Shown: positions 1 through 24,000 of the stretch, in pieces
Layout of the letters: each line of letters opens with the position of its first letter
Position numbering within the stretch: the stretch's first letter is position 1
Made by a program: the position numbers and the translations under genes
From: Lachnospiraceae bacterium
Lineage (GTDB): Bacteria > Bacillota > Clostridia > Lachnospirales > Lachnospiraceae
Assembly: GCA_021203205.1 (NCBI GenBank)
Contig: JAJQBQ010000044.1
Span: forward strand, 149,630 to 173,629
Direction of reading: 5' to 3'
Length of the DNA: 24,000 nt
The notes under the pieces: generated by a model
The model's database searches: none
What the model saw: the letters and a program-made list of their open reading frames with translations, nothing else
What the model was told of the DNA's origin: nothing

Positions 1-483
1 CCGACAGTGCCGCTTCGCCTTTCCAGAGCAACGAATCTTTTTAAACTGTTTCTGGCGGATGTGGGATTATTGGCGGCCATGTATATGAATGACATTCAGT
101 TAAAGATATTGAACAGGGAAAAGGATATTAATTTTGGTTCTGTCTATGAAAATGCTGCCGCGCAGGAACTGAAAGCGCACGGTTTTGACTTGTATTATTT
201 CAACAGTAAAAAGCAGGGAGAGCTGGACTTTTTGGTAGAGCGGGGCGGAAATGTTTTGCCCATTGAAATTAAATCCGGCAAGGATTACAGGAAACACGCG
301 GCGCTGTCGAATATTCTGTCGAATGAAGCCTATGATATCCCGGAAGCATATGTTTTCCATAACGGGAACGTCAGTGCAGACGGAAAGATAGCCTATTATC
401 CGATTTATATGCTGATGTTTGTGGAAAAAGAGAAACCGTTGCAGGAGATGATATATCGAATTGATCTTGAGGTGCTGCAGTAA
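1..483 (+). CDS. C-terminal part of an AAA-type ATPase with a DUF4143-like tail; the 5' end lies outside the window
   Basis: The frame is open from the window edge, so the 'M' at 7 is an internal GTG. FLADVGLL and ELDFLVERGGNVLPIEIKSGKDY resemble the restriction-endonuclease-like DUF4143 tail of AAA_14 ATPases. Recognised from memory only. Confidence 0.6.
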   Translation, partial: PTVPLRLSRATNLFKLFLADVGLLAAMYMNDIQLKILNREKDINFGSVYENAAAQELKAHGFDLYYFNSKKQGELDFLVERGGNVLPIEIKSGKDYRKHAALSNILSNEAYDIPEAYVFHNGNVSADGKIAYYPIYMLMFVEKEKPLQEMIYRIDLEVLQ

Positions 484-545
484 GGGAGGAGGCTGTGCAG
501 GCCTGATTGTAGTCGCAAGTTTTAAAATCCGGCAGCTTTTCTTTA

Positions 546-602
546 CCGGTTTCTTTACCTTTATCTGATATGATAGAGACAGAAAGCGAAACCGGCTTTC
601 TT
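546..602 (+). terminator. Possible terminator or attenuator hairpin downstream of the ATPase gene
   Basis: An 8-bp stem pairs CCGGTTTC (546-553) with GAAACCGG (588-595). It is followed by CTTTCTT. The loop is large at 34 nt and the T-run is weak. Confidence 0.3.
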
Positions 603-738
603 AAAAGAAAGTCAGGGTTCCGGAAAATGGAATCTGCGAGGCGGAGGAGGGCGATGAAACCGGATCGCTTAAAGAGATGTCACATTACGTTTATCACACT
701 TTTCATCTGACTTTCGCAGTAAAGAGAGGAGGGCCTGT

Positions 739-2055
739 ATGCCGGAACAAAGAAAAATCCCAGGGAGAACCGCAAACATCCGCAGAAGCATCGCCACACT
801 GACGCTGGCACTGTTAGTCATCTACTGTGTGGACAATGTGGCACTGTCTTACCTTTCTGAAATCAACCGCACATTGGACGAAAGCGTGGAAACGCGGACC
901 ATGATGGTCTCCGTGTTCGCCGGCTATCGTCACAGCGGGGCGGAGGAGTACGCAGATTCCTATAAAGAGGGGGAAGAATATATGGAGGAATTCTATAAGG
1001 ACGAGAAGCCGGAAGAGTTCCTCGCCTGGCTGGATGCCAGCCCGGATTTATATTCTTATGTGGAACGGGAAGTTGTGGCGATGAAAGCGGAGGATCCTGA
1101 CCTGGGCTGGCTCACAGCAGGAAGTTATGACCAGGCAGCCATGGAGCCGTATCTGCTCACGGAAGGGTGCGGGGTTCTAAGCGGAAATGAGGCACTCATC
1201 GCAAAATATATTACATCGGACGGCCTGGGCAATTATTTTCCGACACTGGAGCAGAATGAGGTGTTTGACGGTGGGCAACTGGTCGGACAGACCATTTCCG
1301 TTACTTACCGGCGCACAGGATACGACGGAAATGTGAAGGAGGATGTCACCTGCGAGATAAAAATCGTGGGCTGCTATGACAATGTGGCCGCCGGGCTGGC
1401 AAACTATGATATTTTAATGGCGGCGGACGAGTTAAAGAGCCTCACGTATATGGATGAGAGCGAGGATCTTTATGACGGGGAGGGAAATGTTATCCCCTGG
1501 GATTATATAGATGAGCTCCAGTACAATGTGGTGCTGAAGGACTACAGCATGTTTGTTTCGTTCCGCGATTATGTGGAAGAAGAATTTGACCTGCATCCGG
1601 TATGTATCACGTCAATTTCGTCCGCCGACAGCTGGATACTGACCGGGATATCCTTTGTGGTCAATCTGATCATGATCACCCTGGCGGTTAACTCCACGCT
1701 GTCGCTGATCTACGCCATCGAGCGCGACATCCGCATGCGCCGCCGGGAATTCATGCTGCTGAAAGCCATGGGGTACCGCGACGGGGATGTAAACCAGATC
1801 CTGTTCCGGGAGACCATCGGCATGATCGGCTGTGCGTTGGGGATCACGATGCTGGCGGGCAATCTGTTTCTGGCGGCGGTGCACGTTATTTTGCCTTCTT
1901 TCCTGGGTATCTATTTTGAACATATCAGCATCGTCCCGCAGGCGGGTGTCGTACTGCTGACGCTTGCGATCGGGTTCGGAGCACCGCTTGTCGGTTATCT
2001 GGCCGGGGTGAAGGGGTTAAAGAAACTGGAATCTGTGCGGATGGTGTCAGAGTGA
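739..2055 (+). CDS. FtsX/MacB-type ABC transporter permease (N-terminal TM, large extracytoplasmic domain, three C-terminal TMs)
   Basis: The RBS GAGGAGGG lies 5 nt upstream of the ATG. The C-terminal block RREFMLLKAMGYRDGDVNQILFRETIGMIGCALGITMLAG is an FtsX-domain signature. There is one N-terminal TM (IATLTLALLVIYCV). Confidence 0.8.
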   Translation: MPEQRKIPGRTANIRRSIATLTLALLVIYCVDNVALSYLSEINRTLDESVETRTMMVSVFAGYRHSGAEEYADSYKEGEEYMEEFYKDEKPEEFLAWLDASPDLYSYVEREVVAMKAEDPDLGWLTAGSYDQAAMEPYLLTEGCGVLSGNEALIAKYITSDGLGNYFPTLEQNEVFDGGQLVGQTISVTYRRTGYDGNVKEDVTCEIKIVGCYDNVAAGLANYDILMAADELKSLTYMDESEDLYDGEGNVIPWDYIDELQYNVVLKDYSMFVSFRDYVEEEFDLHPVCITSISSADSWILTGISFVVNLIMITLAVNSTLSLIYAIERDIRMRRREFMLLKAMGYRDGDVNQILFRETIGMIGCALGITMLAGNLFLAAVHVILPSFLGIYFEHISIVPQAGVVLLTLAIGFGAPLVGYLAGVKGLKKLESVRMVSE

Positions 2056-2639
2056 GAATGGGGGTTAAAATGGTTGCAATTTCCGAAAAACATATTTGCT
2101 CTGCCAGGTATCTCTGGCAGCTGTTTGTCTACACGGTAAACATGTTTCTTTTGCTTTTTACCGTTGCGCTTCTCAGATGCTCGTATCTTTTGCGCCCGAT
2201 TGAGAGACAGGATTATCTGATCAAGCTTTTGACGGAGGATTATACCCTCAGTATGGGTTCGCCGAAGTACGCTTATCAGGCGGGGGCCTGCTTCCTACTG
2301 CTTGCCGTGTTTATCTTTTTGCCGCTCATGCGCTATGTGGGGTATGATCTGGAAAATCGGGCGGGAACCAGGCGGCTGCTGTTCTCTCTGGGGTACCGCA
2401 GGCTGGCGGCAGTGCGTTACGAGACGGCATACTTTGTATTTGACTTTGCGCTTGCCTGGCTGGCGGGGGCGACTCTGCTGGAAATCTGCTGGCTTATGCT
2501 CCGCAATACCGCAGTGGCGCAGGCATTTCTGGCCGCGATGGAAACGAATCTTTTCCTCTCGCCGGGGGTGTTCCTGCTGACGGGGGCGGCCACGGGGGCA
2601 GCGGTGTTTTTGCAGGTGTTCTTAAGGATAGAACATTAA
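2052..2639 (+). CDS. Small polytopic membrane protein, FtsX-like permease fragment or partner
   Basis: The GTG start overlaps the upstream stop (GTGA at 2052-2055); alternative ATG starts lie at 2058 and 2070. Four or five hydrophobic segments are present. RRLLFSLGYRRLAAVRYETAYFVFDFALAWLAG echoes the FtsX motif of the upstream gene. Confidence 0.55.
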   Translation: MRMGVKMVAISEKHICSARYLWQLFVYTVNMFLLLFTVALLRCSYLLRPIERQDYLIKLLTEDYTLSMGSPKYAYQAGACFLLLAVFIFLPLMRYVGYDLENRAGTRRLLFSLGYRRLAAVRYETAYFVFDFALAWLAGATLLEICWLMLRNTAVAQAFLAAMETNLFLSPGVFLLTGAATGAAVFLQVFLRIEH

Positions 2640-2753
2640 AAGTAACAATCGGGATATGAAAAAGACGTTCGACACATGAATTAAAAATTGGTGTAGAGGA
2701 TGTGAATGCCGCAGATTTTTGCGCAAAGACCATCGGAAAGGAAGGAAAATGGG

Positions 2754-3749
2754 ATGGAAAAGAACAGCAAAAAACGGTCGGAAAAGTTATTTGGGAGAAA
2801 GTATACCCGGCAAAGAAAGCTTTCTGTGGCACTTTGCACCGCGCTGGCGGTCATCTTTGTCTCACTGTTTTTTCTGGTGGGACCGGGGGCAAGGCTGGTG
2901 CACTATCTCACACATCCGGATGCAGAACCATCTGACAGCTTGGAAGATTGCCGTATAAATCCGGATAATGCGATCGGTAAACTGATCACACAGGTATATC
3001 GGTGGGATATTGAGTCGGCATATGATGAATCGGTTATTTTTGACGACAGTACCACAAAGAGCGTGAGTTATACGACGGAAGAGAAGAATTACGGTTCCAT
3101 AACATATCAGGGTGTCACTTATACGATGGCAAATGAGATCGTGGAAGAAGGAGATATGAGCTTCACGCTGGAGCTGGAGGAGAAAGTCGCCGACTTTACC
3201 GGCGCGGGAAGCGATCTCCGCGAGGCGGAAGAGGGCGATGCCTTCAAGCTGTCGCTTTACCGGATAAAGAACACGGATGAGAAATTTGCCCTCATAGGCT
3301 ATCTCGCAGGCAGCGACACGCCGTATTTGTACGACAATGAAGATTTCGGGGTATGGGGCGACGGGGTTACGTTAGCCGATTACCTGGAAGCAGCCGGGAT
3401 CCGGGATGTCGAATTGAGATTGACAACCAAATGGAGGTCCAACATGTGGTACCCGGATTTTAAGATGGAATATCTGACGGAGAACATTGTGCCGGCGGCG
3501 GTGCAGATCGCGGAAGACGATGAAATTATGGAGGGAGCCTGCAAGACCGGGCTGGCAATTACCATGCGAACCTGTGGCGGAGAGAGGATGCAGATAAACT
3601 TCTGGGATAATGGATGTATTTCCATACAGTATATGGCTTCGGACTATGACACGGGACACCTGTACTATGACCTGAACGATCCGGAACTTAGCTATGGAAC
3701 GGAACTGATCCGCTATATGAGAGAAAACGGGTACGAACTTATGTATTGA
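2754..3749 (+). CDS. Membrane-anchored extracytoplasmic protein of unknown function
   Basis: I prefer the ATG at 2754 (MEKNSKK...), preceded by GGAAAGGAAGG, over the ORF-track start at 2706. It has a basic N-terminus followed by a single TM (LSVALCTALAVIFVSLFFLVG). I recognise no family. Confidence 0.7.
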   Translation: MEKNSKKRSEKLFGRKYTRQRKLSVALCTALAVIFVSLFFLVGPGARLVHYLTHPDAEPSDSLEDCRINPDNAIGKLITQVYRWDIESAYDESVIFDDSTTKSVSYTTEEKNYGSITYQGVTYTMANEIVEEGDMSFTLELEEKVADFTGAGSDLREAEEGDAFKLSLYRIKNTDEKFALIGYLAGSDTPYLYDNEDFGVWGDGVTLADYLEAAGIRDVELRLTTKWRSNMWYPDFKMEYLTENIVPAAVQIAEDDEIMEGACKTGLAITMRTCGGERMQINFWDNGCISIQYMASDYDTGHLYYDLNDPELSYGTELIRYMRENGYELMY

Positions 3750-3871
3750 GGATAGTTGGACAGAAAACGATTGCAGATAGATACATGGAAATCCCTGATT
3801 TTCACCGGATATAGGTCGCGTACGGCTCATGTTCAGATGCAAAGCTATTGGATAAAAGGATGATTTATTAC

Positions 3872-3922
3872 TTGACAAAAACCTCCTACAGCTGTAGTAT
3901 ATATAACTACAACTGTAGGAGG
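3872..3922 (+). promoter_or_regulatory. Sigma-A-type promoter overlapped by a double TACAnnTGTA (BlaI/CopY-type) operator palindrome
   Basis: TTGACA (3872-3877) is followed by a 17-bp spacer and TAGTAT (3895-3900). Arms CCTCCTACAGCTGTAGT (3882-3898) and ACTACAACTGTAGGAGG (3906-3922) match as inverted repeats at 16/17 positions. The boxes are TACAGCTGTA (3887-3896) and TACAACTGTA (3908-3917). Confidence 0.7.
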
Positions 3923-3930
3923 TTTTGCAC

Positions 3931-4290
3931 ATGAAATTGACAGAAGCCGAATGGTCTGTGATGGAGGTTTTGTGGTCCGGGGTGCGCTTTTCCCTGGGAG
4001 AGGTTACGGAGTCGCTAAAGTCTGTGAACGGATGGAGCAGGAATACGGTCTCTACGTATCTTTTGCGCATGCAAAAGAAGGGGCTGGTGCGGGTGGAACG
4101 CGAGTACCGCCAGCCATATTCTGCCGCGGTGACCCGTGAAGCCTGTGAGCGGAGCGAGCGGGAGGAGTTGCTGCAGAAGGTTTATGGCGGAGCCGTGGGG
4201 AATCTCGTGGCGGCGTTTTTAAAGGAAACCACCATATCCCACGAGGAAAAGGAGCGGCTGAAGAAATTATTGGATGAGATGGAAGTGTAG
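3931..4290 (+). CDS. BlaI/MecI/CopY-family winged-helix transcriptional repressor
   Basis: MKLTEAEWSVMEVLWSG...FSLGEVTESL...GWSRNTVSTYLLRMQKKGLVRVERE is the classic family N-terminus. The RBS GGAGG (3918-3922) lies 8 nt upstream of the ATG at 3931; the track start at 3925 is a TTG. Confidence 0.85.
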   Translation: MKLTEAEWSVMEVLWSGVRFSLGEVTESLKSVNGWSRNTVSTYLLRMQKKGLVRVEREYRQPYSAAVTREACERSEREELLQKVYGGAVGNLVAAFLKETTISHEEKERLKKLLDEMEV

Positions 4291-4558
4291 CAATGATACT
4301 GATGTCGAAAACCATGACACCACGACGCCATGAATTCGGAAGCAAGATTCCGACCATTGAAGTAAACGCTTTATGTTGACTTTGACTTTTGCCCCTGGTG
4401 TCCTGATTCGCCAGACTTGAGATTTTTGCAGCGATAAACATTGAATTAAAAACGGGCAGATAGTTCAGTAGTCTTTTATTTGATGAATGCGGAAAAAGCA
4501 TGGTGAAAAATTTAGTCGCTGCATGGTTTTAGTACAGTGACTGGGGAGGAGATTTTGA

Positions 4559-6247
4559 ATGATAAATTATGGGAATATATGGGGTTTCCTGCTTCAGACC
4601 TGCGCGGTTTCGATCGCCGCGGCATTTCTGCTGATCCTAAAGCACCTGTTCGCAAAGACACTTTCGCCCCGGTGGCAGTATGCGGTCTGGGGGCTTCTGG
4701 CGCTGCGCATATTGCTGCCGGTGAGCATTTCCAGATATGTCCTGATTCCGATCTCTGTTTTTCTGGAGACAATCAAGGGCATCGTGGAGAGGGCGCTGGA
4801 TTCCGCTTACGCGGGGGAGTTTTGGCCAATTTCGGTGAAGTTTGGAATTTCGGTTCCGGCGGGGCCCCCGCAGAGCATCACGGACTGGCTGTTTCTCATC
4901 TGGCTGATCGGCATGCTGGTGTGCCTGCTGCGTCTGGTGTTGGCATGGATGTCGCTTCACGTTCTGGTGCGCGGAGGGCATCCGGTGACGGCGGAAACGC
5001 AGAGCGTGATCAACGGAGTGAGCGAAAAATATCATCTGAAAAGCTGCAGGGCGATCACGGTGCCCGGCCTCACATCTGCGTTTCTGTGCGGAGTTTTGCA
5101 CCCGATCCTGGTCCTGCCGGAAGGGACAGACGTGGATGAGAAGGTCATCCTCCATGAACTGATGCACCGAAATCATCTGGATGTGCTGCAGAACTGGGGC
5201 TGGAATGTGCTGCGTGCGGTTCACTGGTGCAATCCGTTTTTGCAATATGTATTTCACCGCATCGGCAATGATATGGAAGCGCTGTGCGACCAGAGGGTGC
5301 TGGAATGCCTGGAAGGCGAGGAGCGGCGGGAATACGGCCGGGCGCTGTTAGCCATGGCAAATGAGCGGTACGCCCACACGCCGGGCACCACATCCTGGGG
5401 AAACGGCGGGAAGAATATCGCCCGGAGGATCGGCAGCATCGCGCATTTTAAGAAATATCCGGCAGGGATGGCGCTGGTTTCGGTGTGCATCTTTCTGGTA
5501 CTGCTCTGCCCGATTGCCTTTGGCACGACACTTTCGTTCAAAACGGCAAAATACTATTATCCGGAGAATACGGGGCTGGCGTTGGAGCGCTCGCTGGCGG
5601 TGGCGAGGCTTGACCGCTGCGATACCGTGGAAGAGGCGCTGGAGACCTATGCCACGGGGCTTCTGAAACAAAACGGGATTTACATCGCCGTCGCCTCGCC
5701 GCTTTCGGCGCAGGAGGAGCTGGCAGAGCGCATGCGTGATAACGCGGTGGATGAAGACTGGTTGGATGATATGGCAGAGGAATATTTGCCGGACAGTTCG
5801 ACGGAAACTTCGTCGGATGAGTCGAGGGGAACTTTATCGGGCATCGTGATGGTGGCGCAGGACGATGAAGACGATGAGGCGGAAGAGTATTCTTCCTGGA
5901 ATTATAACACGCAGGAGGTGCGGGAAGCCTATTATCTCGATGCAGGGGAAGAGCTGAGATATGTCGAGCACTTTGACGATATGACATATGTCGTAGATGA
6001 CCTGACGGCGGTCTCTGATACCGTCTGGGAGGCAGTGCTGCAGTTCACCTCCTGGCGCTTTTATGATGAAGAAGGAAACAGACTGATGGATGAGGATGGA
6101 GTACCGCTGGAAGGCTATGTTCGGATCCCGGTGACGATAACGCGGGAAGAAAATGCCTGGGTCGTGGAAGAGAGCGGGGAGAGGGAAGTCATCTACTGCG
6201 AGCTCTCGGGGGTTAATGGCTATTGGTGGTTTTCGTTTGTGCAGTGA
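4559..6247 (+). CDS. M56-family (BlaR1/MecR1-like) membrane metalloprotease signal transducer with a non-PBP C-terminal domain
   Basis: The RBS GGAGGAG is at 4545-4551. The N-terminal TM region is typical of BlaR1. The HEXXH motif HELMH is at nt 5153-5167. A late TM (MALVSVCIFLVLLCPIAFG) is followed by about 240 aa, including an acidic run, with no SxxK motif. Confidence 0.8.
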   Translation: MINYGNIWGFLLQTCAVSIAAAFLLILKHLFAKTLSPRWQYAVWGLLALRILLPVSISRYVLIPISVFLETIKGIVERALDSAYAGEFWPISVKFGISVPAGPPQSITDWLFLIWLIGMLVCLLRLVLAWMSLHVLVRGGHPVTAETQSVINGVSEKYHLKSCRAITVPGLTSAFLCGVLHPILVLPEGTDVDEKVILHELMHRNHLDVLQNWGWNVLRAVHWCNPFLQYVFHRIGNDMEALCDQRVLECLEGEERREYGRALLAMANERYAHTPGTTSWGNGGKNIARRIGSIAHFKKYPAGMALVSVCIFLVLLCPIAFGTTLSFKTAKYYYPENTGLALERSLAVARLDRCDTVEEALETYATGLLKQNGIYIAVASPLSAQEELAERMRDNAVDEDWLDDMAEEYLPDSSTETSSDESRGTLSGIVMVAQDDEDDEAEEYSSWNYNTQEVREAYYLDAGEELRYVEHFDDMTYVVDDLTAVSDTVWEAVLQFTSWRFYDEEGNRLMDEDGVPLEGYVRIPVTITREENAWVVEESGEREVIYCELSGVNGYWWFSFVQ

Positions 6248-6517
6248 AGCGCGCTGTGACATCGGGGGCAAAAGCCGAAGGTAAGACGTAAGCAGTTGAG
6301 CTCCGCTGCGCGGAACTTAAACGACATTTTGCGACATAAAAGCCGTTCACTTCAATGATCGGGAATCTGCATCCTGAATTCAGAAGTAGATGTTTCACAT
6401 TGTCTCAGGGTATAAAGAGTGCATAGCGAGAAGAAATTCGAGGTGTCGATATTAAGATGTATAAGAAGACGGAAGAATGATATGGCCGAAGGTATGCGGG
6501 AAAATGGGAGGGATGAC

Positions 6518-7255
6518 ATGAATGATAATATATTGGGTGGCTGGAGCCAGGACATGACGGATGATCCGGTTCAGTACAGGGAAAGTGACAGTGACGTGGC
6601 CGAAGAGCGCAGGAGAGCCGAACGCACAGCCGCGCAGATGCGAAAGCTTGGACATGCGATCACATATATCCTGTGGGGATATGTTCTGTTGCATCTTGAC
6701 TTCAACGTGGAAACCATATGGGATTATAATTACGTGACCGGAGAGACAGTTGGCGGAGCCTTAAACCTGCTGCCGGACTGGGTTGGATATCTTCTGATCC
6801 TTAAGGCGCTGCCGGCCATCGGGGAAGAAGAGCCGTCCGCTACGCTGCTGGCCTCGCTGGCAAAGGTGCTGGCGGCGATCGCCGGTATTCTCTGGGTGAC
6901 CTCTATCTTTACCGATTCACCGTATCTTCTTGTGTTGGAGCTGACAGAACTCGCAGTGAATATGTATTTTATCTATCAGCTGTTCACGAATCTGGCGGCG
7001 ATCGCCGGGAAGTACGGTTATCCGGGGCAGAAAAAGCTTTTAACACTGAGAACCGTAAATACGGTGATGGGCGCGGCGCTGTATATCGCGGGGCAGTTGT
7101 CAACACTCTGGCAGCTGGAAGTGGAGATATACGGCCTTGCCGGCATAATTGTAGTCGCAAGTCTTCTGTTCCTTCTGGCAGTGGGCGTGTGGACAGGTGT
7201 GGTACTGTGGTCGCTGAAAAAGTATCTGGACAGAGGGAGGGCACAGAATTCATAA
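6518..7255 (+). CDS. Polytopic membrane protein of unknown function
   Basis: I prefer the ATG at 6518, which has GGGAGGG (6506-6512) 5 nt upstream; the ORF track starts at a GTG at 6419. After an acidic N-terminus there are five or six hydrophobic segments. Confidence 0.65.
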   Translation: MNDNILGGWSQDMTDDPVQYRESDSDVAEERRRAERTAAQMRKLGHAITYILWGYVLLHLDFNVETIWDYNYVTGETVGGALNLLPDWVGYLLILKALPAIGEEEPSATLLASLAKVLAAIAGILWVTSIFTDSPYLLVLELTELAVNMYFIYQLFTNLAAIAGKYGYPGQKKLLTLRTVNTVMGAALYIAGQLSTLWQLEVEIYGLAGIIVVASLLFLLAVGVWTGVVLWSLKKYLDRGRAQNS

Positions 7256-7392
7256 AAATGCATTTACGCACGGAAAAAGATCATTAACGCAGAAATAGTA
7301 AAATGGCACCATCACATGAAGCATCGAATGAATTTGTGAGATGGTGAGAGAATTGGAGAAAAAACTGACTGCGGGGTCAGGACAACGGAAAA

Positions 7393-7421
7393 GCAGCGAT
7401 GTCATCTTTGGACATCGCTGC
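7393..7421 (-). terminator. Rho-independent terminator of the MNT/HEPN operon, possibly bidirectional
   Basis: A perfect 11-bp stem pairs GCAGCGATGTC (7393-7403) with GACATCGCTGC (7411-7421), with a 7-nt loop. On the minus strand it is followed by GCTTTTCC. It starts 21 nt after the HEPN stop. Confidence 0.65.
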
Positions 7422-7441
7422 GCTATATTACTCATATTTTA

Positions 7442-7993
7442 TTATTGTGTTTTCTTTGAATCCGGAATCCTTTTTTCCAGGAGTTCAGCCGAAAAGTGCG
7501 CTGCGCAATAGTCTGATAAACTCCGTGGCAATTGCCTGAAACCATCACCATAGGATGAAATCGCCTTCAGTAAATCGTTATTCAATCTGGCAGAATTCAG
7601 ATAGTCATGAACAATGGAATTCCGATTCTTAAAGAATTCAACAGCTTTTTCCTCGTCCCTGTTTTCGGCAATTTTGCGCATTTCGTATTGCCTGATATGA
7701 TAGGAAAGCGTTTCCTCATAAGTTCCTCTTCCTGGTTCATTGATCTCAATAAAAATCATCACATCGCAGAATGCCTGAACAATATGGTTCAGTCGACTGG
7801 TAATTGCACTCAGAATCGTGTCCTGTAACCTTTCATCTTCGCACCTGCAATATCTTTCGTATTCCTCTATCATCCGGTCTGCCTGATCCTGCATATGCAG
7901 CAGGCTGTTCGATACAGACCTCTCCACTTCGTCGAATGTTTTAGGCGCGGCTGCTCCGACATTTTCCCATATTTCATTCGGTATATTAATCAT
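7442..7993 (-). CDS. hepT: HEPN-domain (DUF86/HepT-like) RNase toxin
   Basis: RNSIVHDY is the R-x4-H-x-Y HEPN/DUF86 motif. I prefer the ATG at 7993, which forms an ATGA overlap with the upstream MNT stop (7990-7993). The track start at 8053 would overlap MNT by 64 nt. Confidence 0.75.
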   Translation of the reverse strand: MINIPNEIWENVGAAAPKTFDEVERSVSNSLLHMQDQADRMIEEYERYCRCEDERLQDTILSAITSRLNHIVQAFCDVMIFIEINEPGRGTYEETLSYHIRQYEMRKIAENRDEEKAVEFFKNRNSIVHDYLNSARLNNDLLKAISSYGDGFRQLPRSLSDYCAAHFSAELLEKRIPDSKKTQ

Positions 7994-8478
7994 ACCTGCG
8001 CTACCTCCCCGGCTGTCATCCCCTGCCTGCTTTTGAGCAGTAAATTTTTCCATCTGAAGTATTTTTTCTTTTGCTTCTGTTCCTCCCGGTATTCAGGCAA
8101 TCCATGCAAAATAACGTACAGGTCCGCCTTAAGCTGCTCCGGATAATAATCTGTCATTCGAACAGAGCTTAAAATTGCATATGGAAATATAAATGCCCGC
8201 TCAATAAAACGATACTCAATAACATCTGCCGGGAGATTCATATTGCGGAAATAATCTTCACAAAATAAGTATATTTGCCATTGTTTTTCACGATTCTGGC
8301 AATACACAATCATATCAATATCGCTTCTCCCGTCCTCGAAGTCTGAGCGGATAAAGCTGCCGTATACAAATACATTGTAGTCCGCTTCGCCGAATTTTTG
8401 AATCAGAGCCTTTTGAAATTCGACTAAAACTTTTCTTCGGTCGGACCATTCTGTGAAAGAACCGGTTTCATAATTCAT
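7990..8478 (-). CDS. mntA: Minimal nucleotidyltransferase (MNT/MntA-like) antitoxin
   Basis: VFVYGSFIRSDFEDGRSDIDMIVY carries the GS-x10-D-x-D nucleotidyltransferase motif. The RBS GAGGTGAT lies upstream. The gene is translationally coupled to the HEPN gene. Confidence 0.75.
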   Translation of the reverse strand: MNYETGSFTEWSDRRKVLVEFQKALIQKFGEADYNVFVYGSFIRSDFEDGRSDIDMIVYCQNREKQWQIYLFCEDYFRNMNLPADVIEYRFIERAFIFPYAILSSVRMTDYYPEQLKADLYVILHGLPEYREEQKQKKKYFRWKNLLLKSRQGMTAGEVAQV

Positions 8479-8661
8479 ATTTTAATTATCACCTCAATCC
8501 TGTAAAAGTGTTTGCCTGTAATTATAAATGATTCAGCTTGTAAAATCAACTGTTCATTTGTCTTTGTGTCTATTCACGGTTTAGACAGTAAGATTACTTA
8601 AGGCTGACCGCGGATAACGGAAAAGGACGATAAATAATTATCGAATTACAATAAATTTATA

Positions 8662-8690
8662 TTGACATTCGAATGGCCGTGTGCTAATAT
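8662..8690 (+). promoter_or_regulatory. Strong sigma-A-type promoter with an extended -10
   Basis: TTGACA (8662-8667) is followed by a 17-bp spacer and TGcTAATAT (8682-8690). It lies about 170 nt upstream of the DUF2975 start. Confidence 0.6.
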
Positions 8691-8863
8691 CCCTTTATAC
8701 CCATGACAGCGGGTTATTGGTGGTGGGTCGAGGTCAAAAGTATGACAGCACAGATTGCCCCACGTTCCCGTGACCCTGGTGTCATATAAATGAAAACTCG
8801 TGGTGAAAAATTAAGTGGAGTCGCTGTAGGGCCTGGTACAGCGATTGCTCGGAGGAAACGCAA

Positions 8864-9340
8864 ATGGAACAGAAAACTCTTGCGAAATGGTTGAAGTGCA
8901 TCATCCTGGGAATCGGATTTTGCGGCATTATTTTCTATGCGCTGGTGCCTGTCTGCGGCGACGCAGCACTGGACTGGTATCCGGAATTTGCAAACCGTTA
9001 CTGGCCGTGGGTCATCTTTCTGTGGATAACGGGAGTGCCCTGCTATGTTGTGCTGGTGTTTGCCTGGAAAATCGCGGCATGTATTGGCCAAGACCGCTCG
9101 TTTTCCATGGACAACGCCAGGTATTTTAAGTGGATCTCCTATGTGGCGGCGGGAGATACCTTATTCTTCTTCTTTGGAAATGTTCTGCTGTTACTGCTTG
9201 ACATGAGTCATCCCGGAGTGATGTTAGCCCTGATGCTGGTGGTATTTATCGGCGTGGCGGTCACCGTCGCCTCGGCTGCTCTGTCGCATCTGGTGAAAAA
9301 AGCCTCGGAGCTGCAGGAACAGAGCGACCTGACGATTTGA
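8864..9340 (+). CDS. DUF2975-like four-TM membrane protein
   Basis: The RBS GGAGG is at 8852-8856. There are four hydrophobic segments. The FSMDNARYFKWIS motif and the C-terminal ...ASELQEQSDLTI tail are as I recall for DUF2975 proteins, which pair with YozG-type regulators. Confidence 0.7.
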   Translation: MEQKTLAKWLKCIILGIGFCGIIFYALVPVCGDAALDWYPEFANRYWPWVIFLWITGVPCYVVLVFAWKIAACIGQDRSFSMDNARYFKWISYVAAGDTLFFFFGNVLLLLLDMSHPGVMLALMLVVFIGVAVTVASAALSHLVKKASELQEQSDLTI

Positions 9341-9623
9341 CAGCAGGGTTCAAAAATGAAGTTAACGCGTAAGCACAGGAGTTTTGCAGAGCAGAACTTA
9401 TTTCAGAAATTTGAAGTTTACTTCCCGGATTCTGGAGTGAACGACTTTTGCGTAAGCACATAAGATCAGCGAAGCTGATCTTAGTGACATTCAGCAGAGA
9501 TGAAGTCGAATGTCGCTTAAGTATCGTTTTATGGAACTCATGTGGTTACGCATTACTGAAGAAAATGCTTTACATTTTCTTTGGAAGGATCCTGTTGAGT
9601 CACATCGTAATAGGAGGAAACTC

Positions 9624-9845
9624 ATGGAAGGCGAAATTATTTTTAATATCGATGTGATGCTCGCAAAGAGGAAGATGAGCGTGACCGAGCTGTCAGAGCG
9701 CGTCGGCATCACGATGGCGAACGTGTCGATCCTCAAAAACGGGAAGGCTAAAGCGATAAAAATATCTACGCTCTTAAAACTCTGTGAGGCGCTGGACTGC
9801 CAGCCGGGTGATTTGCTGGAATACAGGAAAGGCGGTGTGGAATGA
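9624..9845 (+). CDS. YozG-like small XRE-family HTH transcriptional regulator
   Basis: IIFNIDVMLAKRKMSVTELSERVGITMANVSILKNGKAKAIKISTLLKLCEALDCQPGDLLEY matches the family. The ATG at 9624 has AGGAGG (9612-9617) 6 nt upstream. The track's extension back to 9510 looks non-coding. Confidence 0.8.
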   Translation: MEGEIIFNIDVMLAKRKMSVTELSERVGITMANVSILKNGKAKAIKISTLLKLCEALDCQPGDLLEYRKGGVE

Positions 9846-10309
9846 GGAAACGGAAAGGCCGGATCATCGCGGTGGCAATTCTGATTTTTGCCGTGCTCCT
9901 GGGAATTGCCTGCCTGTGCAGATGGTTTTTCGATTATTCTTCTGTTTTGTATGCAAACTGGGGATTCTCCCTGCCCATAAAAGCCGGTTATTCCGAAATA
10001 TACAGCCGGAGCACCGAAGCATCCTGGCACGGTGACGGGATCCGCTACCATGTCTTTTCCTGTAAAAATACGGAACCTGTCTCTGAAATGTTTGACTGGC
10101 AGCTGACGGAAAGGGCCACGCAGGATTGTGAGAGTTATTCCGAGGCCGTGGAAAAGTGGCTTGCCGAGATTTCGGTGCCGGAGGAGGAGTACCCGGACAT
10201 GGAAGAATGCTGCTGGTGGTATCAGTCGCGGGCAGTTGGCGGCGACGAGATTCTGGTGTTATGGAATGAGAGCGAAGGGAAATTGTATATCGTGGAGTAT
10301 TTTCTGTAG
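9842..10309 (+). CDS. N-terminally anchored protein of unknown function
   Basis: An ATGA overlap with the HTH stop (9842-9845) indicates translational coupling. It has a single N-terminal TM (IIAVAILIFAVLLGIACL). Confidence 0.7.
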   Translation: MRKRKGRIIAVAILIFAVLLGIACLCRWFFDYSSVLYANWGFSLPIKAGYSEIYSRSTEASWHGDGIRYHVFSCKNTEPVSEMFDWQLTERATQDCESYSEAVEKWLAEISVPEEEYPDMEECCWWYQSRAVGGDEILVLWNESEGKLYIVEYFL

Positions 10310-10476
10310 AGATGAAAACCGGAAATATGTGCATGGCATATGGGTTAAAAGCCCGTGAAGCCGTGATGCAGGAAATTTTGAATCCCGACATTACGTGCAT
10401 AAAATGTGCATTTTTGGTTCTACAGATGAATGAGTTGTTCAAAAAGAAAGAGCTTTTTAAAACGAGGAAAAATGCT

Positions 10477-10923
10477 ATGAAAAAAATAAAACACAAGCGT
10501 CTGGTGATAACCTTTGCAGTTCTGGCAGTTCTCGTGCTTCTCGCCGCACTTTTTTGCTGGTGGAATTCACCGGAACAAATCTATGCAAGAAATAAAGAAG
10601 CATTGGAAGAAGCCGTCCAGACGATACAGAAAACAGGGAGTACAAAAGATATCGACATAGGCGGTGTTAGCAGCATTGTTTATCTGTCAGAAGCGGAGAC
10701 AAAGCATCCGGTGATCGAATTTCATACATCTTCCTTTGGCGTTATGCCGCCGGCACCGTATGTGGGCCTGTATTATTCCGTTGACGGCTGTCCGGTCGCC
10801 GATGAGTCAGGCGCAAATCTCATTGCAGACGGAGACAGCTGGCGGTGGGTCGGAACAGGGGATAATAAGGGAACGACCTGGCAGATCGAAGGAAACTGGT
10901 ATGCGTATACGGCGTGGTATTAA
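10477..10923 (+). CDS. N-terminally anchored or secreted protein of unknown function
   Basis: I prefer the ATG at 10477 (MKKIKHKRLVITFAVLAVLVLLAALF), with GAGGA 8 nt upstream. The track's extension back to 10312 has no signal-like features. Confidence 0.65.
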   Translation: MKKIKHKRLVITFAVLAVLVLLAALFCWWNSPEQIYARNKEALEEAVQTIQKTGSTKDIDIGGVSSIVYLSEAETKHPVIEFHTSSFGVMPPAPYVGLYYSVDGCPVADESGANLIADGDSWRWVGTGDNKGTTWQIEGNWYAYTAWY

Positions 10924-11301
10924 TTGCGGTTTTAATGACGAAAGAGCGGAAAATACGAAGAAAGGTGAGGGATAACCTTTGTGGTCAGCAGAGAGCATGA
11001 GCAGGCACGGACACATAAGGCAACCATGGATCGTTACACTCTTTGACTGTGACGTAAAACAGGACTTATTTATTCACAGCAATAAAAAAGCGTATTTATG
11101 TTAATTAAAAAAGCTTGCGCCAAACCATCGAATGTGTTAGGATTACCGCAGGAAGCAGGGGAAGGCACCCATAAGAAAAAACGAAATACTTCCGGGAAAT
11201 ATGCGAGCGACAATAGGAAATGAAACACGAATTTTGTTCATTTGTTTTTGCCGCTTGTGTCAGACAATCTTATATGGCATCAATGCAAGGGGGAGACACC
11301 C

Positions 11302-11991
11302 ATGGATAAAAATGTGATTGTATTTGATGAGCATGAGAACGAAATCGGGACGACCTGGCTCAAACGGGCGAGGGGGCTTGTAAAGAAAGGCAGGGCGTGC
11401 TTCGTTTCGGAAAATGCGATTCGTCTTACGTCCGTGCCGGAATATAATATGGAGGACGATAAGATGTCAAAAAATAGAATCGAACCAATGGAAAATATAG
11501 ATGCCGCCAACGAGGCTGCGGTGGAGATGAAAACCGCGGCACAGGCATCGCCAGTGAACAGCACAGAGGAAGCCGCAGGTGTTGCAGCGCCTGAAAATCG
11601 CTATACATTAGCGTATGCTTTAGAGCAGATTGCGGCAATTCAGAAGCAGAACGAAGAACTGGATGGTTTGCTCCGCGAATTCCTGGATGAGTATATTCGC
11701 GGTCGTGAGGGCGAGCAAAAGCCTGAGGGAGATAGAGCTGCTCTGGCTGCGGAGGCATTTCGGGATACGGTGAAGTGCCGTGAGACGACGAACCAGCAGC
11801 TGCTCAGGTTCTATGAAAAGATGTACGATGACCTTAGAAGTGTTTCCGCACAGGATATCCTGAATGCGAAGAAAAACATGATAGAGAAGAACCTCGATAC
11901 CATTGGCTATCTTGGCGTTAATGAATTTGACGTGAACAGAGTCATGGATATGTACAACGCGGCGCAGGATACGATCCGCAGGATGGGATAA
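11302..11991 (+). CDS. Hypothetical protein with a PLMP/RRXRR-like N-terminal motif and a helical C-terminus
   Basis: The ATG at 11302 has GGGGGAG 6 nt upstream. The N-terminus reads NVIVFDEHENEIGTTWLKRARGLVKKGRACFV. The remainder is an acidic linker followed by predicted helices. Confidence 0.65.
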   Translation: MDKNVIVFDEHENEIGTTWLKRARGLVKKGRACFVSENAIRLTSVPEYNMEDDKMSKNRIEPMENIDAANEAAVEMKTAAQASPVNSTEEAAGVAAPENRYTLAYALEQIAAIQKQNEELDGLLREFLDEYIRGREGEQKPEGDRAALAAEAFRDTVKCRETTNQQLLRFYEKMYDDLRSVSAQDILNAKKNMIEKNLDTIGYLGVNEFDVNRVMDMYNAAQDTIRRMG

Positions 11992-12027
11992 TTTGACAGC
12001 AGCATAATTGATTTTAAATTTATGGGA

Positions 12028-12052
12028 CCTGCCGCTTGCGGCAGGTTCTTTT
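12028..12052 (+). terminator. Rho-independent terminator
   Basis: The stem pairs CCTGCCG (12028-12034) with CGGCAGG (12039-12045) around the loop CTTG. It is followed by TTCTTTT. Confidence 0.75.
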
Positions 12053-12075
12053 AAACAAACGCATATTTATACAAC

Positions 12076-12110
12076 AAAAACTGGGGCAGATAATATCAGT
12101 TATCTGCCCC
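12076..12110 (-). terminator. Rho-independent terminator for minus-strand transcription
   Basis: A perfect 11-bp stem pairs GGGGCAGATAA (12083-12093) with TTATCTGCCCC (12100-12110) around a 6-nt loop. On the minus strand it is followed by AGTTTTTGTTGT. Confidence 0.7.
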
Positions 12111-12392
12111 ACAAAAATTCATGGAATAGGCAGGGTGGCAATCCTGCATCTCTTTTAAGACCACTTGGGCGTGACGGCTGCCTGTTCCGTCCTCAGATTC
12201 CATAAAAAAGTCTGTGCCTTACAAAGGTTTATTATACTTTTTTTGGCTGAATTGTCAACGGTTAATTTTTGTATTTTGCTTTTGCTTTTTGATTAGTTGT
12301 TTAATGCGTTAACATTGATTGACTCAGATACCAAAAGTTGATTTACGAATTATCCTGCGCTTCGCGCCATTTAATCTTATAAATATTATGAT

Positions 12393-12860
12393 TCAGTCAC
12401 TCAATTTATTAGTCCATTTCCAGGCACGGCCTTTCTCCAGATAATTTGTTAACTGTGCATCCATGAGAGGATACATGGTTCTGTACGATAATTTCCCAGT
12501 AACGGAAATTCGTACAACTACTGCAATGTGATCAGAAAAGTCTTTGATAAAAGAAATACTGCTATCTTTAGGGTGGATAGCCAGATAATCTGGATTCTGA
12601 ATGATATCAGGTATGCTTTCCAAAGCATTAAGGTATGCAGTATCAGACATAAAATCATTTTTATGACGCTCTGTATGAAGCAGACGGTCTTTCCAGAAAA
12701 CGATATCTGTTTCAGATGACAAAACAGATGCCAAAGAAGGAGATTTTTCTTTTAAAAAGTTTACAATATCAGAAGAAATACGTCCAATTCTAACATATTG
12801 TATGTTAGAATCAGCAAAGCTTTCTGTAGAAAACTTTTGATGAAAGCTATCTACTTGCAT
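12393..12860 (-). CDS. Putative BECR-fold (Barnase/EndoU/colicin E5-D/RelE-like, PBECR-type) nuclease domain protein
   Basis: The RBS AAGGAGGTGAT is strong. The motifs DIVFWKDRLLHTERHKNDF and IPDIIQNPDYLAI resemble my memory of PBECR-family toxin domains. The family call is tentative and the CDS call is solid. Confidence 0.45.
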   Translation of the reverse strand: MQVDSFHQKFSTESFADSNIQYVRIGRISSDIVNFLKEKSPSLASVLSSETDIVFWKDRLLHTERHKNDFMSDTAYLNALESIPDIIQNPDYLAIHPKDSSISFIKDFSDHIAVVVRISVTGKLSYRTMYPLMDAQLTNYLEKGRAWKWTNKLSD

Positions 12861-12901
12861 GTTTAATCACCTCCTTTGAGAATCGAACTAATGTTCGCGC
12901 A

Positions 12902-12930
12902 ATTGTATCATGGAAGAGTATCTATGTCAA
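12902..12930 (-). promoter_or_regulatory. Near-consensus sigma-A promoter for the BECR-like gene
   Basis: On the minus strand, TTGACA (12930-12925) is followed by a 17-bp spacer and TGaTACAAT (-10 at 12907-12902). Confidence 0.6.
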
Positions 12931-13043
12931 GGACAAGTTTTTAGAAAAGTCTTGTATTCCAAATTGAGTGTAGCCGTATACTTTCCCCTAATCCAACCAG
13001 TCAGGAGGTTTCCCGAAGTTTAAATACAAATACTATAATTTAC

Positions 13044-13071
13044 TTGACATCAATACACAAACATGTAAAAT
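13044..13071 (+). promoter_or_regulatory. Sigma-A-type promoter for the primase-helicase gene
   Basis: TTGACA (13044-13049) is followed by a 16-bp spacer and TAAAAT (13066-13071). It lies 60 nt upstream of the ATG at 13131. Confidence 0.55.
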
Positions 13072-13130
13072 TCACTTCATATCCAAAGCCACCATAAATC
13101 ACGCGCATCAGAAAGGATAAGAGGCTCCAC

Positions 13131-16100
13131 ATGAACGAAATTGAAAGTCTGAAAATACGGGTATCCCAGCTTGAGAAGGAAAATGAATATCTGCGAACTC
13201 TGTTGACAAATGCCGGAATCTCTTTCGAGTCAGAAGACAAATCAACGAAATGTGATAAATATGATCCGAACCAGGGAAGCCGTATCATTCCCAAAACGGA
13301 ATTCACTACGGATGATGCGAATGATTTTTTTGTGATGTTTCGCGGTCGGATGGATTTATACAGCAAGCGTACCGTCTCAAAAGCGAAAGGAACAGCCGAT
13401 TATTATCCCCAGTGTCATAAGATCTGGCAGGAGGGATGCCCGAAAAAAGAAGATAAGAAATTTCAGTGCAGCAAGTGCAAGTCGCCTGCATTTATCAGGT
13501 TGGGAAAGGAACAGATTTTCGCGCATCTAAAGGGTTTATCGAAAACTGCAGAGGATGTCATCGGAATCTATCCCCTTTTTCCGGATGATACGTGCCGATT
13601 GATTGTGTATGATTTTGATAACCACGAAGCGGGAGCTGATAAACATGATTTTGCAAATACGGATGATTCCTGGATGGATGAGGTGAATGCGCTTCGCGAA
13701 ATTTGCAGGGTGAACGGAATCGACGCGCTGGTGGAGCGTTCCAGATCGGGCAGAGGCGCACATGTATGGATTTTCTTTCAGGGGAAAATAGAGGCCAGCC
13801 TTGCCAGAAAGTTTGGGTTTATGCTTCTCGGAAAAGGAGCAGAGTCTGTTGATCTGAAAAATTTCAGGTATTATGATCGCATGTATCCGATGCAGGATCA
13901 TTTACCGGAGGGCGGTTTTGGAAACCTGATTGCGCTGCCGCTGCAGGGGCAGGCGCTGAAAAACGGAAACAGCGCGTTTGTTGATGAACACTGGAATGCG
14001 TATCCGGATCAGTGGGCGGTGTTGAGGTCAAAGAGAAGATTAAGCAGGGATTTTATCGAAGAAAAAATAAAGGAATGGAGTATGCAGACTTCCATTCCGT
14101 CCATTCCATTGGATGAGATATCTGAGAAAACAAATGAGAAGCCGTGGAACAAATCGAAGAGCTTTCAAATGGAAGATGTAAAAGGAGCGCTTCATATTTC
14201 ACTGGCGGATGCGGTTTATGTAAAAACATCGAACCTCACCCCCAGAATCCGTAATCAAATTCGGAGACTGGCAGCTTTTAGCAACCCGGAATTCTATAAA
14301 AATCAGGCGATGGGATTATCGAACTTTAAAAACTCCAGTTACATTTATCTGGGGGAAGATGCCGATGGGTATATCCGAATTCCCAGGGGATTGTTGGATA
14401 ATCTTAAAGAAAATTGTGAGAATGCAGGCATTCCTTACGAAATCGAAGATCATCGCTGTGCAGGGCATGATATAAAAGTAAAATTTACCGGAAATTTAAA
14501 AGAATCTCAGATCACAGCGGTTCAGGCGTTGGAAAAGTATGATACCGGAATTTTACATGCGGCCACGGCGTTTGGAAAGACAGTAGTCTCCTGTGATATG
14601 ATCGCGCGAAAACATGTAAATACGCTGATTCTATTGCAGAACTCGACACTGATGGAGCAGTGGGAAAAAGCGATAGAGAACTTTTTGGAGATTGATGAGG
14701 AACCACCGGAATATCAGACACCGAGTGGGAGAACCAGAGTTCGGAAAAGCGTGGTCGGTCGTCTGCAGGGAGCCCACGATTCTACAACGGGGATCATTGA
14801 CATTGCAATGGTTGGCTCTTTATGTAAGAAAGGGATATTCCATGAAAAGCTCAAACAATATGGAATGGTCATCCTGGATGAGTGCCATCACGCTGCTTCA
14901 GATACAATTGTGGATGTCTTACAGGAAGTACGTGCGAAATACGTGTATGGTGTAACTGCGACTCCGAACAGAGGTGACAGGCTGGAAAAGATAAATGAAA
15001 TGCTGTTGGGGAGAGTTCGCTACCGATTTACTTCGAAAGATCGCGCCAGGGAGCAGGGGATTGCACACCTGGTTGTTCCACGCTTTACCAGAGCGGTAGC
15101 CCCAAGATTTGGAAATGACAGAATGCACCCGAATGAAGCATATGAACTTTTAAGAAACAATGAGGATCGGGATGAGATGATCCTGTGTGATGTTCGAAAA
15201 TGTGTGGAAAGCGGACGGACGCCGGTCATCCTTTCAAGATATGTTGATCATTCGCGCAAATTATATGAGCGTCTGCAAGGGTGCGCAGATCGGATATTTT
15301 TACTGTCCGGCGAGAATTCTAAAAAGGAACATCGGAAAATCATAGAGCAGATGAACCGTGTGTCAGCAGACGAAAGCATGATATTGATCGGAACAGGCAA
15401 ACTGGTCGGCGAGGGATTTGATTTTCCACGATTGGACACGCTGATCATGGCAACGCCGGTATCTGGAAAAAATGTCGTGGAGCAATATGCCGGGCGTCTG
15501 AACAGAGATTATGAGGGGAAAGAGGATGTCATAATCTATGACTATGTGGACATTCATATCAGTGTGTTTGAAAAAATGTATAATAAGCGGCTGAAAGCCT
15601 ACCGACAGATTGGGTATGACATGTATACGGAAACACGAATAATGAAAGAAAAGGGTAAGAAGAAAAGCGAAGGAAAAGATGAGGGGAAAGACGAAGGTGG
15701 CAACGATAGAGAAGATGAGTCAGCACAGAGTCCCGGTGCTATCTATGATGCGGGAAATTATCTTGAAAGATACAGGCAGGATCTGTGCCGGGCTGGAAGT
15801 GAAATCATCTTGTCAAGCCCGGTAATCAGTAGCGGGAAAGTAGATGAACTCATTGAATGGCTCCAGGAAAAGCAGCAAAGCGGCGTGAAGGTTCACATCG
15901 TCACATGGAAACCGGACATGTATGGTTTCGGAGACAGCGCGTACTGGATGGAATTGCAGGAGCGAATGCGGAACGCGGGATTTGAGATGAACCTGGTTGA
16001 AGATTACTGCCTGCACTATTGTATTGTTGACAGGGAATTGGTCTGGTACGGGAGTATGAATTTCCTTGGAAAGGAAGACACAGAAGATAATCTTATGAGA

Positions 16101-16178
16101 GTGTGCAATAAAAGTATTGCGGCAGAATTGCTGGAGATGACTTTTGGAGATGGAAATTATTGGGGAGAACGGATGTGA
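13131..16178 (+). CDS. Multidomain protein: coiled coil + 4-Cys ribbon + AEP/PrimPol-like domain + SF2 DECH-box helicase + C-terminal degenerate PLD-like domain
   Basis: AEP-like motifs are LIVYDFDNHE (DxD, nt 13611-13619), ERSRSGRGAHVWIFF and GGFGNLIALPLQG. Helicase motifs are AATAFGKTV (I), ILDECHH (II, nt 14877-14888), GVTATPNR (III), GEGFDFPRLDTLIMATP (V) and QYAGRLNR (VI). The C-terminus has LHYCIVDRELVWYGSMN, an HKD-like motif with K replaced by C. Confidence 0.85.
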   Translation: MNEIESLKIRVSQLEKENEYLRTLLTNAGISFESEDKSTKCDKYDPNQGSRIIPKTEFTTDDANDFFVMFRGRMDLYSKRTVSKAKGTADYYPQCHKIWQEGCPKKEDKKFQCSKCKSPAFIRLGKEQIFAHLKGLSKTAEDVIGIYPLFPDDTCRLIVYDFDNHEAGADKHDFANTDDSWMDEVNALREICRVNGIDALVERSRSGRGAHVWIFFQGKIEASLARKFGFMLLGKGAESVDLKNFRYYDRMYPMQDHLPEGGFGNLIALPLQGQALKNGNSAFVDEHWNAYPDQWAVLRSKRRLSRDFIEEKIKEWSMQTSIPSIPLDEISEKTNEKPWNKSKSFQMEDVKGALHISLADAVYVKTSNLTPRIRNQIRRLAAFSNPEFYKNQAMGLSNFKNSSYIYLGEDADGYIRIPRGLLDNLKENCENAGIPYEIEDHRCAGHDIKVKFTGNLKESQITAVQALEKYDTGILHAATAFGKTVVSCDMIARKHVNTLILLQNSTLMEQWEKAIENFLEIDEEPPEYQTPSGRTRVRKSVVGRLQGAHDSTTGIIDIAMVGSLCKKGIFHEKLKQYGMVILDECHHAASDTIVDVLQEVRAKYVYGVTATPNRGDRLEKINEMLLGRVRYRFTSKDRAREQGIAHLVVPRFTRAVAPRFGNDRMHPNEAYELLRNNEDRDEMILCDVRKCVESGRTPVILSRYVDHSRKLYERLQGCADRIFLLSGENSKKEHRKIIEQMNRVSADESMILIGTGKLVGEGFDFPRLDTLIMATPVSGKNVVEQYAGRLNRDYEGKEDVIIYDYVDIHISVFEKMYNKRLKAYRQIGYDMYTETRIMKEKGKKKSEGKDEGKDEGGNDREDESAQSPGAIYDAGNYLERYRQDLCRAGSEIILSSPVISSGKVDELIEWLQEKQQSGVKVHIVTWKPDMYGFGDSAYWMELQERMRNAGFEMNLVEDYCLHYCIVDRELVWYGSMNFLGKEDTEDNLMRVCNKSIAAELLEMTFGDGNYWGERM

Positions 16179-16309
16179 GGAGTTAATGCAGAGTGACATG
16201 AAAGGAAAAATCAGAATTACATCTTTACTTTTTAAGAGAATGATTTTATACTGATTTTTGGGCATAGGAGTTCGCAAAATAGCGAGATGAAAGAAAGTGG
16301 GATATAAAT

Positions 16310-16519
16310 ATGACCGATAAGCAGAGAGAAATGATTGAGTACACGACACAGGATATTATCGCGTTCATTATGGAGGACAAAAACCTGAATATGGATGAGG
16401 CAATGGAGTTGTTTTATACATCTGTGACATTTGAAAAGCTTACAGATATAGAAACAGGTCTATATTTACAGGGTTCATCGTATGTCTATGAATTGTTTAA
16501 CAGGGAGCATAGGCACTGA
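16310..16519 (+). CDS. Small helical protein, tentatively DUF3791-like
   Basis: The 69-aa ORF stops 27 nt before the next gene's start. Its pattern ...DEAMELFYTSVTFEKLTDIETGLYLQGSSYVYELF loosely recalls DUF3791. The family call is weak. Confidence 0.5.
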   Translation: MTDKQREMIEYTTQDIIAFIMEDKNLNMDEAMELFYTSVTFEKLTDIETGLYLQGSSYVYELFNREHRH

Positions 16520-16546
16520 AAATCAGATAAAACGGGAGGAACGAGT

Positions 16547-18328
16547 ATGGCGCAGCGAACCGTATGTCTGTGTGACGGAAAATATGTAGGAATCGAGACG
16601 ATTTTCACGGTTGTCGACGGCAGGCAGATCAATATTCCGGGAAAGGTAGAGGAACTTCGTGCCAGAAGCCGGAAGAACGAATTGTTTTGTCCCTGTGGCT
16701 GCGGGTCCAACCTGATCCTTGTGGCCGGGGACAAAAACCTCCGTGAGCAGCATTTTCGCCTGAAAGACGGCGCATCGAATGCGAATTGCAGCGCGGTCAC
16801 GGAGGGCAACATATCGCTGAATTCCAAAATTGTTCTGAAATGCTGGCTGGACGACAAGCTTCACGCCACAGACCTGGAGACGCGTGTACCGGTCCGGTCA
16901 CTGGAAAACGGATCCTCGAATTCAAAAAACGGCGGCAGGAAGTATGAATTTTCCTTCCTTTCAGCAGAAAAGAAAATTGCGCTGAGTTACACGCATGAGA
17001 GAGCGAATCTCTCTGATGAAAAGTTTGATGCGTTGGAAAGTAATCAGCAGGAAATTCAAATCCTGTATGTGGTGGATGAGGCAAACAGCGGAAATACCGG
17101 CCAGTACCCGGAGGGGCTGATGAAGATTCAGAGGCGGCAGGGTCACCTTCTGTTTCTGAATATCAAGGGCTCGAATTATGCGGAGGCAACCCTGCATGCG
17201 GCTTTCTATGAGAAGGATATCGATGGACACTGGCAGGAACTCACGTTTGCGGAGGATGCACTGCCGCAGTTTGATATTGACGAGAACGGCGTAGTTATTT
17301 ATGCGGGAAAAGCGCTGGAACTGTATCGGGAAGATGTCCGCGACAGTTTTCGGGCAACACAGGAAGAATTAAAAAAAAGACGCGAGGAGGAAAGAAGACG
17401 CAGGGAACTTGAAGAAGAGAGGAGGAAGCAAAGGGAGAGGGAACGGCTGATTTGGGAGGAGGAGCAAAGGCGAGCCAGACGGCAGCGGGAAGAGGAAGAA
17501 AGACGAGCCAAGATACAGCAGGAGGAAGAGGAGAGACGGGCCAGAGAGTTACAGGAAGAAGAGGAAAGACGGGCATGGATGCTTCTATCGGAGGAAGAAA
17601 GGCGGGCTCGGAGACAGAAGGAAGAGGAAGAAAGACAGGCCAGAATACTGCAGGAAGAGGAAGAAAGGCGAATTCAGGCGCAGCAGGAAGAGGAACTTAA
17701 GGCGGCCCGGAAACTCCGCGAAGAAGAAGAGAGGCGACAGCGGGAAGAAGAGAGAAAACAGAGGAAAGTCGAAAATGAGCGGCTCTGGGAAGAAGAGATG
17801 GATCGCCAGAGCCTGGAACGGGCGAAAAGACGCCAGGAAGCCGCAGAGTATAGGGAAAAACGGCGGGATGATATAGAAAAGGAAAGGCAGCGCCTGGAAG
17901 AAGAGTATCAGCGACATTTAGCCGAAAGCAGGCGTCGGCGGGCGGAGCAAGAAGCCGAGGCCAGAAAACGGGACGAGGATTTCCGGCACAATATGGAGGC
18001 GCAGTTTTCACAGCAGGAACGACCGGTTTATGACCGCGATGGAAACCGCTGGATCCGCTGTGAATTTTGCGGAAAAATTGACCGGGACAGCAATTTTGTT
18101 TCCTACGGCGGGAAAAATCATGTGAATCTTGGAACCTGTAAAGAGTGCGAGTCGAACAACCCGGCGGTGCGGGAAAAGGCGGCCGCCGCGAAAATGCAGG
18201 CGGCCAGACGGCGCGACCAGAATACCTGCCCGGAGTGCGGCGGAACGCTGACCTTGAGGAATGGGCGGTTTGGCAGCTTTTATGGGTGCAGCAACTTTCC
18301 GGCGTGCAGGTATACCAGGAGAGCATAG
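16547..18328 (+). CDS. CoiA-like N-terminal domain / roughly 200-aa ER/K charged helix / two C-terminal zinc ribbons including a topoisomerase-type C4 finger
   Basis: The RBS GGGAGGA lies upstream. [29 protein letters not shown] resembles the CoiA N-terminal Cys-rich motif ...FFCPxCG...HFAHK. Residues 271-478 are almost entirely E, R, K and Q. CEFCGK...CKEC forms one ribbon. [30 protein letters not shown] is a zf-C4_Topoisom-like finger. Confidence 0.8.
17357..17980 (+). repeat. In-frame purine-rich coding repeats, with 33-bp / 11-aa EEEERRAxxxQ-type units in the core
   Basis: Successive units read [56 protein letters not shown] and [25 protein letters not shown](A/G)C recurs at about 33-nt spacing between roughly 17490 and 17700. 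Confidence 0.8.
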
Positions 18329-18340
18329 GGGATAATTTGA

Positions 18341-18374
18341 CTGCTGTAAAATTTGCTGTTGATTTTTACAGCAG
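18341..18374 (+). terminator. AT-rich hairpin, a possible weak terminator after the 593-aa gene
   Basis: A perfect 11-bp stem pairs CTGCTGTAAAA (18341-18351) with TTTTACAGCAG (18364-18374) around a 12-nt loop. Only ATTT follows, so terminator strength is doubtful. Confidence 0.35.
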
Positions 18375-18481
18375 ATTTGACTAGACTAACATCGAACGTG
18401 TGGAGAATGAGGCTGCAGTTTTATGGATGCTGTCTATATATGCTGAGCCTCGAAAATTGATATGAGTTTTGGAGGAAAACA

Positions 18482-18721
18482 ATGCCAAATATAAAACCAG
18501 TTTCTGATCTGCGCAATTATACAGAAGTACTACACGATGTAGCCTCCGGCTCTCCGGTTTTTCTTACAAAAAACGGACGGGGACGTTATGTGATTCTTGA
18601 CATGCAGGATTATGAAAAGTCTCTGGCCATGCAGAGACTTGCGAATGAGCTTTCGAAAGGGAAAAAAGCAGGAGAAGAACAGGGGTGGATTTCATCGGAT
18701 GAGATGAGAAGCCATTCGTGA
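18482..18721 (+). CDS. Phd/YefM-family type II antitoxin
   Basis: The RBS GGAGG (18471-18475) lies 6 nt upstream. MPNIKPVSDLRNYTEVLHDVASGSPVFLTKNGRGRYVILDMQDYE is a typical Phd/YefM N-terminus. Confidence 0.8.
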   Translation: MPNIKPVSDLRNYTEVLHDVASGSPVFLTKNGRGRYVILDMQDYEKSLAMQRLANELSKGKKAGEEQGWISSDEMRSHS

Positions 18722-18735
18722 AAGAAGGTGGAATA

Positions 18736-18957
18736 ATGAAGCGGGAAGATTATATTTCCGATGAGGAAGTTGTAAAAAGAGCTTGCGCGGCAGTAAAAAT
18801 TGAGCTGGAGAAGAAAGAAGTATTAGGGATACCGGCTGTAATATATGACCGAAAAACACAAAAAATTTATCACGTTTATGGGGATGGAACAAAAGTAGAA
18901 ATTGCCGATCGGTTAAGGAAGGGGCGTTACAGTGAGCAAATCAAACAGGAAGCCTGA
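18736..18957 (+). CDS. Small protein of unknown function between the antitoxin and the zeta-like ATPase
   Basis: The ATG at 18736 has GAAGGTGGA upstream; the alternative GTG at 18718 overlaps the Phd stop. It is 73 aa and I recognise no family. Its 3' end overlaps the next gene by 26 nt. Confidence 0.55.
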   Translation: MKREDYISDEEVVKRACAAVKIELEKKEVLGIPAVIYDRKTQKIYHVYGDGTKVEIADRLRKGRYSEQIKQEA

Positions 18958-19525
18958 AGTTATCGTGTTTTGCGGGCCAAACGGATCAGGAAAAAGCACG
19001 TTAACTGAACTGCTGAAACCTCCTGTGGATTACATTAATGCAGATGAGATAAAGAAGAATTTGAAGTGCACGGATCTTGAAGCAGCGCAAATTGCTGAGA
19101 AACAAAGAGAAGAACACCTCAGTCGTAGGGAAGAGTTCTGTTTCGAAACGGTTTTATCAACGGACAGAAATCTGAATCTGCTAAAAAGAGCGCGAGAACA
19201 GGGATATTTTATACGATGCTATTATGTATTAACGGCCGACCCGCTTATTAACGTTTTTCGTGTCAGATCCAGAGTCGAGGCGGGAGGGCATGATGTGCCT
19301 GAGGAAAAGATCATTTCAAGGTATGACAGAGCGCTTGCCCTGGTGAAAGAGGTAGTAAAAGTAAGTGACATATGCCATATCTATGACAATTCAGGAGATT
19401 ATCCATTTCGCATATTCAAGAAACAAAAAGACATAAATTATTATGATGAATGCGAGGACTGGCATCTTGAAGATATTGAGGTGTTGACCGGAATCTGTGA
19501 GATGGAAAAGAAAAATCTAAATTAA
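18932..19525 (+). CDS. Zeta-toxin-like P-loop kinase/ATPase (COG4185-type)
   Basis: The start is GTG. The Walker A motif is VIVFCGPNGSGKSTL. YINADEI, FETVLS and RVRSRVEAGGHDVPEEKIISRYDRAL match my recollection of the COG4185/zeta family. Confidence 0.75.
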   Translation: MSKSNRKPEVIVFCGPNGSGKSTLTELLKPPVDYINADEIKKNLKCTDLEAAQIAEKQREEHLSRREEFCFETVLSTDRNLNLLKRAREQGYFIRCYYVLTADPLINVFRVRSRVEAGGHDVPEEKIISRYDRALALVKEVVKVSDICHIYDNSGDYPFRIFKKQKDINYYDECEDWHLEDIEVLTGICEMEKKNLN

Positions 19526-19631
19526 AATATGATTTTTTTGAATATATTGATTACGTGATATTGGCGAAAATACGAGCTGACAGGATCAATTAGTTACCAT
19601 TCCTATCAGCAGATGAAGAAGCAAATTATTG

Positions 19632-19658
19632 GGGCTGACCGTAAGGTCAGTCCTTTTT
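19632..19658 (+). terminator. Rho-independent terminator
   Basis: A 9-bp stem pairs GGGCTGACC (19632-19640) with GGTCAGTCC (19645-19653), including one G-U pair, around the loop GTAA. T5 follows at 19654-19658. Confidence 0.75.
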
Positions 19659-19846
19659 ATCGGGAAAACAAGAAAAACTTCTGAACGGTTTCATAGCAAG
19701 GATTTCTGTCAGGTATCCGTATTGTTTGTGCTGGTTAAGTTGGCTACATTGAAAACCGTGTAAATAACGGCATCTCAGAGCGCTCTAATTCACCGTGCAG
19801 TATGCACTGAGTCGCCAAGCTCTACACCTTATGGCTATACAGAAAT

Positions 19847-19906
19847 AAAAAGTAGAATTTTAAATGAAAAAGTAGTTGACAATCAGGGCTCGGGGGGGGG
19901 TATAAC
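19847..19906 (+). promoter_or_regulatory. Promoter of the surface-protein genes with upstream direct repeats and a G9 tract in the spacer
   Basis: AAAAAGTAG occurs at 19847-19855 and again at 19867-19875, exactly 20 bp apart. TTGACA is at 19876-19881. The 19-bp spacer contains G9 (19892-19900). TATAAC is at 19901-19906. Confidence 0.55.
19892..19900 (+). repeat. Homopolymeric G9 tract
   Basis: I counted it directly: cggggggggg is one C followed by nine G. Confidence 0.95.
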
Positions 19907-19959
19907 ATAATTATTATAAGGCATTTATTGCCAGTTTTTTTCAAGGAGGAAAAGAAGAA

Positions 19960-21210
19960 ATGAGACAACAGAAGAAGTTATCTATGAAGGCGGCCGGAGT
20001 ACTTGTGCTGGCATGCTTTATCGCTGTTATGGCGCTTGGAACCATGACGGTGCGGGCAGACTCGTATGAGGATTGGCTGGAGGAGTATGCGACAGATGTT
20101 GACGGCACATACACCCTCACACTGGACGAGACATTAACGATTGATATTCCATCGGGAGCAGCTTTACAGTATACATTTACTCCTGAAGCAGATGGACAGT
20201 ACACATTTGATATGCAGGTGACAATCATATTTTGTGATGGTACTACAATCGATGATTATTCTATGGTCTGGGAGCGGATACCATATTATCTGGATGAAGA
20301 TGGTAAAATTTGCGCTCTTTATCCTAGCGGAGACGATGGCTCCAGCGTGTTTCTGAGCGATGATGATCTGTTTGATATGCTGGCAGGTGAGACATATTAT
20401 TTTTATTTCATTGTTGACTATGTATTTGATTATACTGAAGAGGATGCTCCCGCTCAGTCGATTATTACGGTTACTGCTACCTGCGTAGATTCAGATGATG
20501 CGACAACGACTTCAACCACAGTGGCAGATGATTCGTCATCCACTGATGCAGCAGATGATGATACAGCAGATGATGATGCAGCAGCTACGACTGCTGAGCT
20601 TGCGGCTGCAGATAAGAATGGAACTGTAATCTCGGTATATTCCAGCGAAGATGCTGCGGCAGCCGATGGCAGAACGGATGGCTATCTTGTCATTACAGCA
20701 TCGACGGAGACGGTGGATCTGACGGATGCAGACATATCCGCCATCATTGAAGCACAGATCGCCAGCGATACGGATGCGTCTGCAGACGAAATAGAAGTTC
20801 TTGAAGTAGTAGAAGTATATTATGTGGGTGATGAAAGTGCTCTGGATTTTCCGCTTACCCTTACATTTAAAGCAGACGGTGTAACGGCAGAAAATTTTGT
20901 CGGGACTCTGCACAAAGTGGATGGTGTATGGACTGCAGAAGAGGCAAGTGTTGAAACAGACGGAAGTGTGGTTGTGACAGTGAATTCTTTAAGCCCGTTT
21001 GCATTCCTTGTAAGCAGTACGGAGACAGAAGAAAATTCCACGACGGCAGAGGAGGAAGAAGGAGCAACAACTTCGGCAACTGCCACTACGGAAAGCTCAA
21101 ATCAGCAGGCGAGCAATACAGCAGACGTTTCTGTATGGGTATACCTGGTAATTCTCGCAGGCGCAGTGGTTGGTGCAGTGGTGATTGCAAAGAGGAGAGT
21201 GGAAGAATAG
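19960..21210 (+). CDS. Secreted, highly acidic surface protein with a C-terminal membrane anchor
   Basis: The RBS AGGAGG is at 19944-19949. A signal peptide (LVLACFIAVMALGTMTVRA/DS) is present. Low-complexity D/T/A/S-rich regions follow. The C-terminus reads ...SNTADVSVWVYLVILAGAVVGAVVIAKRRVEE, a TM segment with a basic tail. Confidence 0.8.
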   Translation: MRQQKKLSMKAAGVLVLACFIAVMALGTMTVRADSYEDWLEEYATDVDGTYTLTLDETLTIDIPSGAALQYTFTPEADGQYTFDMQVTIIFCDGTTIDDYSMVWERIPYYLDEDGKICALYPSGDDGSSVFLSDDDLFDMLAGETYYFYFIVDYVFDYTEEDAPAQSIITVTATCVDSDDATTTSTTVADDSSSTDAADDDTADDDAAATTAELAAADKNGTVISVYSSEDAAAADGRTDGYLVITASTETVDLTDADISAIIEAQIASDTDASADEIEVLEVVEVYYVGDESALDFPLTLTFKADGVTAENFVGTLHKVDGVWTAEEASVETDGSVVVTVNSLSPFAFLVSSTETEENSTTAEEEEGATTSATATTESSNQQASNTADVSVWVYLVILAGAVVGAVVIAKRRVEE

Positions 21211-21243
21211 ACAGGCAGGCGTTAACAGAATAGAGATTATTTG

Positions 21244-21290
21244 AAAGGGAGATGGCGCTGGCACTGCGGTGCCAGAAGCGGTCTCCCTTT
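21244..21290 (+). terminator. Strong nested hairpin between the two surface-protein genes (terminator or attenuator)
   Basis: The outer stem pairs AAAGGGAGA (21244-21252) with TCTCCCTTT (21282-21290). The inner stem pairs CTGGCAC (21258-21264) with GTGCCAG (21269-21275) around the loop TGCG. The only T-run is part of the stem. Confidence 0.5.
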
Positions 21291-21345
21291 AGACGCTGAT
21301 ATGTGAGCGACAATTAGGTGGTAAAAGAAAAAGGGGAGGAATTTT

Positions 21346-24000
21346 ATGAAACAAAACATGAAACGACTGGCCGCATTGGCGCTGGCATTGTCCATGTGCC
21401 TGTCCCTGCTGTTCAACAACGCCTGGATGGCGGAAGTCTCCGGGTACACCGAGGATGATTTTGTAGTCGAATCAACGACAGATATCGATTCGTCCGATGC
21501 AGAATCGGAGGAATACGGTGAAGTTCTCGAAGTGGAAGCGGATGCCGCCGAAGAGGAAGGCGCTGACAATATTCCTGACGATGCGCTTTCTTATAATGGC
21601 CATTACTATTACTTTTATGATGAAGCATGTACATGGTGGGATGCAAAAGAGTACTGTGAGTCAGTTGGTGGTTATCTTGTGACAATTACGACAGAAGACG
21701 AACAGAATGCCGTATATTGCTATGTAGAGGAACTCGCCGGCGATGAAGATATTTGGATTGGGATCACCGACTCAGGTACAGAAGGGGACTGGTCTACATG
21801 GATAACAGGAGAGGCCGTCACCTATACAAACTGGGGTGAAAATGAGCCTGATGATCTCGGTGGTCAGGATTATGGTGTGATTTGTACTGGATACCGAGAT
21901 GGAGGAAGTGTCTATTATATCGAACCGGCCCAATGGGATGATGTCAGTGACACAGATAATCACTTTCTTTGTGAGTGGGGTGATCTCGATGACAGCAGCG
22001 GGTCGGAGGAAGAAGATGGTCAAGATTCCAGCGCTGATTACACGTGGGTCTTTGGTCAAGATAATTTCAGCTTTTTGAACTCGAAGAAGAGTTTTGGGAG
22101 TGGAGAATATTATATCGAAGACGAAATGTTCTATTCTTATTTGGAAACCTTGACGAAAACACAAGTAATCAGAATAGCTAACGCTTATGGCGCCTATTCA
22201 TGGCTTTGGACTTATCGCAGCAAAAGAACTGTTAGATTGGAAAACTTCCTGAAGAACGAACTGGTTAATTTTGACGGTTCCTGTTACGGTATGTGCCTGG
22301 TGGCCACACTGATTAAGACAGGCAATCTTTCAGCAGAAGACCTGGGAGCCGCGACAACTTATGAACTGGGACCATTGAGCAAAGACGAAAATACCGAATT
22401 GGAATCCATCATTAATCTCTATCTAATTTCTCAGTATGTGGATACAGGCTTTGATGGTGCTGAAAAAGGAGAGGAAGATTTCGCTGAGCAAATGGAACAT
22501 ATTTGGAATGTTGCTACGACAATCGGTAGCGGGGAGCAGCCATTCCTTATGTGTTTGCATAGCGAAAGTGGTAACCATGCGGTGGTTTGTTACGGGGCAG
22601 AAACCGGTGATTTTTCCACAGGTGCTCTCTGGTGGAAGAACGAATATGATAAGCGGCTACTTATCTATAATCCTAATTCTGATAATGCAGATTATATTTA
22701 CATCAGTGAGGATTTCAGCAATGCTGAGTTGGGTAGCGATTCTGCTTATACTGGCTTTTATATCATATACGGGCTTACAGATGAAAACAATTGGAACACC
22801 TTTAGTGAATATTTGGATATTCCCCATTATGTTTATCTGGACGTGGATAATCAAAGCCTTCCAAATTATACCATCAATGCATCCGATGGCACTTATGCAA
22901 CCATTTCTAACGGTTCAGTTATAGGCGGAACTTTAGATGTGAGTATTGGCTGGGTTGCTGGAGAGTTGGCCGATGGCGAAGAAGCGGAAAATAGTTTTTA
23001 TACCGTGTGTTTACCAGATACCAGTGATTATTATACACTATCTTCTGCAGATGGAGAGTCCTTGGATGCGCTCCTGACTTATGACGATTTCTCAGTAGGT
23101 ATAAACGGAGCATTTGAGAGTGCAACAATTTACTCAAATGGAACTGTCGATATTCAAGATGGAGAAGGTGACTTGGCAGTCAACATTACTTTCAACGACA
23201 GTGATTTTGGGTATGTCAGCATTGTCGGTGAGTTAAATGGTGACGTTTTATTCCAAATCATAGATGATACCATCTACATTATTGGCGACTTGTCAAATTA
23301 TCTTGTAGAGAATATGGACAACAACTATGAGACATCTACGGTTTACGTGGAAGATGATATAGATGTTCAGGCTTTGATGGAAGATGATACAGTCGTGCTC
23401 TACGAAGATACCGACGGTGACGGAGAATATGAAACAAGTCTGCCTCATACTCATTACTATATTTACACAGATAATGGCGATGGCACTCATACCGCAACCT
23501 GCATCGGGGATGACGACAATTTCACAGAGGCACACACCTGGGACGAAGGGAATGTTACAATTGAACCTACTTGCATCGAGGAAGGCGTAATGACCTACAC
23601 TTGCTCTGTCTGCGGCGAAACCAAAACAGAGGCTATCGCAGCCACCGGCCACACTTGGGATGAAGGTGTAATGACACAGGAGTCTACCACTGAAACGGAA
23701 GGTGTGATGACCTACATCTGCACGGTATGCGGTGAGACCTGCACCGCGTTTATTGCGGCTTTGGAATTTGAGCAGGAGGGTGGTGGAGAGAATACCGGGG
23801 AGGATGCGGGTGAAACAAGCTGCTCATCTAAAACCACTTCTTCCAAAAATGAATCTTCCGAGAGCAGTCCCTCCAAGAGCGAGACATCTGTAGTCAAGAC
23901 CGGGGACAGTGCGAACCTGATTCTGTGGGAAGTGCTGGCAGGGATTGCTCTGCTGGCGATGGCCGCGATTCTGCTGACCAAACGCACGATTCAGCCGTGA
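21346..24000 (+). CDS. Secreted surface protein: C-type lectin domain + papain/C39-like cysteine-peptidase-like domain + Cys-rich HTWDEG repeats + LPXTG-like (VVKTGD) sorting signal
   Basis: The RBS GGGGAGGA lies upstream and a signal peptide is present. CTLD motifs are WIGITD, EPD, WDD and FLCEW (aa 80-211). GSCYGMC and NHAVVCYG are Cys/His candidates. There are two HTWDEG...GVMTYxCxVCGET repeats. The C-terminus reads VVKTGDSANLILWEVLAGIALLAMAAILLTKRTIQP. The stop codon falls at 23998-24000. Confidence 0.85.
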   Translation: MKQNMKRLAALALALSMCLSLLFNNAWMAEVSGYTEDDFVVESTTDIDSSDAESEEYGEVLEVEADAAEEEGADNIPDDALSYNGHYYYFYDEACTWWDAKEYCESVGGYLVTITTEDEQNAVYCYVEELAGDEDIWIGITDSGTEGDWSTWITGEAVTYTNWGENEPDDLGGQDYGVICTGYRDGGSVYYIEPAQWDDVSDTDNHFLCEWGDLDDSSGSEEEDGQDSSADYTWVFGQDNFSFLNSKKSFGSGEYYIEDEMFYSYLETLTKTQVIRIANAYGAYSWLWTYRSKRTVRLENFLKNELVNFDGSCYGMCLVATLIKTGNLSAEDLGAATTYELGPLSKDENTELESIINLYLISQYVDTGFDGAEKGEEDFAEQMEHIWNVATTIGSGEQPFLMCLHSESGNHAVVCYGAETGDFSTGALWWKNEYDKRLLIYNPNSDNADYIYISEDFSNAELGSDSAYTGFYIIYGLTDENNWNTFSEYLDIPHYVYLDVDNQSLPNYTINASDGTYATISNGSVIGGTLDVSIGWVAGELADGEEAENSFYTVCLPDTSDYYTLSSADGESLDALLTYDDFSVGINGAFESATIYSNGTVDIQDGEGDLAVNITFNDSDFGYVSIVGELNGDVLFQIIDDTIYIIGDLSNYLVENMDNNYETSTVYVEDDIDVQALMEDDTVVLYEDTDGDGEYETSLPHTHYYIYTDNGDGTHTATCIGDDDNFTEAHTWDEGNVTIEPTCIEEGVMTYTCSVCGETKTEAIAATGHTWDEGVMTQESTTETEGVMTYICTVCGETCTAFIAALEFEQEGGGENTGEDAGETSCSSKTTSSKNESSESSPSKSETSVVKTGDSANLILWEVLAGIALLAMAAILLTKRTIQP

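Follow-up and report, generated by a model that had tools for sequence, protein, structure and literature searches.

The question raised by this locus is whether a dense run of conflict-type genes in a Lachnospiraceae bacterium forms one multigene system or several separate units. The window, that is, the whole stretch of DNA analyzed, comprises 24,000 nt, and the block of interest is located at 12.1–19.7 kb. What the analysis establishes is which domains the genes carry, how far their motifs are conserved, and which partner genes occur or are missing in about 250 related loci. The preferred reading, to which we assign a probability of roughly 0.75, is that the block is a patchwork of five small, unrelated cassettes which move and work independently and are placed side by side as in a defence island. 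These would be a PBECR3 nuclease gene (g1) with a skipping-rope RNA, a giant gene (g2), the small gene g3, the gene g4, and the pair g6–g7. The biochemical activities ascribed below to the proteins are predicted from sequence, and an anti-phage role is suggested by the families and neighborhoods of the genes.

Composition, boundaries and gene content of the block

The first-pass annotation described the block as AT-rich. Its three 60-nt spot counts of GC (23 at 12481, 23 at 14281 and 40 at 5341) are exact, but the AT-richness is not uniform and is only partly real. The mean GC content of the block is 44.9%, close to that of the right flank (45.2%), whereas the left flank has 48.7%. The genes range from 35% (g1) through 38% (g3), 40–44% (g5–g7) and 45% (the giant) to 53% (g4), and their GC3 from 0.28 (g1) to 0.59 (g4).

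Every open reading frame listed in that annotation was found at its coordinates. Most of its domain calls (PBECR3, AEP, helicase, PLD fold, zinc ribbon and zeta) stand, that of Phd is marginal, and that of a DUF3791-like protein is abandoned. The terminators thought to bracket the block correspond to hairpins at 12082–12111 (minus strand) and 19631–19654 (plus strand). The latter, found by the terminator scan and by folding (z = −3.2), closes the g5–g7 unit, but the former belongs to an RNA gene. In agreement with the earlier remark that integrases and transposases are absent, a Pfam search of the larger ORFs of the window gave zero matches to either, and a search of the window for tRNA genes found none. 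The suggested PADLOC check recognized no complete known defence system in the block; g3 matched the model PDC-M13C. The gene arrangement of the block was seen in one organism, in two identical assemblies; the other assemblies of this organism are identical to the window.

The giant gene and its two downstream neighbors

The giant, g2 (13131–16178, plus strand), encodes 1015 aa. Following an N-terminal coiled coil and a Cys cluster, Pfam places an AEP primase-polymerase at residues 65–310 (nt 13323–14060, AEP-TOTE, 2e-76), an SF2 helicase at residues 455–815 (nt 14493–15575, ResIII/DEAD/Helicase_C) and a PLD-fold domain with an incomplete HKD motif at residues 883–997 (nt 15777–16121). The last match, at 26.5 bits, is just below the 27-bit cut-off, and the fold is also indicated by an AF2 model with Foldseek matches to Zucchini/Nuc at E 4e-8. 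This architecture is common to more than 8000 homologues. Residues D161, D163, H211 and D249 of the AEP domain are invariant, and the helicase has the motifs GKT, DECHH, TATP and QxxGRxxR. In the PLD domain, the motif is H962-x-[A/C]-x2-D967-x6-G-[S/G]-x-N977, without the Lys, which is absent from all 79 aligned relatives; the His is replaced in 10 of them.

The giant would thus unite in one polypeptide a primase-polymerase whose active site is intact, an SF2 translocase and a PLD fold lacking the catalytic lysine, and could be a self-contained enzyme acting on invading DNA. The helicase would drive tracking, the AEP domain would prime or synthesize a strand, and the PLD-like domain would bind or cut DNA.

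Three known systems share parts of this architecture. The AEP domain matches PF22548 “AEP-TOTE” over the full length and with a high score; TOTE conflict systems comprise TPR, OB, TBP and an Effector (Aravind et al. 2022, as cited in PMC12458937). However, TPR-CSD/OB and TBP genes are absent both from the window and from the recurrent neighbors of the giant in 84 loci, and the AEP of the giant, joined in one chain with a helicase and a PLD-fold domain, stands alone. As in the SauUSI-type type IV restriction enzymes, which have a PLD nuclease and an SF2 helicase in one chain, the giant carries a PLD fold, and its helicase matches PADLOC mREase_IV (1e-11) and the SauUSI chain 7clg (1e-7). On the other hand, its PLD fold is C-terminal, giving another domain order, the HKD lysine is lacking, an AEP domain is added, and no modification-reading domain was identified. 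Lastly, the AEP domain matches models of CRISPR-associated primase-polymerases and the chains 7nqd/7nqf, which we take to be a CRISPR-associated PrimPol, though deposited under another name; unlike in those systems, a CRISPR locus is absent.

The surroundings of giant homologues also bear on a different role, namely that of a mobile-element replication or establishment primase-helicase which primes or converts the incoming ssDNA of a conjugative or integrative element and takes no part in defence. AEP-helicase fusions are classical replication proteins of plasmids and viruses (PMC5862659). Giant homologues are found on 112 plasmids, 47 of them conjugative; they occur beside conjugation genes with RepA_N, ParA, ParB and TraG in one locus, beside an integrase in another, and on plasmids with a Tn3-type module or an AlpA/YfjI/Gp2 element. 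The PLD fold, which lacks the catalytic Lys and so may only bind DNA, also agrees with such a role. We nevertheless consider it unlikely. The helicase is an SF2 enzyme of ResIII/XPB/SauUSI type and not a replicative SF3, SF4 or MCM ring helicase, the AEP domain falls in a Pfam family defined from TOTE conflict systems, replication or transfer genes are not clustered with the giant in most of 80 loci, and in the window it has no accompanying element genes. Its commonest neighbor is a Schlafen/AlbA_2 regulator-like gene (SLFN_AlbA_2-HATPase_c_4-wHTH, 33 of 84 loci). This frequent neighbor is missing from the window, so that the giant is possibly not fully self-sufficient.

The small gene g3 (16310–16519, plus strand) encodes 69 aa; it is an orphan, homologous to the third gene in PDC-M13, a PADLOC candidate system formed by DUF3791, DUF3990 and a small C protein. 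It had been called DUF3791-like, yet it has no Pfam match even at E ≤ 1 and matches PDC-M13C instead (4e-28). Its relatives (65–75% identical) overlap the end of a DUF3990 gene in every place read. Four complete contigs carry the whole DUF3791-DUF3990-C cassette, which scores 3e-31, 6e-44 and 4e-25 against PDC-M13 A, B and C, respectively, and to the C gene of which g3 is 72% identical. In contrast, neither a DUF3791 (A) nor a DUF3990 (B) gene was found in the window, where C occurs by itself downstream of the giant. g3 is probably a leftover of such a cassette, whose partners are gone. In four other loci, a DUF3990 gene lies directly upstream of a giant homologue.

The next gene, g4 (16547–18328, plus strand), encodes 593 aa. 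Residues 1–270 include a CoiA-like zinc finger and a restriction-endonuclease-like domain, residues ∼271–500 form a Glu/Arg-rich coiled coil with a 33-nt tandem repeat in the DNA (17439–17703), and the C-terminus has two zinc ribbons, the last of topoisomerase I type (Pfam Zn_ribbon_Top1, 4.4e-15). The best BFVD match of its AF2 model (pLDDT 84.6) is a phage “Competence protein” (E 1e-5, TM 0.51 for the whole model), followed by PD-(D/E)xK endonucleases. Similarity to the CoiA family is seen in this structural match and in the CoiA_N-type zinc finger, which is matched in 28 of 36 members of the g4 family. Differences are the lack of a sequence match to the CoiA nuclease domain, the absence of a canonical (D/E)xK from the third strand (alignment read by eye), the long coiled coil and the topoisomerase-type ribbons. 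Moreover, the relatives of g4 (1150 matches, about 460 aa) adjoin restriction-type systems and not competence genes. They stand alone in all five places read, one with BREX, two with McrBC and two among housekeeping genes. g4 would be a single-gene, DNA-binding protein with a CoiA-like finger, a nuclease fold, a coiled coil and zinc ribbons.

The first-pass annotation regarded 13131–18328 as consistent with one operon, and the three products could then cooperate in a three-gene defence operon. The local evidence it gave holds: g2, g3 and g4 lie on the same strand, 131 and 27 nt apart, and the scan of 13131–18328 predicts zero terminator-like sites. The hairpin after g4 (18341–18374, plus strand) is real but weak (−14.9 kcal/mol, z = −2.2), with an AU-rich stem and a poor U tail; it was not called by the terminator scan and is possibly a leaky terminator. 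In addition, the intergenic region 16179–16309 folds without significant structure, and the arrangement is identical in the second assembly of the same organism. Against this stands the comparison with other genomes. Eighty loci of giant homologues (48–75% identical) were examined with up to 10 kb of flank on each side. Relatives of g1, g3, g4, g6 and g7 occur in 0/80, and a Phd-like gene in only four; for g3 the search was by tblastn at E ≤ 1e-3, at which very divergent g3-like genes may escape a 69-aa query. Conversely, none of the five g4 places carries a giant or g3, and all g3 relatives are in the DUF3791-DUF3990-C cassette. The sharp GC differences among the three genes and a promoter-like site ahead of g3 (16224–16252) point in the same direction. 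Relatives of the three genes do not co-occur, an outcome that the first-pass annotation had named among its own grounds for refutation; the operon is thereby refuted as a conserved system, and cooperation of the three products is very improbable. The three genes may well share one transcript here, which would then be an accident of juxtaposition; a coupling specific to this lineage is possible, since the gaps are short and no terminator is predicted between the genes.

A zeta-family kinase and its upstream partner

The right end of the block had been read as a Phd antitoxin with a zeta-like kinase. The putative antitoxin gene g5 (18482–18721, plus strand, 79 aa) is of Phd/YefM type only marginally, being below the Pfam cut-off (26.4 vs. 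29.8 bits) and above that of NCBIfam TIGR01552 (23.3 vs. 20.8). The kinase, g7 (18932–19525, plus strand, 197 aa), is a short P-loop kinase of the zeta-toxin family (Zeta_toxin, 36.9 bits vs. a cut-off of 22.3; AAA_33). Between them lies g6 (18736–18957, plus strand, 73 aa), which was absent from the earlier list; its gene call comes from an identical Logan contig, and it has no match in Pfam or PADLOC.

It is g6 and not g5 that accompanies the kinase. In 80 of 80 metagenome loci with g7 relatives, g6 is directly upstream of g7 and overlaps its start, whereas a Phd gene is present in 0/68 g6–g7 loci. The pairing of g5 with g7 as antitoxin and toxin is thus ruled out, and g6, the conserved upstream partner, is the putative antitoxin. 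g5 itself has no cognate toxin in the window. Its closest relative (69% identical) is followed by a gene that reads as a ParE-type toxin by eye, with no PADLOC match.

Homologues of g7 are found on 496 plasmids and, among the matches listed, are mostly annotated “zeta toxin family protein”; both plasmid homologues inspected have a small overlapping ORF upstream. As in epsilon/zeta and PezAT, g7 is a zeta-family P-loop kinase with a Walker A motif and the Asp of an “INADE” motif; a small gene upstream overlaps it translationally, and members of the family are frequent on plasmids. It differs in its length, as Zeta and PezT have roughly 250–290 aa, and in that g6 matches neither epsilon/PezA nor any other Pfam family; the toxicity of g7 is putative. 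g6–g7 would be a plasmid-type toxin-antitoxin-like pair, with g5 as a stray Phd-type antitoxin gene ahead of it.

The PBECR3 nuclease gene, its RNA and the origin of the block

At the left end, g1 (12393–12860, minus strand, 155 aa) encodes a stand-alone PBECR3 protein of the BECR fold, RNase type (Pfam 1.1e-15, 58 bits vs. a 30-bit cut-off). Among 14 relatives, H66 is invariant and H62 nearly so. The gene is monocistronic; the promoter scan gives it a promoter-like site of its own at 12902–12930, and a search for a conserved protein partner upstream of the PBECR3 gene found none.

Downstream of g1 and on the same strand lies a skipping-rope RNA (Rfam RF02924; 12123–12201), which the first-pass annotation had missed. 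The match covers model positions 1–80 of 80 and scores 59.3 bits, the gathering score being 36.7 (cmscan, E 4e-12). A promoter-like site (12231–12258, minus strand) with TTGACA and TATAAT separated by 16 nt (12/12 matches) ends 29 nt before the RNA, and the hairpin at 12082–12111, a 12-bp stem followed by a T run, is its intrinsic terminator. The minus-strand fold of RNA and terminator (12078–12224) has z = −3.2. The unit would consist of a toxin-like RNase-type protein and a structured RNA that is separately promoted and ends in a terminator.

This association is constant when viewed from the protein. In each of the 26 viral loci with a g1-like protein (26–54% identical), the gene is closely followed on its own strand by a skipping-rope RNA that scores above the gathering threshold. 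A near-consensus promoter between the PBECR3 stop codon and the RNA is present in 12 of 13 non-redundant PBECR3-linked loci vs. 3 of 22 other skipping-rope loci. In the window, 191 nt separate the gene from the RNA, compared with about 50–80 nt in most viral loci.

Viewed from the RNA, the association is looser. A PBECR3-like gene lies within 1.5 kb in only 25 of 57 skipping-rope loci of viral contigs; upstream of the others are genes for a SocA/Panacea-domain protein, Abi_2, T5orf172, a methylase or a portal, and integrases and XRE repressors are common neighbors. The RNA could then be functionally unlinked to PBECR3, for instance, a prophage-end small RNA regulating lysogeny or integration which merely shares a preferred cargo site. 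This alternative is conceivable though doubtful, given that the link from the protein side extends down to 26% identity with a fixed strand and, in most loci, tight spacing. Furthermore, a “compelling association” of the skipping-rope RNA with a nearby protein was reported independently (Weinberg et al. 2017, PMC5737381), the main text of which leaves the partner unnamed. The RNA of the window resembles the published motif in its full-length match, its intrinsic terminator and its nearby protein gene; what differs is the wider gap and the partner, identified here as the PBECR3 nuclease.

The linked nuclease and RNA also resemble type III toxin-antitoxin systems (ToxIN-like), as a small RNase-type protein gene is obligatorily tied to a non-coding RNA gene that has a terminator of its own, the pair is carried by mobile elements, and a conserved protein antidote is absent. 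In contrast to those systems, the RNA is a single complex fold of ∼80 nt and not a tandem repeat array, it is placed downstream of the protein gene with its own promoter and not upstream, PBECR3 is not of ToxN/AbiQ type, and neutralization is putative. Elsewhere, the pair is a prophage cargo module near the repressor/integrase end.

Such contexts raise the matter of whether ∼12.0–18.35 kb (the RNA, g1, the giant, g3 and g4) arrived in one piece, as the decayed end of a prophage or integrative element that had entered between g5–g7 and the gene whose end is at 11991. Two copies of a 13-nt direct repeat, GGGATAATTTGAC, lie at 11985 and 18329 and nowhere else; both coincide with or immediately follow a stop codon and precede a hairpin. 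The GC drop falls exactly at 12.0 kb. Apart from the window, the PBECR3-RNA pair comes from viral contigs, of which roughly 20/57 have integrase-like genes downstream, and giant homologues adjoin integrases and conjugation genes. Nevertheless, by our estimate chance alone would produce one or two exact 13-mer repeats in 14.5 kb, and the repeat finder gave 13 such families. As the window has no integrase, excisionase or phage structural gene, GC is uneven within the segment and the other, identical assemblies offer no empty site, an arrival in one piece is quite improbable.

The patchwork reading is favored by the distribution of the cassettes, which recur next to each other in unrelated genomes in varying order and elsewhere also adjoin BREX, McrBC, DUF3990 cassettes, integrases and conjugation genes. 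For instance, g6–g7 adjoins a giant homologue in two g6–g7 loci and a giant remnant in a third. “Defence-island-like” is thus a fair label, as each gene belongs to a conflict-type family. The dense conflict-type genes, the mosaic composition and the reshuffling of cassettes are shared with defence islands, while a complete, validated system recognized by PADLOC and a recombinase in the window are not. The proposal of one or more multigene systems is retained for two small pairs, PBECR3-RNA and g6–g7, neither of which had been identified, and is dropped for the rest.

Among the cassettes of the block, the nuclease-RNA pair alone is judged to be of interest. As the PBECR3 nuclease gene is constantly accompanied by a structured RNA, the role of this RNA becomes testable; it would control or neutralize the nuclease, or serve as its cofactor.

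The PBECR3 gene and the skipping-rope RNA

At the left of the block at about 12.1-19.7 kb, the gene g1 (12393-12860, minus strand) encodes a 155-aa protein that matches PBECR3 (Pfam PF18812, E-value 1e-15) with 58 bits, against a curated cut-off of 30. The BECR active-site histidine H66 is invariant and H62 nearly so in an alignment of 14 relatives, and g1 is, judged by its sequence, probably a BECR-fold, RNase-type protein. A search against cultured phage genomes gave no match.

Downstream of g1 lies a skipping-rope RNA (Rfam RF02924, 12123-12201, minus strand), which the first-pass annotation had missed. With 59.3 bits, where the gathering score is 36.7, the match spans the covariance model from end to end (positions 1-80 of 80). 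The RNA has a promoter-like site at 12258-12231 (minus strand) with a perfect TTGACA-16-TATAAT, and a terminator at 12111-12082 (minus strand), 11 nt past the motif, in keeping with the rho-independent terminator that Weinberg et al. (2017) report directly 3′ of it. The terminator previously taken as the left boundary of the block is that of the RNA gene. According to the main text of Weinberg et al. (2017; PMC5737381), skipping-rope RNAs are conserved, are followed by a 3′ terminator and do not self-cleave; a “compelling association” with a protein encoded nearby is mentioned, but the protein is not named there.

The linkage of the two genes was examined from both sides. On the RNA side, 57 viral contigs were found with a degenerate pattern, and a g1-like ORF is located within 1.5 kb of the RNA in 25 of them, on the same strand in all but one (24/25) and mostly 51-76 nt upstream of it. 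The remaining contigs carry SocA/Panacea, Abi_2, T5orf172 or other genes upstream of the RNA. On the protein side, a profile built from the 14 g1 relatives (alignment A4) retrieved 26 viral loci with 26-54% identity, all of which (26/26) have an Rfam-detected skipping-rope RNA just 3′ of the g1-like gene and on the same strand. A near-consensus promoter is placed between gene and RNA in 12 of the 13 nonredundant PBECR3 loci versus 3 of the 22 other skipping-rope loci.

The genes upstream of PBECR3 are varied, often XRE repressors, and no conserved protein antidote is present among these diverse neighbors. Integrase-like genes are frequent downstream of the PBECR3-RNA loci. Since g1 is monocistronic in the window, no partner other than the RNA is possible there.

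The obligate linkage of the PBECR3 gene with an RNA gene (26/26 protein-side loci) resembles the Type III toxin-antitoxin systems. In these systems, however, a tandem-repeat RNA, encoded ahead of the toxin gene, serves as the antitoxin and is processed by the toxin, whereas skipping-rope is one structured unit downstream of g1 with its own promoter, and no tandem repeats were found in 12000-13130. A Type I arrangement, in which an antisense RNA pairs with the g1 mRNA, was rejected: no consistent site was found in the 5′ region of the gene, with duplex z values of -2.1 to +1.4 at five loci.

From this conserved arrangement we infer that the RNA may modulate the PBECR3 nuclease, and, more tentatively, that it could be the antidote of the nuclease. 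In its full form, to which we give a probability of about 0.3, the proposal is that PBECR3 and skipping-rope represent a toxin-antitoxin or abortive-infection module of a new class, with a complex-folded RNA of ~80 nt as the direct inhibitor of a BECR-fold RNase. The separately transcribed RNA would inhibit the nuclease, for instance as a substrate mimic or decoy, and phage infection would free the nuclease from the RNA.

One of the viral loci (L262) carries a FuFi-1 RNA at 674-903 (plus strand), ~0.5 kb upstream of its PBECR3 gene, and a 6A RNA at 1997-2048 (minus strand) just past skipping-rope. Within ~1.4 kb, this locus holds three orphan structured RNAs.

The giant AEP-helicase-PLD gene

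The largest gene of the block, the giant (g2, 13131-16178, plus strand), encodes 1015 aa in an architecture that over 8000 homologues share after clustering at 90%. Its AEP domain matches the AEP-TOTE family PF22548 of Pfam (2.1e-76, profile positions 5-228 of 230), and the catalytic residues D161, D163, H211, and D249 are invariant in 79 aligned relatives. The SF2 helicase part (ResIII, 4e-17, with DEAD and Helicase_C) keeps the motifs GKT, DECHH, TATP, and QYAGRLNR, that is, Walker A, DExH, III, and VI. A Lys/Glu/Asp/Gly-rich insert, KEKGKKKSEGKDEGKDEGGNDRED (window 15639-15716, residues 837-862), is positioned between the helicase and the PLD-fold domain and appears to be missing from most of the 79 relatives.

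The C-terminal domain scores 26.5 bits with PLDc_2, just under the cut-off of 27, and a PLD fold was modeled for the last 156 residues (AF2, pLDDT 75). In Foldseek, the model matches Zucchini (3.6e-8) and Nuc (3e-7) with a probability of 1.0, and also the non-catalytic PLD-like proteins TrmBL2 and FAM83. PLD-family (HKD) nucleases have the canonical motif HxK(x)4D(x)6GSxN, whereas the giant has H962-[Y/F]-[A/C]-x2-D-x6-G-[S/G]-x-N, with an H-D spacing two residues under the canonical one. The HKD lysine is missing in all 79 relatives and the histidine, kept in 69, is replaced in 10, which makes nuclease activity of this domain doubtful.

The AEP effector domain of PF22548 is what the giant shares with TOTE systems, a name that stands for TPR, OB, TBP, Effector (PMC12458937). 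No Pfam match to TPR, CSD/S1, or TBP was found in the window ORFs scanned, and TPR-OB or TBP families were not among the recurrent neighbors of 84 giant loci. Because these genes are missing from both places, the giant was ruled out as a TOTE system.

The commonest neighbor of the giant elsewhere is a gene of the SLFN_AlbA_2-HATPase_c_4-wHTH type, found in 33 of the 84 loci and always on the same strand. Genes with SLFN_AlbA_2, HATPase_c_4, and a winged helix are sometimes placed on both sides of the giant and are often fragmented; examples of SLFN_AlbA_2-type genes beside giant homologues are found at L047 (8246-9742 and 12939-14546) and L065 (8640-9956). The window has neither a Schlafen/AlbA_2 gene nor a remnant of one.

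Other contexts of the giant include conjugation genes, integrases, a Tn3-type module, and an AlpA/YfjI/Gp2 element, and such company raises the reading that it serves the replication of mobile elements. For instance, a homologue on the E. coli EC93 plasmid pCP127 (L235, 6974-9340) follows AlpA, YfjI, and inovirus-Gp2-type genes near cdiBA, and another on Pantoea pDSJ06 (L236, 6974-9364) is flanked by a small recombinase gene and a Tn3-type gene. The proteobacterial plasmid homologues (35% identical) cover the AEP and helicase domains (residues 1-830) without the PLD-fold domain. A replication role is a live but rather improbable rival, and the giant is read as a putative self-contained DNA-targeting enzyme. 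No experimental study of the AEP-helicase-PLD architecture, nor a paper on such fusions as defence systems, was found in the searchable literature. The giant offers a compact one-gene candidate for testing a primase-polymerase role in defence.

Gene pairings in the remaining block

The first-pass annotation proposed that the genes within 13131-18328, that is, the giant, g3 (16310-16519), and g4 (16547-18328), all on the plus strand, could form one operon and one system. The same-strand gaps of 131 and 27 nt and the lack of a predicted terminator between these coordinates are as it described, and they make read-through transcription of the three genes plausible. The three genes do not hold together as one system in the co-occurrence comparison that the annotation itself had called for. 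In 80 genome loci of giant homologues (48-75% identical, each with flanks of at most 10 kb), tblastn found relatives of g1, g3, g4, g6, or g7 near the giant in none (0/80), and a Phd-like gene was present in only four. On the basis of co-occurrence at giant, g4, and g3 loci the three-gene system was rejected, and the multi-gene-system reading of the block is without support.

The 69-aa protein of g3 had been labelled DUF3791-like. It has no match in Pfam even at E <= 1, nor BLASTP similarity to a genuine DUF3791 protein, and the link through PADLOC models is distant; this label is contradicted and g3 was rejected as a DUF3791 gene. Instead, it matches the PADLOC model PDC-M13C (4e-28), the small C protein of the candidate system PDC-M13. 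Its relatives are only eight at 90% clustering. Outside the window organism, the g3 relative overlaps the 3′ end of a DUF3990 gene in every place read, and complete contigs carry the whole DUF3791-DUF3990-C cassette, with scores of 3e-31, 6e-44, and 4e-25 against the A, B, and C models. The complete candidate system consists of A, B, and C, whereas the window holds C only. The A and B proteins have no tblastn match in the window and, therefore, the annotation of g3 should be corrected to an orphan PDC-M13C gene.

The protein of g4 (593 aa) carries a Zn_ribbon_Top1 match (4e-15) and a marginal one to CoiA_N (E 0.08, residues 35-65). Its N-terminal region has 1150 relatives, typically of ~460 aa, and in the wider family CoiA_N-type zinc fingers are found in 28 of 36 members (best 1.6e-5). 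The CoiA nuclease domain is without a Pfam match. The model of residues 1-275 (AF2, pLDDT 84.6) matched nothing in the PDB below E 0.1. In BFVD, a phage “Competence protein” ranks first (E 1e-5, TM 0.51), ahead of PD-(D/E)xK enzymes of the restriction-endonuclease fold. Together with CoiA_N in the family, these matches lend some support to the earlier CoiA-like label at the level of the fold. The g4 alignment shows no evident canonical (D/E)xK motif.

The window copy of g4 exceeds the family norm by ~130 aa, and the excess falls within a Glu/Arg coiled coil. A tandem repeat of 33 nt (11 codons, ~6 copies) at 17439-17703 encodes this EEEERRA-type coiled coil and, given the difference in length from the family, seems to have expanded in the window copy. 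In all five places read, the relative of g4 is a solitary gene with an upstream gap of its own. In one of these (L003) the gene follows the BREX genes PglX, PglZ, and BrxL, in two (L004 and L005) it follows McrBC, and in the other two (L006 and L007) it is located among housekeeping genes.

The first-pass annotation paired a Phd-family antitoxin (g5, 18482-18721, plus strand, 79 aa) with a zeta-like kinase (g7, 18932-19525, plus strand, 197 aa), and missed the gene between them, g6 (18736-18957, plus strand, 73 aa), whose 3′ end overlaps the start of g7. The kinase scores 36.9 bits with Zeta_toxin against a cut-off of 22.3, and its Walker A motif, GPNGSGKST, is visible in the sequence. In 80 loci from a metagenome scan, with relatives 71-80% identical to g7, a g6 gene is directly upstream of g7 in every case (80/80) and overlaps it in nearly all. 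A Phd gene was absent near g7 from all 68 loci with enough upstream sequence (0/68), and the Phd-zeta pair was rejected. The real pair is thus g6-g7, and g5 is a stray; the short zeta-type kinase belongs with the unannotated g6 (73 aa) rather than with Phd.

Relatives of g7 are present on 496 plasmids, in records listed mostly as “zeta toxin family protein”, and a small overlapping ORF lies upstream of the g7 relative in both plasmid records inspected (2/2). As in epsilon/zeta (PezAT) systems, the zeta kinase is above the cut-off and has a Walker A, but g6 matches neither an epsilon nor a PezA-type partner; no match to known antitoxin families was found for it in Pfam or PADLOC.

The g5 protein scores 26.4 bits with Pfam Phd, under the cut-off of 29.8, and 23.3 bits with TIGR01552, over the cut-off of 20.8. 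In Phd/YefM toxin-antitoxin systems a Doc, YoeB, or ParE-type toxin is directly downstream, whereas downstream of g5 are g6 and g7. Its closest relative (69% identical, locus L069) is followed by a gene that reads by eye as a ParE-type toxin, with no PADLOC match.

Composition, boundaries and cassette shuffling

All ORFs of the first-pass annotation were recovered at the same positions, and its three 60-nt spot counts of GC were exact, but the AT-richness that it drew from them is not uniform along the block. The GC content is 35% in g1, 45% in the giant, 38% in g3, 53% in g4, and 40-44% in g5-g7. The mean of the block is 44.9%, versus 48.7% in 1-12000 and 45.2% in 19700-24000. GC3 among the block genes ranges from 0.28 to 0.59, a spread which is the pattern expected of several pieces acquired separately.

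As noted in the first pass, the window shows no integrase or transposase; no recombinase was found among the window ORFs scanned with Pfam, and a tRNA scan gave no tRNA gene. The only two copies of a 13-nt direct repeat, GGGATAATTTGAC, are at 11985-11997 and 18329-18341, with 21/25 identical positions when extended. Each has a stop codon at or just ahead of it and a hairpin behind it, and the segment between them holds the RNA, g1, the giant, g3, and g4. The repeat could be an insertion scar, but 13 nt is about the length expected by chance in 14.5 kb.

Two contigs of Logan SRR15221333 (L089 and L234) represent another assembly of the same organism and are identical to the window. They break just past g7, at about 19527-19900, a stretch that includes the AT-rich terminator region, and the sequence resumes 60 nt ahead of the next gene. 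The search for sister strains found no other contigs, and this break gives no information on the island boundary. Further right (19960-24000), one gene encodes a secreted or anchored protein of 416 aa, rich in Asp, Thr, and Ala, and another a protein of 884 aa or more with a C-type lectin domain. The GC3 of the two genes is low (0.38-0.44), much as in the block.

To the left, a pair of overlapping genes at 7442-8478 (minus strand) has 41-42% GC versus ~50% around it. It encodes a 162-aa NTP_transf_2-type nucleotidyltransferase, with weak PADLOC PDC-S09 matches, and a 183-aa protein, and it looks like another toxin-antitoxin-type cassette. This low-GC pair indicates that accessory DNA may start well left of the block.

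Genes of the block recur as neighbors elsewhere in other orders. The g6-g7 pair is beside the giant in 3 of the 80 metagenome loci, in the order opposite to that of the window: it directly adjoins a giant homologue at L160 (3790-7535) and L162 (4-3590), and a degraded giant at L163 (3109-4579). In four loci a DUF3990 gene is located just upstream of the giant (L002, 7189-7809; L016, 9394-9585; L018, 8384-8872; L041, 9109-9489), and in the window g3, the orphan partner of DUF3990, follows the giant. These DUF3990 placements suggest that the giant was inserted repeatedly into or beside DUF3990 cassettes. The recurring neighbors are apparently the product of cassette shuffling within islands, and the block is an ordinary defence-island-like mosaic of cassettes of known kinds.

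The absence of a conserved three-gene unit spares the cloning of a wrong fragment. The results reusable beyond this window are the corrected gene pairings and the obligate linkage of PBECR3 with skipping-rope, which turns the puzzle of this RNA into a simple question: does the RNA counteract the nuclease? If it does so as proposed, skipping-rope, which has been an orphan RNA class since 2017, would gain a function, as might the comparable motifs drum, DUF3800-I, and FuFi-1.

Follow-up and report, generated by a model that had tools for sequence, protein, structure and literature searches.

The window analysed here is the whole stretch of 24,000 nucleotides taken from a contig of a Lachnospiraceae bacterium, and near its middle lies a long open reading frame to which an earlier note on this DNA had drawn attention and which is present as that note described it, with 1015 codons for amino acids on the forward strand. 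Its product is identical to MCD8119814.1, a protein from a Lachnospiraceae MAG that is annotated generically as 'DEAD/DEAH box helicase family protein'. The gene and its parts are as follows.

13044 to 13071, plus strand: sigma-70-like promoter, TTGACA-16-TAAAAT, agreeing with the consensus at 11 of 12 positions (a consensus match only), about 60 nt 5' of the start codon
13131 to 16178, plus strand: gene of the IS-excision enhancer (IEE) family, 1015 aa, ATG start
13131 to 13214, plus strand: leucine-heptad helix, aa 1-28 (L7, L14, L21, L24, L25), a possible dimerisation element
13323 to 14060, plus strand: AEP/PrimPol domain, Z1568-like (Pfam AEP-TOTE, PF22548, E=2.1e-76), aa 65-310
13413 to 13478, plus strand: 4-Cys zinc ribbon inside the AEP domain (C95, C103, C113, C116), assigned from Cys conservation
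13611 to 13619, plus strand: AEP motif I, D161-F-D163, predicted metal ligands (IEE D142/D144), invariant in 73/73 homologues
13740 to 13763, plus strand: AEP motif II, S204-R-S-G-R208-G209-A-H211, predicted nucleotide binding (IEE S171, Q175, G176, H178), with S204, G209 and H211 invariant
13875 to 13877, plus strand: AEP motif III, D249, predicted third metal ligand (IEE D216), invariant in 73/73 homologues
14061 to 14492, plus strand: middle domain, aa 311-454, conserved with IEE (aligned to IEE aa 277-422)
14493 to 15620, plus strand: SF2 helicase-like ATPase core, aa 455-830 (Pfam ResIII, DEAD, Helicase_C)
15633 to 15734, plus strand: K/E/D-rich low-complexity linker, aa 835-868, the least conserved stretch, disordered in the model
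15738 to 16154, plus strand: single-copy PLD-fold domain, aa 870-1008 (AlphaFold and Foldseek), absent from E. coli IEE
16008 to 16061, plus strand: degenerate HKD motif, C960-L-H962-YCIV-D967-RELVWY-G974-S975-M-N977 (canonical H-x-K-x4-D-x6-G-S-x-N)

A GGA-rich ribosome-binding site precedes the reading frame. The GC content of the gene (45.0%) is close to that of the whole window (46.7%), and only the flanking spacers fall to 35-36%, so that the 'AT-rich block among toxin-like genes' of the earlier note holds for the toxin-antitoxin-like neighbours and for the spacers, but not for the reading frame itself. Pfam and PADLOC identify PBECR3, Phd/Zeta and a PDC-M13C-like ORF in the surrounding window. 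Integrase, relaxase, Rep, partition and transposase genes are all missing among the window ORFs scanned, and neither cas genes nor a CRISPR context occurs within the window; the remark in the earlier note on the absence of nearby genes for replication, integration or conjugation is true for every window ORF scanned.

The N-terminal helix is predicted at aa 2-27 in the full-length model, with a mean pLDDT of 74-83 per 10-residue block over aa 1-30, and gives weak Pfam matches to bZIP and TSC22. Its five heptad leucines are invariant in the homologue alignment A4, and the helix is shared with E. coli IEE, where it aligns to aa 10-27. The AEP domain that follows has as its nearest solved structure the CRISPR-associated PrimPol CAPP (7nqf/7nqd, aa 141-300, E=5e-8). 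Conservation was counted in alignment columns of 73 diverse Clostridial homologues; three of the ribbon cysteines (C95, C103 and C116) are present in all 73 and C113 in 72, all four aligning with cysteines of IEE, and Y147, at the position of IEE Y128, is Tyr or Phe throughout. These results bear out the leucine-zipper-like N-terminus, the 4-Cys ribbon and the AEP assignment that had been read from the DNA, including the hhhDFD motif at nt 13611-13619, which is D161-F-D163. The block GNLIALPLQG, previously taken as the third AEP motif, is conserved in the family, but the metal-ligand motif is Y-D249-R, aligned with IEE D216.

A 'TOTE' AEP model, mentioned in the earlier note as present in domain databases, does exist as Pfam AEP-TOTE, and the 'TOTE conflict system' label might be read to mean that the gene encodes the effector in a conflict operon of the canonical TOTE type (TPR, OB, TBP, Effector). 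What defines such operons is a gene fusing TPR with a cold-shock/OB domain, accompanied by TATA-binding-protein genes (PMC12458937), and TPR-OB or TBP genes are absent both from the window ORFs scanned and from the 25 commonest families among 150 proteins adjoining homologues. Since E. coli IEE bears the same AEP domain (E=1.7e-98), likewise without TPR-OB/TBP neighbours, the domain alone does not indicate a TOTE operon; we consider this reading highly improbable, and the Pfam label is not to be taken as evidence for it.

The middle domain is, from its alignments, the N-terminal accessory domain of a UvsW/XPB-type helicase module: a PHROG_16 DNA-helicase match begins at aa 342, and phage UvsW-like matches begin at aa 335-414. 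Within the ATPase core, Pfam recognises ResIII (aa 455-614, E=4e-17) and Helicase_C (aa 691-792, E=3e-6), and the solved helicases closest to it are XPBII (6p4f, E=2e-9) and UvsW (2oca, E=3e-7). Motifs I (GK483T), II (D583-E-C-H586), III (TAT, 609-611) and VI (Q785..R789..R792) are all present, K483 and R789 being the equivalents of IEE K451 and R735, and the named residues are invariant in the 73 homologues apart from T609 (Thr in 54, Ser in 19). In the linker, by comparison, the mean majority-residue frequency in the same alignment is 0.12. The complete SF2 helicase and charged linker of the earlier note are thereby confirmed, with each residue that it named at the stated place, and the HMM profile search that it had proposed returns significant matches to AEP and helicase profiles alike. 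The coupling of an AEP to an SF2 motor is less unusual than had been supposed, as this fusion already defines the 'Z1568-like' family among the AEP families of PMC5862659.

The kinship with E. coli IEE is illustrated by a BLASTP comparison with the protein of strain O157:H7 (ECs1305 / Z1568, 786 aa, bearing the published residues Y128, D142, D144, H178, D216, K451 and R735), in which aa 11-834 of the window protein and aa 10-780 of IEE form one colinear alignment with 34% identity (E=2e-150). By this alignment the window gene is a gut-Clostridia homologue of IEE, colinear over the whole IEE length, and has the AEP motifs, the SF2 fusion with motifs I, II, III and VI, and the gene-length colinearity of the IEE / Z1568-like AEP-SF2 family. 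The catalytic residues published for IEE, polymerase and ATPase alike, are all conserved in the window protein, with D161, D163, H211, D249, K483, D583, E584, R789 and R792 invariant in the 73 Clostridial homologues, and the nearest solved structures common to the two proteins are CAPP (7nq*) and UvsW (2oca). An identity of 34% supports conserved chemistry well, but not a shared biological substrate.

IEE raises the transposase-dependent excision of IS3-, IS1- and IS30-family elements, requires a transposase in vivo, and has been characterised as a Mn-dependent DNA polymerase and DNA-dependent ATPase that carries out microhomology end joining and lesion-prone synthesis in vitro but has no unwinding activity (PMC9943667; its activities are also covered in the review preprint 10.1101/2023.06.07.543989). 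The statement in the earlier note that no experimental function is known therefore fails for this colinear homologue sharing the same Pfam domain. The in vivo mechanism is disputed between end joining after a double-strand break and strand switching during copy-out (PMC9943667; 10.1101/2023.06.07.543989). In E. coli, the genome-wide co-occurrence of IEE with copy-out-paste-in IS elements is 94.75%. The in vitro end joining and lesion-prone synthesis, together with a polymerase and helicase layout that parallels Pol theta, would also fit a host DNA-repair or damage-tolerance factor performing Pol-theta- or LigD-like microhomology end joining or translesion synthesis on chromosomal breaks unrelated to mobile DNA, for which relatives with an intact HKD motif would supply an end-processing nuclease. 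We think this improbable, as homologues have a patchy, island-like distribution and roughly 6% of the copies are split or have become pseudogenes, unlike a core repair gene, and E. coli IEE depends on a transposase in vivo.

Beyond the region shared with IEE, the PLD fold suggested by the earlier note is supported by the AlphaFold model and Foldseek search that it had proposed, whereas a canonical HxK motif is absent. Pfam PLDc_2 matches aa 883-997 slightly below its 27-bit cut-off (26.5 bits, E=6e-6); a model of aa 866-1015 has a pLDDT of 82.7, and Foldseek relates it to Zucchini (4ggk, E=2e-7), Nuc (1byr, TMq 0.72) and NucT, and also to the non-catalytic PLD folds TrmBL2 and FAM83. Both the motif itself and the columns of the 73 homologues show that the catalytic HxK is not present in the window protein's domain: the catalytic-His position 960 is C in 45, E in 8, I in 7, A in 3, D in 3 and H in 2, and the Lys position 962 is H in 64 and R in 7, while D967, G974 and N977 are invariant bar one gapped row at 967 and 977. 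The nucleophile position is thus unconstrained across these homologues, and the window protein is, as read from its motifs, a member of the IEE family extended by a C-terminal PLD fold without the canonical catalytic His and Lys. It is unlikely that this module works as a nuclease effector in the window clade, although H962, located in the PLD pocket, might conceivably sustain catalysis of a non-canonical kind. In a motif census, a minority of the wider family retains HxK, with an intact HQK in P0371, P0352, P0339 and P0374. The family exists in three states, with an intact-HQK PLD, with a degenerate PLD and with no PLD at all, which suggests that the core activity can do without the nuclease.

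The genomic neighbourhoods were surveyed at 80 species-level homologue loci of about 20 kb each. No conserved partner gene was found across them, the ORFs of 16310-18328 lie next to none of the 80 homologues, and at one locus (L009) the homologue is a lone single-gene insertion between housekeeping genes. Together with its own promoter-like site, the varied neighbours and this lone insertion indicate a stand-alone gene, and we regard it, from its predicted context, as a single unit residing in variable islands where toxin-antitoxin and defence genes abound. The proposal that it forms the core of a conflict system with its downstream genes is therefore not sustained. The gene is a variant of the known and partly studied IEE family, not the core of an unknown system.

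AEP-helicase fusions often replicate mobile elements, and Proteobacterial homologues are found on plasmids or integrative elements, beside AlpA/YfjI/Gp2 or ParB/DUF932/integrases, which raises the question of whether the window protein serves an integrated plasmid, ICE or satellite as its replicative primase-helicase. Its motor, however, is of the monomeric SF2 type (UvsW/XPB-like) rather than an SF3, SF4 or DnaB hexamer, IEE does not unwind DNA, the window has none of the mobile-element genes listed above, searches of 50,697 phage records and of IMG/VR yielded no full-length homologue, and the L009 copy stands alone among housekeeping genes; such a role is very unlikely.

The defence genes that the earlier note had thought might surround homologues do often adjoin them: Schlafen/AlbA_2 ATPases, HEC-02, SoFic, Wadjet JetD, Kiwa KwaA, Lamassu LmuB, restriction-modification and toxin-antitoxin genes all occur beside homologues in variable islands. 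These neighbours, the PBECR3, Phd/Zeta and PDC-M13C-like genes of the window, the placing of the AEP domain by Pfam curators under a predicted conflict system and the match of the AEP to the PADLOC PrimPol model PDLC01465 (listed as CRISPR-associated, E=7e-62) would suit a single-gene anti-phage or anti-plasmid effector, in which the ATPase detects replication or recombination intermediates of foreign DNA, the AEP and PLD remnant corrupt or abort replication of the invader, and IS excision is a mere visible consequence. We hold this to be unlikely. The PADLOC matches are to single domains, with no full-length system-protein match with required partners (Mokosh II, DISARM, Pbe, type IV restriction) and no full-length system model; the literature search found no report of anti-phage activity for the IEE family; the expected nuclease is degenerate in the window clade; and non-defence cargo also typically co-locates in islands.

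The reading that we favour, and consider reasonably likely by analogy with IEE, is that the protein is an IEE-type polymerase/ATPase whose substrate is DNA that is broken or undergoing transposition, and that its PLD remnant serves in DNA binding or dimerisation. The AEP would be a Mn-dependent, error-prone DNA polymerase, as the biochemistry of IEE suggests, with Y147 pointing to a preference for dNTPs, and could pair 3' ends at short microhomologies and lengthen them, or else change template. The UvsW/XPB-like part would act as a DNA-dependent ATPase that holds duplex and promotes synapsis or remodelling, not as a processive replicative helicase. Nuc-type PLD nucleases act as dimers, and the leucine helix and PLD remnant may contribute dimerisation, binding of the DNA backbone or of DNA ends, or both, and so bring two ends together. 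The targets would be broken or replicating intermediates of mobile DNA, chiefly copy-out-paste-in insertion sequences, and the outcome excision or deletion, after which the donor would be resealed. Against this stands the absence of transposase genes from the window ORFs scanned and from the commonest families of the 150 neighbouring proteins. The protein is thus probably a genome-maintenance, anti-transposon factor carried as island cargo. We note that the frequent defence-gene neighbours fit a wider anti-invader role just as well as one in IS excision.

PLD-bearing IEE proteins number thousands of sequences in gut Clostridia, plus a probably Bacteroidota contig. It is conceivable, although we offer it tentatively, that they represent a widespread single-protein guard against transposons, and possibly plasmids and phages, in which polymerase, motor and an (ancestral) nuclease make a self-contained end-processing and microhomology-joining machine, and that the series from intact HKD to dead HKD to no PLD documents how the nuclease was lost step by step. 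In that case, members with an intact HKD would favour break-and-rejoin over strand switching alone as the way in which IEE works, and genes of the IEE type would influence IS load and the rate of deletions throughout the gut microbiome. To our knowledge, IEE is the sole bacterial protein known to actively promote insertion-sequence loss, and the recognition of a large uncharacterised branch in gut anaerobes, hidden under a generic helicase annotation, extends IEE biology past pathogenic E. coli. The fused and apparently active PLD of some members would provide the kind of end-processing activity that the end-joining model ascribed to unknown host factors, and the window clade, which keeps the domain after loss of its catalytic residues, offers a natural experiment on dispensable parts.

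Comparison with known systems places the window protein closest to E. coli IEE, with which it shares the leucine helix, 4-Cys ribbon, AEP, middle domain and SF2 ATPase in colinear order, as well as the status of a stand-alone gene in a horizontally acquired region. It differs in having about 180 extra C-terminal residues (charged linker and PLD fold), in its host (Lachnospiraceae as opposed to Enterobacteria) and in its setting, as E. coli IEE sits in a SpLE1-like AlpA/YfjI/Gp2 element and the window gene does not. The four intact-HQK fusions, of about 957-982 aa, have the same AEP-TOTE, ResIII/Helicase_C and PLDc_2 architecture and, in the core common to both, have only 35-41% identity with the window protein; one is from the probably Bacteroidota contig (judged by a Por_Secre_tail neighbour), and P0352, the only one whose locus was read, is, like the window gene, a stand-alone gene in a toxin-antitoxin-rich island. 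They retain the canonical motif as H-Q-K...D...G-S-x-N and score above the Pfam PLDc_2 cut-off, whereas the window clade has C-x-H and scores below. CAPP (7nqd/7nqf) has an AEP akin to that of the window protein but lacks the SF2 and PLD modules. Conversely, Mokosh II MkoC, DISARM DrmC, SauUSI-type type IV enzymes and the Dnd-linked restriction helicase likewise join a helicase motor to a PLD fold, and yield weak single-domain matches (MkoC 5e-5, DrmC 2e-3, mREase_IV 1e-11, PDB 7clg 1e-7), but these defence systems have no AEP polymerase and depend on an active HKD, which is degenerate here. Finally, the single-HKD nucleases Nuc and Zucchini and the pseudo-PLD folds of TrmBL2 and FAM83 have the PLD fold in common with the window domain (TMq 0.66-0.72), which keeps the D...G-S-x-N half of the motif and, in lacking the catalytic His and Lys of Nuc and Zucchini, resembles the non-catalytic TrmBL2 and FAM83.

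The gene at positions 13131-16178, the longest open reading frame of its region, encodes a 1015-residue product (the window protein) in which an AEP/PrimPol domain, an SF2 helicase and a PLD-fold domain are joined; a purine-rich ribosome-binding site precedes it.

Features of the gene (nucleotide positions) and Pfam matches of its product (aa)
13044-13071, 5' of the open reading frame: predicted near-consensus sigma-70-like promoter, TTGACA-16-TAAAAT, by consensus match
13131-16178, + strand: IEE-like open reading frame, ATG start
aa 65-310: AEP-TOTE (PF22548), E=2.1e-76
aa 455-614: ResIII, E=4e-17
aa 691-792: Helicase_C, E=3e-6
aa 883-997: PLDc_2, E=6e-6, 26.5 bits against a cut-off of 27

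An identical protein from a Lachnospiraceae MAG (MCD8119814.1) carries no annotation beyond 'DEAD/DEAH box helicase family protein'. Every residue named in the earlier note is present at the position it gave, but GNLIALPLQG, proposed there as the third AEP motif, is a block that lies further downstream and is conserved in the family, the metal ligand being D249 within Y-D-R. The AT-rich block in which the gene was said to lie comes down to the short flanking spacers (35-36% GC), as the open reading frame itself has 45.0% GC and the whole window 46.7%.

In plasmid records, tblastn identified genes for 'DEAD/DEAH box helicases' of ~800 residues in many Proteobacteria, E. coli among them, that match residues 2-836 of the window protein with 34-36% identity. 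In the E. coli O157:H7 EDL933 record one such gene adjoins AlpA, YfjI and inovirus-Gp2-type genes, and its 786-residue product contains Y128, D142, D144, S171, Q175, G176, H178, D216, K451 and R735, which are exactly the residues described for the IS-excision enhancer IEE (ECs1305 / Z1568) (PMC9943667). By BLASTP the window protein and IEE form a single colinear alignment (aa 11-834 against 10-780; 34% identity, E=2e-150) that takes in the N-terminal leucine-heptad helix, the four cysteines, the AEP motifs, the middle domain and the entire SF2 module. A full-length AlphaFold model, whose alignment of 32 sequences lacked depth and whose mean pLDDT was 55, was used for the N-terminal helix only. 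Among solved structures, the AEP part of the window protein comes closest to the CRISPR-associated PrimPol 7nqd/7nqf and its motor to XPBII and T4 UvsW, and the HHpred templates reported for IEE are likewise CAPP, the CRISPR-associated primase-polymerase (7NQE), and UvsW (2OCA) (10.1101/2023.06.07.543989). On the basis of homology, domain order and catalytic residues, the window protein can be assigned to the IEE family with high confidence.

This assignment bears on the suggestion that the gene is the core of a poorly characterised conflict system. IEE itself matches the Pfam AEP-TOTE model with E=1.7e-98, and thus the 'TOTE' AEP model is equivalent to what an older classification calls the 'E. 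coli Z1568-like' AEP family; the pairing of AEP and SF2 domains has long been listed as an AEP family (PMC5862659). Since that pairing is an established one, and its founding member has been studied both genetically and biochemically, the gene does not represent the unknown system that had been suspected. IEE stimulates the transposase-dependent excision of elements of the IS3, IS1 and IS30 families and, with it, flanking deletions (PMC9943667; 10.1101/2023.06.07.543989). Genome-wide co-occurrence of IEE with copy-out-paste-in IS elements reaches 94.75% in E. coli. The DNA polymerase activity of the IEE AEP domain depends on Mn, is error-prone and tolerates primer/template dislocation, and its SF2 domain is a DNA-dependent ATPase with no detectable unwinding; both domains are required for the joining of 3' overhangs that have at least 4 nt of common microhomology (PMC9943667). 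The mechanism is debated, with one model invoking end joining after transposase-made breaks (PMC9943667) and the other strand switching in the copy-out step (10.1101/2023.06.07.543989). A general repair role for the window protein, set beside this end joining on the one side and the transposase dependence of excision on the other, is less likely.

Over 8000 database proteins match the window protein at E<=1e-10, the best 120 of which are 964-1016 residues long with 63-100% identity to it, and scanning a single genome for each species yielded 80 loci, mainly in Lachnospiraceae and other Clostridia, with 48-75% identity. Among 73 non-redundant full-length homologues, D161, D163, S204, G209, H211 and D249 of the AEP domain and K483, D583, E584, H586, T611, Q785, R789 and R792 of the SF2 module are invariant, as are the zinc-ribbon residues C95, C103 and C116; C113 is a cysteine in 72 of the 73, and the position of Y147 is always Tyr or Phe. 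The invariance of the catalytic residues indicates that the polymerase and ATPase of the Clostridial homologues are under strong constraint. About 6% of gene copies are split into two open reading frames.

An AlphaFold model of residues 866-1015, which hold the PLD domain, is confident (pLDDT 82.7, pTM 0.81), and Foldseek relates it to the single-HKD nucleases Zucchini (E=2e-7), Nuc (TMq 0.72) and NucT, and also to non-catalytic PLD folds such as TrmBL2 and FAM83. A PDB profile search with the domain gave MitoPLD (E=0.005) as the relevant match; designer pentatricopeptide repeats ranked first there, but their scores merely add up weak matches to single repeats and are spurious. The D...G-S-x-N half aligns perfectly with H-x-K-x4-D-x6-G-S-x-N, which puts C960 at the position of the nucleophilic His and H962 at that of the Lys. 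Across the 73 homologues position 960 is Cys in 45, Glu in 8, Ile in 7, Ala and Asp in 3 each and His in only 2, and position 962 is His in 64 and Arg in 7. A profile of the domain has 2812 matches among 1.84 billion representative proteins; in the 150 of these that were listed it lies at the C-terminus of long proteins and also in short fragments, and the representatives have CxH (21), CxR (18), HxK (13) and many other combinations. Short proteins of this kind are numerous but give no evidence of a separate, stand-alone PLD gene; the one that was examined in the context of a long contig (locus L091) proved to be the end of a pseudogene that is split. The PLD domain of the window protein is thus very probably no canonical nuclease; its retention, with 23 of 139 columns at least 95% conserved, suggests a probable role in DNA binding or dimerisation.

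Four full-length relatives (P0371, P0352, P0339 and P0374) have the same AEP-TOTE, ResIII and PLDc_2 architecture as the window protein with an intact HQK...D...GSxN site, and their PLDc_2 scores exceed the Pfam threshold; P0352, unlike the window protein, is predicted to have nuclease activity. One intact-HQK fusion (locus L092, 8001-10898) sits in a toxin-antitoxin-rich island on a contig that is probably from the Bacteroidota, as judged from a Por_Secre_tail neighbour.

Identity to E. coli IEE over the common core
P0371, P0352 and P0339: 42-43%
P0374: 38.5%
Window clade: 35%

In a rough neighbour-joining tree of this core, which is indicative only, IEE groups among the intact-HQK fusions and not with the window clade, hinting that IEE, which has no PLD domain, may have lost an ancestral nuclease domain. 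Such a topology would fit an old PLD fusion after which one branch lost catalysis and another lost the domain altogether.

The 90 loci in which genes were called comprise the 80 genome loci, the window itself and context loci collected earlier; clustering of the 1441 neighbour proteins revealed no conserved partner gene among them. The downstream genes at 16310-18328, put forward as possible partners, cluster with no gene in the 80 homologous loci and are rejected as such; of the window flanks, only a Phd antitoxin gene has any similarity in DNA to those loci. The commonest neighbour, in 24 of the 90 loci, is an AlbA_2/Schlafen + HATPase_c_4 gene, often 18-28 bp away or overlapping, which is absent from the window. 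This 'RecG-like regulator' directly adjoins IEE-PLD homologues in the same orientation in ~14 of the 80 species-level loci (including L010, L012, L045, L048, L049, L057, L058, L066, L070 and L073), with gaps of 18-28 bp or overlaps of 16-35 bp, and spans sub-clades of 49-75% identity; it could be a facultative partner of IEE-PLD, or the site could be a common insertion hotspot. Other neighbours of the homologues include serine recombinases, DUF4143 ATPases, Fic, DUF3990 and HEC-02, as well as Wadjet, Kiwa, Lamassu, restriction-modification and toxin-antitoxin genes. This island context lends indirect support to the main rival explanation, a broader single-gene anti-invader function; the literature search found nothing relevant on an AEP + helicase + PLD defence system. 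A replicative primase-helicase is less likely: the scanned window open reading frames include no integrase or Rep gene, 50,697 phage records hold no full-length homologue (only UvsW-like helicase matches of 22-26% identity), and IMG/VR viral contigs give helicase-domain matches and no full-length homologue. Nor do these window frames include a transposase.

Also less likely is a canonical TOTE effector. The TOTE system is defined by TPR-OB and TBP genes (PMC12458937), and neither was found in the scanned window open reading frames or the commonest neighbour families of the homologues; a canonical TOTE operon is rejected on this ground. The PADLOC 'PrimPol' model PDLC01465, listed as CRISPR-associated, matches residues 56-383 of the window protein (E=7e-62) far more strongly than does the solved CAPP (E=5e-8), which raises the possibility of a link between some AEP domains of the IEE type and CRISPR loci.

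The window contains further open reading frames. Just 3' of the IEE-like gene, a 69-residue open reading frame (16310-16519, + strand) matches the PADLOC candidate-defence models PDC-M13C (E=4e-28) and PDC-M13B (E=5e-11), has no Pfam match and was not found adjoining IEE-PLD homologues. The 593-residue frame that follows (16547-18328, +) has a Cys-rich N-terminal part that resembles CoiA_N very weakly (E=0.077), an E/R-rich coiled coil ~250 residues long and encoded by imperfect 33/66-bp tandem repeats (17455-17670), which account for the strong purine skew of this stretch, and a C-terminal topoisomerase-I-type C4 zinc ribbon. Three frames at 18482-19525 (+) encode a Phd/YefM-like antitoxin, whose gene alone among the flanks resembles another locus at the DNA level (L070, 73%), a 79-residue product and a Zeta-toxin/AAA_33-like kinase, and are followed by a terminator-like hairpin (19631-19654). 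On the 5' side, a 155-residue frame (12393-12860, -) matches PBECR3/PBECR2 (E=1e-15); PBECR domains are Barnase-EndoU-ColicinE5/D-RelE-like nucleases. This frame has a strong promoter-like site to itself (12930-12902), in divergent arrangement with the IEE-like gene. At 7442-8478 (-) an NTP_transf_2 nucleotidyltransferase frame overlaps a 203-residue frame with no Pfam or PHROG match, and the two may be an MNT/HEPN-type toxin-antitoxin pair. A BlaI-like repressor (Penicillinase_R) and a BlaR1-type M56 peptidase sensor at 3925-6247 (+) are ordinary signal-transduction cargo.

The IEE mechanism is the most economical one for the window protein. The AEP polymerase would align 3' ends and extend them on microhomology, or switch template, and the SF2 ATPase would clamp and remodel the duplex; in this branch the PLD domain, with its degenerate catalytic site, and the leucine helix at the N-terminus could tether two protomers or two DNA ends to each other. 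Its substrates would be mobile-DNA intermediates, above all those of copy-out-paste-in insertion sequences. IEE, as founding member of the AEP + SF2 family, is already known from genetics and biochemistry (PMC9943667); what appears to be new, as far as the literature searched shows, is a large PLD-bearing branch of this family in gut anaerobes, with graded decay of the HKD site.

Follow-up and report, generated by a model that had tools for sequence, protein, structure and literature searches.

The stretch analyzed here is a window of 24,000 nucleotides (nt) of contig JAJQBQ010000044.1 (positions 149,630 to 173,629 of the forward strand); all coordinates below refer to this window, and residue numbers refer to the protein P0001. 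The gene encoding P0001 (593 amino acids, aa) occupies positions 16547 to 18328 on the plus strand, stop codon included, and a Shine-Dalgarno sequence (GGGAGG, positions 16534 to 16539, plus strand) can be read 7 nt 5' of its ATG. An AEP-helicase-PLD gene (positions 13131 to 16178) lies upstream on the same strand, 368 nt away. The original prediction had placed the P0001 gene directly downstream of this primase-helicase gene; it is indeed downstream, but an open reading frame (ORF) of 69 aa lies between the two. The P0001 gene is present in one copy in its own genome, and since the identical 593-aa protein was found on an independent public assembly (a Logan contig from one run), its long run of repeats is unlikely to be an artifact of assembly. 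Our analysis revealed that P0001 is composed of a Cys-rich head, a charged segment, a CxxC...CxxC ribbon, and a topoisomerase I (Top1)-type C4 ribbon, and thus the ORF, the motif, the charged segment, and both ribbons that had been described from the sequence alone were all recovered.

The head, which is always N-terminal in the family, was modeled by AlphaFold2 with high scores (pLDDT 93.4, pTM 0.90). It opens with two predicted beta-hairpins and a helix (aa 1 to 45; positions 16547 to 16681, plus strand; strands 6 to 9, 12 to 15, 20 to 23, and 26 to 29; helix 33 to 42), of which residues 23 to 45 were paired with the N terminus of CoiA by hhalign. A Cys/His zinc-finger-like module follows (aa 46 to 82; positions 16682 to 16792, plus strand), the candidate ligands of which (i.e., C48, C50, C52, H69, and C81) are retained in 88 to 90 of 90 diverse homologs. 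Both the model and hhalign then delimit a PD-(D/E)xK-fold core (aa 86 to 205; positions 16802 to 17161, plus strand) of the predicted topology alpha-beta-beta-beta-alpha-beta (helix 88 to 105; strands 110 to 115, 134 to 139, and 144 to 149; helix 157 to 165; strand 171 to 177), in which E86, E134, Y148, E158-K159, D177, and Q186-Y-P-E189 are conserved. The head ends with a beta-rich subdomain (aa 206 to 256; positions 17162 to 17314, plus strand), delineated by modeled strands (215 to 223, 229 to 238, 242 to 244, and 250 to 252; pLDDT of at least 94 in those blocks) and by conservation, with W229 retained in 89 of the 90 homologs. In a first AlphaFold model, based on 36 close homologs, aa 1 to 85 were poorly modeled (pLDDT 72.7) and the search of PDB folds was uninformative.

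Three Pfam domains describe CoiA, namely, CoiA_N (PF25164), CoiA_nuc (PF06054), and CoiA_C (PF25166). The Cys-rich motif that had been likened to the opening of CoiA-family nucleases was found at aa 45 to 73 (CPCGCG ... HF), where CoiA_N scored 12.9 bits, below its cut-off of 26.3; in a whole-protein Pfam scan, CoiA_N scored higher on the C-terminal ribbon than on the head. CoiA_nuc matched neither aa 1 to 270 (at E values up to 10) nor the whole of P0001, and CoiA_C had no match on P0001 in the Pfam scan. Likewise, Pfam, NCBIfam, PHROGs, and PADLOC searches of the head returned the weak CoiA_N match only, and no Pfam nuclease. In profile-profile comparison, an untrimmed family profile aligned to the CoiA alignment with a probability of 74% (E 2.8e-5), and a head-trimmed profile with 86.7% (E 4.4e-6, 156 columns), compared with scores of 13 to 25 and probabilities of at most 2.7% for reversed and shuffled controls, the CoiA profile itself being shallow (15 sequences, from a homolog search that yielded mostly the Bacillus cereus group). 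The alignment pairs C48, C81, and H69 of P0001 with C37, C64, and H55 of CoiA, respectively, and places C52 one column off C40. The shared signatures (CoiA/P0001) comprise FCPxC/FCPCGC, HF/HF, an invariant Cys, the helix-1 Glu, K...W, D/E134, and A..Y..NLS. Unlike CoiA, P0001 has no second His in its finger: CoiA H58 is aligned to L72, a position that is Leu or Ile in the family. Searching the head model against BFVD by Foldseek gave a phage "Competence protein" as the best match (E 5.5e-7, probability 1.0), followed by zinc-ribbon and restriction-endonuclease proteins, and nothing significant was found among solved structures in PDB (best E 0.08). These profile and model comparisons support the view that the head is a remote CoiA homolog outside the CoiA family proper, with the same N-terminal order of hairpin and helix, Cys/His finger-like module, and PD-(D/E)xK core; the CoiA-like head of the original prediction is thereby borne out, as remote homology. 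The C-terminal half of P0001, a charged helix plus zinc ribbons, differs from that of CoiA.

The role of CoiA as resolvase of the D-loops of natural transformation was demonstrated only recently, and the protein is described as confined to Bacillota; it is a structure-specific endonuclease resolving D-loops, carries a C2H2-type N-terminal finger, requires its PD-(D/E)xK motif for DNA cleavage, and depends on D95 and E105 (the beta2 Asp and beta3 Glu of the S. pneumoniae protein) for transformation, and its site is itself atypical (PMC13663708). In our hhalign alignment, E134 of P0001 lies opposite the catalytic D107 of CoiA, and S147 lies opposite the catalytic E120. The catalytic acids had been thought to be substituted in P0001, which holds for the beta3 Glu but not for the beta2 acid, kept as Glu in 84 of 90 homologs. 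The beta3 position is occupied by S (26), C (25), N (14), V (10), or D (5) across the 90 homologs, and the residue after it (the Q/K position) differs among family members, so that, unlike in CoiA, both the Glu and the Gln of the E-Y-Q motif of beta3 vary. As judged from these alignments, the canonical beta3 catalytic Glu is lost family-wide, which argues against CoiA-like catalysis, and the head would therefore either bind junctions without cutting them or be a nuclease whose site has been rearranged. If it cuts, such a site could be built from E86, E134, E158-K159, D177, and E189.

A stronger version of the latter is that the head has full nuclease activity at a relocated site, and that P0001 is a single-gene anti-phage or anti-plasmid effector, which would cut intermediates of replication or recombination (e.g., flaps and D-loops) located by its ribbons via exposed single-stranded DNA. 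In its favor, E86, K159, and E189 (88 of 90 homologs each), an acid at position 158 (80 of 90), and E134 persist among homologs down to ~30% identity, exceeding what a purely structural pseudo-enzyme would need. Moreover, the beta3 acid has moved to a neighboring helix in the restriction enzymes Cfr10I and NgoMIV, and some homologs have defense-island neighbors (see below). The atypical site of CoiA itself (PMC13663708) also fits. Nevertheless, the position of the Glu essential in CoiA is S, C, N, or V and the next position is variable, no known defense model matches P0001, and one family member has acquired an McrC nuclease domain, which is more understandable if the head does not cut. On balance, we consider this reading unlikely.

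Between head and tail lies a charged E/R/K/Q helix (aa 257 to 488, 232 aa; positions 17315 to 18010, plus strand), classified by composition as of the single alpha-helix (SAH) type, the first residues of which (257 to 269) are already helical in the head model (pLDDT ~98). This segment has no Gly or Pro and is 33% acidic and 31% basic (64% charged), with 14% hydrophobic residues. Pairs of E/D with K/R numbered 37 at i+4 (versus 24.0 in composition-matched shuffles, z 4.0) and 40 at i+3 (versus 24.0, z 4.9). Hydrophobic periodicity at 3.5 or 3.67 residues did not exceed shuffles in P0001 (z -1.07 and -0.23, respectively) or in 116 homologs (mean z 0.17 and 0.13, with ~5% above z 2, roughly as in shuffles). 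By these measures, aa 257 to 488 would be an SAH-type helix without a heptad or hendecad seam, and the SAH signature ascribed to the central region holds up in its composition, its salt-bridge pairs, and its lack of a coiled-coil seam. ER/K SAH spacers occur in eukaryotic myosin VI, myosin X, and caldesmon. The P0001 helix resembles them in being dominated by E, R, and K, in its enrichment for opposite charges at i/i+4, in its low hydrophobic content, and in its lack of breakers and of a heptad seam; unlike them, it is bacterial, Arg-rich rather than Lys-rich, placed between two putative nucleic-acid-binding modules, and derives its length from 11-residue tandem repeats.

The main competing view of this region is that it dimerizes through a weak coiled coil, whether parallel or antiparallel, possibly a right-handed 11-residue coiled coil like that of ATP synthase subunit b, in which case P0001 would form a two-headed, two-tailed dimer whose helix fixes no distance. 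PD-(D/E)xK nucleases are commonly dimeric, the 11-residue repeat of the expanded part places Ala and Leu/Ile three residues apart and so creates a thin apolar stripe, and weak matches were obtained to ATP synthase subunit b stalks (family profile, E 0.02) and to JetC (E 0.0013). These matches are compositional, however, and the hydrophobic content of just 14%, the absence of 3.5- or 3.67-residue periodicity above shuffles in P0001 or its 116 homologs, and the SAH-like enrichment of i+3 and i+4 salt-bridge pairs all speak for a monomeric helix instead. We consider dimerization through this region unlikely, and read it as a putative monomeric SAH.

A helix of ~200 residues had been predicted, which applies to P0001 (232 residues) but not to the family, in which the median length is 97 residues (interquartile range 91 to 104), so that the excess is a lineage-specific expansion. 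Comparison of the family sequences indicates that helix length is constrained, and that the 232-residue length is private to the P0001 allele and arose via old, degenerate 33-nt (11-aa) tandem repeats (positions 17455 to 17670, plus strand). Tandem Repeats Finder (TRF) reported periods of 33 and 66 nt with 68 to 78% matches, and a repeat search found 6 copies at 33-nt spacing with a mean column identity of 72%; at the protein level, the lag-11 residue autocorrelation was 0.29 in P0001 versus 0.07 to 0.16 in homologs. An active contingency locus was rejected, as the 33-nt copies are merely ~72% alike. The single A8 run (positions 17371 to 17378) is no more than expected by chance.

The tail carries a family-specific C4 ribbon and a Top1-type C4 ribbon, the arrangement usually seen in the family, of which the head is the constant core. 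The middle C4 zinc ribbon (RWxxCxxCGK...SYGG...NLGxCxxC; aa 501 to 537; positions 18047 to 18157, plus strand) has its cysteines, C505/C508...C531/C534, exactly where a CxxC...CxxC ribbon had been noted (nt 18059 to 18148); it matched no Pfam family, and of the 267 sequences collected for the family, many of which are fragments, 136 contain the motif WxxCxxCG. The last ribbon (aa 559 to 592; positions 18221 to 18322, plus strand; C561/C564...C581/C587) is a bona fide Top1-type ribbon, as had been proposed, scoring 55.6 bits against Zn_ribbon_Top1 (PF01396; cut-off 32; E 4.4e-15), and occurs in 44 of the 90 diverse homologs. The family profile also aligned weakly (per-domain i-Evalue ~0.5) to two ribbon repeats of Escherichia coli topoisomerase I (4rul); apart from such weak ribbon alignments, the profile search of solved-structure sequences gave only compositional stalk and coiled-coil matches. 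The C-terminal ribbons of topoisomerase I bind single-stranded DNA (PMC4678816). Like type IA topoisomerases (PDB 4RUL), P0001 has all four Cys of such a ribbon within its last 34 residues, but unlike them it has one Top1 ribbon and no tandem array. No TOPRIM or topoisomerase core domain of Pfam or NCBIfam was found in P0001, and its sole NCBIfam match fell on the ribbon (30 bits, cut-off 868); because this core is missing, the NCBI name "DNA topoisomerase I" given to some members is a misnomer. NERD-domain proteins with a C-terminal zf-C4_Topoisom are PD-(D/E)xK nucleases joined to Top1-type ribbons, and P0001 likewise combines a restriction-endonuclease-fold module with a topoisomerase-type single-stranded-DNA ribbon; the genes for such combinations usually lie in accessory regions. 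In the P0001 family, the two modules belong to one polypeptide, in which a charged helix of ~100 to 230 residues and an extra family-specific ribbon set them apart, and the nuclease motif is degenerate. Tail swaps were seen in single clusters each, with a UvrD helicase in P0212 and an McrC nuclease half in P0123.

The position of the P0001 gene raises the possibility that it is a functional partner of the AEP-helicase-PLD gene, with which it may have moved as one cassette. The shared strand, a 368-nt gap containing one small ORF and no terminator-like site, and two imperfectly matching 25-nt direct repeats (identical at 21 of 25 positions; positions 11985 to 12009 and 18329 to 18353) that exactly flank the segment running from the PBECR3 gene through the P0001 gene are consistent with such a unit. 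Across 80 homologous loci, however, tblastn with all 12 window neighbors revealed no partner gene and, in particular, no relative of the helicase gene (0/80), the only helicase-query matches being three weak ones of 20 to 24%. The 69-aa ORF, which is PDC-M13C-like, is not conserved either (phmmer against 187 small upstream ORFs; tblastn, 80 loci). As for the repeats, chance alone would produce an estimated ~0.7 exact 13-mer repeats within 9.5 kb, and none of 100 relatives revealed an empty site. A partnership or joint cassette is thus very improbable, and the link to the primase-helicase gene implied by the original prediction, which had itself named missing linkage among homologs as grounds for abandoning it, is refuted. 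Nor does any other gene take the helicase's place: an all-against-all comparison of 1193 ORFs yielded no conserved neighbor, the widest shared cluster spanning 7 of the 80 loci. The P0001 gene is solitary, without a partner gene, and the co-occurrence expected of a TOTE/AEP-helicase conflict system was not observed in these loci.

The family is uncharacterized, large, and horizontally scattered, falling into at least 1086 clusters when grouped at 90% identity (at least 233 at 50% identity) with a typical member of ~460 aa, and is centered on Lachnospiraceae and gut Clostridia. The gene was present in 1 of 100 relatives, and a survey of 185,579 species genomes turned up 96 stretches with the family. 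Neither 50,697 phage records nor 72,556 plasmid records contained a match that would point to a phage or plasmid origin, and only 3 family loci were found among 2.9 million IMG/VR contigs. This distribution bears on whether P0001 could be the Lachnospiraceae equivalent of CoiA, i.e., a housekeeping recombination or competence factor. The remote homology of the head, together with the lack of a CoiA_nuc match in the genome, would fit that role, but CoiA is a competence gene conserved within Bacillota, whereas the P0001 family occurs sporadically, in accessory parts of clostridial genomes; the scarcity of the gene, its variable genomic contexts, the lost catalytic Glu, and the unmatched CoiA_nuc and CoiA_C make a CoiA equivalent scarcely credible.

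The neighborhoods of the homologs provide a modest association with defense. BREX lies directly upstream of one homolog and McrBC upstream of another, and non-redundant near neighbors match 197 PADLOC models (e.g., HmaC, LmuB, PbeA, NsnB, and several PDC candidates), compared with 119 models for genes at least 6 kb away. This distal control set also contains defense genes, however, and many homolog neighborhoods consist of ordinary metabolic genes. P0001 itself matched no defense model of PADLOC-DB v2, bar the compositional JetC coiled-coil match. The patchy distribution and these neighbors together suggest conflict with foreign DNA rather than housekeeping.

Most likely, P0001 is a DNA-structure-binding conflict protein, which possibly also cuts. 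By analogy with the same ribbons in topoisomerase I, the tail would hold single-stranded DNA, and the head, by analogy with CoiA, would engage a single-strand/double-strand junction or branched DNA; the charged helix, judging by its composition, would be a stiff monomeric spacer fixing the reach between the two, at ~15 nm for the typical 97 residues and ~35 nm in the P0001 allele. The gene would act alone, without the AEP-helicase-PLD gene. Taken as a whole, a CoiA-derived head, an SAH spacer, and single-stranded-DNA ribbons in a solitary conflict protein make up the explanation that we favor, with somewhat more confidence than doubt. A bolder proposal is that the family represents a new single-polypeptide immunity or genome-surveillance protein, with an SAH ruler, a single-stranded-DNA anchor, and a junction-recognizing head with a relocated site. 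We give this proposal a slim chance; if it is true, replication or recombination intermediates of invaders would be marked or cut at a set distance from the point where single strands are exposed, and that distance would be altered in alleles like P0001, whose helix is 2.4 times as long as usual.

The family is also of interest as a large sister family of CoiA in gut Clostridia that appears to keep the fold and most of the signatures and to have lost the canonical catalytic Glu, i.e., a CoiA module re-used outside competence, in accessory and defense-rich regions. As far as its sequences indicate, it further offers a natural, length-constrained bacterial ER/K-type helix between putative nucleic-acid-binding ends, and the natural length variant at this locus (232 versus ~97 residues) makes the "ruler" idea directly testable.

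P0001, the 593-aa protein under study, is encoded on the plus strand by the ORF at 16547-18328, preceded at a distance of 7 nt by a strong GGGAGG ribosome-binding site. The gene is present as a single copy in its own 3.56-Mb genome, and an identical protein is encoded in a second, independent public assembly. The ORF and all features listed for it in the original prediction, i.e., the Cys motif (CPCGCG...QHFRLK, aa 48-73), the charged segment and both zinc ribbons, were found at the predicted positions. The middle CxxC...CxxC ribbon (C505/C508/C531/C534) lies at nt 18059-18148, and the last C4 ribbon (C561/C564/C581/C587) matches Pfam Zn_ribbon_Top1 with 55.6 bits (cut-off, 32), bearing out the predicted topoisomerase-type finger at the C-terminus. 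P0001 is not a topoisomerase.

To place the head (aa 1-256), for which a resemblance to CoiA had been proposed, we compared it with CoiA at several levels. Sequence-to-profile searches gave a CoiA_N match of 12.9 bits at aa 35-65 and no match to CoiA_nuc on the head; in a scan of whole P0001, the better CoiA_N stretch was the C-terminal ribbon. Profile-profile comparison of a 90-sequence family alignment with a shallow CoiA profile of 15 sequences yielded a probability of 74% (E 2.8e-5), and trimming the family profile to the head gave 86.7% (E 4.4e-6, 156 columns). As controls, a reversed CoiA profile and ten with shuffled columns scored 13-25, with probabilities of ≤2.7%. The comparison paired CoiA FCPxC with family FCPCGC, HF with H69-F70, the invariant Cys (C64) with C81, the helix-1 Glu with E86, K...W with K94...W100, RPD with Y-E134, A-I-E-Y-Q with A145-L-S147-Y148-T149, and NLS with N154-L-S (CoiA residues are numbered by the query of the alignment of Bacillus cereus-group sequences). 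With 36 close homologues as input, AlphaFold2 modelled the N-terminus of the head poorly (pLDDT 72.7); a second model, built from 90 diverse sequences, was confident (pLDDT 93.4, pTM 0.90) and displayed the alpha-beta-beta-beta-alpha-beta core of PD-(D/E)xK enzymes at 88-177. Foldseek detected no similar fold among solved structures (best E 0.08). In a library of viral predicted structures, the best match was a 370-aa phage 'Competence protein' (E 5.5e-7, probability 1.0, 274 columns), a label that appears to be the one usually given to CoiA-family proteins, followed by zinc-ribbon proteins and restriction endonucleases. Profiles and model together identify the head as a remote relative of CoiA, in line with the proposal. 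No model in PADLOC, PHROG or NCBIfam covers this region.

The endonuclease CoiA is structure-specific, cutting at 5' junctions of single- and double-stranded DNA and resolving RecA D-loops; DNA cleavage requires its PD-(D/E)xK motif, and D95 (beta2) and E105 (beta3) are both required for transformation (PMC13663708). The acidic residues had been predicted to be substituted in P0001. This held for beta3, where the catalytic Glu of CoiA is replaced in the family by S/C/N/V (Asp in only 5/90), but not for beta2, where a Glu (E134) is conserved in 84/90 sequences. As the position following the beta3 site, a Gln in CoiA, is also variable, the canonical CoiA-type site is gone. P0001 was rejected as a CoiA family member, since it lacks CoiA_nuc, CoiA_C and the catalytic Glu. 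Residues E86, K94, E134, Y148, an acid at 158, K159, D177, Q186-Y-P-E189, Q195 and Q198 are kept down to ~30% identity, a pattern pointing to a functional pocket, be it a catalytic site that has been rearranged or a surface for recognising DNA. A head that does not cut and one that cuts with a relocated site are about equally likely.

The charged segment of P0001 (aa 257-488; 232 aa) contains no Gly or Pro and is 33% acidic, 31% basic and 14% hydrophobic. Pairs of E/D with K/R exceeded shuffles at i+4 (z 4.0) and i+3 (z 4.9). A dimeric stalk, rather than a ruler, would be the rival reading of such a segment; however, hydrophobic periodicity was absent in P0001 (z -1.07 at 3.5, -0.23 at 3.67) and in the 116 homologues analysed (mean z 0.17 and 0.13, respectively), which speaks against a canonical coiled coil and is in keeping with the single alpha helix originally predicted from sequence. 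The great length of the segment holds for P0001, the maximum observed, but not as a family trait, the median in homologues being 97 residues (IQR 91-104). At 0.15 nm per residue, the calculated span would be ~15 nm for a typical member and ~35 nm for P0001. Repeats of 33 nt (11 aa) at 17455-17670, degenerate and about six in number, account for the extra length and are unique to the P0001 allele (lag-11 autocorrelation 0.29 versus 0.07-0.16 in homologues). Because the copies are only ~72% alike, the duplication is old, and a slippage-prone tract was rejected.

We found no published paper on this family. Its members, mainly from Lachnospiraceae and other gut/rumen Clostridia, fall into at least 1086 clusters at 90% identity by a word-seeded search that used residues 1-270, and into 233 clusters at 50% identity by exhaustive phmmer (1.84 billion representatives). 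The family combines a CoiA-derived head, in which the catalytic motif is degenerate, with a charged helix that lacks a hydrophobic seam and is constrained in length, and with DNA-type zinc ribbons. Every member carries the head at its N-terminus, and the usual protein length is ~460 aa. The Top1 ribbon, present in 44/90 diverse members, is the only Pfam domain recorded apart from CoiA_N in one member. Since the ribbons can be replaced by a complete UvrD-type helicase (aa 405-1033 of P0212, a 1089-aa metagenomic member), by a McrC nuclease half (aa 288-440 of P0123, 486 aa, metagenomic) or by tails without a Pfam match (several members), the head and charged helix are the constant part and the tail is exchangeable; P0212 and P0123 each represent one 50%-identity cluster and may be chimeric assemblies. 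Few members have names, and these read 'topoisomerase DNA-binding C4 zinc finger domain-containing protein' or 'DNA topoisomerase I'. The latter name is wrong, and the misnaming is likely to spread. NCBI entries so named (e.g., the family members P0019 and P0078) hold that enzyme's C-terminal zinc ribbon only.

Upstream of the P0001 gene lie a PBECR3 nuclease gene (minus strand), a gene for a 1015-aa AEP-TOTE/ResIII/PLD-like protein (the helicase gene, 13131-16178) and, 27 nt away, a 69-aa ORF (16310-16519, plus strand); a Phd/small ORF/zeta-like cassette follows downstream. This adjacency had raised the possibility that P0001 is a partner of the helicase, but the predicted co-occurrence failed, with relatives of the helicase gene beside 0/80 homologues and only three weak 20-24% matches. 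Likewise, each of the other window neighbours was found at 0/80 loci, and clustering of 1193 ORFs revealed no neighbour cluster at more than 7/80 loci. The 69-aa ORF has no Pfam match, matches the PADLOC candidates PDC-M13C (E 4e-28) and PDC-M13B (E 5e-11), and has no relatives among 187 small upstream ORFs (phmmer).

A P0001-type gene occurs in 1/100 related genomes, which counts against a housekeeping equivalent of CoiA, a reading that would draw on the kinship of the head. A search of 185,579 species genomes detected the family in 96 stretches, and just 3 of 2.9 million IMG/VR contigs carry it; 50,697 phage and 72,556 plasmid records gave no match. The gene is a solitary, mobile accessory gene. 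Members L008, L018 and L067 are on contigs that binning assigned to MAGs of Bacteroidota (Muribaculaceae, Bacteroides, Prevotella), reflecting either cross-phylum transfer or binning error.

Family neighbourhoods are heterogeneous, yet often include defence genes. A complete BREX system (BrxC, PglX-type methylase, PglZ, BrxL) ends 180 nt upstream of the homologue P0016 (L088), and an Mrr_N-McrB/McrC pair lies immediately upstream of P0019 (L082/L083). The near neighbours (150 non-redundant genes) matched 197 PADLOC models, several with E <1e-90, versus 119 for 150 distal genes ≥6 kb away, an imperfect control drawn from the same islands. A fully active, single-gene defence nuclease would suit such surroundings and has to be set against the altered beta3 position. 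We favour a role in conflict with foreign DNA in which the ribbons would hold the protein on single-stranded DNA, as the ribbons of topoisomerase I do (PMC4678816), the charged helix would act as a spacer, and the head may recognise, and possibly cleave, junctions or branched DNA by analogy with CoiA. CoiA joined to the topoisomerase ribbon would be nearest in working to P0001.

Imperfect 25-nt direct repeats (GGGATAATTTGAC...; 21/25 identical, 6344 nt apart) at 11985-12009, overlapping the stop codon of ORF 11242-11991, and at 18329-18353, directly after the P0001 stop, flank the block of PBECR3 gene, helicase gene, 69-aa ORF and P0001 gene; they could be marks of an inserted cassette or chance. 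G+C content is 36% at 12001-13000 (PBECR3 gene and divergent promoter region) versus 42-56% elsewhere in the window, in keeping with the block being foreign. An inverted repeat (CTGCTGTAAAA ... TTTTACAGCAG) at 18341-18376, missed by a simple terminator scan, lies between the P0001 stop codon and the Phd-like gene and may serve to terminate transcription or as a regulatory hairpin.

Follow-up and report, generated by a model that had tools for sequence, protein, structure and literature searches.

A poly-G tract in the promoter spacer of a surface-protein operon from a gut Lachnospiraceae bacterium: a candidate slippage switch

The 24,000-nucleotide stretch of Lachnospiraceae DNA analyzed here (the window) carries an uninterrupted run of nine guanines between the two hexamers of a putative promoter, and the genes that follow appear to encode surface proteins. 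Could this run act as an expression switch? An earlier note had proposed that it does, by changing the length of the promoter spacer. Having compared the locus with the rest of its host genome, with another assembly of this strain, and with other genomes of the family, we consider it probable that the G9 run is a slippage-driven contingency tract that sets the strength of a sigma-A promoter for the surface-protein operon. This reading is built on sequence comparison, and three other accounts of the tract are weighed below where the evidence touches on them.

The promoter and the operon that follows it

The promoter lies on the forward strand. Its -35 hexamer (TTGACA, 19876-19881) matches the consensus at all six positions and is followed by a 19-bp spacer (19882-19900) composed of ATCAGGGCTC and then the G9 run (19892-19900), a candidate slipped-strand (contingency) tract that directly adjoins the -10 hexamer (TATAAC, 19901-19906; five of six consensus positions). 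On the upstream side, an A-rich stretch that is possibly UP-element-like (19847-19875) adjoins the -35 hexamer and contains two copies of AAAAAGTAG 20 bp apart. On the downstream side, a ribosome-binding site read from the sequence (AAGGAGG, 19943-19949) is located 10 nt 5' of the ATG at 19960. The positions that the earlier note had assigned to both hexamers, the 19-bp spacer, the G9 run, and the AAAAAGTAG pair all proved exact when the sequence was read again. A G/C run of at least about 8 nt between recognizable -35 and -10 elements is what characterizes promoters of the porA/opc type, and this locus has one.

An intrinsic terminator of the upstream zeta-toxin-like gene (19631-19654, forward strand), with a 10-bp stem that includes six GC pairs and is followed by a T-run, closes the upstream transcript, so that the downstream operon needs a promoter of its own. 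Within the 305 bp that separate this terminator from the start codon, the TTGACA/TATAAC pair is the top candidate, with 11 of 12 consensus matches. The runner-up (10 of 12) uses the same TTGACA with a 21-bp spacer, and no candidate independent of the TTGACA at 19876-19881 scored higher than 8 of 12 in this gap. A consensus promoter scan left the 19-bp pair unreported only because it permits spacers of 16 to 18 bp. As read from these scores, the stretch from that terminator to the surface-protein operon contains no credible promoter other than TTGACA-19 bp-TATAAC, from which transcription would be predicted to start. Comparison of the leader with Rfam returned no RNA element at the gathering score.

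The two AAAAAGTAG copies (19847-19855 and 19867-19875) were confirmed by inspection and by a repeat search. The suggestion that they bind an activator found no statistical support, as the motif is not enriched (24 occurrences genome-wide, against 25 expected) and comparable repeats are common by chance: a 24-kb stretch contains about 26 exact 9-mer direct repeats with a spacing of 10 to 30 nt. More plausibly, the repeats are part of the A-rich, UP-like region.

How might tract length influence such a promoter? Ordinary TTGACA-N-TATAAT promoters of the host genome have spacers of 16 bp in 22 cases, 17 bp in 36, and 18 bp in 4, with none of 19 to 22 bp. Under the proposed mechanism, replication slippage at 19892-19900 would add or remove single guanines, and the distance between the hexamers would shift from 19 bp at G9 to 18 bp at G8 and 17 bp at G7. 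The altered spacing would in turn alter the strength of the promoter serving the operon for the 416- and 884-amino-acid proteins, with a heritable, reversible, and stochastic mix of expressing and nonexpressing cells as the outcome. Because ordinary promoters have spacers of 16 to 17 bp, the assembled G9 form, at 19 bp, is predicted from these host spacer statistics to be weak or OFF, and the G7 and G6 forms to be ON. That loss of guanines would restore an optimal spacer had been anticipated, with one or two losses thought sufficient. Shortening is indeed the direction that these statistics point to, but with an optimum of 16 to 17 bp, and 18 bp rare, two to three guanines would have to be lost.

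The first gene of the operon (19960-21210, forward strand) would encode a very acidic 416-amino-acid protein whose translation shows an N-terminal signal peptide and, at the C terminus, a hydrophobic anchor plus basic tail. This protein has no Pfam match, and a search of 5.8 billion protein clusters matched it only to itself, which makes it an orphan. The second gene (21346-24000, forward strand) would encode an 884-amino-acid surface protein with a signal peptide, Cys-rich repeats, and a C-type lectin domain (Lectin_C, 1.7e-13); its C terminus has VKTGD followed by a hydrophobic segment and a KR tail, and is thus sortase-signal-like.

Between the two genes lies a hairpin without a proper U-tail (21244-21290, forward strand; a 151-nt fold of -45.5 kcal/mol, z = -5.15). 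Its role may be that of a partial terminator, or it may serve processing or stabilize the transcript. No canonical terminator and no forward-strand promoter were called in the gap, and the two genes are therefore likely cotranscribed through the hairpin, possibly with attenuation.

The operon adjoins the edge of a defense island whose patchwork lies upstream. A skipping-rope RNA (RF02924, 59.3 bits) occupies 12123-12201 on the reverse strand in the defense-island part of the window. The GC content of the operon region, 40 to 46% in most 600-bp bins, is lower than that of the host genome (3.56 Mb, 51% GC). In this genome (G000), the window corresponds to C43:149630-173629. An orphan operon of low GC at the edge of such an island lends itself to a second reading, in which the tract is mutable but irrelevant: the promoter would be elsewhere or the operon poorly expressed, and the run would be carried along as a neutral passenger of horizontally acquired DNA. 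We regard this as quite improbable. The terminator upstream and the lack of any independent promoter candidate above 8 of 12 in the 305-bp gap argue against it, as do the distribution of G/C runs in the host genome and the recurrence of the design in the family, both described below.

Long G/C runs in the host genome and in related assemblies

If the G9 run were a contingency tract, it might be expected to belong to a larger set. We counted 2255 G/C runs of 5 nt in the host genome, 122 of 6 nt, 11 of 7 nt, 8 of 8 nt, 10 of 9 nt, and none of 10 nt or more. Extrapolated, this decay would give about one 8-nt run and about 0.1 of 9 nt, whereas 18 runs of 8 to 9 nt were observed, an excess of some 10- to 100-fold; runs of 6 to 7 nt are strongly depleted. 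The host genome thus has the excess of long over shorter G/C runs by which a phasome is recognized, and the presence of G9 in the promoter spacer is not chance. The depletion of 6- to 7-nt runs also makes a neutral G9 unexpected, contrary to the idea of a passenger tract.

The placement of the long runs is likewise that of a phasome, at the 5' ends and promoters of genes for surface structures, glycosylation, and restriction-modification. Long runs fall within the first ~60 codons of two N6/N4 DNA methylases, a TupA-like ATP-grasp protein, two hexapeptide acetyltransferases, a GT1 glycosyltransferase, and a DUF6625 protein. One lies at the ribosome-binding site of a priming sugar transferase, and others lie within or close to the promoters of large secreted proteins. 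Two sister promoters share the layout of the one studied here: TTGACA-16 bp (G8)-TACAAT at C49, preceding a protein of at least 1519 amino acids with a signal peptide, and TTGACA-19 bp (C8)-TATAAA at C33, preceding one of 843 amino acids that likewise has a signal peptide.

Several other tracts deserve mention in their own right. The N6/N4 DNA methylase genes with G9 in their first ~45 codons (G000:C61:62708-62716 and G000:C7:702-710) are candidates for phase-variable, phasevarion-like methyltransferases. A G8 run at G000:C30:58218-58225 marks the point where overlapping open reading frames of 349 and 276 amino acids meet; the latter has a LuxR/GerE helix-turn-helix, and the LuxR-type regulator gene looks as if it is currently frameshifted OFF at this tract. 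Loss of mismatch repair was considered as an explanation and rejected, given that MutS homologues are present in the host genome. With MutS present, slippage rates may be modest or moderate, and phase variation is still possible.

To look for length differences within the strain, we compared the genome with the Logan assembly of run SRR15221333, which derives from the same strain. Over 14.6 kb there were no mismatches, all 21 A/T runs of 6 to 8 nt were identical, and the differences were confined to G/C tracts. The GT1 gene has G8 in the Logan assembly and G9 in the genome, which divides a product of 355 amino acids into 70 and 248; one hexapeptide acetyltransferase gene likewise has G8 in place of G9, dividing 188 amino acids into 57 and 131.

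At promoter tracts, the Logan contigs break. Both of the promoter tracts that could be checked are break points (two of two): the tract at 19892-19900, where one contig begins at window position 19900, the last G of the run, and the tract at C33, which was reached via the divergent MFS gene. The contig at the G9 promoter opens with a single G, which simple heterogeneity among G8, G9, and G10 does not predict. The contig at C33:139505-139512 opens with G and then C10 where the genome has G8CCC, its other 1492 bases being identical; this aberrant end may be an artifact or a template-switch variant arising at a quasi-palindromic promoter tract. On the other side of the G9 promoter, a second Logan contig ends at 19527, 2 nt past the stop codon of the zeta-toxin-like gene, such that 19528-19899 is absent from both contigs.

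Two further causes of these breaks were considered. A genomic repeat was rejected, as the 461-bp region is single copy. No convincing pair of inverted repeats flanks the segment between the two breaks, and an invertible promoter (inverton) was rejected as well: the best inverted pair, of 17 nt, has 76% complementarity, and its arms do not coincide with the contig break points.

Disagreement between two assemblies at G9 tracts, breaks at promoter tracts, and a GC10 end in place of G8C3 are also what one might see if the run, or its length, had been misassembled with no biology behind it. Assembler behavior or Illumina homopolymer noise could contribute to the G9/G8 differences. As an account of the tract as a whole, we consider such an artifact most improbable: the flanks are identical in both assemblies, the placement of the tracts is nonrandom (gene 5' ends, in frame in the genome assembly, and promoter spacers), and the same design is found in dozens of independently assembled genomes.

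Tract length also differs between strains. The tract pair in the TupA-like and acetyltransferase genes, G9/G9 here, is G6/G6 or G10/G10 in related strains, and the tract at the sugar-transferase ribosome-binding site, G9 here, is G7 in a related strain. For the promoter locus itself, variable-gap pattern scans of genome and metagenome contig collections found no other copy, and its region is absent from all 40 of the relatives' genomes searched. Both proteins of the operon were likewise confined to this strain in the collections that were searched.

Poly-G promoters across the family and beyond

We next asked how widespread this promoter design is. Searching 301 genomes of the family for TTGACA-N6-14-G7-TA gave 50 occurrences, spread over 31 genomes, compared with 2 for a reversed control, a recurrence that argues against a neutral passenger. 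At 30 loci, the four -10 bases left free by the pattern made up good -10 boxes: TATAAT 10 times, TAAAAT 5 times, and TAGAAT 4 times, and position 6 was T in 27 of the 30. Products of poly-G promoters look secreted in 12 of 23 cases, compared with 18 of 99 for ordinary promoters (Fisher p = 0.002), a comparison that uses a crude heuristic on nonindependent data. Their cargo includes Big_2, dockerin, BspA-type LRR, and solute-binding proteins. G runs of at least 9 nt were present in 36 of 61 sampled family genomes, the longest being G13.

These runs end in a stereotyped manner. All ten G9 runs of the host genome precede T, six of them preceding TA, and T is the rarest base after runs of G4 to G6. 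Of 40 runs of at least G9 sampled without selection in seven other genera (L072-L111), 24 precede T and 22 precede TA. Adjacency to a -10 element explains the junction of G run and TA only partly, as several cases lie in coding regions. One possibility is that the invariable junction with T(A) reflects an undescribed constraint on slippage or on RNA polymerase.

The main rival reading is a functional G-rich spacer of 18 to 19 bp. The run would then be a fixed structural element, either a rigid, A-form-like G·C block at the -10 or a regulator site; 18 to 19 bp would be the working design, regulation would be conventional, and changes in length would be rare or incidental. The stereotyped junction (10 of 10 host G9 runs before T, 22 of 40 elsewhere before TA) is in keeping with this. 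So is the spacer mode among the poly-G promoters of the family, which is 18 to 19 bp and not 16 to 17 bp and could be functional rather than OFF. Genome G010 adds six copies of a TTGACAAAAAAATACC-G9-TAAACT promoter, five identical and one with an extra A, all six of which have G9; the copy examined drives an AMP-binding enzyme.

A fixed element is nevertheless unlikely in our judgment. Poly-G spacers in the family span 13 to 21 bp, with hexamers otherwise at consensus, and homologous or paralogous tracts differ in length. In addition to the differences among relatives given above (G6, G9, or G10 at one tract pair and G7 or G9 at another), genome G077 has paralogous copies (C2:289738 and C6:80695) with identical flanks of 32 nt and 30 nt that carry G9 and G12, each followed by TATAAA. 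Finally, like tracts in the 5' part of coding sequences, for which frame-shifting is the only sensible role, differ between two assemblies of one strain.

We return, then, to a slippage-driven tract that would set promoter strength. As first proposed, a homopolymer switch in the spacer of a surface-protein promoter, the idea fits the excess of G8-9 runs, the G9/G8 differences at sister tracts, and the recurrence of the design; what needed correcting were its details of spacer optimum and activator.

Two observations made during these searches are recorded here. A look-alike in genome G205 (TTGACATGACAGGCTC-G9-TA) was examined as a possible homolog and rejected, as its flanks and downstream proteins are unrelated; judged by these sequences, the resemblance is best described as convergent design. 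Many poly-G promoters of the family were found near contig ends (G098:C12:2-30, G101:C84:6-31, G282:C5:65-92, and G286:C31:54-79), and it seems that poly-G tracts, or the repeated genes behind them, regularly break short-read assemblies.

A broader proposal, which we put forward tentatively and would not yet call probable, is that Lachnospiraceae, and probably other gut Firmicutes, have an unrecognized Campylobacter-like poly-G phasome. It would be dominated by promoters in which TTGACA is followed by 8 to 10 A/T-rich bases and a run of G8-13 adjoining the -10, with a modal spacer of 18 to 19 bp that is 1 to 2 bp over the sigma-A optimum; surface-protein operons would be OFF by default and would be switched by loss of G.

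Comparison with known systems and implications

The closest precedents come from pathogens. Neisseria opc and fetA have poly-C promoters of the same type as that of porA. In N. meningitidis, the porA promoter has poly-G between -35 and -10 and undergoes phase variation through spacer length (van der Ende 1995, as cited in PMC5084427). Like porA, the locus described here would combine a G/C homopolymer in the sigma-70-type spacer of a surface-protein promoter with single-base slippage that changes the spacing, and, as in Neisseria, it sits within a larger contingency set that includes restriction-modification and glycosyltransferase genes. Unlike porA, it belongs to a Gram-positive-type gut commensal of the Lachnospiraceae and not to a proteobacterial pathogen; its tract directly adjoins the -10, and its assembled spacer is 2 bp over the local optimum. 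Its cargo also differs, being an orphan acidic anchored protein and a C-type-lectin protein, both predicted from sequence.

The poly-G phasome of Campylobacter jejuni (PhasomeIt, PMC6321876; reviewed in PMC8355987) offers a second parallel. As in C. jejuni, a small set of 8- to 9-nt G/C runs, with lengths that peak at 9, is concentrated in genes for surface polysaccharides, glycosylation, and methylases and also in intergenic DNA. The phylum is a different one, and a larger share of the tracts is found here in promoter spacers beside the -10. C. jejuni is not known to possess mismatch repair, whereas MutS is present in our host genome.

Two other systems match the locus in part. The sortase-dependent pilus of Bifidobacterium breve is switched by slippage in a G tract (PMC9187656); there a gut commensal uses replication slippage in a poly-G tract to turn a surface structure ON or OFF, as we propose for the locus described here. 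The B. breve tract is in coding sequence and acts by frameshift, whereas the tract described here is in a promoter spacer and would work as a transcriptional dimmer or switch. In Bordetella fim promoters, the upstream recognition element is a BvgA activator site. The fim promoters of B. pertussis carry their C-stretch 5' of the -10 (homopolymeric-tract survey, PMC1891110) and resemble our locus in that a homopolymeric tract placed just before the -10 determines how far away an upstream recognition element lies. They differ from it in that the locus described here has a consensus -35, and the activator repeats proposed for it are unsupported.

Discussion of phase variation in gut commensals has centered largely on invertible promoters, for instance those of Bacteroides and C. 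difficile. In our full-text literature searches, no account of slipped-strand switching in Lachnospiraceae was found, and a 2025 review treats Clostridia for invertible elements only. The mechanism itself is textbook material, long known in pathogens; its occurrence in Lachnospiraceae is apparently not yet described.

The G9 promoter looks like one instance of a family-wide, under-described strategy. On the practical side, poly-G tracts break short-read assemblies and produce apparent pseudogenes. Lachnospiraceae are an abundant gut family, and if their poly-G promoters do switch, single strains would be mixtures of surface-protein, capsule, and methylome variants, which would matter for colonization, for recognition by the immune system, for resistance to phages, and for how strain-level metagenomic data are interpreted.
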